64,000 nt of DNA from an uncultured virus (IMG/VR IMGVR_UViG_2724679346_000005) (taxonomy: Duplodnaviria > Heunggongvirae > Uroviricota > Caudoviricetes). Every line of letters starts with the position of its first letter. Within the stretch, counting starts at the first letter, position 1. The DNA lies in the IMG/VR virus record IMGVR_UViG_2724679346_000005. One strand, 5' to 3'. The notes below the pieces were generated by a model. The model was not told the DNA's origin, ran no database searches, and saw only the letters and a list, made by a program, of their open reading frames with translations. The translations under genes were made by a program, and so were the position numbers. Shown piece by piece: positions 1 to 64,000 of this stretch.

Positions 1-411
1 TGTACTCACATCAATATCATCAAGCGCTATACGATATGACTTCCACAGTTTCAGCTCTGCGGCTTTATCTTGCCCCGCCTCAATCCTATCTTTTAGAATC
101 TCTATTCTATCGCTTGCATCACTTATCAGCTTTGATTTTTTGAGTTTCGCTTGAGTAACAAATTCCGCTTTTTGAGCTGAAATATCTATAGTTGAAGGCG
201 GTGGTAAATCAACCCAGCCTGGCCTTCCTTTTATTACCCCGAGCATTTGACCCGGCGGGGGCATTTGCCGCCAATAAGTTGTATTTTCAGCGTCTGTGAT
301 ATCGATTAAATTATTTGGTAAATCTGCATGAAAAGTACCATCATCGATCATGTACTGCGGATAAAACATTGAATTTTCTGGGCTGAACTTTGCTTTTGTA
401 ATATCTGTCAT
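1..411 (-). CDS. Tail fibre assembly chaperone (Tfa-like), 3' end outside window
   Basis: Own translation from ATG 411: MTDITKAKFSPENSMFYP...GRPGWVDLPPP...LKLWKSYRIALDDIDVST; W-x-x-Y-R motif; directly downstream of tail fibre. Confidence 0.8.
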   Translation of the reverse strand, partial: MTDITKAKFSPENSMFYPQYMIDDGTFHADLPNNLIDITDAENTTYWRQMPPPGQMLGVIKGRPGWVDLPPPSTIDISAQKAEFVTQAKLKKSKLISDASDRIEILKDRIEAGQDKAAELKLWKSYRIALDDIDVST

Positions 412-412
412 A

Positions 413-1525
413 TTAATTACCTATTGCAATAAAAAATACAGTACCGAGTGTTGCGGCGGTTGTAATGCGGTCAAATGCAAAACCAGTGAAGCCCGTAATC
501 GTTGGATTAGCACCGAATGTGAAATAGTTTGCCCCACCGTAGCACGTGGCTGAAAAGCCGCGCGGGGGTGTGGTGAATGGGATTGCAAAATTAGCTGATA
601 CTGTGCTTTGTCCTGTGCCGGGTGGCACCCCAACTGTGCCAAATTGTATCAATATTCCACCGGGAACATCCGGAATGCGGATGTAATCTATTGTGCCGAG
701 TGAGCGCTTTGAGAATAAGCTCATCACAGCAGCAACGGTGGGAAGTAGTGTAGTGCTAGACCCCGCCGCCATTTCTGCATTATTAGCTGTATTCAGAACA
801 GATGAATTACCCAGACCAAGATTTCCCCGCGCGGCTGGCTTGTTGGGTACATCTGATAAATTAGAATTAGATTGTAATGCGTTAACTATTCGTGAGTCAT
901 TCCCCGCCGCTACTGTGCCCGCTGTTGTGCCGACATTCAGCGATGATGCGCCACCCAGCCCCAGGTTTGTTCTTGCTGCTGCTGCATCATTCAAATCAGA
1001 CAGATTTCTCGTTACTTGCAATGCCCCATTTGCATTATTTACTGTCGTCAATAAATTGAGATTTGTGATTGCAGCAAGCACAGCGTTCGGTCCCGCCGCG
1101 GCTATTTCAGATAAGTTATTCACGATTTTCAGGGCAGCGTCATTTGCCGTTTTAACAGCTTTTGATGTTGCAGCCAGCGCTTCACTGTCACTGTTTGTCG
1201 CGCTACTTAATTGCACGATACCTTTTTGTAATAATGACGCTGTAGGTAAGTTATCTGATGAATACTTTTTAATTGCCAACTCTAAACTATCAAGTAGCTG
1301 TTGCGTGTTGCCATTATCGAGCACGTCATTCCCGGACTGATTAGCAATGAAATCGGCAAGAACGGATGCTACGAACGATGATTGACGCCACACTTTATTG
1401 AGCTGCTCGGACTTTGCCACGCCCGACGAGAAGCCGCCCGACCGCGCGGACATCGCTTCGTATTCTGCCTGTGTCATTACGTTAGACTCGGCACCCAGGC
1501 CGAACGGGAGAATTTCATTAGCCAT
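413..1525 (-). CDS. Tail fibre protein
   Basis: KGIVQLSSATNS-ALAATSKAVK and repeated NLSD...ARxNLGLG fibre motifs, C-terminal GGILIQFG; follows baseplate genes. Confidence 0.85.
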   Translation of the reverse strand: MANEILPFGLGAESNVMTQAEYEAMSARSGGFSSGVAKSEQLNKVWRQSSFVASVLADFIANQSGNDVLDNGNTQQLLDSLELAIKKYSSDNLPTASLLQKGIVQLSSATNSDSEALAATSKAVKTANDAALKIVNNLSEIAAAGPNAVLAAITNLNLLTTVNNANGALQVTRNLSDLNDAAAARTNLGLGGASSLNVGTTAGTVAAGNDSRIVNALQSNSNLSDVPNKPAARGNLGLGNSSVLNTANNAEMAAGSSTTLLPTVAAVMSLFSKRSLGTIDYIRIPDVPGGILIQFGTVGVPPGTGQSTVSANFAIPFTTPPRGFSATCYGGANYFTFGANPTITGFTGFAFDRITTAATLGTVFFIAIGN

Positions 1526-2192
1526 TTGCTACCCTTAATTTTGTACCCCAGGACGCACTATCGAACCCTCGGGAATATTCGTTATCTAAATCGAAGCCGA
1601 ATAGCGCACCGACTTCAGTTGAAATAATGTAATTCGTGATACCCACCCCAGCCGGTTTAACGTCTAAATATCCCTGAGCAATGACTGCCCGCATTACAGA
1701 TGAGATTTGCTCGCCGGTAATGTAAATAGTCATTGTCATATCGAAGTTATCGACGGCAAATATCTTTGTGCGCCCGTCAGGAAAAATACCCTGGTAGATA
1801 TCGCTGAGGGTTTCGACTGTACCGTCCCAGTGATTGGCCTCTATTTTAGCTCGCAGTATCGTTCTGTATGTTTCATCATCCAATCGAGTAAAGCCTGTTA
1901 GTGAGTCATACGGTCCTTTCCAGCTTCCCAAATCAAACCCCAGCCCCTCAGTGTCGAGCGAGAAATAGACATCGGTTATTGGCGTTCTAACATTTCGGCC
2001 AATACCCACCCACCGCCCGACCGCATCCTCTTGATTGCCTATCGAGCTATCAAGGTCAAAGTCATTTGTGAGTTTGTTTGTCGTCTGCTGGATGCCGAGG
2101 AACGGCGCGGTAATCAGGGATATATGATCGTAAAACTTGGACTTATTTTTGTGATAGGACGTGATGAGACGTTGATATTTAGTCTCACTCAT
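1518..2192 (-). CDS. Baseplate wedge protein (DUF2612-like)
   Basis: D-x-VGRWVGIGR and LDDETYRxxLRAKI motifs; follows baseplate J; ATG 2192 overlaps the upstream stop. Confidence 0.75.
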   Translation of the reverse strand: MSETKYQRLITSYHKNKSKFYDHISLITAPFLGIQQTTNKLTNDFDLDSSIGNQEDAVGRWVGIGRNVRTPITDVYFSLDTEGLGFDLGSWKGPYDSLTGFTRLDDETYRTILRAKIEANHWDGTVETLSDIYQGIFPDGRTKIFAVDNFDMTMTIYITGEQISSVMRAVIAQGYLDVKPAGVGITNYIISTEVGALFGFDLDNEYSRGFDSASWGTKLRVANG

Positions 2193-3379
2193 TAAGTCAC
2201 CAGTAAGGTTATATTCTCCGGTACGCAAGCCGCTGCGTCATTAAATGCTATCTCGATATTGTTTTCAGATAGCGCATCTTGGGAAATGCCAATTTCTAAA
2301 AGAGTGATATCGTAAGCCAGCCGTTCAATACTGCCATTTAATTGCGCTGGCAGATCAAGTCGCTTAATCCGTACCGGTTCGCCAATTTCGATGTCATTAA
2401 TATATTCCGCTATTGAGTTTTTAATTGCGGTTCCGATTGAGGATGTATAGCCCTGTAGCGCCTTAATTTCTAATCTGACATAAACCTGTACGGTGCCTTT
2501 TCGGAAAAAATTAATCGGGTGAACAATGCCATATTTATCTTTAATCGGGATTGTGGTGGTGCCGTATGTCCCCGAGCCTGGGCCCTTTTTCAGTGCAATA
2601 GCCTGTGCAATTTCTGTCGCATCACCGCCGTCAGCCACGATAGAGATCGAGTGGCTGGGTATGCCGTTACCATCGGTAATGCTGGTGTCGTTCTCATAGC
2701 CGCGATAGCGCTCAACGCCACTGATACCCGCGATAGCCCCTAAAATACCATCCAGCACCGTGCGCGACGGTAGCGCCACTGATACCGACTGTCTGACACG
2801 CAACTCTGCGTCCATTTCTACCGGTTTACCCGGAGTTGCTCCTGTTGGGTTATTGACGCTTAACCAGCCCCGCGTCGGTGTTGCTATCTCATTCACTGTA
2901 TTGGCCAGCGCAACAATTGCACCCGGTACAGAGCAAATGGCCGTTACGGTTGCCGTGCCGGCCAGACCAATAACCACGCTGGCCGGTAAATCCCAGCGAA
3001 CGCTATCAGCATCACGTGCCGCGCCATTGGTTATCACTAGCCCGACACTACCGGTGATCAGCAAATCGACTGTAGAGTTAGTCTCCTCATTACGTTTAAT
3101 GCCGTTGATTTTCACATTACTGGAAAGGCCATTCCCTACCCCCGTTGCCGGGGAAAATGAGTTATATACCGCAATTGCACTATTATTCGCATCGTGGATT
3201 GCCAGCGCGTAAATGCTGACCATTTGCCCGTCTTTACTGTCAGCATCAAGATAACTATCGCTGCCGTAAATCTCTTGGAAATAACTGACCAGAGTGCTGC
3301 GGATAGTCTCGAAATCGGGAGCAGTTATCCCCGTGGCGCTGACAATTACATTCAGCCCTAACGTATCAAGGTTTAACAT
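2192..3379 (-). CDS. Baseplate J-like protein
   Basis: 395 aa, E-x-DAELR-x-R motif, position in baseplate module. Confidence 0.85.
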   Translation of the reverse strand: MLNLDTLGLNVIVSATGITAPDFETIRSTLVSYFQEIYGSDSYLDADSKDGQMVSIYALAIHDANNSAIAVYNSFSPATGVGNGLSSNVKINGIKRNEETNSTVDLLITGSVGLVITNGAARDADSVRWDLPASVVIGLAGTATVTAICSVPGAIVALANTVNEIATPTRGWLSVNNPTGATPGKPVEMDAELRVRQSVSVALPSRTVLDGILGAIAGISGVERYRGYENDTSITDGNGIPSHSISIVADGGDATEIAQAIALKKGPGSGTYGTTTIPIKDKYGIVHPINFFRKGTVQVYVRLEIKALQGYTSSIGTAIKNSIAEYINDIEIGEPVRIKRLDLPAQLNGSIERLAYDITLLEIGISQDALSENNIEIAFNDAAACVPENITLLVT

Positions 3380-3733
3380 TTATGCCTCGCTGGTAACGTT
3401 TGTGATGCCGTAGATGGTGTCTATTGTTGCGGTGAAAGTGACGCGGCGATTATCGCCGTTGTAATTTGCTTCAAATTCCAATATCGAATTAACGCCCTGC
3501 GTATCAAGAATACGCTCACGGATAGCAAGTATATAAACATCAGACCGTTGCTTGCCGAGCACCGACTGGATATAAGGCGTACCCTCGGTTAAATCTAAAA
3601 ACCACTGGCCGCGCCATAATTCAAAGCGGGTTTTCACCGCCTGAGCGACCGCTTCAGGGGAGTCAATCAGAAAAGTGTTATCACCCTGACCGAATGTGTA
3701 GTCGCCGCTCTCGTCCTCTCTGCGATACCTCAT
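3380..3733 (-). CDS. Baseplate protein (gp25/gpW-like)
   Basis: GQWFLDLTEGTPY and C-terminal IDTIYG motifs; 117 aa before J. Confidence 0.7.
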   Translation of the reverse strand: MRYRREDESGDYTFGQGDNTFLIDSPEAVAQAVKTRFELWRGQWFLDLTEGTPYIQSVLGKQRSDVYILAIRERILDTQGVNSILEFEANYNGDNRRVTFTATIDTIYGITNVTSEA

Positions 3734-4488
3734 ATCGGCCCCCCGGTATCGCCGCCACCCGTTTGCACACCGCCGTGCTTGTGAGATTTGACACTGATGC
3801 CGCCAGCAGTGACATCATTAGTGACAGTAATAGGGCCAAGCATATTGGCATTACCACCGCTTTCCCCCATCCCTTGACTGAGAGAGCCGTTTATCGTCAC
3901 TGCCCCGTTTAGCACAATAGTTGGCGAAGTGATTTCAGTGCCACCCTGCGCATTAGCTATCAGCTTGCCTGATGTCTGCACGGTGACGGTGTGGTCTGTG
4001 GGGTTAATTTCAACATACGCACCACCATCATCACTGCGAAACTGCGCAGCGCTGGTGCTGATACCACTGATTTTCTTTGCCTGCGACTGAGGGCCAATAA
4101 TGGCGAATGCATCAGATAAATCATGCTGACGGGAATCTACTGGTTCCTGAACACCGCCGTTCTGCCACCAGAAATCTATGCAGCGATCGGAGAATATCAG
4201 CAGGCACTCGTCTCCAGCTTTGACCGGGAATGTCAGTGTGCACCCACCGCCGCGTGGAAAAATTACAGGGACGTCTACCAAGAGAGGTAAGTCTACTGAT
4301 TCACTATCTCCAGACATTCCAGAATCATTACCTTTGATGGCGAGTAAAACGGTGCAGGTTACGGCGTCAGTATCGAATGATTGAATAATCCCCGGCATAG
4401 CAACTCTTAGCTGGGTAGAGATAGAATCAGCAATTGCTTGCGCAGCTTGCTGTTCACCACCGATTTGGGATTGAGTAGGGATTGGCAT
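3730..4488 (-). CDS. Baseplate central spike (gpV/Gp138-like)
   Basis: VPVIFPRGGG, RQHDLSDA and C-terminal H-x-H (SHKHGGV) spike tip. Confidence 0.85.
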   Translation of the reverse strand: MPIPTQSQIGGEQQAAQAIADSISTQLRVAMPGIIQSFDTDAVTCTVLLAIKGNDSGMSGDSESVDLPLLVDVPVIFPRGGGCTLTFPVKAGDECLLIFSDRCIDFWWQNGGVQEPVDSRQHDLSDAFAIIGPQSQAKKISGISTSAAQFRSDDGGAYVEINPTDHTVTVQTSGKLIANAQGGTEITSPTIVLNGAVTINGSLSQGMGESGGNANMLGPITVTNDVTAGGISVKSHKHGGVQTGGGDTGGPI

Positions 4489-4499
4489 AAAAACTCCAT

Positions 4500-4524
4500 A
4501 AAAAAACCCGCCAGGAAGCGGGTT
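4500..4524 (-). terminator. Intrinsic terminator after doc
   Basis: AACCCGC/GCGGGTT stem followed by a U-run on the minus strand. Confidence 0.6.
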
Positions 4525-4550
4525 TGGTTGATCGTTACAGTGGTTAGGTT

Positions 4551-4925
4551 CTAATTTGTGAGCCTCTTCAGCTCTTGCGCTACAGCATGCACATCATGAA
4601 TTCCCTGCGCCGCTTCTACCACAAAGTCAGCGAAACCCTCTGTCGGAATTATGGGTGCACCATTCATATCCAGAAATACCATTGCTGATGCAACAGAAGT
4701 TCTTTTATTTGCATCATTGAAGCCATGCCCTCGAGCTATTGAAAGCAACAGCGACGCGGCCAGCACAAACAAATCACTTTCACCCTGGTATGCATGAAGG
4801 TTTTCAACGCGGGCCACCATTCCTTCAACAAGACCAATATCTCTGTATCCTGCCAGGCCACCATAAGACTCTAACTGACAGTCGTGAATGGCTATGACCT
4901 GCTCAACAGATAAGAAAAAAATCAT
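4551..4925 (-). CDS. doc: Doc-family (Fic-like) toxin
   Basis: HGFNDANKRT matches the Doc HxFxDANKR motif; 124 aa; coupled to upstream antitoxin. Confidence 0.9.
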   Translation of the reverse strand: MIFFLSVEQVIAIHDCQLESYGGLAGYRDIGLVEGMVARVENLHAYQGESDLFVLAASLLLSIARGHGFNDANKRTSVASAMVFLDMNGAPIIPTEGFADFVVEAAQGIHDVHAVAQELKRLTN

Positions 4926-5146
4926 TTATCTGCAAGTTCCTTGAACAAGGCCTGATTCTTTGGCTTGCCCATCACCCGAGCAAGAGACGCATCAAATTTA
5001 GCCTGCTGTAACTCTGCAAACTGCTCAGCAGTGATGACCACCATATCAGGAGCTGAACGGCGGGTAATCGTCACGGGCTGATTGACGGCGGTATCTAGTA
5101 CGCTGGAAAATTTCTGACGAGCATCGGAAAAGGTCAGGGTGATCAT
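4922..5146 (-). CDS. phd: Phd/YefM antitoxin
   Basis: MITLTFSDARQKFSSVLD...PVTITRR N-terminus; AAGGAG SD before ATG 5146. Confidence 0.9.
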   Translation of the reverse strand: MITLTFSDARQKFSSVLDTAVNQPVTITRRSAPDMVVITAEQFAELQQAKFDASLARVMGKPKNQALFKELADK

Positions 5147-5171
5147 CGGGGGCTCCTTGGACTGTTTCAAA

Positions 5172-5209
5172 TTACTATCAGCTTAATTGTACAACTAAGT
5201 TGATAGTAA
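5172..5209. promoter_or_regulatory. Probable Phd/Doc operator palindrome
   Basis: 38-bp inverted repeat TTACTATCAGCTTAATTGT|ACAACTAAGTTGATAGTAA (2 mismatches), centred on TGTACA, just upstream of phd. Confidence 0.65.
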
Positions 5210-5257
5210 AACCAGATCAAGCCAATATGAGATCGTCAAAAAGCACAATTGAGTGTG

Positions 5258-5611
5258 CTATTTAACCTTAACGCAGTCGTAAGTGGCATACTGGCGCGGC
5301 GCATCCATGCTGGCTTGTAGCCATTGCGCGTTGAGGATAGCTTTACCATCGCGTCCGATAAACTCCATTCCGACCCATCGGCCGGGCTGGTCAGTAGCCA
5401 CGCGCCACTCAATTTTGACATTGTTGTAATCGTCTTTGGCTTTCAGGAAGGTTATTTTTTGCGATTCTGGTTTCGCGCCATTAATTCGTGCGAGTCCGTC
5501 ATCTGCCCAGTGAACTTTGAAATCCCCACATTGCGAATCAGCCAATGCCTGGAAAGAAAACAACGCAGCAACCGCAAGGATAATCCCGAAAATAGGCTTC
5601 ACGTTCAACAC
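5258..5611 (-). CDS. Exported hypothetical protein
   Basis: Sec-type signal peptide (..FSFQALA-D), two Cys near the ends of the mature chain. Confidence 0.7.
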   Translation of the reverse strand: MLNVKPIFGIILAVAALFSFQALADSQCGDFKVHWADDGLARINGAKPESQKITFLKAKDDYNNVKIEWRVATDQPGRWVGMEFIGRDGKAILNAQWLQASMDAPRQYATYDCVKVK

Positions 5612-5612
5612 C

Positions 5613-6677
5613 TCAATAATTGGTTTTCTGTATAGCAGTCTGATTGACTAAGTCCCGCGTACCGCGCGCGAAGCACATCAAATCCATGTACCATTCCTGC
5701 CCTCTTGTGTCGCCAGTATAAGCGATGGCTTTCACGATATAAACGCCATCCGTCGCAATGCTCGCAGCTTGTGAAGTGGTACCAGCTAACACACGATTGC
5801 CGTTTTCATCAATCTCCGAAATTCGGTCTGGTGACTGAGCAACCTCGTTGTTGCCAATAGTCGTACGGTATACAGATGCCTGATCCAACTGAATAAGCCC
5901 GTTAATGCGGATATTGGGGTTAATCAAGCAACGTACATTCACCCCCGCACCCATAGTTTGCTGTGGCATACCAACAAGTCCGGTATCAGCGCTCAATACG
6001 ATAGCTTCGTGAATATACTTATCTTCGGGAACCATCTGCACCTGCCCATCCACCAACTGCCATGTTGCGTTACACTGCGCGGCAATGTTATCCATGACGT
6101 TACGCGATGCGTTATAGAGTACGCGACCACGCGGAAAAACAGTTGTTGGCATACTGCCAGTAATGCCCTTAGTAACGCCGAACGCGTTGAAGCCCTGCAT
6201 CGTTACGTTATGCAGATCAGCCACTGTATATCCAGCCGCTATGGTAGTTTTAGTCCGCGCAAAAAGAAATGCCTCATGATCGCCAATAGCCTGGATGAGC
6301 ACCCATGAATCAGTGATATTATCTTTTCCTGTCACCGTGAAACGAATATCACCGTCAAAAATAAGACCATAGTTCTGGTCACCAGTTTGCCCCTCCAGCC
6401 CTTCAGGAACACTCCGTACCACGCCCACCTGACTAGCACCCACATCTGGCGCGATACCATCATACCCTGCGATAATGCGTATTTTGGAGAACTCTTGCCC
6501 GATGATTTTACTGGTAGTGTCCGTCGATAGGTTGTAAATTTTCACGTTCGCCACACGCGGCCATTTTGTATCCGCCCATTCTATTTGGAAAGTAACTTTG
6601 AAATCAGAAAGTGAAATACCCTTTCCATTCAGATCTAAAATCTGCAATTCGAAATGGCGCATCCAGTTAGTTGACAT
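5613..6677 (-). CDS. Baseplate hub protein
   Basis: 354 aa, IYNLS, AGY and CLINPNIR motifs; position upstream of the spike gene. Confidence 0.7.
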   Translation of the reverse strand: MSTNWMRHFELQILDLNGKGISLSDFKVTFQIEWADTKWPRVANVKIYNLSTDTTSKIIGQEFSKIRIIAGYDGIAPDVGASQVGVVRSVPEGLEGQTGDQNYGLIFDGDIRFTVTGKDNITDSWVLIQAIGDHEAFLFARTKTTIAAGYTVADLHNVTMQGFNAFGVTKGITGSMPTTVFPRGRVLYNASRNVMDNIAAQCNATWQLVDGQVQMVPEDKYIHEAIVLSADTGLVGMPQQTMGAGVNVRCLINPNIRINGLIQLDQASVYRTTIGNNEVAQSPDRISEIDENGNRVLAGTTSQAASIATDGVYIVKAIAYTGDTRGQEWYMDLMCFARGTRDLVNQTAIQKTNY

Positions 6678-6679
6678 GT

Positions 6680-6985
6680 TTACTCCTGTACAAAAATGAG
6701 GTGGCTGCGTCCGCCAAGATTAGTTTTAGTCGGGTACTCAGGGGAACCATTGTCACAGCCAACAACCATCGCGCCACTGACACCCAAATCTGGATATTGC
6801 CCCAGCAAATCAACGCCCGGAACAAGAGGTACGCCAGACAAAAGTATTTCGTCACCACTGTCCATCAGGTCCATTATCCAGCCAGCGGTATCCCGCCAGA
6901 CAATCTTGATGGTGTAAGTCACGCCAGCCAGTTGAATGCGGAACTGCTGATTGTTCGGAGTAAGTGGGATCTCGGTTATGTTCAT
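6680..6985 (-). CDS. Small baseplate protein
   Basis: GVPLVPGVDLLGQY motif; conserved position. Confidence 0.65.
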   Translation of the reverse strand: MNITEIPLTPNNQQFRIQLAGVTYTIKIVWRDTAGWIMDLMDSGDEILLSGVPLVPGVDLLGQYPDLGVSGAMVVGCDNGSPEYPTKTNLGGRSHLIFVQE

Positions 6986-7608
6986 CTGATACCTATAGCG
7001 TTTCCAAGTGATGTCCCTTTAAGCCCATCAAACCAACCCGTTGATTTAAGCACTGACTCATTAACCGGTGTGGTGGATTTAGTGCCTGCGTTCTGGATAC
7101 CTGACGTGCTGACGCCATCCTTCATATCTGATTTATCAGCTACCTGTACAGACTCAGTTTGAGACATAATCACTTCACGCAGTGTAAGAACGCACATCAA
7201 CACGTTTTCACTGGTTTTATCGGTCGTCACCTCAATAGCGCGAATAAGCATATTGCTGTATTTCCGCTTACCGGTAATAACATCGAATGGTTTCCTGCTG
7301 GACTGTAAATCGAGGATGTCCTGATAGACCTCTCCCGGGCTTTTACCCAGGCTCAATCCGATGGTTGATGTATCCACGAAATCCAATAACGAACCACCAC
7401 CCGCAAAGCCCAGCTCCATTGTGACTTCACTAGGACGCTTATACGCATGATCGGCAATAAAACCAGACGCGCTATTGGTCGTTGGACGTTCGACAGGATG
7501 CTCCGTAATTTCCAGAGCATCAGAATGTTTCTCCGATACAACCACTGACGGGATAATAATTCCTATCCGTCGAGACTGCTGCCGGAAAATAGCAGAAAGA
7601 ATATCCAT
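6982..7608 (-). CDS. Distal tail/tube initiator (Dit-like)
   Basis: EITEHPVE..ADHAY and YSNMLI motifs; follows tape measure. Confidence 0.7.
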   Translation of the reverse strand: MDILSAIFRQQSRRIGIIIPSVVVSEKHSDALEITEHPVERPTTNSASGFIADHAYKRPSEVTMELGFAGGGSLLDFVDTSTIGLSLGKSPGEVYQDILDLQSSRKPFDVITGKRKYSNMLIRAIEVTTDKTSENVLMCVLTLREVIMSQTESVQVADKSDMKDGVSTSGIQNAGTKSTTPVNESVLKSTGWFDGLKGTSLGNAIGIR

Positions 7609-9626
7609 TATCCTGGCACCCTCGGGAGTTGTTGGGTTAACTGTGAATTCACACCCTTCTGACGTTCCACGGTGAGCCTTGCAGCTTCGCGAGGGTCAGA
7701 TACGCCGTGAATATGAATGTTAGTTTCCTGCTGGAGTCCCCCACCTGGCATATTACTGCGCACTTTGGGAATGTAATTGCGGGTTTCTTGTGGCATCAGG
7801 TCTAATCCGTGTTTCTGAACATTGCCGATCCCCCAGTTATAGGAGGCCAGCGCCTTATCCAAATCACCGCCATTCATCTTCAAGAGCATGCTGAGATATT
7901 TCGCTGCTGCGGCGGCGGATTTTTCAGGGTCAAAAACGTCATTGCCTTTAAGCCCCATGTCTTTCGCTGTAGGGTCCATAAACTGGAATAACCCTTTTGC
8001 TTGCCCATATTTGGTTTTTGGACCTAGCGCAAACTGGTTACCACTGGACTCTGTCATTGCCAAACTGCGCAATAAACCCGCAGGCAGGTTGTTTAATGCC
8101 TCCAGTTTTGTGAGGGTGGGTTGTAACCGACTTAAAAGATTTGCGCCTGACGCCGACGCTGTTGGCCTTTTTACTGACTGCGCATGTTGCTCAGGCTCTG
8201 CCCCGTTATTTTCTCCCCGAAACCACCTGCCAACGCTCCTTGGGTCAAAGCCTGTTTTATCCTTAACCCAATCGGCGTGGCTATTAGCTCTATCGGTTAC
8301 CGAAGGCATGGCATCTGGCTGATCGCTGCCCTGACTTAACAACGCTTTTCCTATCCTGGCTACCTCACCCCAATTGCCATCTTTCAATGCATTAATCAGG
8401 TCACCGATCATCGATATCATCTTGCCGAACTCGCCGAATTGCTTCGTCAGGTTCTCGATATCGCCTTTTAGCGTCCAGCTTTTCAAATTAATGTTGAGCA
8501 GCCTGGCGATCTCAACGCCGACACCTTTGATGGAATTCGTTAGATCATCTATTCCCTTGAGTGCGGCGGTTATCTCTGGCTCCCATTCGCCCCAATCAAT
8601 CAGGCTATTCCCGCCCTCTTTCCATGTTTTGTAGTCTTCCCATAGTGCGAATATGGCAAGCGCAAGCGCCGTCACCAGTCCTATGGGTGAAGTCAGGAAC
8701 GCAGTATTGAGTAAACGCCATGCCACCAGCAGACCGCCAAACAACATAATGAGTTGCTGCGTGACCGGGTCTAACTTTTTAAACCAGTTGATGACATCAC
8801 CGACCGCCTGACCGGTGCGCCATAATACGCGCGTGACCGCGTCCCCCGCCCAGAGAATGCCCTTGATAACCTTCATCAAAACCATTTCAATCTTCGGCCA
8901 GTTATCGAGAAGTTGCTTGCGCAGAGAATCAACCTCCCCTGCCAGCCCATCAGCCAGATTTGAGCCTATTTTGTCTCGGGCCATGCCCGCCATTTCACCG
9001 AAAGCATGCAGAGAGGTCATGAATTTATTTGCGCTGACTGCAGCGGTGTCGGCGTTATAACCGATGGCCTTGGTCATCTGCGAATATTGCGCACTGAAGT
9101 TACCCAGACCACGCCGCATGGCCATCAGTGTATTTTCATCAATGCCTAGCATCTGCGCATACTGATTGGCGCGATAATACGATATGCTGCTGAGCTTCTG
9201 GCCAACCCCCGTAAAAACGGTAGCCATATCCCGCATGTTGCCTTTCGCATCGCGGGTCTGTACGCCCATGCGGTTTAGAAAACTTTCTGCCCCTGGGCTG
9301 TTGCGGATAAAACGTGACAGGCTTTCAAGTGAAGACCGTGCGCCATCAACACTCCCACCCATTTGTGAAACGGCATACCCTACCTGCTTAATGCCCTGTA
9401 CCGTGGCACCGGTACGCTGTGAGGCCCAATATAAATTATCCAGCCCACTGGCAACCTTCGCGGTGAACGCCACTACAGACAGCGCAGCGCCCTCAACAAC
9501 TGCGCCCATTTTAAGCACATTGGCCGTGACGCCCGCGACCACAGCGGAGAATTTCTTCTCCCCCGCCTCGTCCAGTTCAAAGCCAAGACTGACCAAAAAA
9601 TCCTTAATGGTTTCAGCGTTACTCAT
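7608..9626 (-). CDS. Tape measure protein with C-terminal lytic transglycosylase domain
   Basis: Helical N-terminal part; TESSG, AKGLFQFM, ALASYNWG and ETRNY SLT motifs. Confidence 0.85.
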   Translation of the reverse strand: MSNAETIKDFLVSLGFELDEAGEKKFSAVVAGVTANVLKMGAVVEGAALSVVAFTAKVASGLDNLYWASQRTGATVQGIKQVGYAVSQMGGSVDGARSSLESLSRFIRNSPGAESFLNRMGVQTRDAKGNMRDMATVFTGVGQKLSSISYYRANQYAQMLGIDENTLMAMRRGLGNFSAQYSQMTKAIGYNADTAAVSANKFMTSLHAFGEMAGMARDKIGSNLADGLAGEVDSLRKQLLDNWPKIEMVLMKVIKGILWAGDAVTRVLWRTGQAVGDVINWFKKLDPVTQQLIMLFGGLLVAWRLLNTAFLTSPIGLVTALALAIFALWEDYKTWKEGGNSLIDWGEWEPEITAALKGIDDLTNSIKGVGVEIARLLNINLKSWTLKGDIENLTKQFGEFGKMISMIGDLINALKDGNWGEVARIGKALLSQGSDQPDAMPSVTDRANSHADWVKDKTGFDPRSVGRWFRGENNGAEPEQHAQSVKRPTASASGANLLSRLQPTLTKLEALNNLPAGLLRSLAMTESSGNQFALGPKTKYGQAKGLFQFMDPTAKDMGLKGNDVFDPEKSAAAAAKYLSMLLKMNGGDLDKALASYNWGIGNVQKHGLDLMPQETRNYIPKVRSNMPGGGLQQETNIHIHGVSDPREAARLTVERQKGVNSQLTQQLPRVPG

Positions 9627-9807
9627 TGTCGGCTCTCCACTTGTCTATTTTTGCTTTGTTCTCTGCCTCGATATCAAGGTAGTCGTTCAGTAGCGCAATT
9701 CGACACAGGTCTACCGCACCGCTATCAAGGTCTTTCTGGTCGATGTGAAATACCTTTACCGGTCGCAAGATAAAATCCTCGCCACCCGGCAAGGTTTCAA
9801 GCATCAA
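9619..9807 (-). CDS. Tail assembly chaperone C-terminal (G-T-like) frame, reached by -1 frameshift
   Basis: The -1 frame from the slippery site at 9849-9861 is open into this ORF. Confidence 0.7.
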   Translation of the reverse strand: MMLETLPGGEDFILRPVKVFHIDQKDLDSGAVDLCRIALLNDYLDIEAENKAKIDKWRADNE

Positions 9808-10202
9808 TCCGCTGACAGTGCCAATGGTTCGCTCTCTTGGAGTTCGCGCAAAAAATTTCCCATCGAGTCGCCCACCACCCGACCCACGATTTGCAGCATT
9901 GCCATCAGATCAATGTCATCAAACATCACTTCGCCACCGGTAAAAATCGGGTTATAGGCGCTGCCGTTCTTACGCGACACCCTCTCTAAACAAGGGTGAA
10001 TAATGGCGTTGCAGTCCTCTTCGCTGATATCGGAAAGCGACTGGGCAATACTGGGTAACGCCGTCTCAATCGTCACCGTGCCGCTTCGCAGGTCCTTAAC
10101 GATGCCCGCGAGTAGCGGTAGTAGCTTACGTGATACCTTCAGTTGCGCGAATACGTCCAGCTTTTGAGAACGGTACTCAATACCTTTAATCGTGAATTCC
10201 AT
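9804..10202 (-). CDS. Tail assembly chaperone
   Basis: Between tail tube and tape measure; slippery GGGAAATTTTTTG near 3' end. Confidence 0.75.
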   Translation of the reverse strand: MEFTIKGIEYRSQKLDVFAQLKVSRKLLPLLAGIVKDLRSGTVTIETALPSIAQSLSDISEEDCNAIIHPCLERVSRKNGSAYNPIFTGGEVMFDDIDLMAMLQIVGRVVGDSMGNFLRELQESEPLALSAD

Positions 10203-10212
10203 TAGTTACCCC

Positions 10213-10653
10213 TTAAAAAGTACCCAGCAGTTGATCAACCTTGATGCAGTCAAATACCCACGGCACCAGCGCACCGTCTTTTGCGTTATTGAAATCCGGC
10301 TGCTTTTGGAATGCACAGCCACGCGCGACAAACGTGTCACCGCTGGCGGTATTGCGGATAAGAATGATGTTATTGCCCCAGGTTGCACTCGATTGTGCCT
10401 GCGCGTTATACATGACCGACAATTTGCGATTGGTTGGGCTGGTTTTCAGCAGGTTCACCGTCAACGTGCCACCTTTCCCCGCGTGGAGACTGTGCATGCC
10501 TTCCCCGTCCGCACCAATTGTCATGGTGTTTTTATTCTCGATCATCGATGTGACAATCCCCTCTTCGGCGACGGCTGCGCCATAACCCAGATCGAATGAA
10601 CCGCCCACACCGACAATGGAGGCGGTAATATCCATAAAGCTATAAGTTGACAT
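10213..10653 (-). CDS. Tail tube protein (DUF3277-like)
   Basis: 146 aa after sheath; GADGEG and L-x-TSPTN motifs. Confidence 0.75.
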   Translation of the reverse strand: MSTYSFMDITASIVGVGGSFDLGYGAAVAEEGIVTSMIENKNTMTIGADGEGMHSLHAGKGGTLTVNLLKTSPTNRKLSVMYNAQAQSSATWGNNIILIRNTASGDTFVARGCAFQKQPDFNNAKDGALVPWVFDCIKVDQLLGTF

Positions 10654-10664
10654 TAATCAGCCCC

Positions 10665-12140
10665 TTAGCGGTTAACATTGATGATGACATCGGCGTAGTG
10701 AACAGCACCGGCCAGTTTGATGGCAGACTGCATCACCGGCGCTTTACGCCCTTCACGGTCAGCCTGCGCCTGTGATGCCATCGGCGGTGCGTACACGTAA
10801 AAGCCTTTGGTCAGCGTGTCGCCAGTTTCTAACGCGCCGAAACTATCACCCCCCCACACGCCGGGAGCCACCAGCCCGTTAGTGACCGACTGATCCAGCG
10901 ACCTCTCTACGTTGGTGAGTAAGCGAGTTACGCCAGCGTCTGTCTGAGGGATTTTAGTGGTGCTGGTAAACAGCAGGTTATAGAGGTTGTTCTGGACGTA
11001 GTTCTGCAACCAGTCGAGGCCGTGGCGTTCATCAAAGAAATCGCCGTTGCACATCACCCCCTCTTGAATAATGGCCGTGTCGTTGTCGTAATTGACGAAC
11101 ACGTTGCAATTCTTCGCTTTCAGCGCATTAGCTTGCGACTGAGAAAGTGATTCAGCGGTAATGCCCGGCTGTTGTTTAAATTTCAGCGTGATAGTGGTGT
11201 TATTGCCGTTAAAGTTCACTGTAAACGCCCGGCCAAAGATCGAGGCAACAGCGTACGGGCTGGCGCTGGAATACTGCACCAACGTACGGGCATAATTAGC
11301 CGCTTTCAGTTTGCTGGCGATATCGGTATCAATATCCGCATCCAGCGCACTCGTTACCTGTGTTGTATGTCCGTAAATCCGCGACACATCATCACTCTGG
11401 ATAAACGAGGCAATGCTGATCACGTCCACATCACTTAATGACGGATCAGCAATAACCAGCCCATACCAGCGGGTAGACATGTCGGCCAGCTTATAGATGC
11501 AGGCCTGAATAGTTTCACTCGCCAGACCTTGAACCGGCAGCGCACCGGCGCTCTCAACCAATCCCATTAGCACAGAAATATCGGTACCGGTCGCATTGGC
11601 CGAGCCATAACCGACTGCTGAGTCTTTGCCGGTGGTTTTGGAGGTGATGATAAAGCGGGAACCATTCCACTCAACAGTGGCAATAAGCAGCGATTCTTCG
11701 ACTCTGGCAGCAATACCGTTAAGGTTCAGTTCGTCGGTCCAGTCAACATCCGCCACCACGGTTTCAACACCATCAACGGTGATTTTCATTGCACCGTCAG
11801 AAACCGCGGTAAAGTTAGCCATTAGCTGCTGCGTCGGGTTTAAAATTGCCCCGCGCAACAGTCCGGCCGCATCCTCTTTCACCCAGCGACCGACGAAAGA
11901 ATCAATCGGTTGTGGTGATTGCTGATAGTACAAATTAGCAGCCTGATACTCAGGTGCTGTCAGACCAAAGTCAGATGCGATGTCTGTCGCACTGGAATAG
12001 CTGCGCAGGCGTTCGTGAGCGTCGATAACAGGCGACGGGCCAACCACCAGCAGGGAACCAAAGTTCCGCGCCATGGCAGCACGCACAGCCATATTCACCG
12101 TCACATTGACGATGTTAGAAACAGGTAATCCCTGCGACAT
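10665..12140 (-). CDS. Tail sheath protein (DUF3383-like)
   Basis: 491 aa; [26 protein letters not shown] and KLAGAVH motifs. Confidence 0.85.
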
Positions 12141-12142
12141 GG

Positions 12143-12691
12143 TTATTCTCCGAAGAATTTAACGGGTGCGGAGGTCAGCGATTTAATGCCGTACTCGCGG
12201 ATGACTTTACGGCGTAGCTTGATAGTGATATCGAAACGACGAACCCATTTGTTATTGATGAGTTCGGGAAAGGGATTAATACGGCTGTAACGGGCCAGAG
12301 AAAGGCCCATTTTCACCAGTTCGTCATTATTTTGGGTGATGGTCAGTCCATCGCGAAATTGGGTTGCATAGCGCTGTCCATGGGGGCCGTAGAAACTTGC
12401 CATACATTCGATCTCTTCGTGTCGCCATAACTCGGTGCTGTTTTCGGTTTGGTTCTCAAAGGCCGGGCTGGCATCGTCAGGAATATCGATAACCCCAAAA
12501 CCACACCAATTGATATCAGCCTCCATAATCGGTGATTGCACGGCTGTCCATCGCGGGCGAACGTGACCATCTGCCAGCCCGGACACACCCCTCACCCACT
12601 GACTGAGTTGCCGCTCCAGCGTCTCATCGTAAGCGGGGCCGTCAGCCAGTGGCGTTAGCCATCCGGCTTCATCACTGCTGTTGTTGCTCAA
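12143..12691 (-). CDS. Neck/tail terminator protein (start uncertain, probably TTG 12691)
   Basis: Position before sheath; VRPRW and FYGP motifs. Confidence 0.6.
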
Positions 12692-13070
12692 TGGGAATTC
12701 CTCCATCGAATGGCAGTAATTCACAGTGCGCCTGAACGAAGCCCGCGCCATATGCAGTGTAGGGGTCAACAAAGGTCACGCGATAATCGCGATTCTGATA
12801 AGTCACGATATCGGCATCACGCCCGGTCTGCCCCTGAGTCAGGCGCTCGATAGTCACAATAAGGATTGCGCCGCCAATGACATTCCCTGACATCATCCGG
12901 CGCGACTCAAGCGATCGGTCTACGGTAACCACACCAGCAAAACCCTTTTCGGTGACGGTGTTGGTGGCAAAACCGTCAGCATCGACCGTCTGAATGTTCC
13001 GTTTGACCACCAGTGACATGTCACAGAAATCCGGATCAAACAGCACATCGGTAACATCAAGATTTGGCAT
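12672..13070 (-). CDS. Head-tail adaptor/closure protein
   Basis: [16 protein letters not shown]-terminus, YGAGFVQA; neck module. Confidence 0.65.
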   Translation of the reverse strand: MPNLDVTDVLFDPDFCDMSLVVKRNIQTVDADGFATNTVTEKGFAGVVTVDRSLESRRMMSGNVIGGAILIVTIERLTQGQTGRDADIVTYQNRDYRVTFVDPYTAYGAGFVQAHCELLPFDGGIPIEQQQQ

Positions 13071-13551
13071 ATTTGTCCCTCACGATAAAAGTTATTGCCC
13101 GTCGATATTGCCCTGAGTCAATGAGTGGCTTATCCCCGGTGCGACCGCGCCGCAATCGAGCACTGATAGTGCTGTCAGCTAAAGGAGTAAAGCCGGTAAT
13201 AGTGATATAGCGTTTCACCGCATTACTGGCGATGGTGCCCGCCTGCTCTAGCGCCCGATCTGCTGCGGCCTGATTACCTGCCAAAACCGCCTGCGCCGCC
13301 TGTTTTAGCTTTTGTGTGGTTTCATCCTGTACCGACCTGACGCCCGGCTGTAAGTGGGGACGCGGGGGGATATTTTGCGCCGGTGAACCATACTCGTTGA
13401 TATAACCGATCCCCGCATTACCGAAAGGGATATCCTCCCGCTCGCTTTTCTCCTCAGGAATACCAATCAACACATCTTTCCTGCCGATGGCCTTAAGCGC
13501 CGCCAACACATCATTCGCTTTATCTACCCGAACCTTTAAGCCGCTTTTCAT
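13057..13551 (-). CDS. Neck/virion morphogenesis protein
   Basis: NEYGS..IPPRP and KPLIDSGQ motifs. Confidence 0.7.
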
Positions 13552-13952
13552 AGCTGGCGACCACCCGCGCCGAACATCGTCACCAGTTGGTAAAATTCAG
13601 CCCCGTAGCGGGTGAAGTTCCAGAATGCTGCATCAGGGTTGAGCGTGGCGCTGTTGTCATAGCTAACGGAAACTTTATCGACACTCTTTGATGAGGCAAC
13701 ACCATTGGTGGAGCCACTACCGCCGCCCATCGCTGCTGCCTGCATATCTTTGGCCTGTAACGAGATGTAGTGAGCAACGAACAGCTCAACCAGATAGGGA
13801 AACATATTGTCTAGTAGGTTCTCATCAAGAAGGTTGTCGGCAAGTGATAATCGAAATTGTATTACCGCGTTAGGGTAACGGGCCTCATTCACAAACTGAG
13901 GGAAATCAGTCCTGAACTGTGCTGGTGTCGGTAGGTTTTTGTTCCTTGCCAT
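13548..13952 (-). CDS. Head-tail connector (DUF4054-like)
   Basis: [19 protein letters not shown] and TRYG motifs. Confidence 0.75.
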
Positions 13953-14250
13953 TTGCTTTCACCTTCGGCTTAGTCAATTCATCGATTTGCTTCTGCATCT
14001 CAATAATTGAGTTATCACGATCAGCCAACGCTTGCGCCTGTTCATCGATTTGCTTCTGCATCTCAAGGATGGAGGCTTGCAGGTCGGTGTTACTTTGCTC
14101 AACCTCGCCGTCGATAACCTCGGCATGTGCCAGAGTGAACCAGTGCTCGGCAACTTCTTTCGTGACCTTATGAGTGCCGACCAGAAAACCGATATCCGGC
14201 TGGCCGGCCAGCGACAATTTAAACGCGGTGTGTACTGCAATTTTCATCAT
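13906..14250 (-). CDS. Small virion-associated protein with internal duplication
   Basis: Follows capsid gene; SI(L/I)EMQKQIDE twice at 63-bp spacing. Confidence 0.6.
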
Positions 14251-14287
14251 TTCACCTTACTGGCCTCCTGCGAGGCCATCAGAGTTA

Positions 14288-15232
14288 TTAAATGCCGTCG
14301 AAGTAAGCCAGTGTTTCAATGTATGGGGCTTCAACCACACCCAGCTTCCCGTAATAGGTCACCAACTGCCACAATCCACGATACTGGATCGGGATGCTGG
14401 TCAGCGGTACCAATGGAAAACGCACATATTTACGGTCATTGGTGTAGGCCACCATGCGATCTTTACCCGCAATACCCGCACCTTTCAGCCACTTCACCGC
14501 GCGGATATTCAGAGGGATACCGTTCTGGTGGAAAGAGATAGTGTTAGTGGTCAGGTAGGTCAGTAAAGATTGGTTACCCGCATCAGACACAATAACCTGC
14601 GCCAGATAGGCGTACTGCTCAGGGGGTAACAGCAGGTCTTTCGGTACCACGGTATAGCCGGACGCCGCCCAAGCATCGGAAAGCACTTTGTTAATGGAGT
14701 CGCGAATCTCAGCCACGGTAGAAACCAGCCACGACTTAGTTGCGTTGCCAATCGCTACGCCAGTGTAGTTAGCCAGACCTTTTACGCCCAGATCGGTATC
14801 ACCGAGATAGACCTGCTCATCGGCGTCCATGTGCCATTTCAACACCATGCCGTCATATTTCTGCGTATCGATTGGGCGGCCCATTTGTTGCGCTGCGGCT
14901 AACTCAATTACTGTCCAGCCCAGCTCCATACCCCACAACGTTAGCGGGAAGCCCTTTTTATCGATATCCAAGTTAATGCCTGCCAGTGCTGTCGATTCCT
15001 GGCTGATCCAGTTCTTACCCTTTGGATTAGCGCCGGTACCCGCAGCAGCAAAACCGGTTTTAGTGAATGAGCTGATCTCATCAGCAATATTCACATCTTC
15101 ACGGAATTGAATATCGCGGGTGTAAGTCGTCCCCACCAACGGCAGGTTAATCTCGGGGTCTAATCGCTCCAGCTCCCCAATAAGGAATGCGCCGCTGGCA
15201 TCAATGGTGCGCTGGCTGTCGTAAGTGATCAT
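14288..15232 (-). CDS. Major capsid protein (DUF2184-like)
   Basis: 314 aa, FLIGELERLD start; follows protease and cement genes. Confidence 0.85.
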   Translation of the reverse strand: MITYDSQRTIDASGAFLIGELERLDPEINLPLVGTTYTRDIQFREDVNIADEISSFTKTGFAAAGTGANPKGKNWISQESTALAGINLDIDKKGFPLTLWGMELGWTVIELAAAQQMGRPIDTQKYDGMVLKWHMDADEQVYLGDTDLGVKGLANYTGVAIGNATKSWLVSTVAEIRDSINKVLSDAWAASGYTVVPKDLLLPPEQYAYLAQVIVSDAGNQSLLTYLTTNTISFHQNGIPLNIRAVKWLKGAGIAGKDRMVAYTNDRKYVRFPLVPLTSIPIQYRGLWQLVTYYGKLGVVEAPYIETLAYFDGI

Positions 15233-15244
15233 ATTGATTGTTCC

Positions 15245-15736
15245 TTAAATCTTGTAGGAGATTTCAGTGTTACCAGCAGCATCACCGGCACCCGTGAAAT
15301 AAGCGTTAGGCAGCACCACGGTAGTGTCAGCAATCGCTGTGGCCAGCACGGAACCTAACGGGCTAGCGTCTGTAGCACCGGCGATACGGATATAGACCGG
15401 CGCACCTTTGGTCACACCCGCTGCCGTAGCGCCGATATTGACCGATAGGTAACCGCGCTTTAGCGCATCACCGGCAAAATTGTTACCGGTGCCGATTTGA
15501 CGCACCTTGTCTGGCGTTGAGGTGGTGGGGAATGGTCGGACAAAGATGCCGACGATTTTGTCTGCGGTATCATCCTCATCCAACGGTACAAAGAAATTGC
15601 CGCTGAACTTTCCGGCCAGACCGTACTGGCTAAATGGGTTCGCCGTATTAATCAGTACCGGTTCAATAGTTAGATCCTGCGGGCGCGACACTGCCCCGGC
15701 AATGCCCGCAGGCATCCGGAATAAATATGCTGTCAT
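15245..15736 (-). CDS. Capsid cement/decoration protein
   Basis: RMPAGIAG N-terminus; between protease and capsid. Confidence 0.7.
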   Translation of the reverse strand: MTAYLFRMPAGIAGAVSRPQDLTIEPVLINTANPFSQYGLAGKFSGNFFVPLDEDDTADKIVGIFVRPFPTTSTPDKVRQIGTGNNFAGDALKRGYLSVNIGATAAGVTKGAPVYIRIAGATDASPLGSVLATAIADTTVVLPNAYFTGAGDAAGNTEISYKI

Positions 15737-15739
15737 GAA

Positions 15740-16966
15740 TTAGTTTCCTTTTTTAGCCCAGAACGCGGCGTTCTGTTTATTGAGGTCGGCGGCGGTAGGT
15801 CGGCGATTTGGTGCGGCAGAATCGATAGTTCGGTGGTTCACCTGGGTGTTATTCCGCCCTTTGGCAATCTCGCTGGCCGCGATGAATGCCGCATCAAGGG
15901 AGAGTTTCGGCATTTTGGCAAAGTCGGGCTTATCGCCAACAATACCTTTCAGCAGCTTCTCACCCTCTGTGGTTTTAAACGCCGCATCTAATACGGTTCG
16001 TTTAAAGGATGCCAGCTTTCCCCCCTCGGGTAATTTAATGCCGGGTACAATCCATTCCGCGCGGGAAACCACATCCTGATGATAAGCCGCATCGCTGGTA
16101 ATACGTCGCCCCTCTTCCTCCTCGTCTGGGTCGGCGTCGGTGGTTGCGCCTAACTTCTCCAGAATCGCGGCTAAGGTCGTTTCCATAGCAGCAACACGGC
16201 TTTCGATATCGCCACTATCATTAGTCGCGATGGCATCTAATTCAGGCTCCTGTTTCGGTAACGGTTGTTGTGGGTTAATGGTGATATTGATGGCCTTGGG
16301 CAGTTCGCCGGTACCCTCATCGCTGGTTAGCTCTGACGGGGCGCTTTCCATTGCTTCCTCCATCGCGGCGGCATCTTTGGTTTTGATTGCCCGGCGTAGC
16401 TTGGCGAACCAGGTGTTATTCATTGTCATACGTTTACTATCTCCAATTGAACAGCGTTTCCCTGCGCGACCCGTGGGAACGAGCGCGACATGGTTAGCTA
16501 TGATGTCGTACTGACGAGCTTTGCCGATTGCGGTTTGCTGGTATTCGGCATCGTAGCCAGACGAAATTTGATCAACACCCTCTTCAAGAATCACCTTTAT
16601 GGCCTCGGCTTTCTTGACCACGATGTCGGCGATCATTAAATCTGATTGGTCACCTGTTCCGCGCCTGACGTTTTGAACGTGTCCAGCGGCGTAACGGCCC
16701 CAGTTATCAGGTGTTACATCTTCGATGGGGTGAGATACTGTGAACGTCATTCCCTCAAAGCTGGCGAGTGTTTCAGGGCGAAAGACCTCATCCTCCGTCC
16801 TTTCCACTAAGATCTCACCATCACTATCAGGCTCGATATCATCCAGTTCTTCGCCACCGTAAAGCTGCACCCCTGTTCGGCCTATTGGTACGTCTTTGCA
16901 CAATAGGCCACCGTCGCTCATGGTGAAGCGCGTTTCTCCCAGGCGGGAGTTATAGAAATATTGCAT
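15740..16966 (-). CDS. Prohead protease/scaffold (DUF2213-like)
   Basis: EVFRPETLASFEG, ISSGY and NHVALV..GRAG motifs. Confidence 0.85.
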   Translation of the reverse strand: MQYFYNSRLGETRFTMSDGGLLCKDVPIGRTGVQLYGGEELDDIEPDSDGEILVERTEDEVFRPETLASFEGMTFTVSHPIEDVTPDNWGRYAAGHVQNVRRGTGDQSDLMIADIVVKKAEAIKVILEEGVDQISSGYDAEYQQTAIGKARQYDIIANHVALVPTGRAGKRCSIGDSKRMTMNNTWFAKLRRAIKTKDAAAMEEAMESAPSELTSDEGTGELPKAINITINPQQPLPKQEPELDAIATNDSGDIESRVAAMETTLAAILEKLGATTDADPDEEEEGRRITSDAAYHQDVVSRAEWIVPGIKLPEGGKLASFKRTVLDAAFKTTEGEKLLKGIVGDKPDFAKMPKLSLDAAFIAASEIAKGRNNTQVNHRTIDSAAPNRRPTAADLNKQNAAFWAKKGN

Positions 16967-16969
16967 GGG

Positions 16970-17734
16970 TTATCTTTCCGGAATGATGACTTCGCAGTAA
17001 CAACGGCAGTTAGGTAATGCGCCCGCATGGCCCGTCATACCGTCAAGGGTCGGCGGGTTATCCCAGCGAACAAACTTACCTTCCATTTTCTGATGTGAGT
17101 GGCGAACATCGCTATCCTCGGCGGTGCGCCAGATGTAACCGCTGGAACCGATAGAGAGTGAACGGGCCTGTGTTAGTGCCGTTGATGCCCTCCCTATTTC
17201 TGTACGGGCGATCATATTGGCGCGGGATATTGCCACATCACCAGATTTGGCAATTTCTTTAGCGAATGGCTCGGCACGCCCACCGGTGATTACCGCCTCT
17301 AGCGCCTGATTATGGATGTCCTGCACTCTGTCTGCAGCCTGCAAGGGCAGCGACTTGATGAGTTTTATCTGCTCTTCCACGATGTTACGGGCCACCTGCC
17401 CCACAGCGGTGTTTTCCACTATCTGGCGCAAACCCGCTGATATTTCCTGCGAGTTACTGCGCCACATCGCCACGTCTTTTGCATTAATGGCATCGAACAT
17501 CTTACTGGCGGTGGTTCTGGCCCAGCCATCAATCAGGTCTGAATAGCGGTTCAGGCTATCCATAACGTGATAGACGGAATCATTAGAACCATCGTAAGTA
17601 CCATTTACGATGTCGCCGACCATTCGCGCTATCTTGCGTAGCTGCGTTTGATATTGAATTTCCGCGCGCCGTGATTTCAAGCGGGTTGAGATCTGCGCCT
17701 TCGCCGAGGTTCGGCGGGTCGATGTCTTTCGCAC
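16970..17734 (-). CDS. Head morphogenesis protein (Mu gpF/SPP1 gp7-like)
   Basis: IARTE, W-x-T-x-x-D-x-x-VR-x-SH and PNCRC motifs. Confidence 0.85.
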   Translation of the reverse strand: MRKTSTRRTSAKAQISTRLKSRRAEIQYQTQLRKIARMVGDIVNGTYDGSNDSVYHVMDSLNRYSDLIDGWARTTASKMFDAINAKDVAMWRSNSQEISAGLRQIVENTAVGQVARNIVEEQIKLIKSLPLQAADRVQDIHNQALEAVITGGRAEPFAKEIAKSGDVAISRANMIARTEIGRASTALTQARSLSIGSSGYIWRTAEDSDVRHSHQKMEGKFVRWDNPPTLDGMTGHAGALPNCRCYCEVIIPER

Positions 17735-19055
17735 TCTCTATATCCTCATCGCTGATACTGGAGCCGATACCGATAATGCCTGCTTTGTCCCTGAGTTCAG
17801 TCATGCCACCCTGCAGCGTCAGCAAGCCTGAGTCCATTGCAGCATTAATGGTATTAACGGTTTTCTCCGCGACGTCAGCCCGATCAGGTTCCGACATCTG
17901 CCACAGCGGGTTGAAATCAAATGAGAAACCGTCTGGCAGTGGCGAACTAAACTCGGAGTAGTGGATCACTTCGAATAATCGGCGCAGTGGACGACGCAAA
18001 CGGCGCTCTTGTTGAGTTCCGATATTGTCGTAGTAGTTAGCCAGGTCAGCGTCACCGGTTGAGAACCCTGCAGGAGACTGACCAAACAAGCGCACCAGCG
18101 GGATACCAATGGCACCGGCTATCTGTTGGGCAAACTGCGCCATCACATCAGACAATCCACCGAATGCATAACTGTGCGTTTCAAACGTATCGGTGGCATC
18201 CATCAGGGTCAGGCCCTCAGTGCTTTGAAATTGCCGGATCATATCCATGCTTTTCATTAGCCCATCAAAGGCCTTGCCCCCCATCGCGACCAGCTCACGA
18301 AACTTATTGATTTTGTAGGTACGTAGATGCGCCTTAAAAATCAACTGTGCCGCACCGGTCGAGGTGCTATCAAACGCTAGCAACCGGTCAAACAGCCGCT
18401 CTATTACCGACATGCCCCATTCATTCTCTGTTCGCTTCTGCTGATACGGGAGGCCAACACCATCAAGGCGAATCACCCTGCTGTGGTGAATTTTCATGCT
18501 CGGGATACCGCCGCCGGTGGTCACCACCTGGTAATATTTAGGCATACCGAGATCTGGCCCCATCTCGGTCACTCGTTCGCTGATGGTTGGGTTAACCATC
18601 CAACGGTCGAGCACCAGTAGCCCTTTAAACGCATCTTTGCCGATGGTTTCTACCCGTAGTGGTGTTTCCGGCGCTTGGCCGTCAATCATGATGAAACCAA
18701 TTGCCCCACCGTACAGCCGTGACCATTTGATCGTGTCGTTGAGAGCATCCCAGAGGGATAACTCTTCCCAGCGCCCCTCTATTCGCATCTTGGCATCCGG
18801 TGCCATCTTGGAGGTGATGTTAATCCCCTTGCGGGTCATATCATCTGCGATGGTGTCTACCGCCGCGCCCACCAGCCAAGACGAGCGGTAAGCGTTTTCT
18901 ATCAGTTGGCGGTTGCGGGAGGTCCAATTCGGTTGGTAGCTATAATCCGCGCTTTGGTTCTCAGTTCGCAGTCCATATCGAGCAGTGAGGTTTTGATAGC
19001 TATCAGTGGTTCGTTGGGGTGATGACGCCTTGCCTACTTTACGTTTTCTCGACAT
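17583..19055 (-). CDS. Portal protein (DUF1073-like)
   Basis: IHHSRVI, IPLVRLFGQSPAG and NYYD motifs; follows terL. Confidence 0.85.
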   Translation of the reverse strand: MSRKRKVGKASSPQRTTDSYQNLTARYGLRTENQSADYSYQPNWTSRNRQLIENAYRSSWLVGAAVDTIADDMTRKGINITSKMAPDAKMRIEGRWEELSLWDALNDTIKWSRLYGGAIGFIMIDGQAPETPLRVETIGKDAFKGLLVLDRWMVNPTISERVTEMGPDLGMPKYYQVVTTGGGIPSMKIHHSRVIRLDGVGLPYQQKRTENEWGMSVIERLFDRLLAFDSTSTGAAQLIFKAHLRTYKINKFRELVAMGGKAFDGLMKSMDMIRQFQSTEGLTLMDATDTFETHSYAFGGLSDVMAQFAQQIAGAIGIPLVRLFGQSPAGFSTGDADLANYYDNIGTQQERRLRRPLRRLFEVIHYSEFSSPLPDGFSFDFNPLWQMSEPDRADVAEKTVNTINAAMDSGLLTLQGGMTELRDKAGIIGIGSSISDEDIESAKDIDPPNLGEGADLNPLEITARGNSISNAATQDSANGRRHRKWYLRWF

Positions 19056-20671
19056 TACGCCCCCCCGAGCCGTAGCCAGATATCCAGCGCATTATCCATT
19101 GGTGCATATAAAATCATTGCAGAATCCGCCAGGTTGGGTGACTTGGTGCCGTCAGGTTTTTTATCCACCACAATTTTCCCTACGCCATTGACTGAGTAGG
19201 TGGGTTGCGACAATTCAGAGGTTAATTTGGTCAGGTTTTTGAGGTCTTTCGGGATGGAGATAATCTCATCGGGATCGAACTCCATATTTTCCTTAACCGC
19301 CCGATACGTTTTCTGGAACCGGGTGCGCAGACTCCACCAGCCCTGAGCTTTGGCGTTCGCAAAGAAATCCTTGTTAAGCCGCCCCTGTTGACCGTTATCG
19401 CCGGGAATGGCCTCATCATCGGGATCGGTTACACCGCCGCTACCACGGAATGGCGTGGCGACAATATGCCGCCTGCGTTGCTCTTCGCGCTGCTCGTTGA
19501 TAACACGGGCATCACCACGCGCACCGGCCCCCAATCCATCGGTATCAAAGCGGAAAGTTTCGAGGTTTTGTGCATCGCAAATATCAAAGGCTTTTTGTAC
19601 GGTACCGAAAATATCATCGCCTTTTCCCGACCACTCTTCGATGCTTTCGAGTAAGAAACCGTGACGACCGGCAAAGGCATTGGTGTCCTTGCCCTCGTCG
19701 GCGATATCGAGCGCACCTAAGCGCTGGCCGGTTGGCACAATACCCAAGACCTCATGCGCGTTTATTGCTGCCTGTACCCATGCGGATGGAATCAATACGC
19801 CCTCAACAGAGGCGCTATAGTTAATATCAATTTCCTGCGCCACGGTAACGGTGTCGAGATTCTCAACCTGCTTTTGATACCAGGCATCATCTTTGCGCGG
19901 GTCGTCGCGCCAGTGAAAGGTGAATACTTTAATCTTGCCGCTATGCCGCCGTTCAGCGAATGAGTTAGCCATACCGTTTGGCGTTGATATATCCTGCCGA
20001 CAGTTGGTGGTTGCTGACAGAGACGCATCGACCAGATAAGGCCGCTCCAGGAACGCGGATTCATCGACTATGTAAAAGCTGGTGCGGTCACCGCGCCCTA
20101 TCCCGTCACCCGCCTCGCCGGTCATGGCTGATTCAGTTTCTGGGAATAAGATACGCATGTGTGGCGCGTGCTGCTTTAGGCTCCAGCCACCGCGAAACTC
20201 AGTTGGCAACAGAGAGATGAAATTACGGGCTTTATCGAACAGCGATTTAGGCGAGCCGATTTTATCAACATACTCCTCTTTGCGAGAACCGAACCCGGCA
20301 AACACACCACGGTTAAACAGGCAAAGTGAGGAGGCCATACCAACGGTCAGCCACGACATCCCCATATCACGGGTTTTCTCGGTAATGCCCGGTTCAGCAT
20401 TACGCCAGCGTTCAACAAACCACTCGATCCACTCCTCCTGCTTTGGGAATAAGAGGAACGGGATACGGGCTGGCAATCCACGCTCAACGTTGCGGGGGTC
20501 TACTGTCATGCCCCAATCAATAATGAACTGTGCGGGGTTGTCTTTGTAAAACGCTTTCATAACCGGCAACAATTCAGGCTGCTGACGAATGCGCTGCAAT
20601 CGCTCCATTCGCCACTCAAAAACCTGCATGTAGTCCGGGTTTTTGAAGTCAAAAGGGAACGGAATAGGCAT
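19055..20671 (-). CDS. terL: Terminase large subunit
   Basis: KTRDMGMS Walker A variant, YIVDESA Walker B, STPNG, LDIADEG and SPNLAD nuclease motifs. Confidence 0.9.
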
Positions 20672-20709
20672 GTTGGGTTTTGCTCGATAAATGTGTGAAT
20701 TTTAGGACT

Positions 20710-20737
20710 TTTTAACATAATGACCGTTACCCGCACC
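20710..20737 (-). promoter_or_regulatory. XerC/XerD recombination site (dif/cer-like)
   Basis: Minus strand GGTGCGGGTAA-CGGTCA-TTATGTTAAAA vs dif GGTGCGCATAA-TGTATA-TTATGTTAAAT: 9/11 and 10/11 arm identity, 6-bp spacer. Confidence 0.75.
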
Positions 20738-20900
20738 GAGCGCATAGCACTCATCGAACAAGCAGCGTGAGAGGCTTATTTGTCAGGGTTAACGTGTCAG
20801 GGAGTTAGATAATTGAGTGCATAAATCATGCATAAAATACACTCTATTTTGCATAGAGAATTTATCAATCTAACGGGCTATTTCTGGATGCTTACCAAAA

Positions 20901-21920
20901 TTAGCCCATCATTTTACGGTAGGCTTCGGCGGCTTCGTCTGGGGTCATATTTACTGTCTCAGTTTTAACCGGACCACCATCAGGGCCGCTAATCTCTGTT
21001 TTGTTTTTCAACATACCTAAATGCTGGGCAACCATTTTTAAAGCCTCATCCTGATTGCGGGTAATGGCCTCAATACCAAACTTCCCCTCTTTCACTCCAG
21101 AGAACAGGCGACGAGCTGCACCGCGCAGATCCCGTGTATCGTGAAAGTGAGTGCGCCCAACCCCCTCACCATTACAGCGAGGGCAGTCAGGGTTAGGATC
21201 AAGGGTGGCATCAAAACCGTAACCGCCAACGTCTAAAGGCTCCCGTTTTTTGCTTTCTACCGCTTTTAACCGGGACTCTTCAAACTCGACTGCATCGCGC
21301 CACTGATACTGATAACCAAACCCCCAGCAATGGCGGCAACACAAACGGCGTAGTTCAGTAATTTGGCTAGCATCGGCTGTGGCAATATCCCACCACCATT
21401 TCAGCACAGCATCTTGGGTTATTCGCGTCCGTCTTTCTCTGGCGTCCAATGCATCGCGAATGGCCCGGCTAACCTTAGCATTCCTGTACATGCGTGAAGC
21501 GTTCACGTAAGCCGTATTGCCCTCTCCTTTGCCCCCAGACCTTTTATACGCAGCCGTGCTATTCAGGTCGATCAGGTATTCACTCACGAAACGAGCCTGC
21601 ATATCATTAAGCCCGTACTCCTCAAGGTTTAATGTGAATTCGGGTTCGTCGTTTTCATCAGCTGGGTATTCTGAATCTATTTCACTTTCAACGTGAGCCG
21701 CTGGCTTTCTATGTTTGGTTCGCAGGTTCTCATTCTGGTTCGCGCTAATTGCCTGCGAACCTACATTGCGAACCAGTTCGTGTTTAGGCCATTCCTCAGC
21801 CTTTGCCCTCTTTCTTACCGCTGTATCACTTACACCGTATTTCTTGGCAAGCTCTCTGATGGAAAGAGCGCCGGAACGGTAATCACGCTCTATGCCTCTC
21901 CAGTCAGTGTCTTTTGCCAT
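20901..21920 (-). CDS. terS: Terminase small subunit (large variant with N-terminal HTH and Cys cluster)
   Basis: FVSEYLIDLNSTAAYKRSG Terminase_2-like motif; CCRHCWG..CPRCNG; upstream of terL. Confidence 0.85.
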   Translation of the reverse strand: MAKDTDWRGIERDYRSGALSIRELAKKYGVSDTAVRKRAKAEEWPKHELVRNVGSQAISANQNENLRTKHRKPAAHVESEIDSEYPADENDEPEFTLNLEEYGLNDMQARFVSEYLIDLNSTAAYKRSGGKGEGNTAYVNASRMYRNAKVSRAIRDALDARERRTRITQDAVLKWWWDIATADASQITELRRLCCRHCWGFGYQYQWRDAVEFEESRLKAVESKKREPLDVGGYGFDATLDPNPDCPRCNGEGVGRTHFHDTRDLRGAARRLFSGVKEGKFGIEAITRNQDEALKMVAQHLGMLKNKTEISGPDGGPVKTETVNMTPDEAAEAYRKMMG

Positions 21921-21982
21921 GATGTTCCCTTAGTTTCATTACGCAGTAACCTTGTGAGGTTGCTCTGTGATGAAATTTAGGC

Positions 21983-22007
21983 GAAAAAAACCACCCGAAG
22001 GTGGTTA
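21983..22007 (-). terminator. Intrinsic terminator after the phosphatase
   Basis: AACCACC/GGTGGTT stem plus U-run on the minus strand. Confidence 0.65.
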
Positions 22008-22012
22008 GCTCA

Positions 22013-22753
22013 TCAGATGACTCGATATCTAATCGCTATCAGTGAATGATCGTCGATAGGTCCGGTTCTTTCGATTCGTTTTAACAGGCTTGCGGTGAAA
22101 CTAGCTGGGTTACTGAGTGTATTTAAAGAAAAACGTGGTCGTTTATCCCAGAACGCATGAGCTCCGTCAGACATTAAGTAAACACAGCATTCTTCTTTTT
22201 CATCGATTAAATCGTCATGCGGAATGAAAGTTTGCTGAAAATCTAGCGGAATTGCGTTAGCTATGGCTGTTGTTAAAGTGTGTTTGCCTGGTAGATGCTT
22301 TAATTCACTTTTACTATAAATCTTATCATCGAGTAGTTTTTGGTGTTGCGTATGGTCTTTCGTTACTTGCCTCAGCTTGCCGCCATCTTTTACATATAGC
22401 CGACAGTCACCAACATGTCCTATATGCAGTCCATCATCATCCACTAAGCAGAATGTAAGTGTCGTGGCTGCATTTGAAAACTTAATATTTTCTTGAGAGA
22501 GGGAAGATATCCCTTCCTTCAGGGAAATAAACAAATCTGACATGTCTTGCAATTTCCCTTTTTCCACAAGAGCCGGCAATTTTTTGATGGCCGACTGGGA
22601 AGCATTCTGTGCGCCATCATAGGACCCAACGCCATCAGCAATAGCTATCAAAAGCCCACCGTTAATGAATACCGGTGGAAGAATAGTATCCTGATTTTCT
22701 CTACGAGGCTCTTTGGATCGCGAGAACAAGCCGCAAGTTAGTAACTCAATCAT
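22013..22753 (-). CDS. PP2C-family Ser/Thr protein phosphatase
   Basis: ENQD, IADGVG, HVGDCRLY, TKDHT, MSDG and DDHS motifs. Confidence 0.9.
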   Translation of the reverse strand: MIELLTCGLFSRSKEPRRENQDTILPPVFINGGLLIAIADGVGSYDGAQNASQSAIKKLPALVEKGKLQDMSDLFISLKEGISSLSQENIKFSNAATTLTFCLVDDDGLHIGHVGDCRLYVKDGGKLRQVTKDHTQHQKLLDDKIYSKSELKHLPGKHTLTTAIANAIPLDFQQTFIPHDDLIDEKEECCVYLMSDGAHAFWDKRPRFSLNTLSNPASFTASLLKRIERTGPIDDHSLIAIRYRVI

Positions 22754-23505
22754 AACCCATTCCCTTCAACAATTTTTTTAAGGTCTGCAAGCATTTCATG
22801 AACAGAAACATGCCTTCTTGGCGGTTTTCTCGCAGTGCTTTTAGTTATCAAATCATCAATACCTGGTACAGCGGCGATATCCATATCCTCAATCAAAACA
22901 CCAAGCGCGTAGATATCTGTTTTATCGGAGTAAATCCCTGCAAACACCTCGGGAGCCATGTATCGCTCAGTACCCATGATTGCGGCCACTTTTGTTATAA
23001 CCTCTGATTCAGCTTGTTTGTCTGCATTTTTCACCAAACCAAAATCGGATATTTTATAAGTCCCGTCAGCAAACTTTAATACGTTTTGGGGCTTTAAATC
23101 TCGATGCCAATAGTTATGGTCATGAAGATATGCAACCCCCTCCAACACCATGCGAATAGCGGTAACCTTCTGCTTAATTGTCACCCTACCAGAAGCAATC
23201 TCAGCAACAAGATCACTTTCAGCTAAATCCATGACGAACCACGGGGCATCGCCAGTTAAGTGATGAATGTATATAGGAACTATGTTTGTGTGAGAGCAAT
23301 CAGCCTGATAGGTGACCTCCCTTTCAAACCTACGAATAAATTCGTCACGGTATGCTGGTTCCTGTGGCGCAAAGACCTTCCTCGCGTAGATACCACAAAT
23401 TCCACCATTAATGTTTCGGAGTTCGACTTCTTCTACATAACCAAACCCTCCTTGGCCTATTTTTCTAATTGGTCTGATTAAATAATTGCCATGTGCTTCG
23501 TCCAT
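22750..23505 (-). CDS. Hanks-type Ser/Thr protein kinase
   Basis: GQGGFG, ARK, HRDLKPQN, DFG, YMAPE and DIYALG; likely ATG 23505; 4-bp overlap with phosphatase. Confidence 0.92.
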   Translation of the reverse strand: MDEAHGNYLIRPIRKIGQGGFGYVEEVELRNINGGICGIYARKVFAPQEPAYRDEFIRRFEREVTYQADCSHTNIVPIYIHHLTGDAPWFVMDLAESDLVAEIASGRVTIKQKVTAIRMVLEGVAYLHDHNYWHRDLKPQNVLKFADGTYKISDFGLVKNADKQAESEVITKVAAIMGTERYMAPEVFAGIYSDKTDIYALGVLIEDMDIAAVPGIDDLITKSTARKPPRRHVSVHEMLADLKKIVEGNGL

Positions 23506-23642
23506 TCTTTCTTTCCGTGCAAATACTGAATGGCACAACTTTACACCAACATTTGGCACTTAACACAACCAAACCTTGTTTTCTATAAGTGATATCTAAT
23601 TAAATTAACGAAAAATTCTCATTCAAAGGAGATTTTTTCTTT

Positions 23643-24098
23643 TCAATTTAAGCACTGCTGCCTGACATATTCCTGTAATCCCGCTATTTGGCTGGTCGCA
23701 ATTCCGATTCTCTCTCTGAGACTGAGATAATCCCTTCGAGCGGAGTCAGTAAGTTCGGGGCTGGTAACATCATCCACGCTGGCGGTACTGGCGATTTTGG
23801 GCACTGGTTTTGTACAGTTGGCGTTGAGCTGCAGCCGCTTAGTGCCATTAGCGATATCAGCACGAAGGCGCTCGTTTTCAGATTTGGCATCTGCTAGTTC
23901 CTTGGTATATTTGATATCGATAGCGGCTATGTTTTGTCGTTGAATTTCAATTAGTTGTATTTGTTTTTGCTGCAGTCTAGCCACTGATGTTATTTCTACT
24001 ACATCACGCTTGAGTGTAGTAACTCTGCTTTGGAAATATCCCAGTATAGAAATTACGATTATTAGCGCAGCGCCGAGTATTTCAGTTAATTTATTCAT
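23643..24098 (-). CDS. Rz: Rz inner-membrane spanin
   Basis: N-terminal TM, D-x-KYTKELADAK, GLQEYVRQQC. Confidence 0.9.
   Translation of the reverse strand: MNKLTEILGAALIIVISILGYFQSRVTTLKRDVVEITSVARLQQKQIQLIEIQRQNIAAIDIKYTKELADAKSENERLRADIANGTKRLQLNANCTKPVPKIASTASVDDVTSPELTDSARRDYLSLRERIGIATSQIAGLQEYVRQQCLN
23684..23890 (-). CDS. Rz1: Rz1 outer-membrane lipoprotein spanin, nested in Rz
   Basis: Lipobox LSGC, Pro-rich PVPPAWMM, alternate frame inside Rz. Confidence 0.85.
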   Translation of the reverse strand: MPNLKTSAFVLISLMALSGCSSTPTVQNQCPKSPVPPAWMMLPAPNLLTPLEGIISVSERESELRPAK

Positions 24099-24621
24099 CC
24101 AGCCCCCAGCAGGTCAGTTCGCTTTCCTGCGCGCGGCGTTCTATCTGCCCGTAACAGTTATTTGAGCGGATATTGCAATCCTTACCGCCGTCATATACCC
24201 AGCGTTTTATTTCAGCGCATGCGCCTTTACGGTCGCCCGCATTGAGTTTTCGGTAAAAGGTGGAGGTAAAACATTTACTCGGGCCGATGTTATAGGGGCA
24301 AAACGACGCGATACCGGTAATCTGTGTTTCAGTCAGCGGTACCCGGACATTTTTCTTTACCCAGCTTATAGCCTTATTAGCCTCCAGCTTATTCACCGCA
24401 GCGCATTTCTCCGCTGATAGCTTCATCTCTTTTGTTACCGGCTTACCATCGACTTGAGTAGCACCACGGCAAACAGTCCAAATCCCCTTTCCATCTGGAT
24501 AAGCTACAAGCCGGTTACCCTCTTTCTCATCCAAAAGCTGATCAAGAATTATTGTGGCCGGTGCTGAGGCCATAATCAGAGCCAGAACTGCCGCGCTTAA
24601 TTTGCTTTTTGTCGAGGCCAT
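24091..24621 (-). CDS. SAR endolysin (T4-type lysozyme)
   Basis: Ala-rich N-terminal SAR segment; E-x8-D-x5-T triad (EGNRLVAYPDGKGIWT). Confidence 0.9.
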   Translation of the reverse strand: MASTKSKLSAAVLALIMASAPATIILDQLLDEKEGNRLVAYPDGKGIWTVCRGATQVDGKPVTKEMKLSAEKCAAVNKLEANKAISWVKKNVRVPLTETQITGIASFCPYNIGPSKCFTSTFYRKLNAGDRKGACAEIKRWVYDGGKDCNIRSNNCYGQIERRAQESELTCWGLDE

Positions 24622-24836
24622 CACTCACCATCCGGTTTATAGCCGTGGCGACGATCCCAAATCTTGATACCAGCATTAAGCGTGAATGTCAGGGCCATAA
24701 AGAACAACGAACCAAGAACGCCGATAACCGTCCACTCATCAGGAGTGAATCCGGCTATCAGCTCTTTAACCCAAAAAATAAAACTACCACCTGACACTAG
24801 GTAGGAAGCATTAGAAGCTATATTGCTCATTTTCAT
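24621..24836 (-). CDS. Holin/pinholin with M-K-M dual start
   Basis: 71 aa, two hydrophobic segments, basic C-terminus, directly before endolysin. Confidence 0.8.
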   Translation of the reverse strand: MKMSNIASNASYLVSGGSFIFWVKELIAGFTPDEWTVIGVLGSLFFMALTFTLNAGIKIWDRRHGYKPDGE

Positions 24837-25013
24837 GGTCTCCCCCTCCCGGTCAGCGGGTTGGGCACGTAGTTAAGGAATTTAGCCCACCAGTGCAGCC
24901 ACACATTACTGCTAATGAGTGTGGAGTTGATTGGGTGACTGATGGGCTAAAACGGAAAAGCCTAGATACTTAGTTCTAGGCTTTACTTGAATGATTAGAT
25001 TAAATATTCGCTA

Positions 25014-25640
25014 TTAACTTTTATAGGATTCCTGAATTTTTTCCCATTCTTTCCTGAGCGTTTCTTTTGACTCAATCAGAACGTCTTTATGTGCGGAGTC
25101 AAAAGCAACAAAATCCCCTTTGTATTCTCTAATAATATTATACAGAACCGTTATTTTAGTTTGTAAGGGTTTATAATCATCACTATCCAAATACAAATAT
25201 AATAGAGAGTAATTTTCATAAAACTTCAAAAGGAAATTATTTCTGGACTCAAGATATATTTTTGCATTTTCAAGCAAGCACATTGCTTCTTCTGGATTAC
25301 TTATTTCTTTGTTTTTTATATCTTCCAAATTAACTTCTTGATACAGATTGCGCAGTGTTAAGGCAGTCGCCATATATTCTGCACAGTATCCTCTAACACT
25401 AATAAGCCACTCATGACGAAGTTTACCTTTCGTCTCAGTTTTAGCATGCATTTCTGCAGTTTTAATTTGAGTATCTTTAGTTATTTTTGCATTAAAATAC
25501 GAAAAAATTAAAGTAGCCACAGCAACCAATATCGGCCCCGAATCAGTGATCCAGCCAAGTCCCCCTTTACCCGAATTCATATTGATTGTCAGTTCAGCGC
25601 CTTCCTTTCCAACCAATGCCAGTAACTCAATTATATCCAT
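25014..25640 (-). CDS. AT-rich moron, hypothetical membrane-anchored protein
   Basis: 208 aa, one N-terminal TM, terminator-like hairpins at ~24957-24984 and ~25677-25698. Confidence 0.7.
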   Translation of the reverse strand: MDIIELLALVGKEGAELTINMNSGKGGLGWITDSGPILVAVATLIFSYFNAKITKDTQIKTAEMHAKTETKGKLRHEWLISVRGYCAEYMATALTLRNLYQEVNLEDIKNKEISNPEEAMCLLENAKIYLESRNNFLLKFYENYSLLYLYLDSDDYKPLQTKITVLYNIIREYKGDFVAFDSAHKDVLIESKETLRKEWEKIQESYKS

Positions 25641-25736
25641 AGGAAACCTCTTAAGTTTTCAATAGATATAATTGAAAAACCTCACCGAAGCGAGGTTTAT
25701 TTGACTGGATAAGCGCTACCGCACAACCAACTCTTA

Positions 25737-26186
25737 TCACATTAATGCAGTTTTTGCGGCCGCACCAACACTTTTATCATAAATTTCTGATTTCATTGTT
25801 GCAGGGTCCATTTCTAGGCAAGCGTCTATCATCGACAAGCAACCATCAACAAATCCTTCGGCCATCTGCATGCTCACCCTAACGGCTCTTTCATCCCGTT
25901 TCTGCTGCCGCGCAATGGCCCGTTTTGACTGATTCAACACATAATGCCGTATAATCAGTTCGTACTCATCAGGTCGATATTGATTTAACCGGGCAACACA
26001 ACCATCAACAATTAAGCCATCGTCATCACAACATGATTGTTGAGGACCGGATGTGTCAGGTATTAATCCCTTAAATCCTGCTGCAATAGAAGAGTAATCG
26101 AGTCCTGAAGAATATCTGGCCCATACTCCCCAGCGCTCAAGAACAAGTTGAATATTACGCATTGAGTTGTTTTTCACCTGGTTCAT
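25737..26186 (-). CDS. Q: Late antiterminator Q
   Basis: MRNIQLVLERWGVW, IAAGFKGL, CCDDDGL and AEGFVDGCL motifs. Confidence 0.88.
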   Translation of the reverse strand: MNQVKNNSMRNIQLVLERWGVWARYSSGLDYSSIAAGFKGLIPDTSGPQQSCCDDDGLIVDGCVARLNQYRPDEYELIIRHYVLNQSKRAIARQQKRDERAVRVSMQMAEGFVDGCLSMIDACLEMDPATMKSEIYDKSVGAAAKTALM

Positions 26187-26467
26187 ATCTTGCCTTCCTT
26201 TCTCAATGCCGCCTGTGTGCGCATAACACCCTCGGCATGGTAAAGACGGGCAGTGTCGCCATCAATTAAGCGGGTACGGCGATCACATTCGTCATGGCAC
26301 ATGCTGCATCCCCATGCTGCTTGCTCATCAGAGGGTTTAATTCCAGTACCGCAAGTACCGGCCAGCCGATAATGAGTGAGCACCACCGTTTCAGGGTTGC
26401 CATTGCACACCCCAGGAATACGGATCTGGCACTCACGGCCCCTTGCCTCTTTGCGTAAATTAGCCAT
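26183..26467 (-). CDS. DUF1364/YbcO-like putative nuclease
   Basis: ARGRECQIRIPGVC..ETVVLTH..CSMCHD. Confidence 0.8.
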   Translation of the reverse strand: MANLRKEARGRECQIRIPGVCNGNPETVVLTHYRLAGTCGTGIKPSDEQAAWGCSMCHDECDRRTRLIDGDTARLYHAEGVMRTQAALRKEGKI

Positions 26468-26475
26468 GACACTCC

Positions 26476-27069
26476 CTAAGCCGCGTAGCTCATTAATTGA
26501 CTGGCAGCGTTCTCCGCCTCAGATGGATGACTGAATGATTTACTGAGAATGAAAGTCCACAGAACATTCAGCACTGATTTGTATAAATCGTTGAATTCCA
26601 GCTCGTCCATTTTCGCGAATGAAATAGAGCGAGGTTCACGCAGCGTTGAGCCGTCCGGTAATTCGAACAGGTCATAATGGCCAGATTCGACAGTCACCCA
26701 ACGGCGGAAAGCATGAAATGATTTTGCAGTAGATAAGTTTGCAGCACGTTTACCGGCTACCAACGCCAGATAATCGTCAGCTATCTCATGAAGTACGCCC
26801 TCATTTCCAACATAGGAAATAAGTTGGCTTACATAGCCACGCAGGAATTTTAGTTCGAATGGTGATATCGCCCCGCCCTTTGGCTCCCAATATTCAAAGC
26901 CAAGGTTGAGCAGCGAGAAAAATTTACGATGAAACGGCGCATTACGCACACGTTTAAATTCGCCAGTGACAATAGTCCCCAGCTTGGTATTTTTAACGAA
27001 ATCCTCAGCATCCGGCGTGGCCGGTACTAAGATCCCACCTGTTGATTTAGTAAAACTATACTGTGCCAT
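26476..27069 (-). CDS. DUF1367/YdfU-like protein
   Basis: RNAPFHRKFFSLL and RSISFAKMDE motifs. Confidence 0.8.
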   Translation of the reverse strand: MAQYSFTKSTGGILVPATPDAEDFVKNTKLGTIVTGEFKRVRNAPFHRKFFSLLNLGFEYWEPKGGAISPFELKFLRGYVSQLISYVGNEGVLHEIADDYLALVAGKRAANLSTAKSFHAFRRWVTVESGHYDLFELPDGSTLREPRSISFAKMDELEFNDLYKSVLNVLWTFILSKSFSHPSEAENAASQLMSYAA

Positions 27070-27246
27070 TTCCGCCCCCGGATGTATGGCACAGCAGCAC
27101 GATATTTAGGTTATCGGGTGTTCAGTCCGATAATTAATTATATCAACTAACTTTATATTAATACACTTATTCAGTAATAACTCTCGTTATATTAAAAATA
27201 ATAACCGCCAACATCCTATTTTGTTAGCTTTTAATTATGTGACATG

Positions 27247-27600
27247 TCACACCGTTAATTTAGTCTCATGCCACCCAAGAGTTTGCCAGCATTTACTTTC
27301 ACCGATAAATGCGCAGCCCTGACTATCACCAGGTAGAGCATCACCACACTTCCCGCACTTGCGCCCGGATTGCTCTTTGAGCTGCGACTGTAGCTCTGCG
27401 TTATCTTTGCGGATCAGCATAGTGATGTATTCGTCCATGTCATACGGTTCACGTTGCGGGCGGCGTAGAGCGCAGTTTTGTTGTAGCATTTCTTTCTCTT
27501 GCTGGTCTATCGTCGCTATTAATTTATAGCTGCCACTATCACGTTCTTTCTGCCGCTGTAGGCGTTTACGAGCCGCAGCCCGCTCTTTGGTGTCTGTCAT
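27247..27600 (-). CDS. Phage hypothetical protein with Cys motif
   Basis: Basic N-terminus, CGKCGDALP..C..CW; overlaps the methylase stop. Confidence 0.65.
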   Translation of the reverse strand: MTDTKERAAARKRLQRQKERDSGSYKLIATIDQQEKEMLQQNCALRRPQREPYDMDEYITMLIRKDNAELQSQLKEQSGRKCGKCGDALPGDSQGCAFIGESKCWQTLGWHETKLTV

Positions 27601-29792
27601 GCTGCCATTCTCCAAATACACAGCTCTGGCATATTGGCCCTTACCAACGCCTCGGCAAAGGGTGGCGGTACCGCATTACCACACCTTGCCACCTGCTCAG
27701 ACTTAGGCCAGAGGGTGCCATCAATATCCCGGTCAATAATGTAATCTGGTGGGAACCCGCTGGCGTTGTAGAGTTCACGGGCAATCAGCATGCGCATACA
27801 AATATCAACGATGATGTATTCGCCCACAGATAGATATTGTGGTCGTGGGGCGGGGAATAAATGCCAGTCGCCCGGTAAATCGCTGAAATGATCCACCAGC
27901 CGTGCGCAGTTCCAGGCGTTATAGCGTTGTTCGTCGGTCAGGGGTTCTACATCAAAATTGTTTTCTACCAAACTAAAACGCTCTTTTGTCGTCACTGCGT
28001 GTATCGGTTCTGAGAGATCCACCGCGCCGCCGGTACCGTAATACTTGGTTAGAAACGCGTTAACCATCCCGACATGATTACCGCCGGCTGTTAAAGTCGG
28101 TACCGGTTCAGTGATGGGTTTACCATCGCGACATGTGCCCCGCAATTGCACCAGGTGAGATGTACAAAGCGCATGGTGATCAACGGTGGTGATGGTATGC
28201 AATGGCTCATCAGCATCAATTCCGGCACCGGTATAATTGCCGCCGTAATGTTTTACCAGATGGGCTGCAACCATTCCCATTGCATGACCGTTACCACCAG
28301 GGCGAACCGATGTACCGGCGGTGATAGTCGATAATGGTTCATCACATTGCTGGCCTATAGCACCTGTTCTGAATTTTGTTATATGCGGTGCCAGTATTGC
28401 ACTGGCTAACTGGCTTTTACCGCCCCCACCCGCCGTAACGGTACCCAGTGGAGTATTGATATCATTTGCCGTGCTGTTACCAAACTGACGCACAACAACC
28501 GGCGCAGCGATAGCAAAACCATGCGTTCTGGTGATGGTCTGTAACGGATCGCGCAATGACTGCCCACGGAAGCAATCATATTTGGTTTTGGTGCTGGTGT
28601 GATTGCACTTCACTGCATATGGCTCCAGCAACAAATGCTCGGCCTTGCTGGTGATGGTGGTCAGCGGCTGGTCTAGCGGATATTGCAAGCGGTCACCACC
28701 AAAACCAGTTTGGCCCAGCCGCACAATAAATGGATCTGGATTATCGATAACAAATCGCTGCAACCCTTTGACGATGCGACGCAATGTATTATCAGCCAGG
28801 TCTTTTTTACGACCAAAAATAGAACGTGTCGGCTGGCTCCAGTCAATACACTCCGCCGCCGTTCGCCAAGGTTGCAGCACACCGGTAATCACATCAGCAG
28901 AGTTGGGTGCGCCGTGGCTTGGCTCTGGCCATACAACCGGCTCACCATCACAACGCCCAACTACAAACAGCCGCTTCCTGATGGTGGGTGTGCCGTAATC
29001 ACAGGCTTTCAGTTCCCGATGTTCCACGTTATACCCCAGCCCTGAAATCAGCCTTGCCGCCTCAGGGCCATTGATATCTATCTTCAAGAATTCACACACT
29101 TCGACCAGTGCGGGGTGATTAGCATCAATCCCAGCACTCAGCATGCCAATAAATGCTTTGAACGTTTCTCCCTTACGGGCGGGGTCGGGTCGGTGATTAC
29201 CTTCGCTATCCGTCAAAAGTGGCCCCCAGCCGCGAAATTCTTCGACGTTCTCCAGCATCAGAAAGCGAGGACGCACCGCTAGCGCCCAGCGCAACACCAC
29301 CCATGCCAGACCACGAATCTCTTTCTTGACTGGCGTTCCGCCCTTGGCCTTAGAGAAATGGCGGCAATCAGGACTAAACCAACCCAGTAATACCGGTAAA
29401 CCTCCCGTTGATATGAGCGGATCAACACTGAAAATATCCTCAGGGTAATGCAGCGTCCGAGGATGGTTGATGGCATGCATAGCCATCGCCACAGGGTTAT
29501 GATTCATAGCAATGTGCGGTTCATAACCCAATGCCTGCTTGATCCCTTCACAACTACCACCGCCACCAGCGAACCCAACGACAACCAGACCATCCTGCAA
29601 ATCAGGTCGTGCAACTGTGATTTCTTTGCGCCGCGCCCAGGCATGAGCAGCCTGTTGGATGTGCTGCGGATTATCTCGATTTAAAAACATTTGGTTCATC
29701 TTGGCCAGTAGCTGCTGTTGCTCTGGCTCACTCATCGCGTGTACAGGAATGACTGACGAGGCGCATTGCTGAACTTCGGTAGGCCAGATCAT
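27597..29792 (-). CDS. C5 DNA cytosine methyltransferase (long phage type)
   Basis: FAGGGG, SPDC, ENVEEF, YGTPTIRKRLF and GNAVPP; repeated PLxTIT units. Confidence 0.9.
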   Translation of the reverse strand: MIWPTEVQQCASSVIPVHAMSEPEQQQLLAKMNQMFLNRDNPQHIQQAAHAWARRKEITVARPDLQDGLVVVGFAGGGGSCEGIKQALGYEPHIAMNHNPVAMAMHAINHPRTLHYPEDIFSVDPLISTGGLPVLLGWFSPDCRHFSKAKGGTPVKKEIRGLAWVVLRWALAVRPRFLMLENVEEFRGWGPLLTDSEGNHRPDPARKGETFKAFIGMLSAGIDANHPALVEVCEFLKIDINGPEAARLISGLGYNVEHRELKACDYGTPTIRKRLFVVGRCDGEPVVWPEPSHGAPNSADVITGVLQPWRTAAECIDWSQPTRSIFGRKKDLADNTLRRIVKGLQRFVIDNPDPFIVRLGQTGFGGDRLQYPLDQPLTTITSKAEHLLLEPYAVKCNHTSTKTKYDCFRGQSLRDPLQTITRTHGFAIAAPVVVRQFGNSTANDINTPLGTVTAGGGGKSQLASAILAPHITKFRTGAIGQQCDEPLSTITAGTSVRPGGNGHAMGMVAAHLVKHYGGNYTGAGIDADEPLHTITTVDHHALCTSHLVQLRGTCRDGKPITEPVPTLTAGGNHVGMVNAFLTKYYGTGGAVDLSEPIHAVTTKERFSLVENNFDVEPLTDEQRYNAWNCARLVDHFSDLPGDWHLFPAPRPQYLSVGEYIIVDICMRMLIARELYNASGFPPDYIIDRDIDGTLWPKSEQVARCGNAVPPPFAEALVRANMPELCIWRMAA

Positions 29793-30119
29793 TCAGCACC
29801 ATCCTGCGCAAATTGCTTCTTTAACGTCGTTTAATTCTAGCCACTCGCCATTTGGATCTGCGCATACTCCACAGTCAAACGAGTATCGTTCCAGCAGCAT
29901 AACATGCTTGAGTAGCTTCTCTTCTGCTGCATTATATTTCCCCTGCCACTCCAAACATTCCCGCTCGTAGTGCTTTGCTGTGCGCCGGTTCTTATTAGCT
30001 GATGCCACCAGCTCCGCTATGCGATCAGCGATGCTGTTTAGCACCTCACTTTCACGCGGTTCTACTCTTTTCGCTGCTGAACGAATTGCAGCAATCATGC
30101 CATCGGTTGAAATATTCAT
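29793..30119 (-). CDS. Phage hypothetical protein
   Basis: 108 aa with GAGG SD, coupled to neighbours. Confidence 0.6.
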   Translation of the reverse strand: MNISTDGMIAAIRSAAKRVEPRESEVLNSIADRIAELVASANKNRRTAKHYERECLEWQGKYNAAEEKLLKHVMLLERYSFDCGVCADPNGEWLELNDVKEAICAGWC

Positions 30120-30367
30120 TTGGTCTCGCCTCTGTGGTCTCTGCGGTCGCGCCAGTAATTTAAGCGCTCTTTAAAAAACTCCCGGTAATGCACCGGCACC
30201 CGTTCAATCGCTTCCAGTACGTGGGCGCGGCTGGTTCTGCGCTCGTACAGGTTTTTGATTAAGCCGCTGGCCCTCAAATCAAGATTTAGCTTTTCCTGGT
30301 ATTCCTGAGGCCAGAGGCAAATGTTGTACGGGAGTCCGGGCGGGAGATAATCCGATTGCCCGGTCAT
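30116..30367 (-). CDS. DNA polymerase III theta (HolE/HOT)-like protein
   Basis: KLNLDLRASG..EAIERVPVHYREFFKERL resembles HolE KVNVDLAAAG..EAVEREQPEHLRSWFRERL (recalled sequence, by eye). Confidence 0.55.
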   Translation of the reverse strand: MTGQSDYLPPGLPYNICLWPQEYQEKLNLDLRASGLIKNLYERRTSRAHVLEAIERVPVHYREFFKERLNYWRDRRDHRGETK

Positions 30368-30369
30368 TG

Positions 30370-30768
30370 TTAATGTGCCAAGCGTACGTTACGCAACAAT
30401 TGATCTATTATTGATATCCGTAAGCAATACACCCTTTCCTTTTCATCAAAAGGGAGCCTCGTTGATGTACGCTTAGGTGTTAAGCGCTCCGGACCTCCTT
30501 TGCAACAACGCTTATTTCTTGATTCAGAAAGCCTTATAAATTCCTCAGTAATGTTATTGAGTGTGTATGTCGTCTTGCGCCCATTACGGCGGGTTATATC
30601 AACATGAGGTGACATAACCATGCTCCGAACGCGAATTCGCAGGGTCTCAATAGGCATTTCACAATCTGGATAATTAAGGCTGATCGCTGTAGCTATCTGC
30701 CCGTAATTCATACATTTGTTTAACATTAAGCCGGCTAATTCACGGATGGTTAGTTCACGTTTTTTCAT
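30370..30768 (-). CDS. Phage hypothetical protein, possible winged HTH
   Basis: 132 aa after helicase with GAGG SD. Confidence 0.6.
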   Translation of the reverse strand: MKKRELTIRELAGLMLNKCMNYGQIATAISLNYPDCEMPIETLRIRVRSMVMSPHVDITRRNGRKTTYTLNNITEEFIRLSESRNKRCCKGGPERLTPKRTSTRLPFDEKERVYCLRISIIDQLLRNVRLAH

Positions 30769-30813
30769 GGTCTTGCCTCTTTTTGGGTTAGTTCAAGCGC
30801 TGGTCAGGCGCGA

Positions 30814-32187
30814 TTAAAATTTAGATGTTGAATAACTCTTTTCTTTGGCCGGTGGCCTTGATGCCTCTTTTGCTATTCGGCTGGCTTCCTTTGCCACCAG
30901 TTGATCCACCGGTAGAAAGTGGCCGTTTTTAAATTCCTGATAAACGGTACCAGCCTCGCCAAATCTGTTTTTAGTTACGATAGCCTCGGCAAATCTTGCA
31001 GCAGGGCTATCGGCGTTATAAACCGCCTCTCGATACAGCATGATGATGCTATCGGCGTCCTGCTCGATTGAACCGGAGTCTCTGAGATCGGAACTGATTG
31101 GCCTGCGGCTGCCCGGTGGCCGCTCATCCACTTTTCGCGATAACTGGCTAAGGGCAAAAATCGGGGTGTTTATCCGGCCAGCCAGTGTTTTTAACCCGCG
31201 TGAAATGATGCCGATCGATAGGTCATTACGCTCCGCTTTTGGCTTAGTAATCAGACCAAGATAGTCAACCATCACCATTCTCAGTTTGGGGAACCGACGT
31301 TTGTGCGTTTCCGCTATGGCCCGTATCTGATCGATGGTCAGTTCGCTGGCATCAACGATCCAAATATCACGGCCATTTAATGCCTGTAGCGCAGAGTTAA
31401 TACGCGCCCAGTCCTCATCACATAAGGTTTTAGGGTCGCGCAATTTTGACACTGGCAAATTACCGGCCCCGGCAACGGAACGCTCCACCATCTGTAGGGA
31501 TGCCATTTCCATGCTGAATATCAGCGCCCCGCCGCCGTTCTGTGTGGCCCCCTCAACAATCTTCAACGCAAACTCGGTCTTACCCATCCCCGGACGCCCG
31601 GCGATAACCACCAAGTCCTGCGGGTTAAAGCCGCCGGTTATTGCATCCAGCTCGTCAATGCCGGTGTGCAAGTTCATTGACTCAATTTCACCATTCATGC
31701 GCTTATCCAGCATGTCCATGTAGCCGGGCAACAAGTCGTTCAGATGCACAGGGATGATGCCGCCGCTATCTGCCGTCATATCAATTAGCTGTGTTACCGC
31801 GCCCTGTATCACCTGATCACGCTGTTCCTGATTGTTCGCCCCTCGGATACCGTCAGCCGCAGTCTGAAATAGCGCGGTCATGGTTCGGCTGTACCAGGTC
31901 TTACGGGCATGAGCCGCGTATCCTTTCAGGTTCGCCACGTTACCCGGCATACGGACAATTTCAGATAGCGTCGCCAGGCTACTACCGCCCAAGGCCTCAC
32001 TGACGAACAGAACATCGATCATTCCTTTGGTCAGTGCCTGCTTTTTAATTTCTGCATAGGCAGAACGATAAATCCTGATGCTAAATGCCTCTTCCGGCAG
32101 TGTGGCAATCACCTCCAGCGCATCGGGGGTTGAGCCGCCATACAGCAGGCCGGAAAGGATCGCAGCTTCTAATTCTTGAGGTTTCAT
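30814..32187 (-). CDS. DnaB-like replicative helicase
   Basis: AGRPGMGKT, SMEM, VDYL, LSQLSR and DLRDSGSIEQDAD. Confidence 0.92.
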   Translation of the reverse strand: MKPQELEAAILSGLLYGGSTPDALEVIATLPEEAFSIRIYRSAYAEIKKQALTKGMIDVLFVSEALGGSSLATLSEIVRMPGNVANLKGYAAHARKTWYSRTMTALFQTAADGIRGANNQEQRDQVIQGAVTQLIDMTADSGGIIPVHLNDLLPGYMDMLDKRMNGEIESMNLHTGIDELDAITGGFNPQDLVVIAGRPGMGKTEFALKIVEGATQNGGGALIFSMEMASLQMVERSVAGAGNLPVSKLRDPKTLCDEDWARINSALQALNGRDIWIVDASELTIDQIRAIAETHKRRFPKLRMVMVDYLGLITKPKAERNDLSIGIISRGLKTLAGRINTPIFALSQLSRKVDERPPGSRRPISSDLRDSGSIEQDADSIIMLYREAVYNADSPAARFAEAIVTKNRFGEAGTVYQEFKNGHFLPVDQLVAKEASRIAKEASRPPAKEKSYSTSKF

Positions 32188-33158
32188 AGCGCACCGTCGC
32201 GTGTTTTTCTCAACACGTCCGGTTTCATCAGATAATCAAAATTGGCGCGCCAGTGGGAACCATCATCACCACCGAAATAAAACACCGGAGCCTGTTCGCG
32301 AAACGCCTCGAAATAGCCCTGAAACGCTTCAAGGTCTTTGGTTTTGAGGTATTGGAGTAATTCGCGGATAGCGTGCTTACGGTCTTGATCGATTTCAGCC
32401 AGTGGCAAAACATCGCTGAACACACGGTTGTATGCAGCAATGACTGCATCGCAATCAATCCGCCCTGCAGACTCAGACCATGCGCGGGCATCGGCCAGAT
32501 AACCATCGAACCGATTCACGCGGCAGATATTCGCAGGCTTGGCATACTTGCCGTTACGGGGTTTCCATGTGCTGACCACCCAATGGGTCACCAACTGCAA
32601 ATCAACCAGCGCATAGGCTTTGCGCGATTTGGTTGTTGTCAGCAAGATTTCAAATGGCCCTGGGTCTTCACATCGGGTGTGAGTGAGTTGGTTGTAATAC
32701 GCCAACGCCCTTTCAGCGTCAGCGAGAATATTTTCAGTTCCCCCTTGAGGGGTAAGGGGTGTATTGGGATCTATGACTGATTCAAAAGAGTGACTGGTTC
32801 TGGGTGCAGCATTTGCACCACTAACCGGTGCACCATTTACACCAGAGGGTGCAGGAGATTCACCATAGGGTGCAGCATTTGCACCAGCGGAATTTAAGCG
32901 CAGGTGATAAACATTTGAGCGATTTAAGCCATTTTCAGATTTACGCTCTTCAATCCTAACCAGCCCATTCTTTACCAGTTTTTGGATATGATTCTGTACC
33001 GAGCGTTCGGATATTTCACACTGTTCAGCAATGTAGGGAACCGATGGCCAGCACTCGCCCTGATCGTTGGCATTGTCGGCTAATTTTATCAGTACCAATT
33101 TACGTAACGGGTTGCCGACTTTGATACTCATGGCCTTAGCCATTAGATTCATACTCAT
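32184..33158 (-). CDS. Replication initiator (O-like)
   Basis: N-terminal HTH (LADNANDQGECWPS), internal iterons, C-terminal W.A.FDYL. Confidence 0.85.
   Translation of the reverse strand: MSMNLMAKAMSIKVGNPLRKLVLIKLADNANDQGECWPSVPYIAEQCEISERSVQNHIQKLVKNGLVRIEERKSENGLNRSNVYHLRLNSAGANAAPYGESPAPSGVNGAPVSGANAAPRTSHSFESVIDPNTPLTPQGGTENILADAERALAYYNQLTHTRCEDPGPFEILLTTTKSRKAYALVDLQLVTHWVVSTWKPRNGKYAKPANICRVNRFDGYLADARAWSESAGRIDCDAVIAAYNRVFSDVLPLAEIDQDRKHAIRELLQYLKTKDLEAFQGYFEAFREQAPVFYFGGDDGSHWRANFDYLMKPDVLRKTRDGAL
32803..32885. repeat. Origin iterons inside the initiator gene
   Basis: Four 17-bp units GGTGCA-N7-CACC at 32803, 32827, 32848 and 32869; first and last identical. Confidence 0.75.
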
Positions 33159-33160
33159 AG

Positions 33161-33385
33161 TCAGATCCCCAGCGCTTCGGCTATTTGCCGACAGGCAGAC
33201 TGATAATCGTCAGCTGATAGGTTCATCAGGCGCAGGTCTGCTTTCTTCTGCTCGTACTGTTCCCACACGCTATATGCGGCCACCTGACGCCCTGCAAAAA
33301 TTAGCGCTACGTCAGCCATGCTTGCTGGTTGGCCGTTTAGCCTGAACCCATTGCACCAGGTAATTTTGTCGATAGATGTAAGCAT
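33161..33385 (-). CDS. Phage hypothetical protein
   Basis: 74 aa with GAGG SD between YdaT-like gene and initiator. Confidence 0.65.
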   Translation of the reverse strand: MLTSIDKITWCNGFRLNGQPASMADVALIFAGRQVAAYSVWEQYEQKKADLRLMNLSADDYQSACRQIAEALGI

Positions 33386-33401
33386 TGGTCTTGCCTCTGT
33401 T

Positions 33402-33866
33402 TTAGACGGTGGTCAGCCGGTGGTGTTGTGGTCTGATTGCGTGAAGTGCCGCAACAGCGCCTGATATTCTTTGTGACATGTCACAGCCATCTAATAGAAC
33501 CGCGCTAATTGCTGCGGCAAACTCTCTGCTGGCAATCGAAACCAAATAATTCACGGTCTCGCCATTCACTCTGGCCCGCCGTTCTGCCGGGAGTGCAGCT
33601 TTAAGTACCGGTGATAATTCCAAGACCTTTCGCATTGATGCTTTTGAATCCCCGCGCAGCCAGCGAAATAACTGCTGCCGGTTGTTGTTGATAGATTTCC
33701 AATCAGCGCCGCCCTGCCCGTTTTCAATGGGAGTGAGACGAACTGAACCTGTGTTGATATTGAGCAAGAAAAACATTCTGCTGATCTCGATAGCTACATG
33801 CTCCTGCCCCCGCTCTGACGCCCACGCCTGAACTTCGGCTTTAAGGGCTTTGATTTGTTGTTCCAC
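33402..33866 (-). CDS. YdaT/CII-like regulator
   Basis: NNRQQLFRWL motif; directly after cro; AGGAG SD before GTG. Confidence 0.7.
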   Translation of the reverse strand: MEQQIKALKAEVQAWASERGQEHVAIEISRMFFLLNINTGSVRLTPIENGQGGADWKSINNNRQQLFRWLRGDSKASMRKVLELSPVLKAALPAERRARVNGETVNYLVSIASREFAAAISAVLLDGCDMSQRISGAVAALHAIRPQHHRLTTV

Positions 33867-33903
33867 GTTGCGTCTCCTGTCGCCGAAAATTGATTATTGA
33901 TAA

Positions 33904-34158
33904 TCAGATTTGTGTGTGGGGTTTGGTTAGACTAATTTCAGGTTCTGGATGCGGAAATAAATCAGGTAAATCAGGGCGAACTTGATGTGCCTGTACCTCG
34001 CCATTGGTAGCTTCAACAAGGGACTTAACATTTCTCGGGGCTACTTTTGCTTTACCGCATAACCATTTTTGAACGGCCGCCTGAGTAACACCGCATGCCT
34101 CCGCTAGTCTCTTTTGAGTGCCAACAATTTGAATTGCCGTTTTAATTACATTATCCAT
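33904..34158 (-). CDS. cro: Cro/YdaS-like repressor
   Basis: HTH QKRLAEACGVTQAAVQKW and RPDLP; ATG 34158; divergent from cI. Confidence 0.85.
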   Translation of the reverse strand: MDNVIKTAIQIVGTQKRLAEACGVTQAAVQKWLCGKAKVAPRNVKSLVEATNGEVQAHQVRPDLPDLFPHPEPEISLTKPHTQI

Positions 34159-34162
34159 CTCA

Positions 34163-34258
34163 ATCACCTTTGTTGTATTTAAATGCGAATATACAACCAA
34201 AGTTGTTTTTAGGCAACAACAATAGTGATTTGACTGGGTATAACTAAGGTTGTATTTT
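34163..34258. promoter_or_regulatory. OR region: PR (minus, TTGCCT-17-TATATT), PRM (plus, TTGACT-17-TATTTT) and operators
   Basis: ACAAC-N4-GTTGT-type sites at ~34163, 34192, 34215 and 34239; the 34192 site is identical to the OL site at 36365. Confidence 0.75.
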
Positions 34259-34264
34259 GCGATG

Positions 34265-34984
34265 ATGGGAATGACACTTGCACAAAGATTAAAAGTAGCC
34301 ATGAAGGAATCTGGGCTAACTCAGGCTGCACTAGCTGAGAAGGCTGGAGTTTCACAAGCTGCTATACAAAAAATCACGTCCGGTAAAAGCCAGAGCACCA
34401 CTAAGCTACTGGAAATTTCCCGTGCGCTCCACGTCCGTCCGGAATGGCTTGGGGAGGGAGTTTTGCCTATGAAGGAATCAACTAAAACAATAAGTCACGA
34501 ATCAAGTATTCCCACAGAAAATGAATGGGGAAGTATTATCCCTTGGGATAGTAATTGCCCCATCCACGAAGACGAGGTGGAGGTGCCATTCTTACGTGAT
34601 ATTGAACTTGCTGCTGGTGATGGTAGCTTTTGTGATCAAGACTACAATGGTTTTAAACTTCGCTTTTCGAAATCTACCTTGCGGCGAGTTGGTGCTCAGC
34701 AAGAGAATGTCATTTGCTTTCCAGCCCATGGAAATAGCATGGAGCCAATTTTACCAAACGGTACGACAGTAGCTGTTGATTGTGCGAATAAAAAAATTGT
34801 CGATGGCAAAATATATGCAATCAATCAAGACGGATTAAAACGTCTTAAACTTTTATATCGCATGCCAGGAAATAAACTAAGTATTCGCAGCTTTAATAAA
34901 GCCGAGCATCCAGATGAAGATGCTGATGGAGAAACTGTAGAAATTATTGGCCGCGTGTTTTGGTGGTCAGTTCTAGATTATTGA
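34265..34984 (+). CDS. cI: CI repressor (HTH + S24 autopeptidase)
   Basis: HTH, AAG-x-G cleavage region, GNSMEP, IIGRV; start 34265 inferred from PRM spacing. Confidence 0.92.
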   Translation: MGMTLAQRLKVAMKESGLTQAALAEKAGVSQAAIQKITSGKSQSTTKLLEISRALHVRPEWLGEGVLPMKESTKTISHESSIPTENEWGSIIPWDSNCPIHEDEVEVPFLRDIELAAGDGSFCDQDYNGFKLRFSKSTLRRVGAQQENVICFPAHGNSMEPILPNGTTVAVDCANKKIVDGKIYAINQDGLKRLKLLYRMPGNKLSIRSFNKAEHPDEDADGETVEIIGRVFWWSVLDY

Positions 34985-35051
34985 TAGCTCTCACTTCTAA
35001 GTAGTCCAATGAGGGTAGGAGTATCATTCAACCTAAGAATTAAAGGAAAAT

Positions 35052-36209
35052 ATGAAGATATTCGCTGAAAAATTAAGAGCGCACTCTGATCACGTAAAAA
35101 AAGTAAGCCATCATTGTTCTACCGAAGAAACAACTAAACAGGCATTAATATTGCCAATGTTAGATATTCTTGGCTTTAACTCTTATGACCCAACAAAAGT
35201 TAAAGCAGAATATGGCGCTGATTTCCCTGGTGTTAAAGTAGGTGAGCGAGTCGACTATGCTCTATTTTGCCATGGTGTTCCTGTCATGTTTATTGAGGCC
35301 AAGGGCTATAATCAAAAACTTGATAACCATTGCCCTCAGCTTTCTAGGTATTTTAACGCGACACCTGAGGTTACTATTGCAGCCATAACCAATGGCACCC
35401 AATGGCGTTTCTTTACTGACCTTAAGCAAAGAAATATTATGGATGCCGCTCCATTCCTACAGATTGATGTAGATGAAGCATCGGACTCTGATGCTCATCA
35501 GCTATATCAATTCCGTCACGACCAGTTCCAACCGGAAGCACTTCGAACCTTAGCTGAAGAAAGCATTTATTTATCAGCATTTACTGATGTTATTAGTGAT
35601 AGCTTAAGGAATGTCGATTCTGACTTTGTCCGCTATGTTGCAAGTCGCTCTAGCGTACAACGGCAGTTGAACCAAAAGTTCCTCGATACAATTACACCAT
35701 TGGTAAAAATGGCAGTAGAGCGAGCTGTTAGTGCAATGGTTGTTTCTGGGCTATCTATGGCCTCTAACAAAGACAAAGATATTGAAGCCGCACTCGCACC
35801 TGAGCTGAAAAAAACAGATGAAACCGCACCAGTGGTCGACCCTGAAAATTCAAATATCGTTACTACACATAACGAAAGACAATTTTTTAGCAATATTCAA
35901 ATTTTACTTGGTGAACAAGCGGATATTTCAGCAAAAGACACCGCCAGTTATTACAATATTCTTTACCAAGGAAAATCAAACCGTTGGATTGTACGTTATT
36001 TTGATAGCAAACAGCGGCCGTCGATAATTTTACCAATTGAATTAGATGAAAAAGCTATCGTAGAAGTTGAGCGGGCAGGACTTGAACTAGCTCCCGGCAA
36101 TCAAATTATAATAGATCGCCCTGAGAACATTTTACGATTACCAGGGCTAATCTTGGATTCATATAATTATTGCATGGAGGATGATAATTTCAGAAACAAG
36201 AAAAAATAG
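35052..36209 (+). CDS. HsdR_N-like PD-(D/E)xK nuclease-domain protein
   Basis: EETTKQALILP, VDYAL..FIEAK, QL..YF and ITNG..WRF. Confidence 0.8.
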   Translation: MKIFAEKLRAHSDHVKKVSHHCSTEETTKQALILPMLDILGFNSYDPTKVKAEYGADFPGVKVGERVDYALFCHGVPVMFIEAKGYNQKLDNHCPQLSRYFNATPEVTIAAITNGTQWRFFTDLKQRNIMDAAPFLQIDVDEASDSDAHQLYQFRHDQFQPEALRTLAEESIYLSAFTDVISDSLRNVDSDFVRYVASRSSVQRQLNQKFLDTITPLVKMAVERAVSAMVVSGLSMASNKDKDIEAALAPELKKTDETAPVVDPENSNIVTTHNERQFFSNIQILLGEQADISAKDTASYYNILYQGKSNRWIVRYFDSKQRPSIILPIELDEKAIVEVERAGLELAPGNQIIIDRPENILRLPGLILDSYNYCMEDDNFRNKKK

Positions 36210-36364
36210 TAATCGATTTCCTGCCCCTTCTCGCTGGAGGGGCATTCCTACATCATAAACCCCCATCTAAACTCAGCCTCCATTACTTGATTAACCTCTA
36301 AAAATTCAAAAAATAACCAAATTCAAGCTAAGAAAATACAAAAAAAAACCAACACAATACAAAA

Positions 36365-36407
36365 TACAACCAAAGTTGTTGACACAAATACAACTAAAGT
36401 GTTTAAT
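36365..36407 (+). promoter_or_regulatory. PL promoter with OL operators
   Basis: TTGACA(36379)-17-TTTAAT(36402); operators TACAACCAAAGTTGT (36365) and TACAACTAAAGTGTT (36389). Confidence 0.8.
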
Positions 36408-36552
36408 TGTTTTCATCAACACGGCACAGCAGCCGATGCGAACAGGCAGGATGCCCACGAAGTAGCTGCCGGTGGCATACGAAACACCGGATGATTCGCA
36501 AGTTTAGGTTTAGTACGTTCTGGCAGCCGGGAAGACGGCACGGGGATATGTT

Positions 36553-36705
36553 ATGAAGGCAACCAAAAAGCAAGCGGGTAAATTCCAGATCCAATATCGC
36601 TACTTTGGACATTGGGCTAACGGAAATACTTACCCAACGCGCAAAGAAGCTGATGATTACGCACGTAATACTGGGCGGGATTATCAAGTAGTCAAAGTAC
36701 TGTAA
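36553..36705 (+). CDS. Small hypothetical protein, first PL gene (50 aa, not in track)
   Basis: MKATKKQAGKFQIQYRYFGHWANGNTYPTRKEADDYARNTGRDYQVVKVL; GGGGA SD. Confidence 0.55.
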   Translation: MKATKKQAGKFQIQYRYFGHWANGNTYPTRKEADDYARNTGRDYQVVKVL

Positions 36706-37017
36706 TAACAGAATTTGGGCTGTTGCACGGGAGGAGAACCCCGCGCCAAGGCTCGGCATGATTACCACTGCGCAGCAGCCCAAACCCATAACGTAGCCAC
36801 AGCGAGAAAATGTGGCGAGGCAAGACCAAAAACTGACCCGCTGGCCCGGCGTAATGGGCACCAAATTACAGATGTAAAAAAACCCACCGAAGTGGGCTTC
36901 TTTACCCCGGGTCACCGACCAAAGTTAACCGGGAAGCTAACGGGGACCAACCCGTTAACAGAGGCAAGACCAACGGCTTACGCCATCGACCTTAAAATCA
37001 GTATATCAGGAGTTGCT

Positions 37018-37353
37018 ATGACAGCACTACAGTTAACTGCCACGCTCTACATACACACCAATCCATATTCAAGAACGAAAGATGACCGCTTTATTGTCCA
37101 TGCGTGTGACATGTCACATTACTCAGAAAAGTACGTGTTACTCGAAACTCGCGAAATTACGATTACGTTTAACGAGCCCGACCCTTTTGAAATTATCAGT
37201 AAAAAGGTTGATTCACTCCGTAGTCAGAAAGAACAAATCGCGGCGGAGTCGCATCGGAGACTATCCCTTATTGATGATCAGATTCAGGCGTTGCTCTGCA
37301 TCGAGCACACCACTCCAGCGAACGTATCTGACTGTACCGAAATTCCTTTTTAA
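37018..37353 (+). CDS. Phage hypothetical protein
   Basis: AGGAG SD before ATG 37018; coiled coil ending IQALLCIEH..EIPF. Confidence 0.7.
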   Translation: MTALQLTATLYIHTNPYSRTKDDRFIVHACDMSHYSEKYVLLETREITITFNEPDPFEIISKKVDSLRSQKEQIAAESHRRLSLIDDQIQALLCIEHTTPANVSDCTEIPF

Positions 37354-37407
37354 TTAGCCATATATCAAGACCAAAAACCGTTTGAAAACCAAAGAGGCAA
37401 GACCAAC

Positions 37408-39618
37408 ATGACTGTATTTATTTGTTTATTCGAGCCGAAAAAAGCGGCTCTCAAAAATGGGGCTATACCACTGGTTATCGCGCTGGAGGCCATAAATAAG
37501 AAAATGGCATCTGCACTGGCCATTGGTAAATTGTGGGAAGCCTACCCCGCAGCCGGTGATAACTTTACTGATCCGAAAATCTGTGAGGATGCTGTCGGCC
37601 AACCGCGTGGCCGCATCGGCCAATTCGATGAGCAGTTCGCACAGGATAATACTTTTGATGGCAAAGTATGGACGCCTAATGCGGCCCCGCTGCCTAACGA
37701 GGGGGTAAGAGAGGACAATGCTACGACTCCGGTAGACTTCAACAAATTGGGTATTGGAGCCAAAGTTGGGAGCGTAATATTGTACGGTGCGCGTGACATT
37801 GATTCACATGAGCTATCACTTGTGTATGACTTAATTAATGACGACGACGCTGAACCAGAAATAAGTTCGATATACATGGCACTCACCTGTATTCCTGCAA
37901 TTGGTGCGATGTATCCGCAGTCAATTAAAAAACTTATTGATGCCATAAATAAGAAATTTCCCAAAATACCTGGGTTCAGGGATGTGCGTAACTTTGCTGA
38001 AAAATGGGTTAATGAACCCAGCAATCGTGACGAGTTAACCGGGACAAAAAAAGTTACTCATATAAATACACCTGATCTTAATTCGTCAATTAAACGTAGC
38101 TTTGAGCACACATATAAAACGCTTGATCTCGAAGTTGCTCTCGCATTGGTGCCTGCTGATTTTAACTGCTGGGAAATACACTCAGCAGAAATGAAGCAAG
38201 CAAAAGAGCTTATGGATGGTAACGACGAAGCATGGCGCAAATGGTCCACAGAATTTCGCGTTCGCAATAATGCGTTATCTATTCCACGCGAAACTATCTT
38301 TGAAGTTGTCCGTGCGGGCAAAGAGAAACCTATCTTCCTGACGGACGCCGCAGCTAGAAAAGAATTTATCTCACAGTGTCTCGCTGTCAAGGGGCCGCAA
38401 CCTGCAGTTAAAAATTTGGGTGACGGTAAGTTCTCAATTGACGGTCTAGTCGGTGGTGAACCACAACCAGCGGCAAACAGTGAAACCAAACTGGCTCTGG
38501 TTGCCAATTCTGAGCTAGAAACTGAAACAAAACCGCCAATCATTGCAACAGAACAGGAAAATCCTGCACAGGAACCTATCACTGATAATGTCGCTCAGCA
38601 GGCTAAAGAGACATTGGATCAGTTGGGCTACAGCGTTTACGCCTCAACTGATGAGAAACCAGCACAATCAGAAATAGCCGCCGAAATAACGCAGCCAACC
38701 GAAGCGGCAACAGTTGAGGTCAATACAGATACGTTCCAACAACGAGCATCCCAAATTGATAATGACATTTCGAAACTATCAAAAGCCTCTCAAGATAATT
38801 TATGTATTTGGAAATTAGTACAACGCACTGACCCGGCGAGAACAAAGCGCAAAGATACAGAAAAGAACGGCAAAATCATTCGCTCTGTGACCAGCATCAA
38901 CCCAACTTATCAAGCGATGAGAGCAACCGAAATTTTTGGGCCTTTCGGCAGTGGTTGGGGAGTGGATATTATCAGCGAAGATTTTGTACCCGGCATCCCA
39001 TTTATGGAAGCAATCCTCGACAGTAATAACCGCGAAATTGGACGTAAACCAATGCGTGACGGTGACGGAATGATCCTCCGTACATCGAACCACACCATGC
39101 GAATTGAATTGTGGTACCGCCTCGGGGAAATGCGGGGAAGGTTCACAGCATTCGGCCATACAAAACATATTTATCAAAGCACATATGGGTTTACTTGTGA
39201 TGATGAGATCAGCAAGAAAAGCCTGACCGATGCCACTACCAAGGCATTAGCACAGCTTGGTTTCAGTGCTGATGTATTCATGGGTATGTTTGATGATGCT
39301 GAATATAACGCTGATAACAGCCTCGAGTTCAGCATTATAAACGCTAGCAATAAAGCAGAGGATTCAGTCCGTTTACGCGAAGAGCTGGATGATAAATTTA
39401 AAGCCAATACCGAAACAATGCGCTCCGCTGTGACAGTAAATGAAGTCAATAAAATTTGCTCAACGTTAACTCGCGTGATGGATGCTCACATTAAAAATGC
39501 CAAGGCTATTGGTGATAAAGAATATGAGAAATATTTGACTGGCCGCTTGCGCCGGCTGAATGAAATTAAAGCTGAATGCCTGATCAAATTTGAAAATACT
39601 GCGGAGAAAACATCATGA
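37408..39618 (+). CDS. RecE-N-like region fused to a Rad52/Sak-like annealase domain
   Basis: RecE/ExoVIII-like N-terminus; C-terminal TSINPTY..ATEIFGPFGSGWG and KKSLTDATTKALAQLGFSADVFMG. Confidence 0.7.
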   Translation: MTVFICLFEPKKAALKNGAIPLVIALEAINKKMASALAIGKLWEAYPAAGDNFTDPKICEDAVGQPRGRIGQFDEQFAQDNTFDGKVWTPNAAPLPNEGVREDNATTPVDFNKLGIGAKVGSVILYGARDIDSHELSLVYDLINDDDAEPEISSIYMALTCIPAIGAMYPQSIKKLIDAINKKFPKIPGFRDVRNFAEKWVNEPSNRDELTGTKKVTHINTPDLNSSIKRSFEHTYKTLDLEVALALVPADFNCWEIHSAEMKQAKELMDGNDEAWRKWSTEFRVRNNALSIPRETIFEVVRAGKEKPIFLTDAAARKEFISQCLAVKGPQPAVKNLGDGKFSIDGLVGGEPQPAANSETKLALVANSELETETKPPIIATEQENPAQEPITDNVAQQAKETLDQLGYSVYASTDEKPAQSEIAAEITQPTEAATVEVNTDTFQQRASQIDNDISKLSKASQDNLCIWKLVQRTDPARTKRKDTEKNGKIIRSVTSINPTYQAMRATEIFGPFGSGWGVDIISEDFVPGIPFMEAILDSNNREIGRKPMRDGDGMILRTSNHTMRIELWYRLGEMRGRFTAFGHTKHIYQSTYGFTCDDEISKKSLTDATTKALAQLGFSADVFMGMFDDAEYNADNSLEFSIINASNKAEDSVRLREELDDKFKANTETMRSAVTVNEVNKICSTLTRVMDAHIKNAKAIGDKEYEKYLTGRLRRLNEIKAECLIKFENTAEKTS

Positions 39619-40181
39619 GTGTACGCACTATAGATTTAGCTTTCGACCGTAAAAAGTTTCTTGAATTTGTGGAAACATCTGACGACTTAACCCCCGAAAT
39701 GATCGCAGATACATTGGAAGCGATCGAGGGTTCGTTGGGGGATAAACTGGATTCGGCTATGGCCGCTGTTCGTCATATCGAGGGGCAGGCTGAAATTTGC
39801 GACAAAGAATCAAAGCGCCTAGCCGGGCGCAAAAAAAGCTATCAAACAAGCGCCGGGCAATTACGCGACTATATGCTTCAGTGCCTTGTCATGGCTGAAA
39901 TGAAGGGGTTAAAAACGACGCAAAACACGTTTACGGCTGTTAAAGGGCGGGAGAAGTTAGTGGTCGAAAATGTGGAATCATTACCTGATGAGTATGTCGA
40001 TGTCGCCAGCCAAATTATCTATACCCCTAAAGCTGATGAAATCAAGAGCGCCATTAAAAAGGCAATGGAAGAGGCTGAAGCCAAAGCACTTGAGGAAGGT
40101 AAAGAGATAAGCGAGGTGTTTAAAAACCCAATACCAGGTGCGCGCATTGAAATTGGACCAAGATCTTTGCAGGTTCGTTAA
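39615..40181 (+). CDS. Gp157-family protein
   Basis: IADTLEAIEG, LPDEYV, IPGARIE..SLQVR. Confidence 0.8.
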   Translation: MSVRTIDLAFDRKKFLEFVETSDDLTPEMIADTLEAIEGSLGDKLDSAMAAVRHIEGQAEICDKESKRLAGRKKSYQTSAGQLRDYMLQCLVMAEMKGLKTTQNTFTAVKGREKLVVENVESLPDEYVDVASQIIYTPKADEIKSAIKKAMEEAEAKALEEGKEISEVFKNPIPGARIEIGPRSLQVR

Positions 40182-40225
40182 TTTATTCAGCCCCGGACCA
40201 ACGGGGCATTATTGAGGCAAGACCA

Positions 40226-40396
40226 ATGCTAAGAAAGACACAAAAGCGGCACGAGCTGGCGTATATAACACTTCCAGACGGGCGAACAGGAACTATCCAC
40301 ACTGATCGCCGCTGTGATGTTAACTACGATTTTCCGGTAGATGTGCTCATTAGTAGCACACCACCGCAACCAACCGCTGAAAAGGAGATCAGGTAA
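40226..40396 (+). CDS. Small CsrA/RsmA-like protein (56 aa, not in track)
   Basis: MLRKTQKRHELAYITLPDGRTGTIHTDRRCDVNYDFPVDVLISSTPPQPTAEKEIR; ungapped identity to E. coli CsrA at M1 L2 T5 E10 I14 T21 P37 V40; GAGG SD. Confidence 0.55.
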   Translation: MLRKTQKRHELAYITLPDGRTGTIHTDRRCDVNYDFPVDVLISSTPPQPTAEKEIR

Positions 40397-40551
40397 TGAT
40401 CCGTTCTCAACTCGCCGTATTCTTTATCACAGCAGGAACAGCCTTAATTTTTATCTATGGGGCCGAGGTCAGTGCTGTAGCTGCGTTTTCATTTGGTACC
40501 GGTTTGGCTATGGGGTGTTGGAGGCGTAGGAAAGTACCAATCCAAAGTTGA
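40396..40551 (+). CDS. Small membrane protein (51 aa, not in track)
   Basis: TAATG coupling, AAGGAG SD, two hydrophobic stretches then RRRK. Confidence 0.5.
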   Translation: MIRSQLAVFFITAGTALIFIYGAEVSAVAAFSFGTGLAMGCWRRRKVPIQS

Positions 40552-40621
40552 TTTTGCTTAATCGGAAATAATCAGCCGACCCCGCTAGCATGGTGGTAAA
40601 CCAACACCAGGGGAAACCATC

Positions 40622-40828
40622 ATGCAGCCATGGCAGCCGGGCAAACGGCTATTGACCGAGTTCGACATTAAGATTGGCAAGTTATCAGCCAGCGTACGCA
40701 AACAGCAACTCACCGACCAAGATATACAGCGGGCATGTTCTGAGACCGACAGAGCAATTTACCGAATGATACAGGGGCAAGACCATGAGAAACGACCACG
40801 ACATAATCACGAAAGAGGAGATGATTGA
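40622..40828 (+). CDS. Phage hypothetical protein
   Basis: 68 aa with AGGGG SD, upstream of xis. Confidence 0.6.
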   Translation: MQPWQPGKRLLTEFDIKIGKLSASVRKQQLTDQDIQRACSETDRAIYRMIQGQDHEKRPRHNHERGDD

Positions 40829-41021
40829 GCTGACCGGTCATCACTATAAAACTAAGCAATGTGAATCTTTGCGCCGGGCAGGAATATTTTTTATTGAACG
40901 CCCGGATGGTCACCCGAAAACAACCTGGGGCCATTTTTTAAATCCCGTCAGTTTACGTGGCAAGCATGCAGAACAAGAGAAAGAAGAGCCCGATTTTGAG
41001 GCTATGAATAGTGGCAGGTAA
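40785..41021 (+). CDS. Excisionase-like protein (DUF4224-like)
   Basis: ELTG..KQCESL..GIFFIERPDGHP..EEPDFEAM; overlaps int start. Confidence 0.75.
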   Translation: MRNDHDIITKEEMIELTGHHYKTKQCESLRRAGIFFIERPDGHPKTTWGHFLNPVSLRGKHAEQEKEEPDFEAMNSGR

Positions 41022-42027
41022 ACGTAAGAACGCCGCAGACAACTGGATGCCATCTCGTGTATTCCGAGGCCCTAGCGCTTATAACTTCAAACATCCGGAC
41101 GGGCGTACGATAAGACTGTGCGCACTTGACTCTACCCAGGCGGATGTCTGGGTTAATTATGAGAAATATATTGATCAGAAAAAAGACCAGCCAACGCTAA
41201 ATTCACTTGTTGAGTCTTTTTTCAGGTCGGTTGATTTTATTGATTTGGCAACAGAGACTCAGAAGGACTATCGGAAATACGCCATGAAATTACTACCGGT
41301 TTTCGGGGTCATGCACCCCGACAATATAAAGCCAGAGCATGTCAGAAAATACATGGATAAAAGAGGGTTGAGTAGCAGGACACAAGCAAACAGGGAAAAA
41401 ACGTTTATGTCTCGCACTTACCGATGGGGATATGAACGGGGATTTGTGAAAGGTAATCCATGCAAGGGAGTTAAGCAATTTAAAGAGGAAGCGAGAGAGC
41501 GTTATATTACTGATGAAGAATATAACGCAGTGTATCAAGTCGCACCTGATGTTGTACGGGCCACGATGGAAATAGCTTATCTGTGTCTCGCCAGGCAAGC
41601 AGATGTGCTTTCATTGCGTAAAGATCAGTTCAGAGAATCGGGGATATACATCAGGCAGGGTAAAACAGGGGCAAAACAAATCAAGGCATGGTCCGAACGA
41701 TTACGTGATGCCATCGCCATGGCTGAATCACTACCGATCAAACAAGGTGTAAGTAGCGTCTACATCATCAGACAACAAAACGGCCAGCGATATACACGCG
41801 ATGGATTTAACAGTCGATGGCGCAAAGCCAGAGAGGCGGCAAAAGAGGCAAATCCAAAGTTAGATTTTAATTTCACCTTCCATGACCTTAAAGCCAAGGG
41901 TATTTCTGATCTTGAAGGGACACTCAGTGAAAAACAGGCAATTTCAGGGCATAAAAACATGGGGCAAACAGCGAGGTATGACAGAAAAATAAAAATCGTG
42001 CCAGTAGTAGGTAATCAGAAAAAGTGA
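41011..42027 (+). CDS. int: Tyrosine integrase
   Basis: ARQAD (R), QGKTG (K), FHDLKAK, SGHK and TARYDR. Confidence 0.92.
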   Translation: MAGKRKNAADNWMPSRVFRGPSAYNFKHPDGRTIRLCALDSTQADVWVNYEKYIDQKKDQPTLNSLVESFFRSVDFIDLATETQKDYRKYAMKLLPVFGVMHPDNIKPEHVRKYMDKRGLSSRTQANREKTFMSRTYRWGYERGFVKGNPCKGVKQFKEEARERYITDEEYNAVYQVAPDVVRATMEIAYLCLARQADVLSLRKDQFRESGIYIRQGKTGAKQIKAWSERLRDAIAMAESLPIKQGVSSVYIIRQQNGQRYTRDGFNSRWRKAREAAKEANPKLDFNFTFHDLKAKGISDLEGTLSEKQAISGHKNMGQTARYDRKIKIVPVVGNQKK

Positions 42028-42051
42028 ATTTTTATGCATTAGTTGAATTTT

Positions 42052-42075
42052 ATGTTCCTAACGCATGTTCCTAAC
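42052..42075 (+). repeat. Direct repeat, likely Int arm-type sites
   Basis: ATGTTCCTAAC at 42052 and 42065, just after int and next to the gap. Confidence 0.5.
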
Positions 42076-42229
42076 NNNNNNNNNNNNNNNNNNNNNNNNN
42101 NNNNNNNNNNNNNNNNNNNNNNNNNNNNNNNNNNNNNNNNNNNNNNNNNGGCTATATTGTTCCCGACTGGCCGCCAGTCGTATAGCCCTGCTCAACAACC
42201 CCGCCAGCCGGGGTTGTTGGTTTCTCTGT

Positions 42230-42247
42230 TGTGCCACCCCTCACACA
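42230..42247 (+). promoter_or_regulatory. Ogr-dependent late promoter element upstream of FI
   Basis: TGT-N12-ACA (TGTGCCACCCCTCACACA) after a strong hairpin at 42193-42219. Confidence 0.6.
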
Positions 42248-42318
42248 ATCCTCATCACCTGCCCCGCGCACAGTAATCCGGCATCATAGCGAATGAACGC
42301 TTAACCGGAGAAAACCGC

Positions 42319-43494
42319 ATGTCTGCAACCGATTACCACCACGGTGTGCGCGTCATTGAAATCAGCGAAGGCACCCGCCCGATCCGCACTGTCAGTACGG
42401 CGGTGGTCGGGATGGTCTGTACTTCCGATGATGCTGACGCCACCCTGTTTCCACTCAATACCCCGGTATTACTCACCGATGTGCTGGCCGCCAGCGGCAA
42501 AGCCGGTGAAACCGGCACATTAGCCCATTCACTGGATGCTATCAGCGACCAAACCAAACCACTGACCGTCGTTGTCCGGGTGGCGCAGGGTGAAACCGAA
42601 GCTGAAACCACGTCAAATATTATTGGCGGAATAGCACCAGATGGCCGTTATACCGGCATGAAAGCGCTGTTAGCGGCGCAGGGTAAGTTTGACGTCAAGC
42701 CCCGTATTTTAGGGGTTCCCGGTCATGACACTCTGGCGGTATCCACTGAGCTACTTTCCATCGCTCAGAGCCTACGTGCCTTTGCCTACATCAGCGCCTA
42801 CGGTTGCAAAACCAAAGAAGAGGCCATTATCTACCGCGATAACTTCAGTCAGCGCGAAGCGATGGTGATTTGGCCCGATTTCCTCAGTTGGGACACGGTC
42901 ACTAACGCCGAAACCACCGCTTACGCCACGGCTCGCGCCCTCGGCTTGCGTGCCAAAATTGATAATGATGTTGGCTGGCATAAAACGCTGTCTAACGTCG
43001 GGGTGAATGGCGTCACCGGTATCAGTGCGGATGTGTTCTGGGATCTGCAAAACAGCGCCACCGATGCCAATTTGCTTAACAGCAAAGATGTCACCACGCT
43101 GATCCGCAAAGATGGCTACCGTTTTTGGGGTTCCCGCTCCTGTTCCGATGATCCGCTGTTTGCCTTTGAGAACTACACCCGCACCGCGCAGGTACTGGCT
43201 GACACTATGGCCGAGGCCCATATGTGGGCTAACGATAAGCCGCTTACCCCGTCACTGGCAAAAGACATTATTGAGGGTATTCGCGCCAAAATGCGCGAGC
43301 TGAAATCATTGGGTTATCTGATTGATGGTGACTGCTGGTACGACGACAGCGTAAACGATAAAGACACACTAAAGGCTGGCCGCCTGTTTATTGATTACGA
43401 CTATACGCCTGTGCCGCCGCTGGAAGATTTAACCCTGCGCCAACGCATTACTGATCGTTATCTGGCTAATTTCGCCGCCGCCGTTAACAGCTAA
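42319..43494 (+). CDS. FI: P2-type tail sheath
   Basis: [26 protein letters not shown] and PVPPLE. Confidence 0.95.
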
Positions 43495-43505
43495 GGAGCG
43501 TAACT

Positions 43506-44021
43506 ATGGCATTACCACGCAAGCTTAAGTTCCTCAATGTGTTCAATGACGGGAACAGCTATCAGGGGGTGGTTGAATCCATCACCTTGCCAAAATTAAA
43601 CCGCAAATTTGAAGACTTTCGCGGGGGCGGGATGAATGGCAGCGCCAAGGTCGATTTGGGGCTGGCTGATGGGGCGCTGGACGTTGACTGGACGCTGGGC
43701 GGTATTGAGTCCGAGATCTACAAGCAATGGGGCGTGACCAAAGTCGATGGTGTGTTACTGCGTTTTGCTGGCTCCTATCAGCGCGACGATACCGGCGAAA
43801 CCCACGCGGTAGAAATTGTCCTCCGTGGTCGCCACGAAGAAATCGACGGCGGTGACAGCAAACAAGGCGATAACAGCACCACAAAAATCTCCACAAAATG
43901 TACTTACTACAAATTGGCATGGGATGGCGAAGTGCTGATCGAGATCGACATTGTGAACATGGTCGAAATGGTCAGCGGCGTCGATATGCTGGAAGCCCAC
44001 CGCCGCAACATCGGCCTGTAA
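43506..44021 (+). CDS. FII: P2-type tail tube
   Basis: MALPRKLK..RGGGM..HRRNIGL. Confidence 0.95.
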   Translation: MALPRKLKFLNVFNDGNSYQGVVESITLPKLNRKFEDFRGGGMNGSAKVDLGLADGALDVDWTLGGIESEIYKQWGVTKVDGVLLRFAGSYQRDDTGETHAVEIVLRGRHEEIDGGDSKQGDNSTTKISTKCTYYKLAWDGEVLIEIDIVNMVEMVSGVDMLEAHRRNIGL

Positions 44022-44074
44022 TATCACGGTGCGGATAACTCCGCGCCTTTACCCCTTATTTATTGGTAACCATT

Positions 44075-44422
44075 ATGAGCAAGATAACCACTGTAGATGC
44101 ATTACCGTCCGTGCCTGTCGAGACTTCTGCTGATGCCTTTAACGTAGTCACATTAGATGCGCCGATCATGCGAGGTAATACAACAATCACGCAGATCACG
44201 GTCAATAAACCCAATACCGGCGCATTGCGCGGCGCCAAATTGCAGGCACTGCTTGATACCGATGTTGATGCGTTGATCCGTGTGCTGCCTCGCGTCACCA
44301 CCCCTAACCTGACCGTGCCAGAAATCAACAATTTGGAACCAGCCGATATTTACGCGTTATCGCAGGCACTGGCGCTTTTTTTCTTACCGAACTCGGTGCG
44401 GTCAGATTTCCTGACAGCTTAA
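44075..44422 (+). CDS. E: Tail assembly chaperone E
   Basis: TLDAPI.RG, P..GALRG, DVDALI.VLPR. Confidence 0.9.
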   Translation: MSKITTVDALPSVPVETSADAFNVVTLDAPIMRGNTTITQITVNKPNTGALRGAKLQALLDTDVDALIRVLPRVTTPNLTVPEINNLEPADIYALSQALALFFLPNSVRSDFLTA

Positions 44423-44556
44423 CCGTTGACGATTTGATAGCGGATATTGCGATAACCTTTCACTGGCCGCCCTCCGCTACCGAAGAGATGTCCTTAGGTG
44501 AACTTTTAGAGTGGCGACATAAAGCCATTATCCGCAACGGGGGCAGTGATGAGTGA
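44376..44556 (+). CDS. E' extension via -1 frameshift at T7 run 44376-44382
   Basis: -1 frame reads LTVDDLIADIAITFHWPPS..ELLEWRHKA..SDE*, typical of P2 E'. Confidence 0.8.
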
Positions 44557-47483
44557 TAAGAACCTCCGTTTGCGGGTTTCCTTAAGTGCCATAGATAAAA
44601 TCACCCGGCCATTTAAATCTATGTTGGCCAGCAATAAAACGCTGGCTGCATCCATCAAAACGACGAAAGACCAGCTTAAGCAACTCAATGGCCAGGCGGC
44701 CAAAATTGAGGGTTTTCGTCAGAATAAAGCCGCTGTTGATCGTGCCGCACAGGCGTTGACTGCCGCCCGCGATAAAGCGCGTCAACTCGCCACTGAATTA
44801 AAAAACAGCGCAGCGCCTACAGCTAAGCAGGCGAGAGAGTTTAAGCGTGCCAGTGAAGAGGCCGCAAAACTCAAGCAAAAGTACAATGACTTACGTACCG
44901 CACTCCACACCCAGCGTGCCGCCTTACAAAGCAGCGGCGTTGCCACTAATCGACTGGGACAAGCACAGCGAACCCTTAAAGCCAGCATCACCAGCACCAC
45001 CGCCGCGCTGGCCGCACAACAACGCCGGTTAGCGCAACAAGCCCAACAACAGCAACGCCTGAATGCCGCCCGCAATCGCTTTGATGCCAGCAATCAGCGC
45101 AAAGCGGTAGCCGCCGGATTAGGGTATACCTCGTTTGCTACCGGCCGCGCCATGGGTCGGGGGATAACCAAAACGTTGGGTGTGGGTTATGAATTTGACG
45201 CGATGATGAGCAAAACCCAGGCCGTTACCCGCATTCCGGATAAAAACGCGGAGGATATGCAGGCGATGCGTCACCAGGCCCGTACCCTGCCACTCTCATC
45301 CAAGTTTACCGATCTGGAAGTGGCTGAAGGCCAATACTTTCTTGGCCGCACTGGCTATAGCCCGAAACAGGTTATGGGGGCAATGCCCGGTATGCTTAAC
45401 CTCGCCGCTGCCGGAGGGATTGATCTTGCTACTGCTGCCGATATTGCTTCCAATATTCAAACCGCCATGGGTATTCCAGCGGAGAAAATGGATCACGTTG
45501 CCGATGTGCTAACAGCCCTCTTCACCCGGAATAACGTCGATATCCCGATGCTGGGTGAATCGCTTAAGTACTCTGCCGGTGTGGGTCGCGAATACGGCCA
45601 GAGTCTGGAAACCGTGGCGGCGGCCACAGCTATGCTGGGTAGCGCTGGTATTCAAGGCAGTCAGGCCGGTACCACTATGCGCAGTATCTTGAGCCGTATT
45701 GGTGGCTCTAAAACCGTGAAAGATTTGGGCGTCAAAACTGCCGATAAAGACGGCAATATGCGTGATCTGGTTGATATTCTTAAAGATATCAACGAGAAAA
45801 CCGCAAAAATGGGTAATGTTGAGCGCGGTGCAATCTATAAAAGCATTGCCGGACAATATGCCGTTACCGGATTTGGCGTGTTAATGAATGCTGCCGAGGA
45901 TGGATCGTTGGAGCAGATGCGAGGCCAGCCCGGCCAGTATGATGGTGAATCAAACCTCGTAGCTTCAACCATGCTCGACAACCTAAAAGGCGATATGACC
46001 ATTCTCCATGCCGCCATGGAGAATATCAGTGTTGAGTTATTTGAGAAGAATAACGACTGGCTACGTTCGGCGGCAAAAGGCATCAGTGAATTTATGCACG
46101 GCGTGGCTGAATTCCTTAAGGCTCATCCCGGCGTGAGTACTGCGATTGTAAAAGTGGGTACCGTTGTCGCCATTGCAACCGCCGCATTCGGGGCGCTGGC
46201 GATTGCTGCCGTGGGTATTTTAGGCCCCTTCGCCCTGCTCCGTTTTACTACCTCAGTGCTGGGGATCCGCTTATTGCCGCGCTTGTCGTTGAGTCTGTTT
46301 CGACTGGCAAGTATCACGCCCATTACAGGTGCGCAAATTGGCAACTTTAGCCGCTCACTGCTCGTGATGTCTCAACAGGGCGGCCGCTCAGCCATCGCCA
46401 GTTTAAAAGGGTTGGGTCAAGGTCTGGTGAACGTGGCCCGCTCGCCAGTGAAATCGGCCGTCAGTGGCTTTACGTTACTCGGTAATGGTATTAGCTGGCT
46501 GGCTAAATCCCCGCTTAGGTTCCTGCGTTTCGCGCTCGGTGGCCTGGGTAGCATGTTGGGTATCCTGATCAGCCCGATTGGGTTAATTGCCGCGGCAATC
46601 GTGGGTGCTGGCTTATTGATTTACAAGTACTGGCAACCGATTAAAGCGTTCCTTGGGGGGGTGGTAGAGGGCTTTATGCAGGCCGCCGCACCGATTAAAG
46701 AGGCGCTTAAACCGCTGGGGCCGGTGTTTGACTGGATTGGTGATGCAGTCAAAAACGTGTGGAACTGGTTTAAAAAGTTACTGGAACCGGTGCAATCAAC
46801 CACGGCCGATTTAAACCGCGCCGCTAATGCCGGTAAGGCCTTTGGTCAGTTTTTGGCTGACGGCATTGGACTGGCCATGATACCGATAAATGCGTTGATC
46901 TCATCCATTAAATGGGTACTTGAAAAACTGGATGAAGTAAAGCAACGCTCTGACAAAACCCAGGCACTGGCGCAGGCAAACCCAGCCACTGCCGCGGGCC
47001 CGGGTAACTACGGCGTGGCGTGGAAACCAGCGCAAACGAAAAGCACCTATATCGAAAGTAAATATACCGGGGCATATGATAACGGCGGTACCATCCCGCT
47101 CGGAAAATTTGGCGTGGTAGGTGAATATGGCCCGGAAATCATCAACGGCCCGGCACAGGTCACCAGCCGCCNNNNNNNNNNNNNNNNNNNNNACCCCCGC
47201 CGCTATGGCGGTTGCGGCTTCCATGCTATTCAGTGGCTACCCGGCCAGCGCCGCGCCGCTCCATCCTTACAGTTTACCGGCGGCACAGTACCGCAGTAGC
47301 AACGGTCAGACAAATAATCATCAGCAAAATCAAACCAGCCATGCTGCGCCAGTTATCAATATTTACCCGACGCCACAGCAGGATGCGCAGGATATTGCCC
47401 GCGAGGTGGCCCGCCAGCTGGCCGCCCACAACCGCAGGGAACAGAGCAAATCAAACCGCAGTTATCAAGACCATGACGACTAA
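44549..47483 (+). CDS. T: Tape measure protein T, spans gap 47172-47192
   Basis: Long helical ORF; C-terminal part continues after the gap to the stop at 47483. Confidence 0.85.
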
Positions 47484-47494
47484 GGAGCAATAAC

Positions 47495-47959
47495 ATGATG
47501 ATGGCACTGGGGATGTTTGTCTTTATGCGGCAAACCACCCCTTATCAAGATTTTCAACATCAGATGGCGTGGCGGCATCCGTCAAATGCCCGTTTTGGTC
47601 TCCGCTCATCCAGTCAATTTTTAGGGCCAGATGAAGAATCCATTACCTTATCCGGTGTGTTGTATCCAGAGCTGACCGGCGGCAAGCTTTCATTAATGGC
47701 CTTGCAACTGATGGCAGAAACCGGCAAGGCCTGGTCACTGATTGAAGGGAACGGCGCGATCCATGGCATGTTTGTCATTGAGAGCCTGGAACGCACTAAA
47801 AGTATTTTTTTCAGTGATGGGTCAGCCCGTAAAATTGAATTTACGCTTAGCTTAAAACGTACCGATGAATCACTAAAAGAGATGTTTGGGGAGCTGTCTC
47901 AGCAATTTGACGATATCGCCAGCAGCGTATCGAACACCGCCGCCGGATTATTATCATGA
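47495..47959 (+). CDS. U: Tail protein U
   Basis: MMMALGMFVF, WRHPSN, ITLSGVLYPELTGG. Confidence 0.93.
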   Translation: MMMALGMFVFMRQTTPYQDFQHQMAWRHPSNARFGLRSSSQFLGPDEESITLSGVLYPELTGGKLSLMALQLMAETGKAWSLIEGNGAIHGMFVIESLERTKSIFFSDGSARKIEFTLSLKRTDESLKEMFGELSQQFDDIASSVSNTAAGLLS

Positions 47960-49050
47960 TAAGCATTGATACCGGGCATAACGAACCCGATTATTCTATT
48001 TCCGTGGATGGCATAGATAAAACGGGTGGCATTAAAAAGCGCCTAATGTCATTGACGTTAACTGATAACCGGGGCTTTGAAGCCGATCAATTAGATATTG
48101 AGTTTGATGACGCGGACGGTAAAGTGGAGTTACCGCGCCGTGGCGCTAAAATAGCGGTATCACTCGGCTGGAAAGGCGCGGCGCTGATCGATAAAGGTAC
48201 ATTTACCGTAGATGAAATAGAACACAGTGGCGCGCCGGATAAGCTGACTGTTCGCGCTCGCAGTGCGGATTTTCGTGAAACGCTCAATATTCGCCGGGAT
48301 CAGTCTTACCATAAGACCACTATTGGCGGGATAATTAAAACCGTTGCCGAGCGGAATAAACTCGCCCCAACATTAAATAAAACCATGTCTGATTTGACCA
48401 TTGACCATATAGACCAAACCAACGAATCAGACGGTAATTTTATTACCCGACTGGCGAAACAATACGGTGCTATTGCCGCTGTGAAAAATGGCAATCTGTT
48501 ATTTATCCGTCAGGGCCAGTCGAAAACCGCCAGCGGTAAACCGATCCCGGCCATGACTATTATTCGCAGTCTGGGCGACGGCCATCAGTTTAGTATGGCT
48601 GACCGGGGCGCTTATACCGGCGTTGTCGCCAACTGGCTGAATACTCGCACCACCGAAAAGCCAGTGGTTAAGGTCAAGCGAAAACGCAAACGTAAGGCGA
48701 CCACTGCCGCCAAGCCCAAAGAGCCCGAAGAGAAACAGGGCGAATATCTGATCGGTACTGATGAGAATGTGCTGATCTTACGCACCACTTACGCCAGTAA
48801 AAACAATGCACAGCGGGCGGCAAAATCAAACTGGGAACGGCTGCAACGGGGCGCGGCGAAATTCTCTATTCAACTGGCGAAAGGGCGTGCGGATCTCTAT
48901 CCCGAGGTGCCGGTTAAAGTTACTGGATTCAAAAAACAGATTGATGAAGCAGATTGGACGCTGGTCACGGTGACCCATTCCGTGAGTGACAGCGGTTTTA
49001 CTACCGCGCTGGAATTAGAGGTGAAAATAGATGATTTGGATATGGAATGA
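47956..49050 (+). CDS. D: Late control/baseplate hub protein D
   Basis: DNRGFEADQL, HIDQTNESD, GRADLYPE. Confidence 0.93.
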   Translation: MISIDTGHNEPDYSISVDGIDKTGGIKKRLMSLTLTDNRGFEADQLDIEFDDADGKVELPRRGAKIAVSLGWKGAALIDKGTFTVDEIEHSGAPDKLTVRARSADFRETLNIRRDQSYHKTTIGGIIKTVAERNKLAPTLNKTMSDLTIDHIDQTNESDGNFITRLAKQYGAIAAVKNGNLLFIRQGQSKTASGKPIPAMTIIRSLGDGHQFSMADRGAYTGVVANWLNTRTTEKPVVKVKRKRKRKATTAAKPKEPEEKQGEYLIGTDENVLILRTTYASKNNAQRAAKSNWERLQRGAAKFSIQLAKGRADLYPEVPVKVTGFKKQIDEADWTLVTVTHSVSDSGFTTALELEVKIDDLDME

Positions 49051-49124
49051 TGATTTTTAATCAATAATAACGCATAATTATCATTAATACCGACCACAGT
49101 CGGGATGATAACGGACTCGCTATC

Positions 49125-49340
49125 ATGTTCAATTGCCCTTTATGCCATCAGGCAGCACACACCCGCAGCAGTAGCCAGGTAACCACCGAAACCAAAGAGC
49201 GCTATCACCAGTGCACCAATGTGAATTGTGGCCATACATTCGTAACGATGGAAAGTTTTATGCGTTCTATATCGAAGCCCGGCGAGATTAACCCGGTGAT
49301 GCCCCACCCACAAACCGGCGGCCAGGTGGTCATGTTCTGA
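49125..49340 (+). CDS. ogr: Ogr/Delta zinc-finger late activator
   Basis: CPLC..AHTRSS..ERYHQCTNVNCGHTF. Confidence 0.95.
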   Translation: MFNCPLCHQAAHTRSSSQVTTETKERYHQCTNVNCGHTFVTMESFMRSISKPGEINPVMPHPQTGGQVVMF

Positions 49341-49374
49341 CGGCTGGAAATAAATTTATTTACCCGACGCTCAT

Positions 49375-49396
49375 CCCGCTTTTGCGGGTTTTTTTT
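49375..49396 (+). terminator. Intrinsic terminator after ogr
   Basis: CCCGC-TTTT-GCGGG followed by a T-run. Confidence 0.75.
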
Positions 49397-49833
49397 CGCC
49401 TAGAACTCACTAAAACTATCTTGCTCAAAAAATCTNNNNNNNNNNNNNNNNNNNNNNNNNNNNNNNNNNNNNNNNNNNNNNNNNNNNNNNNNNNNNNNNN
49501 NNNNNNNNNNNNNNNNNNNNNNNNNNNNNNNNNNNNNNNNNNNNNNNNNNNNNNNNNNNNNNNNNNNNNNNNNNNNNNNNNNNNNNNNNNNNNNNNNNNN
49601 NNNNNNNNNNNNNNNNNNNNNNNNNNNNNNNNNNNNNNNNNNNNNNNNNNNNNNNNNNNNNNNNNNNNNNNNNNNNNNNNNNNNNNNNNNNNNNNNNNNN
49701 NNNNNNNNNNNNNNNNNNNNNNNNNNNNNNNNNNNNNNNNNNNNNNNNNNNNNNNNNNNNNNNNNNNNNNNNNNNNNNNNNNNNNNNNNNNNNACATACT
49801 CGTACTACTTTGTTTTACTTAGAATATTTTCCA

Positions 49834-49919
49834 TGGTGCCCGGGGCGGGACTTGAACCCGCACAGCCATAAGCCGAGGGATTTTAAATCCCTTGTGTCTA
49901 CCGATTTCACCACCCGGGC
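49834..49919 (-). tRNA. leuZ: tRNA-Leu(TAA)
   Basis: GCCCGGG acceptor stem, TAA anticodon, long variable arm, GTTCAAG, CCA. Confidence 0.95.
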
Positions 49920-49929
49920 TCTGGAAAAC

Positions 49930-50003
49930 TGGAGGCGCGTCCCGGAGTCGAACCGAGGTAGACGGATTTGCAATCCGTAGCATGGCCACTCTGCCAACGC
50001 GCC
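49930..50003 (-). tRNA. cysT: tRNA-Cys(GCA)
   Basis: GGCGCGT acceptor stem, GCA anticodon, UCCA end. Confidence 0.95.
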
Positions 50004-50055
50004 TTATTCTTCTTTGCCTTTACAGCTAAGGTTCGCTAATGCCAACCTATTAATT

Positions 50056-50131
<76 letters not shown>

Positions 50132-50275
50132 AACATCAGAACCTACTGATTCTTTTGCTATCTTTCGACATTTCGTTGCTGCCGTCTGATGCGATGCATT
50201 CTACTTACCTGACGCAATGAGTCAATAAAATTATCTGAATTATTCGTTCGTTTGCTGCTTTTTACGGCGCTTCGA

Positions 50276-50824
50276 TCAAGGTTCGAGCAAATCACTCCAG
50301 GCAGCGTTCAAATATTGGAACATTGACCAGAATGTCAGTACAGCAGCAATATAAAGTAAAACGAAACTGGCAAGTTCAACATTGTGGTCAGGGCGCCAAA
50401 GCAACCCAACAAGTGACCCCATTTGTGCCATCGTCTTTACCTTACCTACCCATGACACCGCAACGCTGCTGCGTTTGCCAATTTCTGCCATCCATTCTCT
50501 AAGAGACGAAATGATAATTTCCCGGGCGATCATCGTTGCAGCCGGTAATGTAATCCACCAAGAGTGGTAATGTTCAGCAACCAATACTAATGCAACGGCT
50601 ACCATAACTTTATCCGCTACAGGATCAAGGAAAGCACCAAAACGGGTTGTCTGTTTCCAACGTCGAGCTAAAAAGCCATCAAACCAATCGGTTGCCGCGG
50701 CAAACACAAATATGATGGCGCAAACCATCGGAGCCCAGACGAACGGCAAATAAAACGCCAGAACGAAGAATGGGATGAGCACAACACGGAACAAGGTAAG
50801 CCAAGTCGGTATATTCAATTGCAT
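50276..50824 (-). CDS. pgsA: Phosphatidylglycerophosphate synthase
   Basis: [21 protein letters not shown] motif; synteny. Confidence 0.97.
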
Positions 50825-50882
50825 AATGCTACGATAACTATCTGGCTGGTGTGGACACTATGAGTATGGTGCAACATTAGCT

Positions 50883-52715
50883 TCAGTGTTTCAATGCATT
50901 GTGGATTTTTTCTGCCAATGCTTGTGAAATACCCGGCACTTTTGCAATTTCCTCGACGCTTGCGTTAAACAAAGGTTGTAGTCCACCCATATATTTCAAC
51001 AAAGCTTGCCGTCGTTTGGGGCCAACACCTTCTATCATTTCTAACGCACTGGTATTTTTTACTTTAGATCGCCGCTGCCGGTGCCCGGTTATCGCATGAT
51101 TATGAGAATCATCACGAATATGCTGGATCAGATGTAATGCTGGTGAATCTGGGGGTAAAGAAAAGCCCTCACCTTCTGATGCCAAGAATAATGTTTCTAA
51201 ACCCGCTTTGCGATCACTACCTTTCGCTACACCGACTAGCAATGGCTTTTGCTTATCCCACGGAACATTCAACGAGGCAAAAACATCAAAGGCCTGTGAC
51301 AACTGCCCCTTCCCACCGTCAATAAATATGACATCAGGAATTTTTTGATCGTCTAATGCTTTCCCATATCGACGTTTTAGTACTTGAGCCATCGCTGCAT
51401 AATCATCACCCGGCGTGATACCACTAATATTGTAGCGCCGATATTCAGATCGTACAGGACCATTCGCATCAAATACGACACAAGAGGCTACGGTCTGTTC
51501 CCCCATCGTATGGCTGATATCAAAACATTCCATACGATTAATTTCATCAAGCTTAAGGACCTTGGCTAATTCCTTCATGCGTTGATGAATAGTCGATTGC
51601 TGAGATAAGCGGGTTATCAATGCGGTTGAAGCATTGGTACGTGCTAACTTGAGATAACGCGCACGATCTCCTCGGGGGCGGCTTTGTATCTGAATTTTTC
51701 GCCCAGCCAGTTCAGAAAGAGAAGATGCCAACAGGTCTTTTTCTGTGAGGGTAAAATCCAGTAAAATTTCACCAGGCAATGTACGCCCTTGGCTTCCTTG
51801 CAAATAAAACTGCCCAACAAAAGTCTGAACGACTTCGCTCAACTCAGTACCCGCGGGAACTTTAGGGAAATAACTCCGGCTACCTAATACTTTCCCTAAT
51901 CTGATAAACAGTACATGGACACAAGCGAGCCCCGCATCAAATGCCACACCGATAACATCAAGATCTTCACTGTCGCCAGAAACAAACTGTTGTTCCGTTA
52001 CTCGACGCACAGCTTGGATTTGATCGCGAATCCGTGCTGCATCTTCAAAATGCAGTTGCTGGCTAGCCTCCTCCATACGGGTGATTAGCTGCGTCAAGAC
52101 TTGCTGATCTTTACCTGAGAGGAACAAGCGAACGTAATCAACTTGGCGCTGATACTCCTCTTCACTTACCAACCCCTCCACACAAGGCCCGGAACAACGC
52201 CCAATCTGATATTGTAGGCAAGGCCGTGAGCGATTGCGGTAAACACTATTCTCACATTGCCTTACTGGAAAAAGCTTCTGTAATAATGCCAACGTTTCAC
52301 GCACTGCATAGGAGTTTGGAAACGGCCCAAAATACTCCCCTTTCTCATGTTTTGCGCCACGGTGTACAGCAAGGCGCGGGTGCTCATCCGCACTCAAGAA
52401 AATAAGCGGATATGACTTATCATCACGTAGCAACACATTGTAACGTGGCTGATAAAGCTTGATGTAATTGTGCTCAAGCAACAATGCTTCCGTTTCAGTA
52501 TGCGTAACGGTGACATCAATTTGAGCAATATTTTTAACTAACGTTTCAGTTTTTCGGTTGGCGACCTGAGCACGAAAATAGCTCGTCAGACGCTTTTTGA
52601 GATCTTTTGCTTTACCGACATAAATAACTGTTCCTGCAGTATCGTACATCCGATAAACACCAGGCTGACTGGTAACAGTTTTCAAAAATTCTTTATAATC
52701 AAAAAGATCAGTCAC
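50883..52715 (-). CDS. uvrC: Excinuclease ABC subunit C
   Basis: GVY/YVGKAK GIY-YIG domain, ECFDISH, HhH; GTG start overlapping uvrY. Confidence 0.97.
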
Positions 52716-53364
52716 TATTTGATAACGTCTCCGCATTAAATAAACCGTGGCGAATAGCCAAATGGGTTAATTCAACGTCACCACTAATATTGAGTTTACT
52801 GAACATACGGTAGCGATAACTATTAACCGTTTTCGGACTCAGATGAAGCTGTTCTGAGATCTCATTCACCTTTTGGCCTTTCGTTATCATTATCATTATT
52901 TGCAACTCACGCTCCGACAAACAGCTAAAAGGTGTTTCTGCTGGAGGCTCAAGCTGGCTCAGTGCCATTTGTTGTGCAATATCAGAAGCTATGTAACGTT
53001 GCCCAGCATGTACCATACGGATGGCGGTTATAACATCCTGCGGAGCAGCTCCTTTACTGAGATACCCCCCCGCCCCCGCTTGCATGACCTTTGCCGGTAA
53101 TGGATTCTCCGTATGAATGGTTAGCATTATAACTTTAGTATCCGGCGAAAAACGTAAAATTTTACGTGTTGCTTCCAACCCGCCAATACCGGGCATATTC
53201 ATATCCATCAGGACGATATCTACAACATGGCTACGGCACCATTTGACCGCATCTTCACCACACTGCATCTCACCCGCGACTTTGATACCTTTGATGTCGT
53301 CAAGAATGCGTCGTATCCCTGCGCGCACCAATTCGTGGTCATCAACAAGAAGAACGCTGATCAA
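52708..53364 (-). CDS. uvrY: UvrY/SirA/GacA response regulator
   Basis: Receiver domain plus LuxR HTH ([12 protein letters not shown]). Confidence 0.97.
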
Positions 53365-54026
53365 AGAAATTTCTCCAGAAATAAGGGAGTAGACTAACCA
53401 TGCTTTGTTTACCGTAATGATATTACTTGTTTTCGTCCAAAGAATGAATACAGAATAATTGCAAAATCATATCTATATTGTTTGACAGATATTATTTTTA
53501 TCATTGTTTTAGTTATGTACATAAAATCTCAAACATATTGAGTTTACAACACGATAAAAAAGAAACGTATTTTTAAGATACTTCTTGGTTTGCATCTTCA
53601 TACATTCAAAAAACTAATTATTAGCATTAGATAAGTTAATTCCTATGAGGAAAAACACAATTCATTGATATAAATAGAGATTAAAAACCCATGCAATCCA
53701 AAAGTATAGGAATTATTCCCATATTTGTCTCATGGCTGTTTGTATTTTATTCGCTCGAAGTTACGCTAATTTTGATACAAATTATTTAATTCCTAAAAAA
53801 AACATCTGCTTTATGTGAACATTCGCTTAATTAGGAAAATACCTAGATGATGAATGTCACGATTTCCTTCCCCCTCTCTTTTTCTACAACGTGCCCAAAA
53901 AAGCAAGCATTGATACAGCAAAGAAAAATGATACACATACAAACAACGTGTCCGATCATTCTATGATATAATCTTGTAACTGTTTAATAATGCCACAAAT
54001 GTTCACTGCTAGCCTCCGGAGACAAA

Positions 54027-54243
54027 ATGAGTAATCCAGACTTTACGACTTCTGCTGATCCACAAATTTTAGCCAATGAAGTCGCATGCTTGAAAGCAAC
54101 CCTGACTCTGTTACTGAAAGCGATCGGCCAAGCCGATGCTGGGAAAGTAATCTTAAATATTGAGCGTTCTATCGCCGGTATAGAAGACGCTGCTCAAGCT
54201 GAAGTCTTCACAAATACACTTGCTCAAATTAAGAACGGCTACC
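54027..54243 (+). CDS. yecF: YecF-like (DUF2594) protein, cut by a gap about 2 codons before its end
   Basis: LANEVACLKA..GQADAG..QIKNGY; divergent from uvrY. Confidence 0.8.
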
Positions 54244-54246
54244 NNT

Positions 54247-54338
54247 ATACTCGTACTACTTTGTTTTACTTAGACTATTTTCCATGGTGCCCGGGGCGGG
54301 ACTTGAACCCGCACAGCCATAAGCCGAGGGATTTTAAA
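54247..54338 (-). repeat. att repeat: tRNA-Leu 3' part plus downstream flank
   Basis: 92-bp direct repeat of 49796-49887 with 1 mismatch, ending in the anticodon loop, adjacent to int. Confidence 0.9.
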
Positions 54339-54455
54339 AATTTGAGGCTATCTTTTAAAATCAACAAGTTAAGGTTGTTCAATGGGTTACAAATGCGTAT
54401 CGCTGCGTATGTTTGCGTGTGGCTAGTTTTTGCTGCCATCAAAACTGACAATTTT

Positions 54456-55459
54456 CTAATCGATAACTAACTTGTCATAAGAATTTAAAGCGATGGCCGC
54501 ATCTAAGTGATCGGGTGCAAAATGTGCATATCTCATCGTCATTAAAATAGTGCTATGGCCGAGAATTTGTTGCAGCACTAAAATGTTTCCGCCGCCCATC
54601 ATAAAGTGACTGGCAAAGGTATGCCTGAGTACGTGTGTGCGTTGCCCTTTAGGCAACTCAATAGCCGCCCTTTTCAATGCATGTTTAAATGCATCATAAG
54701 ATGGAGTGAATAAAGCACCGCGATTTTTTGGTATACGTTTAAATAGTTTCTCAGATATCGGTACGGTTCTGTTCTTTTTGCCCTTAGTATTAATGTAAGT
54801 CACACGGCTAGGTAATATCTGCGACTGTTTCATATCCTGTGCCTCTCCCCACCTGGCACCTGTAGCTAAACAGAGGCGAACGATGGTTCCCAGGCTTTTA
54901 TTTTCCGACTCATCACAGGAGACTAAAAGCCGCTTAATTTCATCTTGGGACAGAAAGGCCAGCTCTTGATCACCCTCGCTAAATTGGCGGATACCATCAA
55001 GCGGGTTACTTCCCTCCCATTCACCAAGGCGTTTTAATTCTGAAAATACAGCATGTAAGTATGATTGCTCACGGTTAACAGTGGCTTCTTTTACAACAGT
55101 ACGCCCTTTTGCTTGCCATTCACCATTCAGGCGGCGTTCCGATAAACAGCAAACATATTCTTATCGACATCTGCCGCTAAGGGGTCCCCCATTCTCTCAC
55201 AAATCGCCAATAGTTTAGCTTTACGGGACTCGCCAGAAGATAGGGTTTTACCGTGCATTTCATACCATCGCTCAACTAATTCATTAAGCGTTACCGCACT
55301 AATGCCCAGCCCCGTATCTTGTTTATTCACCATCATGCGACGTTCGTATGAAAGTGCTTCGCCTTTAGTGGCAAACTGTTTGCGTATACGCTTGTTATCA
55401 CGACCATAAGGGAAGCATTGGCAAAGCCATTTTCCTGACGGAAGTTTACTGACTGCCAT
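54456..55459 (-). pseudogene. int: 186/P2-type integrase with 1-nt frameshift at ~55139
   Basis: Adding one G (CGG GAA) joins ..FAVYR to ERRLNGEW..TGARWGEA..HVLRHTFASHF..LGH..YAH. Confidence 0.85.
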
Positions 55460-55839
55460 TAATCCTGCACCCACTGCATCATAATCATTAACATCATGGC
55501 GGTTGATTTGACACTTTGATTAGTGAAAATTTCTTTATTTTGAATTGGATCTGATTCTGGAGCAAAAGCATCATCAAGTTGTTTTGCTAATTCACTCGCG
55601 TAAGGTTTAAAATCATCAACCGATTTTATTTTTCTATTTATCTCAGGTGCTAATAGCTTTTTGCTGTATATCCCGGCGATAAAGTCAGCACAAGTTGCAA
55701 GTTTGTTTTCCGGCGTGGCTGTTTGCCATGTAAGCGCATTGGCTTCATGCAGGGTTCCCCCCGCATACCAATTTTCAGCAAATGCGTTATTTGTGAATAA
55801 GGCAAAAATAAGAAACGTCAGTGACAGTACCTTTTTCAT
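55459..55839 (-). CDS. Exported hypothetical protein
   Basis: Signal peptide MKKVLSL..AFA-E. Confidence 0.7.
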   Translation of the reverse strand: MKKVLSLTFLIFALFTNNAFAENWYAGGTLHEANALTWQTATPENKLATCADFIAGIYSKKLLAPEINRKIKSVDDFKPYASELAKQLDDAFAPESDPIQNKEIFTNQSVKSTAMMLMIMMQWVQD

Positions 55840-55907
55840 CGCTAGCCCTCGATAAGGTTAAGAAAATAATTAATTAAATATCACAATGTAAATAATTTGA
55901 GCGTGAG

Positions 55908-56327
55908 TTACTTACTAAATGTGACTATTAAAAGCGCAATTAAAAAACCTGAAGCAAATACGCCCCCTGAAAATATCGGGTAGTGGCGAAATGGTTTCTG
56001 CTCCCGATAAACAGCAAAAGTATTCTTGTCAAAATCAGTGACCAGTGGATCACCCAACCGTTCGCAGATAGCCTCTAACTTTACCTTTCGGGTTTTACCT
56101 GATGTTAAAGTCTGCCCGTGCATTTCATACCAACGACTAACTAAATTGCTGAGTTTCAATGTATTGCTCACAGAAACCTCAACAACCTGATCTTTCTGCA
56201 TCATACGGCGCTCAAATGAGAGCGCCTCGCCTTTAGTAGCAAACTGCTTACGAAGCCGCTCACCACGCCGTCCATTGGGATAACACTCACAAATCCATTT
56301 GCCAGTAGTTAATTTACGAACAGCCAC
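55908..56327 (-). pseudogene. Second, truncated integrase N-terminus with an unrelated hydrophobic tail
   Basis: RKQFATKGEA..RWYEMHG..FAVYREQ, then non-integrase sequence. Confidence 0.75.
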
Positions 56328-56347
56328 GTAGTTTTCCTCTTATGCCA

Positions 56348-58045
56348 TCAGGCAACAACCAATTCCTGTTCAGGATTGGCATCTAGTTGAGCCTGTCTAG
56401 CGAGAGCAAGGCTTTCCCTGTATTCGTACGCATCAGCTTTTAATGTCCAATGGGTTTCAATATGCATATCATCAAGTAGCGATTTAATATCTGACAACGA
56501 CACACTAAAGAACTCTTTGCGCTGATTAATTTTATTAAGCTGAGCCTGTTTGAATTTTCTATGAAGCGCATTTTCGAGGGTAGGTGCATCTTCACTATAA
56601 ATCATGGCGTGAACATCAAACGAGAATGGTACGCTTGCATCACCGAGTTCTTTTACACGATCCATCGGTTCTAAACGTCTGGTCATACCGATTTTAAATA
56701 CATCTTCACCAAAGGAACCAATATTACTAATTACATAGACATGGCCAGCTCGTGTTTGTTGAGCCATAGATATTGCACGTTGATTTTTTGCTTCTGCCTC
56801 TTCATATTTCTTCTGTAGCTCATCTAACTGCTGTTGTAACACAGCCCGCTGTTCATCATTTGCAGCTTGTAGATCCTTAGTTGCTTTTTCGATAGCCTGC
56901 ACTATCATTTTTTCTTCTTTTTCAGCATCTTTAATAGCTTTTTCATATTCCTTACGGGCTTTTTCTTCTTCCCTTAACTGTTCTTTAATTCTTCTTTGTT
57001 CTTCTTTTTCTTCTATGAGAATTTCATTTACAGCGACTGCCCATCGAAGCTCATTTAATCTTGCCTGCAAAAAAGTATCTGTTATTTTTGCATCTCTGAA
57101 TGCACCACCGTTAAAATTAACAAGCGAAAATGCATCTCTTATTTCTTGTGATAATTTGCCATAATTGTTATAGCGGACTTTTGCCATAACAGTATCAACC
57201 TTGCCATTAAAGGCATCTAGTATAAAATTGATTGCCGTATTACGTCTGTTTGGCTCAACATACTGGCAGCTTGCCGCTTTATCAGCGCGCATCAGCGTTC
57301 TGGTTAGTTCTCTCGCCTTTTTCAACTCATTGCCAGCATCTTTAAATGAATATTCTTCTGCTAATTCATCTAATATACTTCTATTAGGAATAATCCACTC
57401 ATCTCCATAGCCTTTTATTTTATTTTTCATTGCATTTGCTACTGACTCATACTTTTCAGCAAACTCTTTAGCCTCATACGCCGAACCTGCTATTTCTTTA
57501 GCCCTTTCTTCCGCATTATTCATTAAGCTAACTGCATTATCATTTGCATTACGGATAATTTCCTCAGCTTTTGTATGGGCCTCATCTAACTTCTCTTTTG
57601 CTTTAAGGCGAGTTTCGCGAACTTCGCGAGTAATTGCTATAGCCTCTTCACGCGCATTGCCCAGAGTCATTTGAGCTTGTTTATCAGCATTTATTATCGT
57701 TATCTCTGAATGCCTGTTTGCTTCATTAATTATTTTTGAAGACTTGTTATGAGCATCATGAAGTAGTTTTTTAACTGTTTCATTCGCATCTGAAATTATT
57801 TTATCTGCAAATAATTCCGCATTGTAAATCTCGGTATACTTCCATAAAGGAGCTGTATTTTCCTCTAACTCTATATACTTGTTATGTGAGGATGTCAGTT
57901 CACTTTTAAGATTTTCGATCTCTAACTTTATCTTTTCTTCATCAATTCTCAGTTGCTTGAGTAATTTCTGTTTTTTTATTATCAAATAAAACAGATATGG
58001 ACTAACCACCCCTAAAACAATAAGAACAATAAGTACGATTTCCAT
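56348..58045 (-). CDS. TM + coiled coil + DUF4041 + T5orf172/GIY-YIG-like protein
   Basis: AGHVYVISNIGSFGEDVFKIGMTRRLEPMDRVKELGDASVPF..RKEFF. Confidence 0.85.
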   Translation of the reverse strand: MEIVLIVLIVLGVVSPYLFYLIIKKQKLLKQLRIDEEKIKLEIENLKSELTSSHNKYIELEENTAPLWKYTEIYNAELFADKIISDANETVKKLLHDAHNKSSKIINEANRHSEITIINADKQAQMTLGNAREEAIAITREVRETRLKAKEKLDEAHTKAEEIIRNANDNAVSLMNNAEERAKEIAGSAYEAKEFAEKYESVANAMKNKIKGYGDEWIIPNRSILDELAEEYSFKDAGNELKKARELTRTLMRADKAASCQYVEPNRRNTAINFILDAFNGKVDTVMAKVRYNNYGKLSQEIRDAFSLVNFNGGAFRDAKITDTFLQARLNELRWAVAVNEILIEEKEEQRRIKEQLREEEKARKEYEKAIKDAEKEEKMIVQAIEKATKDLQAANDEQRAVLQQQLDELQKKYEEAEAKNQRAISMAQQTRAGHVYVISNIGSFGEDVFKIGMTRRLEPMDRVKELGDASVPFSFDVHAMIYSEDAPTLENALHRKFKQAQLNKINQRKEFFSVSLSDIKSLLDDMHIETHWTLKADAYEYRESLALARQAQLDANPEQELVVA

Positions 58046-58065
58046 TAACTCAACCTCCCATATTA

Positions 58066-58434
58066 CTAGTTATTGTTCGACTTCAATTGAGGCTTCGATT
58101 GCGCGAACGCATCGCCAACCGCCTGTATATTTAGCCTTGCCGAGTCATCCATTGCTCGGTAATTCTCTACTAGTTTCAGCTCTTCTGTAGAGATAGTATC
58201 TGGAGGGGTTCGTTTCCCCGTCAGTATATACATGACGTCTAAACCATACTGAGCATTCAACAATGCGAGTGTGGCAGCATCAGGTACGGTTTCCCCTCTC
58301 TCATATTTGCCCCAAGTTCTGGTTGAAACACCAAAATTTGTCGCCATAGCCTCTTGGCTTTCACCCGTTTTTTCCCTTTCTTCACGCAGTCGTGCGCCAA
58401 TTAGGAATAATAATTCCTCTTTTTTGTTTGGCAT
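58066..58434 (-). CDS. Immunity repressor (XRE HTH)
   Basis: IGARLREER..YERGETVPD..YILTG; divergent from early operon. Confidence 0.85.
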   Translation of the reverse strand: MPNKKEELLFLIGARLREEREKTGESQEAMATNFGVSTRTWGKYERGETVPDAATLALLNAQYGLDVMYILTGKRTPPDTISTEELKLVENYRAMDDSARLNIQAVGDAFAQSKPQLKSNNN

Positions 58435-58494
58435 GGGAACAATACTTCCTTAAATTGTGTTGTACAGGAACTTAGTGGATCACAATATACCATT

Positions 58495-58686
58495 ATGAAA
58501 CAAGTCAAACACGATCAACGCTCGCGATTACCGAAAGGAATTGCTTCAAAAAACCCGACCCATATGCGTTTGTCTGATGATGAGCGTGCAGAATTAGAAG
58601 CGCTCGCAGCAAAAGAAACTCGTTCAATTTCCAGTATGGCGCGTCTAGTTTACTTGCGTGGTATCACCGCTATTCAGGCTGATTGA
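58495..58686 (+). CDS. Small ribbon-helix-helix-like regulator
   Basis: HMRLSDDERAELEALAAKETRSISSMAR Arc/CopG-like pattern. Confidence 0.65.
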   Translation: MKQVKHDQRSRLPKGIASKNPTHMRLSDDERAELEALAAKETRSISSMARLVYLRGITAIQAD

Positions 58687-58698
58687 TAAGGGGGAATT

Positions 58699-58902
58699 AT
58701 GGGTAATGTCACCATTAATATCACCGTGCCCACGGGTTATGTCTCTCTGAAAGAATATGCCGCAATGACTGGTATCCCTTTTGCGACCTGTCGGGGAATG
58801 GTGCGTGATGGTCGGATTATTATTCGCCCGAAAGTTAAAGCTGGTGACAAAGTTGAAGTTAATTTGGTTGCTATGTTGAAAGATGCCATAGCCAATAGTT
58901 AG
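58699..58902 (+). CDS. Cox/Apl-like excisionase-repressor
   Basis: YVSLKEYAAMTGIP..RGMVRDGR..VNLVAM. Confidence 0.75.
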   Translation: MGNVTINITVPTGYVSLKEYAAMTGIPFATCRGMVRDGRIIIRPKVKAGDKVEVNLVAMLKDAIANS

Positions 58903-58913
58903 GGGAAAATACA

Positions 58914-59120
58914 ATGCACGCCTTAACCATTATTAGCCACCATTCATCTGCCTATCGTGGCTTTGTAATTACTCATCGGCCAAGAACTGCTATTAACCCC
59001 ATTGCTCGCTATGAAGTATTCCTGGGTGAACAGTCTTTCGGTTTACTTGACGCTCAAGCACTCGCCACCGGCTTCATTGATCAGTTGTATATCGAACGTA
59101 AAACGGGAGCCGCAGCATGA
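58914..59120 (+). CDS. P2-like early hypothetical protein
   Basis: YRGFVI..FGL.DA; SD present. Confidence 0.6.
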   Translation: MHALTIISHHSSAYRGFVITHRPRTAINPIARYEVFLGEQSFGLLDAQALATGFIDQLYIERKTGAAA

Positions 59121-59431
59121 AATCACCTTGCCTGCAGATAGCTAACGCCATACTGCGAACACACATGGCTGATATGGGAGAGTTAACCCGACGTGCGATA
59201 GAGGAAAATGGTGTTTTATCCCTTAAAGCTAATCTCCATGCTCGTGAAAAAAAAGCCATCACCAGCAGCACCCTTGCAGGCTTAAGTATGATTACCGCCA
59301 TAGCGTGGCAATTGCGTGAAAACAAATTAGCCACTTTCCACCAACTGAATGCCGCAACACAGCAATTTCGGGAGTCAGGCGTCATACCTCAATTTTTCAA
59401 TGAAGAGGTACAGACATGCCGGGGCAACTAA
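59117..59431 (+). CDS. Early hypothetical protein
   Basis: ATGA coupling, GGAG SD. Confidence 0.6.
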   Translation: MKSPCLQIANAILRTHMADMGELTRRAIEENGVLSLKANLHAREKKAITSSTLAGLSMITAIAWQLRENKLATFHQLNAATQQFRESGVIPQFFNEEVQTCRGN

Positions 59432-59562
59432 TTGAATTGACCAGCGGAGCATTAGCCGTGCTGGCCGTGCTTATCTGGCTTGCGTTTCTGTCTGCCCGCG
59501 CCGTGATCCGCGATCACCGCCGTCGCACCAATATCAAACGCAAAGCGCGCCAACACTCTTAA
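59416..59562 (+). CDS. Small single-TM protein (48 aa, not in track)
   Basis: GAGGT SD; MPGQLIELTSGALAVLAVLIWLAFLSARAVIRDHRRR.. Confidence 0.5.
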   Translation: MPGQLIELTSGALAVLAVLIWLAFLSARAVIRDHRRRTNIKRKARQHS

Positions 59563-59572
59563 GGAGAAAGGG

Positions 59573-59833
59573 ATGAAACAAGCATATTTCACATTGATTA
59601 ACGACCTGTTGCAGCAATACCACTTCAAGGCCGAAAACCTGCGCGCCGCTTCCGCTGTTGCCGACGAGGTGCGAATGTTTTCGCTAAATGATTACGCCTT
59701 TCGTCTAAGTGTCGGTCTGGAGGGTCTGTTAAGCACGGCGCAAGCATCCGGGGATCAGGACAGCGCTCAGGAATTAGAGCTGTTGGTGACTCAGTGTAAT
59801 TCCGGGGGTATTTCAGAGCCGACACATTATTGA
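59573..59833 (+). CDS. Early hypothetical protein
   Basis: AAGGAG SD, 86 aa. Confidence 0.6.
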   Translation: MKQAYFTLINDLLQQYHFKAENLRAASAVADEVRMFSLNDYAFRLSVGLEGLLSTAQASGDQDSAQELELLVTQCNSGGISEPTHY

Positions 59834-59860
59834 GTTAATTACTGTCATACCGAGAGGTGA

Positions 59861-60169
59861 ATGATGGGGCAAATTAATACGGACGGTTCGCCGCTTTCAA
59901 TGCAGGAATGGAATCAGAAAGTAGGTTTACGGCATTTAGACCGCATAAAGGAACTGTTTAAAAAGGATCCAGATGAAGAGTTTGAGCAGCGTTTGGAATC
60001 ATTGAGCAAAGGTAAAACAAAAGGCATTATTTATTATGCGGCTGGGATAAAGAAAGACAGCCATGAAAGAAAATTCCGTGAGTTGGAATATCATGAAAGA
60101 AAAGCAGTACGTAAAGCGGCGTTGGATTTATGGGTTGATTTAAATTCAATCCCGAAAGACTTGTTATAA
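59861..60169 (+). CDS. P2-like early protein (gpB/DUF5347-like)
   Basis: GL.HL..IK, IYYAAGI.K..H, P..L C-terminus. Confidence 0.55.
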   Translation: MMGQINTDGSPLSMQEWNQKVGLRHLDRIKELFKKDPDEEFEQRLESLSKGKTKGIIYYAAGIKKDSHERKFRELEYHERKAVRKAALDLWVDLNSIPKDLL

Positions 60170-60251
60170 ATAAATCGCATTTTAACGAGTGATTAAATAA
60201 GGCGTATTTACTGCGTCGGGCTTCCTATTATCTAAAATAAGGCCATACAAC

Positions 60252-61019
60252 ATGACAGAACAAAAAAACAACACTGCGCATATTACCATTTCATATTTGC
60301 GTGCTTTCATAAGTAGCAGTCCAGCTATCGCTTTATCAATGCTGACAAGAGAAAGAGCGCTTACCGATCTTGCGCAACTAGAAGGTATGTTAAATAGTCA
60401 ATCGGCCTCTATTAGCGCACTGAAAGAGCAGGTAAAAATTGCGTCTGGCGCTGCAATGAAAGCATCGGGCTATTTAGATTCAATAATAGCAGCGATTGAA
60501 ACGACAACACACGGTAAAAACTGCGCTGCCAATTACGCAGACGAGACTGCTTTCAATGTTATTTCAGCTATCCATAAAACTGAATCAGCCTATAGAGAAG
60601 CCTTGCGCACAGCGGAAGCATTCCAAAAGACAAGATTAAAAGTGGAACCTACCAGCGATCTATTCGATGCCCATTCATATGCATATTTTACCCATTACGC
60701 TCCCTCTCCTGGTATTTATGGACTTACCTCCCGTCGCTCAGGGAAGGCCACTTACGCGCAATATATGACAATTTCATCTGAAATCATTGATGAAGCTATC
60801 CGCGCCTCAAAAATACATCCCAAATGGCCGACTGATGTAGTTCACGCTGTCTCTATTCTCACCGAGGAATCAGGCGAGTTAATGAAAGCGGCTATTGAAT
60901 ACCATTATAACAATGGCGATATAGAAGCCGTCCGCGAGGAGGCTATCCAGACGGGTGCAATGGCTTTGCGTGTATTGATGAATATCGATAAATACAACCG
61001 TCCGTCTGACGAAAAATAA
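60252..61019 (+). CDS. Hypothetical protein with C-terminal MazG-like domain
   Basis: EESGELMKAA..REEAIQTGAMALR. Confidence 0.55.
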   Translation: MTEQKNNTAHITISYLRAFISSSPAIALSMLTRERALTDLAQLEGMLNSQSASISALKEQVKIASGAAMKASGYLDSIIAAIETTTHGKNCAANYADETAFNVISAIHKTESAYREALRTAEAFQKTRLKVEPTSDLFDAHSYAYFTHYAPSPGIYGLTSRRSGKATYAQYMTISSEIIDEAIRASKIHPKWPTDVVHAVSILTEESGELMKAAIEYHYNNGDIEAVREEAIQTGAMALRVLMNIDKYNRPSDEK

Positions 61020-61075
61020 ACACATATCCCTTTGGCGCATTGCGTTAGAGGGAGTTAATTTTTTAGGGGTGTGAA

Positions 61076-61729
61076 ATGAAAAATAATAAATTAGCTAAAG
61101 CCATTGAAGCATTTATTGCCGCAGTGAAAAAAACTGGCTTTAAAATCTATCAGGCTTTATGCCGCTACGGCGCACATAATCGTGCTAACAGATGGTTGAA
61201 ACGTAATTATCTTATTCTGGATACAGAAACAACGGGCCTTGGTAATGATGCTGAAATAATTGAAATCAGTATCATTGATTGTACTGGAAAGATATTACTG
61301 GATACGCTTGTTAAGCCATTAAAAGCCATTCCCGCAGAGGTAACCGCCATTCATGGAATTACTAATGAAATGGTGGCTGATGCACCAACGTGGCGAGATA
61401 TTCATTATCAATTCATGACGCTGACGAATGACCGTACTCTGCTTATTTACAATGCACTATTTGACTCTCGTTTAATTTTTCAAACGGCGGCTGCTAATAA
61501 TTGCCCGGTGCCAGAGAAAAAATATATTTTTGATGCCGAGTGCGTTATGGAAAGTTACGCCAAATATTACGGCCAGTGGGATCAGAAGCGGAATAAGTTT
61601 AAATGGCAACGGTTGAGTAATGCAGCCGAGCAACAAGGCGTTGTTATTGATGGTGTCGCACACCGTGCGCTTGCCGATTGCAAAACAACGCTAGGTATTA
61701 TCCGCGCTATGGCGGGGGTGAAGTCATGA
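61076..61729 (+). CDS. DEDDh 3'-5' exonuclease
   Basis: LDTETTG, YNALFD, HRALAD. Confidence 0.9.
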   Translation: MKNNKLAKAIEAFIAAVKKTGFKIYQALCRYGAHNRANRWLKRNYLILDTETTGLGNDAEIIEISIIDCTGKILLDTLVKPLKAIPAEVTAIHGITNEMVADAPTWRDIHYQFMTLTNDRTLLIYNALFDSRLIFQTAAANNCPVPEKKYIFDAECVMESYAKYYGQWDQKRNKFKWQRLSNAAEQQGVVIDGVAHRALADCKTTLGIIRAMAGVKS

Positions 61730-62544
61730 AACGCATTTTCTCCCCGCTGAAATGGGCCGGTTCCAAAGGCCGTATTATGCCAACCTTGCGCCAACATCTG
61801 CCCGCTGGAAAGCGTCTGGTCGAGCCGTTCGCCGGTTCCTGTTCCGTCATGCTGAATACTGACTATGACGAGTATCTCATTGCTGATATTAACGACGATT
61901 TAATTAATTTCTATCAGCAATTACAGCGGGATTGCGAGAGCATCATTGTTCTTGCAAAAGAGCTTTTCAAATTTGATAACAGTGAAGCGAATTATTATTC
62001 GAATCGTCAACATTTCAATGAACGCGAGTTAAGTGACGAGTACCGCGCCGCAATATTCTTATACTTAAACCGCCATTGTCATGGTGGTATTTGCCGTTAT
62101 AACCAAAAGGGTGAATTCAACGTTCCCTACGGAAGATATAAAGCGCCCTATTTCCCCGAAGCTGAGATCCGTTATTTCGCTGAGAAATCCCAAAAGGCCA
62201 CGTTTGTATGCTGTGACTTTTTCGAAGCGCTAACCATGACTATGCCGGGCGACGTGGTTTATTGCGATCCCCCTTACATTCCAACATCCGCTACCGCAGA
62301 TTTCACCAGTTACCATACAGGCGGTTTTAGTTCTAATGAGCAATTTTGGTTATCGGAAATACTCACGATCATAGCGGATCAAGGTTGCCACGTTATTGCA
62401 TCGAACAGCGATACCCCACACGGCCGCTATCTTTACGAAAGTTTTGATATTCACAGCATTACCGCCCCCCGCTCTGCCAGTTGCAAAGCTGATGGCCGTA
62501 AGGCGGTAGGTGAAATTATTGCAACCTTGAGGGCTGCAATATGA
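61726..62544 (+). CDS. dam: Dam-family DNA adenine methyltransferase
   Basis: LKWAGSK, EPFAGS, DPPY. Confidence 0.92.
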   Translation: MKRIFSPLKWAGSKGRIMPTLRQHLPAGKRLVEPFAGSCSVMLNTDYDEYLIADINDDLINFYQQLQRDCESIIVLAKELFKFDNSEANYYSNRQHFNERELSDEYRAAIFLYLNRHCHGGICRYNQKGEFNVPYGRYKAPYFPEAEIRYFAEKSQKATFVCCDFFEALTMTMPGDVVYCDPPYIPTSATADFTSYHTGGFSSNEQFWLSEILTIIADQGCHVIASNSDTPHGRYLYESFDIHSITAPRSASCKADGRKAVGEIIATLRAAI

Positions 62545-62632
62545 CCAAGGGTGCTTCGACGGCGGAAGCGTTCATAAGGGCGTACTTAGCCACGCCACTG
62601 TGGATAGGTATTGATCTGGCTGGTATTGCTGA

Positions 62633-64000
62633 ATGACCACGCATTCCCGTGGCCGCATCACCCCAGCTCCACCGCTGCCTTATCCGGGCAGCGGTGATGT
62701 TTCTATTAAATGGGATCATCCGTGGAATGCCCCGCGCCCCGCGATTGGTGGTCACCAATCTTTAGTGCCGGCCGCAGTGGTAGCAAAACCAAAATCTCAC
62801 CCGCTGGTTATCCGTTACGTAAAACGCCTGAATGCGCTGGGCTATACCGAGCTACGGGAGCCTAACCTCACATTGCTTAAGATTCGTAAGGAGCGCGCCG
62901 CGCTTGAGCGCCAGATCTATTTGAGGGACAAGCAACAATGGGCGGATTCACCGCAAGGTGTAGAAGCCCGCATTGATCAGCAACCTATATTTATTAAGTC
63001 CCACTTTCAAAATAAAATTAGATGGTTACGTGAAAATCATGGTGATAAACATACCAATGCATTCTTAACCGGTACCGGCAAGAATGCATTGTTACGTCTG
63101 GATGCCGTGCGCCAATACCAAGGCGTTAGCCAGGGTCGTATTTCTGAGTTAATGGCCTATTTTCAGGGTATCTATAGTCACCTTGCCGAACTGAACAAGC
63201 GCCGGGTCAAGTCGCTGGCGAGTGAGGTAGCTGGCCGTATTAATGAAATGTTCTGCACTGAGGTATCAACACCCACCGAAGAAACCCGTATTTTATCTGA
63301 TGCCGAGTTATTGACCATTTATCGCAATATTGCGCTTGAGGTGTGGTCTTTACGGGTCAGGCCGCCGCACTGGCGCGAGTTGGGGCCGAAGCCCAATCAA
63401 CCAGATGAACCAGTAGATCGCACGGTCTACTATTCCGCTATTGCCCGATCGATTAACCCCGATTGGTGGGAGCGTAAATTGTGGCGACTGCGTAATGATT
63501 GGCGAGAAAGCCAGTTACGCGCCGCTGGCTTGATCCACAAGCGTGCCGCACCCTATGTCAGTAAAGAGGCATTGGCCGACTGGATAGAGCAAAAACGCCG
63601 TAATCGCGAATTCTTCAAGCGACATGAATTAGTTGATGATGAGGGTAACACCGTTTCTTTAGAGGCGATGGTGGATGCCTGTATCAGCAATCCAACGATA
63701 CGCCGCCATGAATTAATGGCTCGCATGCAAGGGATCGAACTGGTTGCACAGTCGCGTGGGGATGTTGGGGTGTTTTACACCATCACTTGCCCATCTAAAT
63801 ACCACGCCAACAACCAAAGCGGCCACGCTAACCCGAAGTGGAATCACAGCACGCCACCACAGGCACAAGCCTATCTTACAAAGTTATGGGCCAATATCGG
63901 ATCCAAGCTAGGCCGTGAAAATCTGCGCGTTTATGGTTTCCGTGTCGCTGAACCGCATCATGACGGTACACCGCACTGGCACTTGTTGTTATTCATGAAG
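62633..64000 (+). CDS. A: Rolling-circle replication endonuclease A, partial
   Basis: Own translation: PWNAPR N-terminus, TITCPSKYH, EPHHDGTPHWH HUH motif; open to window end. Confidence 0.9.
   Translation, partial: MTTHSRGRITPAPPLPYPGSGDVSIKWDHPWNAPRPAIGGHQSLVPAAVVAKPKSHPLVIRYVKRLNALGYTELREPNLTLLKIRKERAALERQIYLRDKQQWADSPQGVEARIDQQPIFIKSHFQNKIRWLRENHGDKHTNAFLTGTGKNALLRLDAVRQYQGVSQGRISELMAYFQGIYSHLAELNKRRVKSLASEVAGRINEMFCTEVSTPTEETRILSDAELLTIYRNIALEVWSLRVRPPHWRELGPKPNQPDEPVDRTVYYSAIARSINPDWWERKLWRLRNDWRESQLRAAGLIHKRAAPYVSKEALADWIEQKRRNREFFKRHELVDDEGNTVSLEAMVDACISNPTIRRHELMARMQGIELVAQSRGDVGVFYTITCPSKYHANNQSGHANPKWNHSTPPQAQAYLTKLWANIGSKLGRENLRVYGFRVAEPHHDGTPHWHLLLFMK

Follow-up and report, generated by a model that had tools for sequence, protein, structure and literature searches.

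The terminase gap and its Xer-type core

The DNA analysed here, called the window, is a stretch of 64,000 nucleotides from an uncultured tailed virus. It carries a prophage of a lambdoid temperate myophage of the SEN34 type, with its closest named kin in Yersinia. The TerL protein is 99% identical to that of prophages of Yersinia frederiksenii and Y. artesiana. A preliminary description of this DNA reported a 229-bp gap between terS and terL in an integrase-encoding phage. Both statements were borne out: the terminase genes lie at this distance on the minus strand, and the integrase gene was located at 41011-42027 (Table 1). The prophage also encodes an exonuclease VIII-like gene and a Gp157 gene. 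No recombinase gene that could serve the site in the manner of P1 Cre was found near it in the window. The attachment sites of the prophage are not visible, with tail genes at the contig start and a run of N after the integrase. Past this run, the P2-type tail operon of a second element was observed (42319-49050 and beyond, plus strand), and the join may be an assembly artefact. Among the other genes of the window are an inserted gene pair for a Ser/Thr kinase and a PP2C phosphatase, lying between Rz and terS (22013-23559, minus strand), which looks like a defence or superinfection moron, a DNA methyltransferase of 731 aa that is long for its family (27597-29792, minus strand), and an HSDR_N-domain protein of 385 aa encoded immediately after the repressor gene (35052-36209, plus strand).

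Table 1. Coordinates of the features discussed in the text (window positions unless a locus is named).
Feature	Position	Strand	Remarks
Head-morphogenesis and protease genes, abutting in the window	15740..17734	-	
terL, large terminase	19055..20671	-	nearest solved relatives Sf6 gp2 and 8dkr
XerD-type arm	20710..20720	-	1 mismatch to dif and to pSC101 core; conservation 0.97
6-bp spacer (crossover region) CGGTCA	20721..20726	-	9 variants in 18 non-redundant close relatives
XerC-type arm	20727..20737	-	2 mismatches to pSC101 core arm, 2 to dif; conservation 0.88
Accessory region, 163 bp, terS stop to core	20738..20900	-	
GAGTGC motif at -15	20747..20752	-	common to pSC101 site (GAGT at -15)
Two TTTATGCA direct repeats, 11-bp period	20817..20837	-	include the palindrome of the preliminary description
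Third repeat copy CTATGCA	20850..20856	-	21 bp from second copy; conservation 0.99
terS, small terminase	20901..21920	-	phrog_51, PF03592; pac region presumed here
Probable excisionase and tyrosine integrase, same prophage	40785..42027	+	PF13986, PF00589
Second tyrosine recombinase genes, upstream of terS in site-bearing phages	L281:1437-2468, L338:3025-4092, L266:36961-37965		

The core reads GGTGCGGGTAA CGGTCA TTATGTTAAAA on the minus strand from 20737 to 20710, in an 11-6-11 layout. The proposal of a near-consensus XerC/XerD core at 20710-20737 was thus confirmed: of its 22 arm bases, 3 differ from those of enterobacterial dif. It is the best match to the dif arms in the 75,128-bp contig, where 0.0013 such matches are expected by chance. 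The dif arm motifs used in this search were later found letter for letter in six loci. The contig was also scanned with a scoring matrix built from phage and plasmid arms. The window core scored 37.9, no other core reached 12, and the maximum in five shuffles was 18.4. We consider the site very probably a working Xer target.

Accessory DNA, conservation and relation to known Xer systems

The preliminary description placed accessory DNA on the XerC side, and conserved motifs at fixed distances out to -119 support this. Whichever of three gene junctions holds the site, the upstream gene's stop codon is in most loci 144-163 bp away from the core. The GAGTGC motif at -15 is possibly a PepA contact, and the TTTATGCA repeats are predicted to be the binding site of a second accessory protein. 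Among 71 non-redundant phage sites, 48 were assigned to the type of the window (R), 17 to type A (TGTTR-N6-TGTTR), three to type a (the same box reversed, as in pSC101), and three fitted none. An ArcA box near -96 is therefore present in the 17 A and three a sites and absent from the window site, which has the TATGCA repeats instead. The A box is probably ArcA-binding, to judge from the ArcA consensus and from the match to pSC101.

The direct repeat was found in 46 of the 48 R sites. The third copy was also found in 46, at a spacing of 21 bp in all of them. A start at 99 bp ahead of the core was found for the R repeats in 40 of 48 sites and for the A box in 17 of 17 sister sites. The palindrome described earlier at 20818-20832 is present, 81-95 bp from the XerC arm, but it is exact in only 14 of the 48 R sites; we therefore preferred to describe the element as three TATGCA direct repeats. 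A TTTA is conserved ahead of the left arm and has no mirror image on the right. The accompanying cer/ArgR reading was not supported, as the spacer is 6 bp long and the motif lies at -99 to -81 and not at the position of the cer ARG box (-113 to -100). The best match to a standard ARG box, with 4-bp spacing, had 2-4 mismatches in all 48 R sites, and the motif found here is spaced by 5 bp. The AT[GT]CA part of the repeats resembles an ArgR half-site, and the candidate binders are ArgR on half-sites, a response regulator, DnaA and a LysR-type protein. TerS is an unlikely binder, since the repeats accompany TerS proteins of several types and are also found in a podophage group. The R and A boxes look interchangeable because both occupy terS-terL, Q-holin and podophage slots. 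Two plasmid matches to R-type accessory DNA were inspected and both proved to be prophages on plasmids, a weak negative for ordinary plasmids. Judging by the TATGCA repeats, the accessory factor would differ from those of the standard ArgR and ArcA boxes.

Conservation in related phages was examined in 80 IMG/VR loci found by TerL, with the site scored within 1 kb upstream of terL. The site was present in 41 of 50 relatives with TerL identity of at least 83%. The nine that lack it hold cargo instead. At 72-75% TerL identity the core was found in none of 30 loci, and terS and terL abut there. In 18 non-redundant close relatives picked by TerL, the conservation was 0.88 and 0.97 for the arms, 0.93-0.99 for the repeats and 0.88 for GAGT at -15, as against 0.66 for the spacer and 0.58-0.74 for the flanks. 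The arms are thus better conserved than their surroundings, and the outcome that the preliminary description named as refuting it, arms no more conserved than flanks, did not occur. In locus L023 (1-750) the site is absent and the terS-terL slot is occupied by other genes, which we take to be a HicAB-like toxin-antitoxin pair. Among species-level genome loci, the core was found in 6 of 44, all in Enterobacterales (Yersinia, Izhakiella, Rouxiella, Proteus and Pantoea). Among cultured phages the site was found in yong1, Mulock, EKP1 (which has two) and vB_EcoM-606R2 (where it precedes the holin), but not in SEN34.

The site has features of several known systems. At psi the accessory proteins are PepA and ArcA, and at cer they are PepA and ArgR (10.64898/2026.02.23.706985 and PMC5357621). 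Like psi of pSC101, the window site has a 6-bp spacer, three arm mismatches (2+1) and GAGT at -15. Its accessory motif at -99 to -81 corresponds in position to the pSC101 ArcA box at -96, and sister sites have an ArcA-like box at -96 or, reversed, at -99. Unlike psi, it carries three TATGCA direct repeats in place of the ArcA box and belongs to a phage that integrates, within its late operon and often alongside a second site. With cer (ColE1) and mwr (pJHCMW1) it shares a core with accessory DNA on the XerC side. The window site has neither the 8-bp spacer of cer nor its ARG box, which is spaced by 4 bp and lies at -113 to -100. The phage-borne dif-like core recalls the IMEXs CTX, VGJ and TLC (PMC5357621). 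Unlike these, the present phage is tailed, has its own integrase and carries a single internal core in 75 kb with no dif-hybrid boundaries. The site is psi-like, conserved and apparently active. By defining features it stands outside the psi, cer and IMEX families, and its accessory motif is new.

Placement, pairing and natural junctions

Pattern scans of IMG/VR gave an estimated ~330, 280, 210 and 560 matching stretches, and flanks were retrieved for 80 loci in each. In the ArcA-like scan, 20 of the 80 loci had no Xer core and were dropped. The matches listed comprised 225 distinct site neighbourhoods, which are not independent lineages, and few lineages stand behind the counts; phage YP3 and five plasmid loci were left out. 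Among these matches 201 of the 225 sites were co-directional with the late genes, two were opposite and 22 had no identified neighbour. The two opposite-facing sites carry neither an R nor an A box. An inverted core with no R or A box was seen inserted between terL and portal (L312:2882 and L342:7660). KOPS polarity was considered as the cause of the fixed orientation. The count was 18:2 on the late strand in six genomes, and controls of the same composition gave 18:5, 15:3, 12:5, 10:5 and 12:6; as strand composition explains the skew, this cause was rejected.

The upstream gene was identified for 192 of the matches listed and was terS in 101, terL in 19, a head-morphogenesis gene in 54 and Q in 18. 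The 18 Q-holin sites lie 1.4-3.7 kb upstream of terS, and the sites of L302 and L313 lie upstream of a probable terS. An unrelated group of temperate podophages has the site at the head of the virion operon, with a T7-like terL ~15 kb away; an ORF adjoining the site matched no family in an Atlas search. In a Serratia phage-plasmid the site is close to repA/parA and separated from the terminase by ~20 kb. Nine Klebsiella records of 37-43 kb that are filed as plasmids also carry the site, and the one inspected was an integrase phage. In a scan blind to the accessory DNA, a PBSX-like terL was preceded at 170-200 bp by a core in the same orientation in 8 of 76 loci, from unrelated environmental phages. 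The terminases beside R and A sites are Sf6-like, PBSX, Terminase_6 or T7-like. A Pfam scan of 20 cluster representatives, drawn from 37 clusters and with the T7-like one in addition, gave no hit to a lambda gpA or HK97-type family. A second tyrosine recombinase gene just upstream of terS was noted in 2 of 79 loci in one scan and 7 of 76 in another (examples in Table 1).

Many relatives carry a second, ArcA-like site at the junction of the head-morphogenesis and protease genes, a slot that is empty in the window. Among the matches listed, a partner site lies 2.3-4.2 kb upstream for 43 of the 47 head-morphogenesis sites, and the spacers of all 19 distinct pairs differ at the first base. Two loci look like natural deletions between paired sites, to judge from sequence junctions at the core. 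In L204, terS, the R accessory DNA and the XerC arm of the first site are joined to the spacer end and right flank of the second, with loss of terL, portal and the head-morphogenesis gene. The switch point appears to fall between the XerC arm and the last spacer base, as placed by one diagnostic base. In L129, a 38.8-kb provirus with no portal gene, a terL-portal site is joined to the right flank of the second site. This could also be a short-homology deletion via the shared XerD arm. In phage YP3 (L391), three identical cores and a scrambled gene order were observed, which suggests a mis-assembled record. In contigs from 4 of the 24 public runs for the Klebsiella-type locus L145, no ends, no pac signal and no joint at the site were found.

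The slot between core and terL holds varied small genes (HEAT repeat, DUF2158, DUF1508, DUF6953), often starting directly after the XerD arm. In L009 and L026, which represent one event, a 151-codon ORF lies between two hybrid cores in direct repeat. The left core combines the phage XerC arm with a spacer and XerD arm identical to those of the main pJHCMW1 core, in which it resembles mwr. The right core combines a plasmid-like XerC arm with the phage spacer and XerD arm. The ORF is 86-87% identical to a gene on small ColE-type plasmids, whose copies start after a cer-type core and, in L513, end at a second one at the same point. The window holds no cargo gene flanked by two cores, and no second core (score of at least 16) was found at the other cargo-bearing loci. 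At L009 (6720-7460), and also in L011, L012 and L026, the cargo ORF of the second slot ends in an inverted cer-type core with a 7-bp spacer, which replaces the A-type site. No match was found for a plasmid source of this L009 cargo. Published work covers Xer-driven exchange among small plasmids (PMC6764390, PMC8683028) and pdif modules in Acinetobacter (PMC5790767). The present case resembles such modules in that a gene flanked by two Xer cores passed from one replicon to another (L009, L513). It differs from pdif in that the recipient is a prophage, the cores are in direct repeat and there is one case.

Other Xer-type cores were met in the scans. A ColE1-like cer core with a 7-bp spacer was seen at about 6001 in lambdoid prophages (L522, L538, L552, L575). 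Plasmid-type accessory DNA was found in the two that were viewed, a transposase adjoins the core in at least two, and one has a lambda-type terminase. Dif-like cores also occur in large phage records of 94-155 kb (L524, L526, L536, L537, L586), in L537 among T4-like replication genes. A microvirus and an inovirus adjoin an exact dif core (L555 and L519), consistent with known Xer-dependent integration.

Possible roles of the site

Our favoured reading, still a tentative one, is that the site circularises terminally redundant incoming DNA; the preliminary description had put forward this role or multimer resolution. In P1, lox lies near pac in the terminal repeat and Cre circularises the genome. 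The proposed logic is the same, a tyrosine-recombinase site near pac that is duplicated in the terminal repeat, but the enzyme would be host XerCD with accessory proteins, and there is no Cre-like gene beside the site. Host XerC and XerD would bind the arms of the psi-like core. PepA and a second host protein, ArcA at the sister sites and another factor at the TATGCA repeats, would wrap the ~160 bp of accessory DNA and so limit the reaction to direct repeats in one molecule. Packaging would be by headful, with pac in or near terS. Two direct copies, predicted in the terminal repeats, could then recombine to a unit-length circle. Staggered second sites would cover later headfuls, and unlike spacers would stop two sites from deleting terL-portal.

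Terminal repeats are favoured as the substrate because the sites cluster downstream of terS and occur in staggered pairs, because the terminases scanned are of non-cos types, and because of the environmental loci with a PBSX-like terL. Of the 192 placed sites among the matches listed, 174 follow terS, terL or a head-morphogenesis gene and 18 precede terS. Sf6, whose gp2 is among the nearest solved relatives of TerL, and P22 are headful packagers, and the P22 pac lies in terS (PMC9611059). If pac lies in terS here as well, the stretch from terS to the head-morphogenesis gene would be duplicated in early headfuls. No published packaging mode was found for this phage group, and the Mulock announcement (PMC6856289) is silent on both the site and the termini.

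The main competing explanation, which we judge somewhat improbable, is multimer resolution: with PepA and a second factor, XerCD would reduce supercoiled circular dimers or tandem prophages to monomers, in the manner of psi on plasmids and in the service of clean integration or of a carrier state. The topological filter provided by accessory DNA fits this, and supercoiling poses no problem. For circularisation it does: psi and cer recombination is favoured on negatively supercoiled DNA (10.64898/2026.02.23.706985), and linear incoming DNA has no supercoiling. Multimer resolution also accounts for the Q-holin sites upstream of terS and the podophage position far from terL, both of which speak against circularisation. 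Further points on its side are the psi-oriented ArcA-like box at -96 in the repA/parA phage-plasmid and in vB_YpM_39, and the Klebsiella records filed as plasmids. However, it leaves the clustering at packaging genes unexplained, as well as the two staggered sites, the lack of R or A sites seen with cos terminases and the 201 of 203 oriented sites that face one way. A single site would suffice for multimer resolution, so the paired sites favour circularisation. The Serratia phage-plasmid was counted for circularisation too, because there, with a known need for multimer resolution, the site is far from the terminase. Other observations weigh against circularisation: Mulock (Exo/Bet/Gam), yong1 and the window phage have recombination genes of their own, the site is missing from SEN34 as well as from nine of the 50 close relatives, and one cos-type prophage has a ColE1-like cer site distant from its terminase. 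The fixed orientation is explained by neither circularisation nor multimer resolution.

A further reading is a transcriptional checkpoint, to which we give little credence. Here a XerCD-PepA-factor roadblock or multimer sensor would make the expression of terL, portal, protease or holin depend on what state the DNA is in, with ColE1 Pcer/Rcd as a parallel. All placed sites are in late operons and co-oriented, and they lie just before a key morphogenesis or lysis gene, in the podophage group too. The terS-terL gap, however, contains no promoter, terminator or RNA family above chance; one weak promoter-like match was found in 20500-21100, where 1.4 are expected by chance, and there was no Rfam match. 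Antisense morons, moreover, often lie between core and terL. It is similarly improbable that the sites are kept as a platform for bringing in cargo genes and swapping packaging modules. The plasmid gene between hybrid cores in L009/L026, with the same gene between cer-type cores in plasmid L513, and the varied genes right behind the XerD arm agree with such a role, but there is one clear event at the slot, other cargo loci have no second core, and cargo without a site was seen in nine of the 50 close relatives. Moreover, the accessory DNA that is best conserved is of a kind that disfavours recombination between separate molecules (10.64898/2026.02.23.706985). Loss from the same nine relatives would suit a functionless relic of a plasmid fragment. 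This is very improbable given arms and three repeats conserved at 0.88-0.99 with fixed spacing, while the flanks drift, across several genera and junctions. Integration at host dif, as in IMEXs, is suggested by the dif-like arms and by the non-tailed phages at exact dif (L519, L555) in the broad scan. Against it, the site is whole and internal to the packaging operon, its spacer is unlike that of dif, the phage has its own integrase and a probable excisionase, and integration would split terS from terL. This reading is largely refuted, and we assign it next to no weight.

Accessory-type Xer sites on plasmids and the use of Xer by phages through integration at dif are known already. No published account of such sites in tailed phages was found in open-licence PMC and bioRxiv, and older subscription papers may hold one. 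We regard as possible, though rather doubtful, the wider proposal that non-cos temperate tailed phages use host XerCD for the job that Cre does in P1, with staggered sites of unlike spacer that circularise successive headfuls, with two interchangeable accessory boxes (one ArcA-like, one for a third, undescribed Xer accessory protein) and with the occasional import of plasmid cassettes. If this is true, such import would be one route to morons. The captured cassette is a concrete route for a gene from plasmid to prophage and bears on the open question of how morons arrive. With such sites widespread in tailed phages that carry an integrase, common Klebsiella prophages and the cultured yong1 and Mulock among them, the life cycle of these phages would gain a step that depends on the host.

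Follow-up and report, generated by a model that had tools for sequence, protein, structure and literature searches.

The DNA analysed here raises the question of what recognises a 12-nt sequence, GAGGCAAGACCA, that recurs at gene starts in a phage. Within the window (the whole stretch analysed, 64 kb) nine matches to this sequence were found at one mismatch or fewer, both strands taken together, compared to 0.29 on average, and never more than 2, in 100 shuffles. The initial annotation had listed six exact copies and two one-mismatch copies, all of which we recovered. They are given below; duplex ranks refer to predicted pairing with the small RNA described later, among 1404 candidate starts.

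30121..30132, minus strand: one-mismatch copy GAGGCGAGACCA at the ribosome-binding site (RBS) of the 108-aa gene 29793-30119; the mismatch would allow G.U pairing with the small RNA; duplex rank 2 of 1404.
30768..30779, minus strand: exact RBS copy of gene 30370-30768 (phrog_4183), with an upstream hairpin at 30797-30811; duplex rank 7 of 1404.
33386..33397, minus strand: exact RBS copy of gene 33161-33385 (phrog_2465, 74 aa), with a short upstream hairpin at 33407-33419; duplex rank 1 of 1404, 19 pairs.
36817..36828, plus strand: exact copy, the second of the start-less ones, in the leader of the leftward operon upstream of a bidirectional terminator; kept in relatives, sometimes with one mismatch.
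36961..36972, plus strand: exact start-less copy; the small RNA contains its complement UGGUCUUGCCUC, the anti-motif; kept in at least 50 relatives.
37394..37405, plus strand: exact RBS copy of the exonuclease gene 37408-39618; duplex rank 3 of 1404.
40190..40225, plus strand: hairpin with a GACCAA loop (40190-40207) and exact RBS copy (40214-40225) of the 56-aa gene 40226-40396; duplex rank 5 of 1404.
40736..40785, plus strand: hairpin with an AGACCGA loop (40736-40756) and one-mismatch RBS copy GGGGCAAGACCA (40774-40785) of the excisionase gene 40785-41021; the mismatch would make a G.U pair; duplex rank 4 of 1404.

The ninth match, at 13693 on the plus strand with one mismatch, lies outside 30121-40785 and away from gene starts. 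As had been claimed, all eight copies within 30121-40785 share the strand of the local genes, and six of them are Shine-Dalgarno (SD) regions running up to the start codon. The motif contains GAGG, with a spacer of 8-9 nt to the start codon; CAAGACCA is the portion distinct from this GAGG. The six motif-bearing genes (29793-30119, 30370-30768, 33161-33385, 37408-39618, 40226-40396 and 40785-41021) are early genes of a lambdoid prophage, and the late genes are devoid of the motif. No start codon follows the copies at 36817 and 36961, which lie in a non-coding leader; the real gene near them begins at ATG 37018 and has its own AGGAG. In three whole host genomes we counted 4, 6 and 7 copies, all in one prophage early region, and no host gene of these three genomes had the motif at its start. 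The motif is therefore private to the phage, as proposed, and the suggestion of a co-regulated set is supported inasmuch as it marks a set of early genes.

Four hairpins with GACC in the loop had also been described upstream of the copies. All four are present, that at 33407-33419 with just 3 pairs. The other three are as follows.

40190-40207, plus strand: hairpin of 6 pairs, loop GACCAA.
36938-36957, plus strand: hairpin of 7 pairs, loop GACCAA.
30797-30811, minus strand: hairpin of 4 pairs, loop CTGACCA.

A fifth, with 7 pairs and the loop AGACCGA, was found before xis (40736-40756). Among relatives, a hairpin loop with GACC is found in the 50 nt preceding 38/145 motif sites, compared to 28/992 ordinary SD+ATG sites of the same loci, and these upstream loops are kept on unrelated stems. 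Recognition of the motif at two places, the hairpin loop and the SD, is supported. The upstream hairpin is present at only about a quarter of the motif sites, which counts against the small-RNA reading that we develop below.

The complement of the start-less copy at 36961 falls within a predicted isrB-like small RNA, which carries the exact complement of the 12-mer together with two UUGGUC hexaloops complementary to the GACCA(A) loops. Its features are listed here.

About 36993 to 36877, minus strand: predicted isrB-like small RNA of ~117 nt, comprising SL0, an anti-SD linker, SL1, SL2 and a terminator with 7 U.
37000..37008, minus strand: predicted promoter of the small RNA, an extended -10 (TG, one base, TATACT), located directly after the stretch antisense to the RBS of gene 37018.
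36945..36950, minus strand: SL1 hexaloop UUGGUC, the complement of GACCAA, identical in 14/14 representatives.
36917..36922, minus strand: SL2 apical loop UUGGUC, inside CUUUGGUCGG, which is conserved across the isrB family; present in 13/14 representatives.
36883..36896, both strands: bidirectional terminator hairpin, tailed by U7 on the minus strand and by CUUCUUU on the plus strand.
36378..36406, plus strand: candidate early-left promoter (TTGACA, 17 nt, TTTAAT), whose transcript would contain the whole antisense of the small RNA.

On the minus strand, 36877-36963 matched the Rfam model of isrB (RF01386) with 35.0 bits (E 0.003), exactly at the gathering score of 35, and by this covariance model the window RNA belongs to the family. 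Matches were obtained at five of the six loci tested, those of relatives scoring 42.6, 38.4 and 38.2 bits, with two more below the cut-off (32.4 and 32.3), and in relatives they were always on the strand opposite to the flanking genes. The Providencia locus, one of the six, gave no isrB match at E 0.1, yet has the same architecture. The position is also that of isrB: in antisense orientation, with a small early-left gene on one side and the exonuclease region of a lambdoid prophage on the other. The small RNA region has, besides, a weak match (23.6 bits, E 0.63) to rsmX, a family of the CsrA-sponge clan.

The predicted fold of the small RNA has an energy of -57.4 kcal/mol (z -5.2), and the same four-hairpin architecture was observed in 14/14 representative RNAs. 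In all 14 the RNA strand is more stable than its complement, by 4 to 23 kcal/mol; G.U pairs of SL0 (e.g. U.G in 13/14 at one pair) would be mismatches on the opposite strand. The stem positions of SL1 show 2-4 pair types each among these representatives. The 3' arm of SL0 holds UGGUCUU and is followed by the unpaired anti-SD core CCUC(U). In the fold predicted for the window RNA, SL0 takes up most of the anti-motif (UGGUCUUG) by pairing and only CCUC(U) is free, which counts against the small-RNA reading.

The RF01386 model begins at 36963, just inside the anti-motif, so that the evidence for the 5' extension is promoter prediction and the covariation of SL0. A TATAAT-like hexamer (5 or 6 of 6) is located 28-38 nt upstream of the anti-motif in 47/47 distinct relatives, compared to 224/940 shuffles. 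A generic, consensus-based promoter scan found no promoter at 37000..37008 and did not list the candidate at 36378..36406. The 5' end of the small RNA is a predicted one. The contigs of relatives, the sole RNA data, showed nothing for the predicted small RNA.

Next, we ranked the 1404 candidate starts by duplex energy with nt 19-39 of the RNA. The six window sites occupied ranks 1, 2, 3, 4, 5 and 7, with energies of -25 to -34 kcal/mol, whereas the median was -10; complementarity between seed and targets is thus beyond chance, and the duplexes are 12-19 nt long. Single-mismatch variants of the RBS copies tend to retain pairing: in 14 of 22 the change was A to G or C to U and left a wobble pair (expected 22-33%), or about 10 of 18 when gene families were counted once, the site counts here and in the flank and start-spacing statistics below including orthologues and overstating independence. 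Both variants in the window are of this wobble-keeping kind.

The RNA and its sites also change together between lineages. We compared 70 non-redundant isrB-like loci. The canonical anti-motif was observed in 42 of them, with 2-8 canonical motif copies where the locus exceeded 8 kb, and a variant anti-motif, with one G changed to U, in four, in which GAGGAAAGACCA occurred 4-6 times and the canonical motif not at all. No motif copy was seen in the 24 loci without an anti-motif. In the variant lineage, therefore, the RNA and all 4-6 sites have changed in concert. Similar differences were seen around the motif. C at -1 occurred at 6/8 sites in the variant lineage compared to 4/54 and 1/32 in the other two, and C at -2 at 14/32 sites in one canonical lineage compared to 2/54 in the other. 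The start codon abuts the motif at 58/80 sites where the RNA reads CAU and at 7/29 where it reads CGU. Motif flanks and start spacing follow each lineage's own RNA. Such systems were found in dozens of prophages, in Yersinia, Rouxiella, Providencia and Xenorhabdus. Changed specificity of a protein, or gene conversion, could also produce the co-variation of all the copies.

From the aforementioned data, all of them computational, we consider it reasonably likely that the 12-mer is the shared target of an antisense small RNA of the isrB family and defines a phage-private regulon, in which translation is most likely repressed. Both the pairing in cells and its repressive direction are what we infer. 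The small RNA would be made from the minus strand, antisense to the early-left operon leader, and its UGGUCUUGCCUC would pair with the motif over the SD of six early genes; in many relatives the pairing would include the AUG. The targets would be the exonuclease, the excisionase and the 56-aa gene, together with three small replication-arm genes, and the small RNA probably switches these six together. Its UUGGUC loops may kiss the GACCA(A) loops of the upstream hairpins at some sites, or GACCAA inside the site itself; loop kissing together with SD pairing would account for the two-site layout described by the initial annotation. The most likely outcome would be a block of ribosome binding. In a lysogen, the small RNA would keep leaky early transcripts silent. 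Upon induction, the strong early-left transcript, which would carry the full complement of the small RNA and a second decoy copy, would outrun and titrate it.

The layout had originally been ascribed to a CsrA-like protein dimer reading GACCA. We found no support for such a reader; the complementary, co-varying trans factor is the isrB-family antisense RNA. Taken as a rival, this model, in which an RNA-binding protein of the phage would recognise GACCA both at the SD and in the loop upstream and the small RNA would be a sponge or a bystander, appears to us quite unlikely, though several observations are in its favour. The candidates are the 56-aa product of 40226-40396, a gene that is itself motif-bearing, and the 74-aa phrog_2465 protein. 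Both occur only in motif-bearing phages (26/36 and 35/36 loci, respectively, compared to 0/16), and the existence of several proteins with this specificity, phrog_2465 for example, counts against the small-RNA reading. However, neither candidate is encoded in every motif-bearing locus. The predicted model of the 56-aa protein has five short strands (pLDDT 79), and its atlas look-alikes include a cluster with CsrA in 59% of members (0.80, a score also attained by one third of shuffled proteins according to the tool) and an AbrB/MazE-like cluster (0.87). The rsmX match at the small RNA region (23.6 bits, E 0.63) points the same way, and a changed protein specificity would explain the variant lineage equally well. 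On the other hand, the 40226-40396 product has no Pfam or NCBIfam family. A search of solved structures with its family profile brought up no CsrA, hhalign with the host CsrA gave a probability of 0.2%, and in three genomes the CsrA Pfam model (PF02599) had no match to this ORF at E up to 1. A protein reader would also reduce the exact 12-nt complement carried by the RNA to a coincidence. By sequence, with PF02599 and the solved CsrA sequences, the product was not assigned to the CsrA/RsmA family; in fold comparisons of its monomer model the best match had a Z of 3.9, and an RsmA/CsrA-family chain came at rank 40 (Z 2.5).

We see only a slim chance that the 12-mer is a linker or boundary for the exchange of gene modules, kept uniform by recombination without any regulatory reader. 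Boundary sequences in lambdoid phages are an idea already in print. The phage has its own recombination genes, and the same downstream gene often stands behind unrelated upstream sequence, with homology stopping at the motif. The same first 30 nt of a gene with unrelated upstream 30 nt were observed in 104/248 motif pairs compared to 92/374 control pairs, but the pairs are non-independent and the excess is only 1.7-fold. Twelve bases are, moreover, very short for homologous exchange, and a linker leaves unexplained the conserved loops on unrelated stems, the wobble bias, the start-less copy inside the RNA gene and the absence of the motif from late genes. A linker role could instead be a by-product of the regulon. 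That the motif is just an optimal RBS or an enhancer pairing with extra 16S rRNA bases, copied among genes without a trans factor, is hardly credible: GAGG and the 8-9 nt spacer fit, but its complement in the 16S rRNA of a close relative's host never exceeds 6 nt, host genes of the three genomes do not use it, two copies have no start codon, and the concerted one-base switch of the variant lineage would be without reason.

If the small-RNA regulon is real, it would provide the first function and target set for the orphan IsrB family of prophage small RNAs. A temperate phage would tag chosen early genes (recombination, excision and replication accessories) with a private RBS sequence and hold all of them with one RNA, adding a post-transcriptional layer to the lysis-lysogeny switch beside the repressor. 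The natural compensatory variant makes the system directly testable. More tentatively, and on balance we think it unlikely, the small RNA and the 12-mer may form an RNA-based immunity code. The RNA of a resident prophage would then silence the early genes of incoming relatives with the same tag, and the one-base variant lineage would be a heteroimmune escape group. This logic, if true, could also explain the start-associated sequences (SAS) of mycobacteriophages, for which our reading offers a concrete hypothesis, their reader having been unknown since 2011.

IsrB is a prophage small RNA validated in Salmonella, mapped at 88 and 94 nt near the exonuclease gene of Gifsy prophages. The accessible portions of PMC2330248 and PMC5391140 report no target or function for it, and a 2025 review does not mention it. 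IsrB of Gifsy-1 and Gifsy-2 (RF01386) agrees with the window RNA in place and orientation, antisense in the small gene/exonuclease region of the early-left operon; the two are homologous by the covariance model and have the SL2 segment and terminator in common. However, IsrB of the Salmonella/HK225 type lacks the 5' extension bearing the anti-motif, and those phages have 0 dispersed motifs in 24 loci. CsrA with its CsrB/RsmX sponges resembles the present system in two-site recognition (hairpin loop and SD) and in an RNA with repeated loop motifs. However, CsrA reads GGA, whereas the repeated element here is GACCA/UGGUC; the window RNA, unlike these sponges, is directly complementary to the mRNA sites, and no CsrA-like protein was found here.

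Conceptually, the window system appears closest to the c4 RNA of P1/P7 and to the SAS of Cluster K mycobacteriophages. Like the window RNA, c4 is a small structured phage RNA whose loops pair with repeated mRNA sites, one of them over an RBS, and small sequence differences set its immunity specificity, according to the accessible part of PMC12197685. The two have no sequence relation; c4 acts on one operon (ant), whereas the 12-mer would act on at least six separate genes in two divergent operons, and an immunity role of the window RNA is hypothetical. SAS, like the 12-mer, are asymmetric SD-containing motifs of 12-13 nt, present in many copies per genome in one orientation a few bases from the ATG, confined to non-structural genes and absent from the host. 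In the available text of PMC3203893, about half of the SAS copies have an upstream inverted repeat, and the reader is left open, RNA or protein. The ESAS repeats are conserved 17-mers, whereas the stems of the window hairpins vary and only their loops are conserved. Sequence, host and phage lineage are unrelated, so that the likeness is one of kind only; SAS have no known reader, whereas for the 12-mer a complementary RNA gene has been identified.

The repetition of a 12-mer at the ribosome sites of early genes, reported in the initial annotation, was confirmed. We observed six exact and three 1-mismatch matches to GAGGCAAGACCA (the motif) in the 64-kb window, compared to a mean of 0.29 and a maximum of 2 in shuffled sequence. 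Eight of the nine matches fall within 30121-40785, which is the early region of a lambdoid prophage, and all eight are co-oriented with the local genes. The hairpins described alongside them are also present. Six copies lie immediately 5' of start codons, and those at 36817 and 36961 are located in a non-coding leader without a start codon. A long TTG ORF running across these two start-less copies is spurious, because 37018 is where the family match begins and where a good AGGAG-ATG start lies. The gene layout is as follows.

34250-34984, plus strand: cI-like repressor
33904-34302, minus strand: cro/YdaS-like gene (rightward arm)
33402-33866, minus strand: cII/YdaT-like gene (rightward arm)
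33161-33385, minus strand: 74-aa gene (rightward arm)
32184-33158, minus strand: O-like initiator (rightward arm)
30814-32187, minus strand: DnaB-like helicase (rightward arm)
Beyond the helicase, minus strand: small genes, then a large cytosine methylase (rightward arm)
Leftward arm, plus strand: HSDR_N endonuclease
Near 36378-36406, plus strand: promoter-like site, the candidate early-left promoter (leftward arm)
36553-36705, plus strand: 50-aa ORF, the small first ORF (leftward arm)
37018-37353, plus strand: gene 37018 (leftward arm)
37408-39618, plus strand: exonuclease (leftward arm)
After the exonuclease, plus strand: gp157/Gam-like gene, then small ORFs (leftward arm)
40785-41021, plus strand: excisionase (leftward arm)
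41011-42027, plus strand: integrase (leftward arm)

Across the phage family, the genes recurrently tagged by the motif are the exonuclease, the 74-aa phrog_2465 gene after cII, the 56-aa gene, a 103-aa gene, the phrog_4183 gene after the helicase, a 112-aa gene and two kinds of excisionase. The tag is absent from cro, cII, the initiator, the helicase, the integrase and the late genes throughout this family. The prophage also encodes a DNA polymerase III subunit theta homologue (30116-30367; Pfam 36.4 bits, PHROG 1105), which 25 of the 36 relatives bearing the motif share. At 290 nt past the integrase begins a tail sheath gene of myovirus type (42319-43494 and on), so a second phage-like tail cluster abuts the prophage end.

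The motif extended by ATG (15-mer) is present in multiple copies in prophages of Rouxiella silvae, a Providencia genome and Yersinia artesiana, and occurs also in Xenorhabdus and many IMG/VR prophage contigs. We collected 128 distinct motif contexts from 84 loci having three or more copies, where the 12-mer is exact while its flanks are often unalignable. Three whole host genomes of relatives (4.3-5.3 Mb) hold 4, 6 and 7 exact copies, all of them in one stretch of 6-16 kb on one contig each, and the reversed pattern has no match in the same genomes. As all the genomic copies are confined to one prophage stretch, the motif is not a ribosome-site habit of the host, and the proposal that it is phage-private was borne out. 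No near match of the window was present among isolated phages; a distant search returned only Pectobacterium phage ZF40 (5% cover) and a shared 60-nt piece. In the open-access main texts searched, the 12-mer appears in no relevant paper.

The shared piece is non-coding (36438-36499), lies a short way past the candidate early-left promoter and is 84-94% identical across many lambdoid phages. Its carriers, otherwise unrelated, include ST64B, SfV, SfII, mEp460, phiNP, YeP1-3 and Pantoea AH07, where it is unannotated, and several RNA contigs of relatives cover solely this piece. It has no Rfam match and its fold is ordinary (z -0.2). RNA runs overlapped the window only to a small extent, and the four compared with it supplied contigs of relatives, which carry neither strand nor end information and do not bear on expression.

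A small RNA gene was predicted on the minus strand of the leader. The Rfam family isrB (RF01386) matches 36877-36963 with 35.0 bits, equal to its gathering score, and the match starts three bases inside the motif copy 36961-36972. Five of the six relatives' loci tested gave isrB matches, three above the cut-off and always opposite to the strand of the flanking genes. The sequence TG-n-TATACT is located at 37008-37000 (minus strand), directly after the antisense of the ribosome-binding site of gene 37018. A -10-like hexamer (5 or 6 of 6 consensus matches) stands 28-38 nt upstream of the anti-motif, the complement of the motif, in all 47 distinct relatives, compared to 24% of shuffles, and one lineage has a perfect TATAAT. 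A generic promoter scan of 36200-37500 returned no promoter and missed the early-left candidate as well. With a start ∼7 nt past the -10 hexamer, the predicted RNA would be ∼117 nt long and would contain UGGUCUUGCCUC, which complements the motif exactly.

This RNA folds with -57.4 kcal/mol (z -5.2), and one common folding plan was observed in all 14 representative RNAs, which range from <95% alike to very different. The folds were made per sequence, as the MAFFT alignment misaligned hairpin SL1 and RNAalifold therefore missed it. The plan begins with SL0, in which UUGGUC(UU) of the anti-motif forms the 3' arm. An unpaired CCUC(U) separates it from SL1, which is followed by SL2 and a terminator. 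A UUGGUC hexaloop caps SL1 in 14/14 representatives, and UUGGUC is the apical loop of SL2 in 13/14. Positions in the SL1 stem show 2-4 Watson-Crick pair types, while the loop is invariant. In all 14, the RNA strand folds more stably than the opposite strand, and SL0 is rich in G.U pairs, which become C.A mismatches on that other strand; both observations support the assigned strand and the 5' extension as part of the RNA. GACCAA, the complement of these loops, occurs as the hairpin loop both upstream of 40226 and in the leader, and it also forms the 3' end of the motif when A follows.

Next, we scored duplexes of nt 19-39 of the RNA with positions -25 to +6 of 1404 candidate starts in the window (ORFs of at least 50 codons). 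The six motif sites ranked 1, 2, 3, 4, 5 and 7, with energies of -25.4 to -34.4 kcal/mol compared to a median of -10.2. Rank 6 was an internal-looking site of the late region (18257-18290, minus strand), GGGGCAAGGCC, which differs from the motif by two A-to-G changes, lies 16 nt ahead of an in-frame ATG and probably ranks there by chance.

RNA and sites were also found to vary together. We searched IMG/VR with a pattern of SL2 plus terminator, in which the motif is not included, and obtained 70 loci after removal of overlaps. The canonical anti-motif is present in 42 of these, and those longer than 8 kb hold 2-8 canonical motif copies. Another 24, of the Salmonella/HK225 type, have neither the anti-motif nor a single motif copy. 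The RNA of four loci carries UGGUCUUUCCUC, and all of their 4-6 sites read GAGGAAAGACCA, none being canonical. The first small RNA pattern overlooked 10 of the 84 multi-copy loci: in six the RNA has CCUU for CCUC and a different terminator, and four span the replication arm only.

The flanks of the sites track each lineage's own RNA. C at -1 is found in 6/8 sites of the variant lineage, whose RNA continues with G, compared to 4/54 and 1/32 in the two remaining lineages; C at -2 occurs in 14/32 sites where the RNA has G and 2/54 where it has U, and A at -3 in 30/32 versus 14/54 sites. Among loci picked by the RNA pattern alone, the start codon abuts the motif in 58/80 sites where the RNA has CAU before the anti-motif, compared to 7/29 with CGU. 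Changes that keep a wobble pair (A-to-G or C-to-U) account for 14 of 22 distinct single-mismatch ribosome-site variants, about 10/18 when each gene family is counted once, against an expectation of 22% under even substitution and 33% under two-fold transition bias; both such variants in the window are wobble-keeping. Orthologous sites are included in the flank, spacing and variant counts, and p-values from them overstate the case.

A recombination linker between gene modules would place the motif at mosaic junctions, and it does occur there somewhat oftener than ordinary starts do (104/248 versus 92/374 pairs). This excess is modest and may be a by-product, and a linker accounts neither for the RNA gene and the wobble bias nor for loops that are conserved although their stems are unrelated.

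The initial annotation had proposed a regulon read by an RNA-binding dimer, by analogy with CsrA, and had named ORF 40226-40396, which encodes the 56-aa protein. The regulon is supported; the protein reader is not. Small phage proteins do follow the motif, phrog_2465 being present in 35/36 motif-bearing loci and the 56-aa protein in 26/36, each against 0/16 others, but this restriction is expected because the motif-bearing phages form one clade. Atlas comparison pointed weakly from the 56-aa protein to a cluster containing CsrA (0.80). Sequence and profile searches did not bear this out: no protein family was found, a profile search of solved structures gave no CsrA, and hhalign against the host's own CsrA gave a probability of 0.2%. 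The five-strand model (pLDDT 79) gave no clear fold match, none exceeding Z 3.9. A broken csrA-like gene with two stop codons (G004:C11:15013-15158) lies on the contig of the Providencia prophage, ∼40 kb from the prophage early region.

That the motif is simply a strong ribosome site or a 16S enhancer is very improbable: the exact copies are prophage-confined in three host genomes, no complement to the motif in the 16S rRNA of a relative's host exceeds 6 nt, and the concerted RNA and site variant contradicts this reading. Extended pairing with 16S rRNA, which a complement in that of E. coli would suggest, was rejected on the 6-nt limit in the relative's host; an 8-nt complement is reached by ∼10% of 12-mers drawn at random. 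N/nut-type antitermination is a less favoured reading of the hairpins, whose loop and stem are reminiscent of boxB elements. Each phage has five or more of them, placed immediately ahead of ribosome sites in the two operons. Only 5/36 relatives have the small first ORF (36553-36705).

The best-supported reader is thus a predicted isrB-family small RNA with a private anti-Shine-Dalgarno seed and two kissing loops, an assignment that we consider reasonably likely on computational evidence. Local folding does not bury the motif, whose SD-start spacing is good. As the sites look open by default, pairing with the small RNA should block the ribosome at the tagged genes. The predicted small RNA promoter opposes the candidate early-left promoter, and the predicted early-left transcript spans the full complement of the small RNA plus the second motif copy (36817). 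Strong early-left transcription upon induction might hamper synthesis of the RNA and also soak it up. Such a threshold device would keep leaky exonuclease, excisionase and replication-accessory messages silent in the lysogen, and the block would collapse upon induction. We infer that this block-and-titrate mechanism is the most likely one; the RNA might instead activate its targets or act on termination at the bidirectional terminator 36883-36896. The natural compensatory variants make the small RNA regulon directly testable.

Other features of the leader are recorded here. The start-less copy 36817-36828, ∼55 nt upstream of the bidirectional terminator, is kept in relatives, often with GACCAAAG ahead of it; it may serve as a small RNA decoy or belong to a termination control. 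In the Providencia-type leader (locus L034, 6013-6027, and relatives), a four-codon mini-ORF (ATG, three codons, stop) follows the start-less copy and overlaps, in antisense, the small RNA's 5' hairpin; Yersinia-type phages have ACG there. One motif-bearing lineage has a tRNA-like sequence between the divergent early operons, near the small RNA gene (locus L189, about 9735-9810).

By descent, the closest relative of the window RNA is IsrB. The available text of PMC2330248 describes IsrB as experimentally mapped RNAs of 88 and 94 nt in the Salmonella prophages Gifsy-1 and Gifsy-2, visible on Northern blots, opposing the orientation of their neighbours and adjoining the exonuclease gene sbcA. 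IsrB is among the ProQ-associated prophage RNAs, with a role in lysogeny maintenance termed only "likely" in the accessible part of PMC5391140. In the open-access main texts searched, we found no reported IsrB target and no paper linking Yersinia, prophage and isrB; IsrB does not appear in the available text of a 2025 review on phage small RNAs. Closest in kind are the start-associated sequences of Cluster K mycobacteriophages and the c4 RNA of P1/P7. The former share nearly every formal property with the motif (PMC3203893, section 15), and their reader is still unknown according to the accessible part of PMC12699233. The loops of c4 RNA pair with repeated sites, one of them over a ribosome site, and small differences in this RNA determine immunity in P1/P7, as described in the available portion of a review (PMC12197685).

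Follow-up and report, generated by a model that had tools for sequence, protein, structure and literature searches.

Why should the leader of a phage early operon carry perfect copies of an early-gene start tag that are not followed by a start codon? The stretch of DNA analysed here (the window) comprises bases 1 to 64,000 of a provirus record that is 75,128 bases long. A cluster of GACCA motifs (36790-36975) sits in the leader of the left early operon of a lambdoid prophage. A first-pass annotation had read this cluster on the plus strand, as a CsrB-like decoy RNA titrating a CsrA-like protein or as a termination switch controlled by that protein. Its general idea of a regulatory non-coding element tied to the start tags of early genes is retained by our analysis, but the strand was wrong and the partner probably so. 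The explanation that we hold to be probable, on the strength of sequence comparisons, is that an antisense RNA of the IsrB family represses many early genes and is titrated by the PL transcript on induction.

The prophage and its motif cluster

The plus strand carries cI (34250-34984), a 111-aa gene, an exonuclease gene, a Gp157/Gam-like gene, small ORFs, the excisionase and the integrase, and cro, cII, O and dnaB are on the minus strand. A candidate PL promoter (36379-36407, plus strand; TTGACA, 17 bases, TTTAAT) was recognized by eye downstream of cI and an endonuclease gene, and is absent from the list of the sigma-70 scanner; it is the candidate source of a sense transcript across the element. 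The closest named relatives of the prophage proteins are from Yersinia, and because one scan of bacterial genomes for the element returned a single chance match, the host genera rest on protein names and three named phages. Runs of N occur in the window at 42076-42149, 47172-47192, 49436-49793 and 54244-54245, and after the integrase (42319 onward) there is a separate tail-gene block followed by tRNA-Leu, -Cys and -Gly genes (49834-50131), and the record could thus be a composite of more than one element. As the first-pass annotation had stated, the left operon has no recognizable N-like gene: PHROGs gave no N-like family for 24 early proteins, and Pfam gave none for 15.

The leader has other features on its plus strand. 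Just after the candidate PL, an optional element of 62-64 bases (36438-36501) matches parts of 53 phage records, ST64B, SfV and ZF40 among them, at 80-95% identity, and is cleanly missing in some relatives. It has a modest fold (z -1.6) and no Rfam match, and is a candidate leader RNA or antitermination site in phages without an N-like gene; its identification as an HK022 put site is not supported, since HK022 is not among the best 40 of the 53 matches and the HK022 PL leader is unlike it by eye. A small hairpin with a GAAGA-type loop (36514-36540), 3' of a CGTTCT stretch, has compensatory stem changes in relatives and is often repeated before the terminator; it resembles a lambdoid boxA/boxB site, with no N-like gene found here. 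An optional module then contains an ORF of 50 aa (36553-36705), with no PHROGs or Pfam family match, and a long hairpin (36714-36784, z -3.64) that includes GGAGGAG.

The motif density of the cluster is far above expectation. GACCAA occurs four times in 186 bases (0.05 expected), GCAAGACCA seven times in the window (0.63 expected; 0 of 100 shuffles reach seven), and perfect 12-mer tags six times in the 75,128-base record, against none for the reversed control. Two perfect copies of GAGGCAAGACCA stand without ATG, the first (36817-36828) followed by AAAAC and the second (36961-36972) by ACGG, and GACCAA occurs at 36917 and 36945, both as described in the first-pass annotation; these two GACCAA copies are in or inside predicted loops on both strands. 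That the copies have no start codon is true of this window and is a lineage-specific trait, as relatives have ATG at the equivalents of both 36961 (L014 and L015, for example) and 36817, and other groups start mini-ORFs or extensions at the former. In the window, an ACG at 36973 comes directly after the second copy, in frame with the ATG (37018) of the 111-aa gene (ORF 36715-37353). Among 75 distinct elements the codon after the second copy is ATG in 47, ACG in 28 and a purine variant in none, most search patterns having forced T or C, and a scan with a purine after the second copy gave 73 loci, none of them a true element. The idea that ACG proves wobble pairing was given little weight, because of these patterns and because the ACG of the phages with AAA spacers (see below) resembles a three-base deletion.

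The upstream copy (36817-36828, plus strand) is outside the antisense RNA described below, 144 bases before the second copy, in an optional module that is missing from several close relatives. Its predicted binding to that RNA is -19.2 kcal/mol, and it is a candidate decoy or a decayed leader-ORF start. Directly 5' of it, in the same optional module, the GCCACA/TGTGGC hairpin pointed out in the first-pass annotation (36796-36816, plus strand) is indeed present; alone it is unremarkable, since on neither strand does the region 36790-36870 fold better than its shuffles (z 0.17).

A predicted antisense RNA of the IsrB family

The minus strand is the structured one. The stretch 36870-36996 has a fold z of -5.98 on the minus strand versus -1.75 on the plus strand, and within it we predict an antisense small RNA of about 120 nt with four hairpins (36874-36993, minus strand; MFE -56.6, z -5.38, 0 of 200 shuffles), its 5' end being placed by the -10 spacing. 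A candidate extended -10 (TG-A-TATACT, 37000-37008, minus strand), read from the sequence beside the Shine-Dalgarno of the 111-aa gene, stands 7 bases before the first hairpin. The sigma-70 scanner, which requires a -35, does not list it; relatives have a hexamer of the form TAnnnT in this position, with letters that differ among them (TATACT, TAAAAT, TATAAT, TAGAAT, TAGACT). Hairpin 1 (36966-36993, minus strand; -13.1 kcal/mol alone) is the G-U-rich 5' part, whose 8 pairs are 98.1% paired in 27 relatives, and it holds the UUGGUCUU part of an anti-tag arm (36960-36972, minus strand), the plus-strand side of which is the second tag copy. The anti-Shine-Dalgarno end of the arm (36960-36965) is a 6-base linker, predicted from unpaired probabilities to be single-stranded, and could serve as a toehold. 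Hairpin 2 (36936-36959, minus strand) and hairpin 3 (36906-36933, minus strand) display UUGGUC loops (36945-36950 and 36917-36922), both opened by UUGG, a YUNR motif; the stem of hairpin 2 varies in its letters among relatives with the loop kept, and hairpin 3, the part common to Salmonella IsrB, has four pairs changed on both sides. An intrinsic terminator with a UUCG loop, U7 and an extended stem (36874-36905, minus strand) ends the RNA. The terminator-like A7-CCCAC-CGAA-GTGGG-CTTCTTT of the first-pass annotation was found at 36876-36903, but it reads better on the minus strand, with its UUCG loop and U7; a simple scanner lists the hairpin on the plus strand only, and it may also be a weaker plus-strand terminator in this lineage.

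Relatives were collected from viral-contig scans, and locus counts refer to loci among the matches listed. Among 104 distinct elements listed, a U-tract of at least four U after the stem is found on the antisense strand in 104 and on the sense strand in 76, a -10-like hexamer (a loose pattern) in 103 and 35, and the better fold in 103 and one, respectively. For a consensus, 27 relatives were picked out of 51 distinct cores and aligned; the fold is at -40.1 kcal/mol in the antisense and -10.9 kcal/mol in the sense reading, and the antisense reading has 197 G-U cells and a single A-C cell. Pairing holds in 98.8% of the cells of this alignment, and both sides have changed in 8 of its 31 pairs, which 0 of 500 shuffles reach, in a covariation count that omits the poorly aligned hairpin 2 and is of a kind inflated by relatedness. 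The same RNA layout, 114-120 nt long, is found in four group representatives, in all of which half of the arm is buried in hairpin 1. The groups are named after the three-base spacer of their tag, GAGG-nnn-GACCA; CAA and AAA RNAs have two loops and TAT RNAs one. The first-pass annotation had stated that its reading would fall if the region were a decayed or translated ORF, with ATG in relatives and no conserved structure; relatives do have the ATG, in partial agreement with this, although the structure is conserved.

Some further observations concern the RNA and its loops. A motif listing found no such element before recE in Rac and Tritos. The L029 group (e.g. L029:5032-5177) has an IsrB relative with no tag, in which the second loop repeats the variant letters of the first. 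A search of RNA runs matched at most a fifth of the words, in unstranded contigs from mixed samples or samples of relatives. Mimicry of tRNA-Pro was considered for hairpin 3, which has 12 bases in common with the 3' end/trailer of E. coli proK and fewer with proL; AAA loops keep only GACCAA, and the resemblance was put down to coincidence.

The proposal that the plus-strand cluster itself is a CsrB-like decoy RNA titrating the CsrA-like protein draws on the four GACCAA copies, two of them in predicted plus-strand loops, and on a CsrA-like ORF with the motif in its own leader. Structure, terminator, -10 and IsrB match are nevertheless all on the minus strand, and the weak plus-strand fold and consensus given above speak against a decoy. 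Neither a promoter nor a terminator brackets the cluster on the plus strand, the conserved -10 and U-tract face the other strand, and the terminator-like hairpin splits the cluster. The CsrB/RsmZ clan has no plus-strand match, only rsmX on the minus strand with 23.6 of 56 bits. Given also that relatives have the ATG and that the element is kept where the protein gene is absent, we regard this decoy as highly improbable. The sponge idea may survive in another form, in which the PL transcript, as perfect complement of the antisense RNA, would titrate that RNA.

The plus-strand hairpin could also act as a PL terminator controlled by a tag-led leader ORF at the 36817-equivalent, with the antisense RNA blocking translation of this ORF and so causing early termination. 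In immunity of the P1/P4 type, a translation block leads to early termination. The AAA-group phages do have ATG-led mini-ORFs 141-153 bases upstream of the second tag copy, some of which read into the terminator; a sense U-tract of at least four is present in 43/43 CAA and 30/43 AAA elements, and the scanner match is on the plus strand. The same U-tract occurs in only 3/17 TAT elements, however, 36817 has no ATG here, and several close relatives do not have the module. As the main control, such attenuation seems to us very unlikely; it is compatible with repression by the antisense RNA as an added layer.

Start tags and the CsrA-like ORF

The arm of the antisense RNA mirrors GAGGCAAGACCA at six early-gene start codons. 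Near-perfect tags number eight in the record, all within 30121-40785; six are at an ATG, and the two others are the copies of the motif cluster. Those on the plus strand precede the 736-aa exonuclease gene (37394-37405; ATG 37408, with a second GACCAA at 37369), the CsrA-like ORF (40214-40225, with a GACCAA-loop hairpin at about 40191-40206) and the excisionase (40774-40785, a variant with the second base A changed to G). Those on the minus strand precede a 74-aa gene between cII and O (33386-33397; predicted binding -34.0 kcal/mol), a 132-aa gene after dnaB (30768-30779, with a GACCA-loop hairpin about 25 bases upstream) and a 108-aa gene preceding a methyltransferase (30121-30132, a variant with spacer CGA). 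Both variants in the window are A-to-G changes, which still pair with U. At the 74-aa gene the complementarity to the RNA continues into the first codons; among the loci listed this does not extend beyond Yersinia-like ones, and long complementarity as a general feature of this gene was rejected. The tagged genes head closely spaced blocks, namely exonuclease-gp157, xis-int, 74-aa gene-O-dnaB and 108-aa gene-methylase. Predicted net binding after unfolding is -15.5 to -34.0 kcal/mol at the 7 tag sites outside the RNA gene, compared with -0.5 to -11.4 kcal/mol at 17 other early starts and a minimum of -11.4 kcal/mol at 95 background starts, energies that are partly circular, the tag being the complement of the arm by definition, and that show only that opening hairpin 1 is affordable in the model.

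The same layout is present in viral contigs with the spacers CAA, AAA, TAT and ACT, and in the named phages ZF40 (a Pectobacterium phage, spacer CAA) and BUCT709 (spacer AAA). Of 148 distinct sites at distant starts (116 loci listed, 72 distinct), 117 have the spacer of the RNA's own copy; the sites stand for few lineages and not for 148 independent tests, many loci being in the set twice. In the TAT group, 16 of the 49 sites counted have a mismatching AAT spacer. Over the 12-mer, identity ranges from 0.84 to 1.0, and at most positions 4 or more bases upstream it is down to about 0.2-0.3, the background. Predicted binding across groups is specific for the TAT RNA, and there are CAA sites that the AAA RNA binds no less well than its own. 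A second GACCA is found at most 50 bases upstream at 55/77 CAA and 57/108 AAA targets, versus 28/273 and 45/487 controls, and at 0/37 TAT targets versus 9/148 controls. It lies in a hairpin loop in 30/77 CAA, 50/108 AAA and 0/37 TAT targets, and in the window five of the six tagged starts have a second upstream copy. At the level of sequence, we regard as established the conserved structure of the RNA, its terminator and -10-like hexamer, its complementarity to the tags, and spacers that follow the RNA's copy.

Two phages with a different recombination module (L340 and L411) have a tag with the spacer ACT at several starts. The tag copy of L411 is surrounded by a terminator and two GACCAA loops, and one of the ORFs led by the tag in L340 is arginine-rich, 81 aa long and N-like by eye. 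Directly 3' of the element in the window, the 111-aa gene (37018-37353, plus strand; phrog_2479, function unknown) has no named family in the Atlas. Its product and the CAA- and AAA-group relatives have an acidic C-terminal tail ending in IPF, VPF or IPY, which TAT-group relatives do not have. Bacterial SSB has a similar acidic C-terminal tail, and by analogy the 111-aa protein may recruit or titrate host SSB partners.

The tags could have spread for reasons of their own. In this alternative the RNA acts in cis only, on the overlapping PL transcript, by classical antisense action or by convergent transcription, and the tag is a strong start site copied by recombination or gene conversion. For an IsrB of the Gifsy type there are no tags that it could act on. 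The tag lies at module borders, with optional modules beginning or ending nearby, an exonuclease and a Gp157/Gam-like protein are among the products of the phage, and copying would likewise make spacers uniform. Action in cis only leaves unexplained, however, the invariant UUGGUC loops on changing stems, the upstream GACCA loops at targets and the loss of identity where the arm ends; we infer, too, that 12 bases are short for frequent gene conversion. We find this alternative unlikely.

The other partner to consider is the CsrA-like ORF of 56 aa (40226-40396, plus strand; phrog_2482, five predicted strands). It is probably a distant CsrA relative, in line with the first-pass annotation, a candidate target of the antisense RNA and possibly its antagonist. 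The ORF itself matches no Pfam family at E up to 1 (PF02599 not matched); 6 of 30 aligned relatives in its profile match Pfam CsrA, and the Atlas lead to CsrA scores 0.80. Its monomer model has five strands (pLDDT 81.5); in fold searches with it, Foldseek gave no match at E 0.001, and another search placed an RsmA/CsrA-family chain no higher than rank 29 (Z 2.7, rmsd 3.4, 41 aligned). PDB sequence searches returned repeat-domain matches only.

Among the loci listed, duplicates included, the CsrA-like gene is present in 55/55 CAA and 45/53 AAA loci, several of the 8 AAA loci without it ending close to the element, and in 2/60 loci without repeated tags. It was found in none of 12 TAT/AAT/ACT loci, 10 of them TAT/AAT. 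Nor did 4 whole TAT/AAT records have a match, in a search in which the AAA positive control matched at 1.9e-23. A Pfam CsrA search matched 0 of 5 records, with a model that misses the window's own ORF too. In all three TAT/AAT operons inspected, the gap between gp157 and xis is only about 75 bases and therefore leaves no room for the gene. As the TAT/AAT groups keep RNA and tags without the CsrA-like gene, a CsrB-like decoy for that protein is weakened.

The distribution of the gene also bears on a reading in which the CsrA-like protein binds GACCA loops and start sites and competes with the antisense RNA for the tags, either as an anti-antisense switch or as the main repressor. CsrA bridges two sites, and the CsrA-like protein would do likewise. 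In favour of such binding, loop-displayed upstream GACCA occurs only in the CAA and AAA groups, those that have the gene, the gene's own leader in the window has both loop and tag, and the profile links the ORF to CsrA. Tags and RNA without the gene in the TAT/AAT groups count against it. The RNA-binding surface of CsrA is formed by the first and fifth strands, and in the CsrA-like proteins these are highly variable, in contrast to the constant GACCA. The gene has no tag at its own start in some Yersinia-like alleles and in nearly all copies of the AAA group, and a protein leaves unexplained the 3-base spacer that follows the RNA's copy. On balance we judge this reading rather unlikely. In many Yersinia-like relatives (L017:13100-13135, L019, L086) the CsrA-like gene has lost GACCA from both the upstream loop and the start, the other tags being intact. 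Close relatives do have the gene, with a changed start site.

A proposed mechanism and its place among known systems

For the preferred explanation, repression by the antisense RNA, the following course is proposed. The lysogen would make the RNA from its own promoter. A target would first be contacted by the unpaired linker that is the anti-Shine-Dalgarno and by the loops with their UUGG (YUNR) motif, and the G-U-rich hairpin 1 would then be displaced by Watson-Crick pairs. Pairing would cover the Shine-Dalgarno and the start codon of tagged genes and so repress their translation. With tagged genes coming first in blocks of closely spaced genes, the RNA would dampen leaky early expression over a broad set of genes for recombination, excision and replication. 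When the prophage is induced, strong transcription from PL across the locus would block the facing antisense promoter, and the RNA would be titrated by its perfect complement in the PL transcript together with the ATG-less copy at 36817, giving a threshold.

A bolder view, to which we give a small chance, is that a single antisense RNA recognizes a private address of 12 bases, set where each of the two early operons is entered, and forms a second layer of immunity, independent of the repressor, in many lambdoid prophages. The spacers would be specificity groups against related phages, and the CsrA-like protein an anti-antisense factor freeing the tags on induction. The analysis as a whole offers a concrete and testable function for the IsrB family and suggests that widespread prophages may silence recombination, excision and replication genes in translation via a single RNA. 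With such silencing a post-transcriptional threshold would be added to the lysis-lysogeny switch, and superinfection exclusion between phages with different repressors may find an explanation. It also puts natural orthogonal RNA-tag pairs on offer and corrects the reading of such clusters as sense-strand sponges.

The nearest known RNA is IsrB itself. Rfam RF01386 matches 36877-36963 on the minus strand over the whole model with 35.0 bits, equal to the gathering threshold of 35 (E 0.0022), and scores below threshold in relatives (29.4 in L217, 27.6 in L102), so that the RNA is a borderline member of the family, with added parts. Salmonella IsrB is described as an expressed RNA of 88/94 nt, antisense to its neighbours beside sbcA (PMC2330248), and as expressed in a Gifsy-2 lysogen (PMC7067206); the Hfq binding in Rfam's description goes back to a table with 2 vs 4 reads for isrB-1 and none for isrB-2 (PMC2515195). 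IsrB-1 and IsrB-2 (Salmonella Gifsy-2 and Gifsy-1; PMC2330248) are also antisense to the left operon, upstream of a RecE-type exonuclease gene; here one 111-aa gene lies between RNA and exonuclease gene. The svsR RNA, as described in PMC12803456, differs from the element, and identity with it was rejected. Within the literature searched, which covers few subscription journals, we found neither a target or function for IsrB nor a description of the tag. IsrB and the RNA here have the same CUUUGGUCGG loop hairpin followed by the same terminator, and a -10-like hexamer at the matching place. They differ in that the RNA here is about 120 nt long instead of 88/94 nt, with a second UUGGUC loop and the anti-tag arm, and in that the tag stands at six start codons here and at none in the 20 kb of Gifsy-2 that were read. 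In Gifsy-type relatives there is a single loop, that of hairpin 3, with the terminator, but no arm, tags or CsrA-like gene, and for this reason the oldest role of the loop was probably in cis and other than tag pairing.

CI of phage P4 is a small phage RNA acting as a repressor layer for lysogeny, and both CI and C4 are processed out of the strand that also carries their targets, each acting on a single operon. The RNA described here is predicted from the opposite strand, with matching sites in both early operons, and no C4/CI family of Rfam matches 33000-42300. Full repression of ant in P1/P7 is described as needing C4 of immI (PMC8198154), and the likeness to P1 C4 and P4 CI is that here, too, a small phage RNA is the probable second repressor layer for lysogeny.

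YUNR loops are given as typical of kissing antisense systems in PMC4485353, and ColE1 RNA I, R1 CopA and pMV158 RNAII resemble the RNA in having YUNR-type loops and a single-stranded stretch beside a hairpin. The plasmid RNAs have one fully complementary target in cis; here a tag of 12-13 bases is repeated at distant genes. With CsrA/CsrB (Rsm), finally, the locus shares a short motif placed at Shine-Dalgarno sites and in upstream loops and repeated in a non-coding region, and a small CsrA-like protein encoded nearby. It departs from that system in that the motif is GACCA and not GGA, that the structured RNA displays the complement of the motif, and that the arrangement persists in phages without the protein gene.
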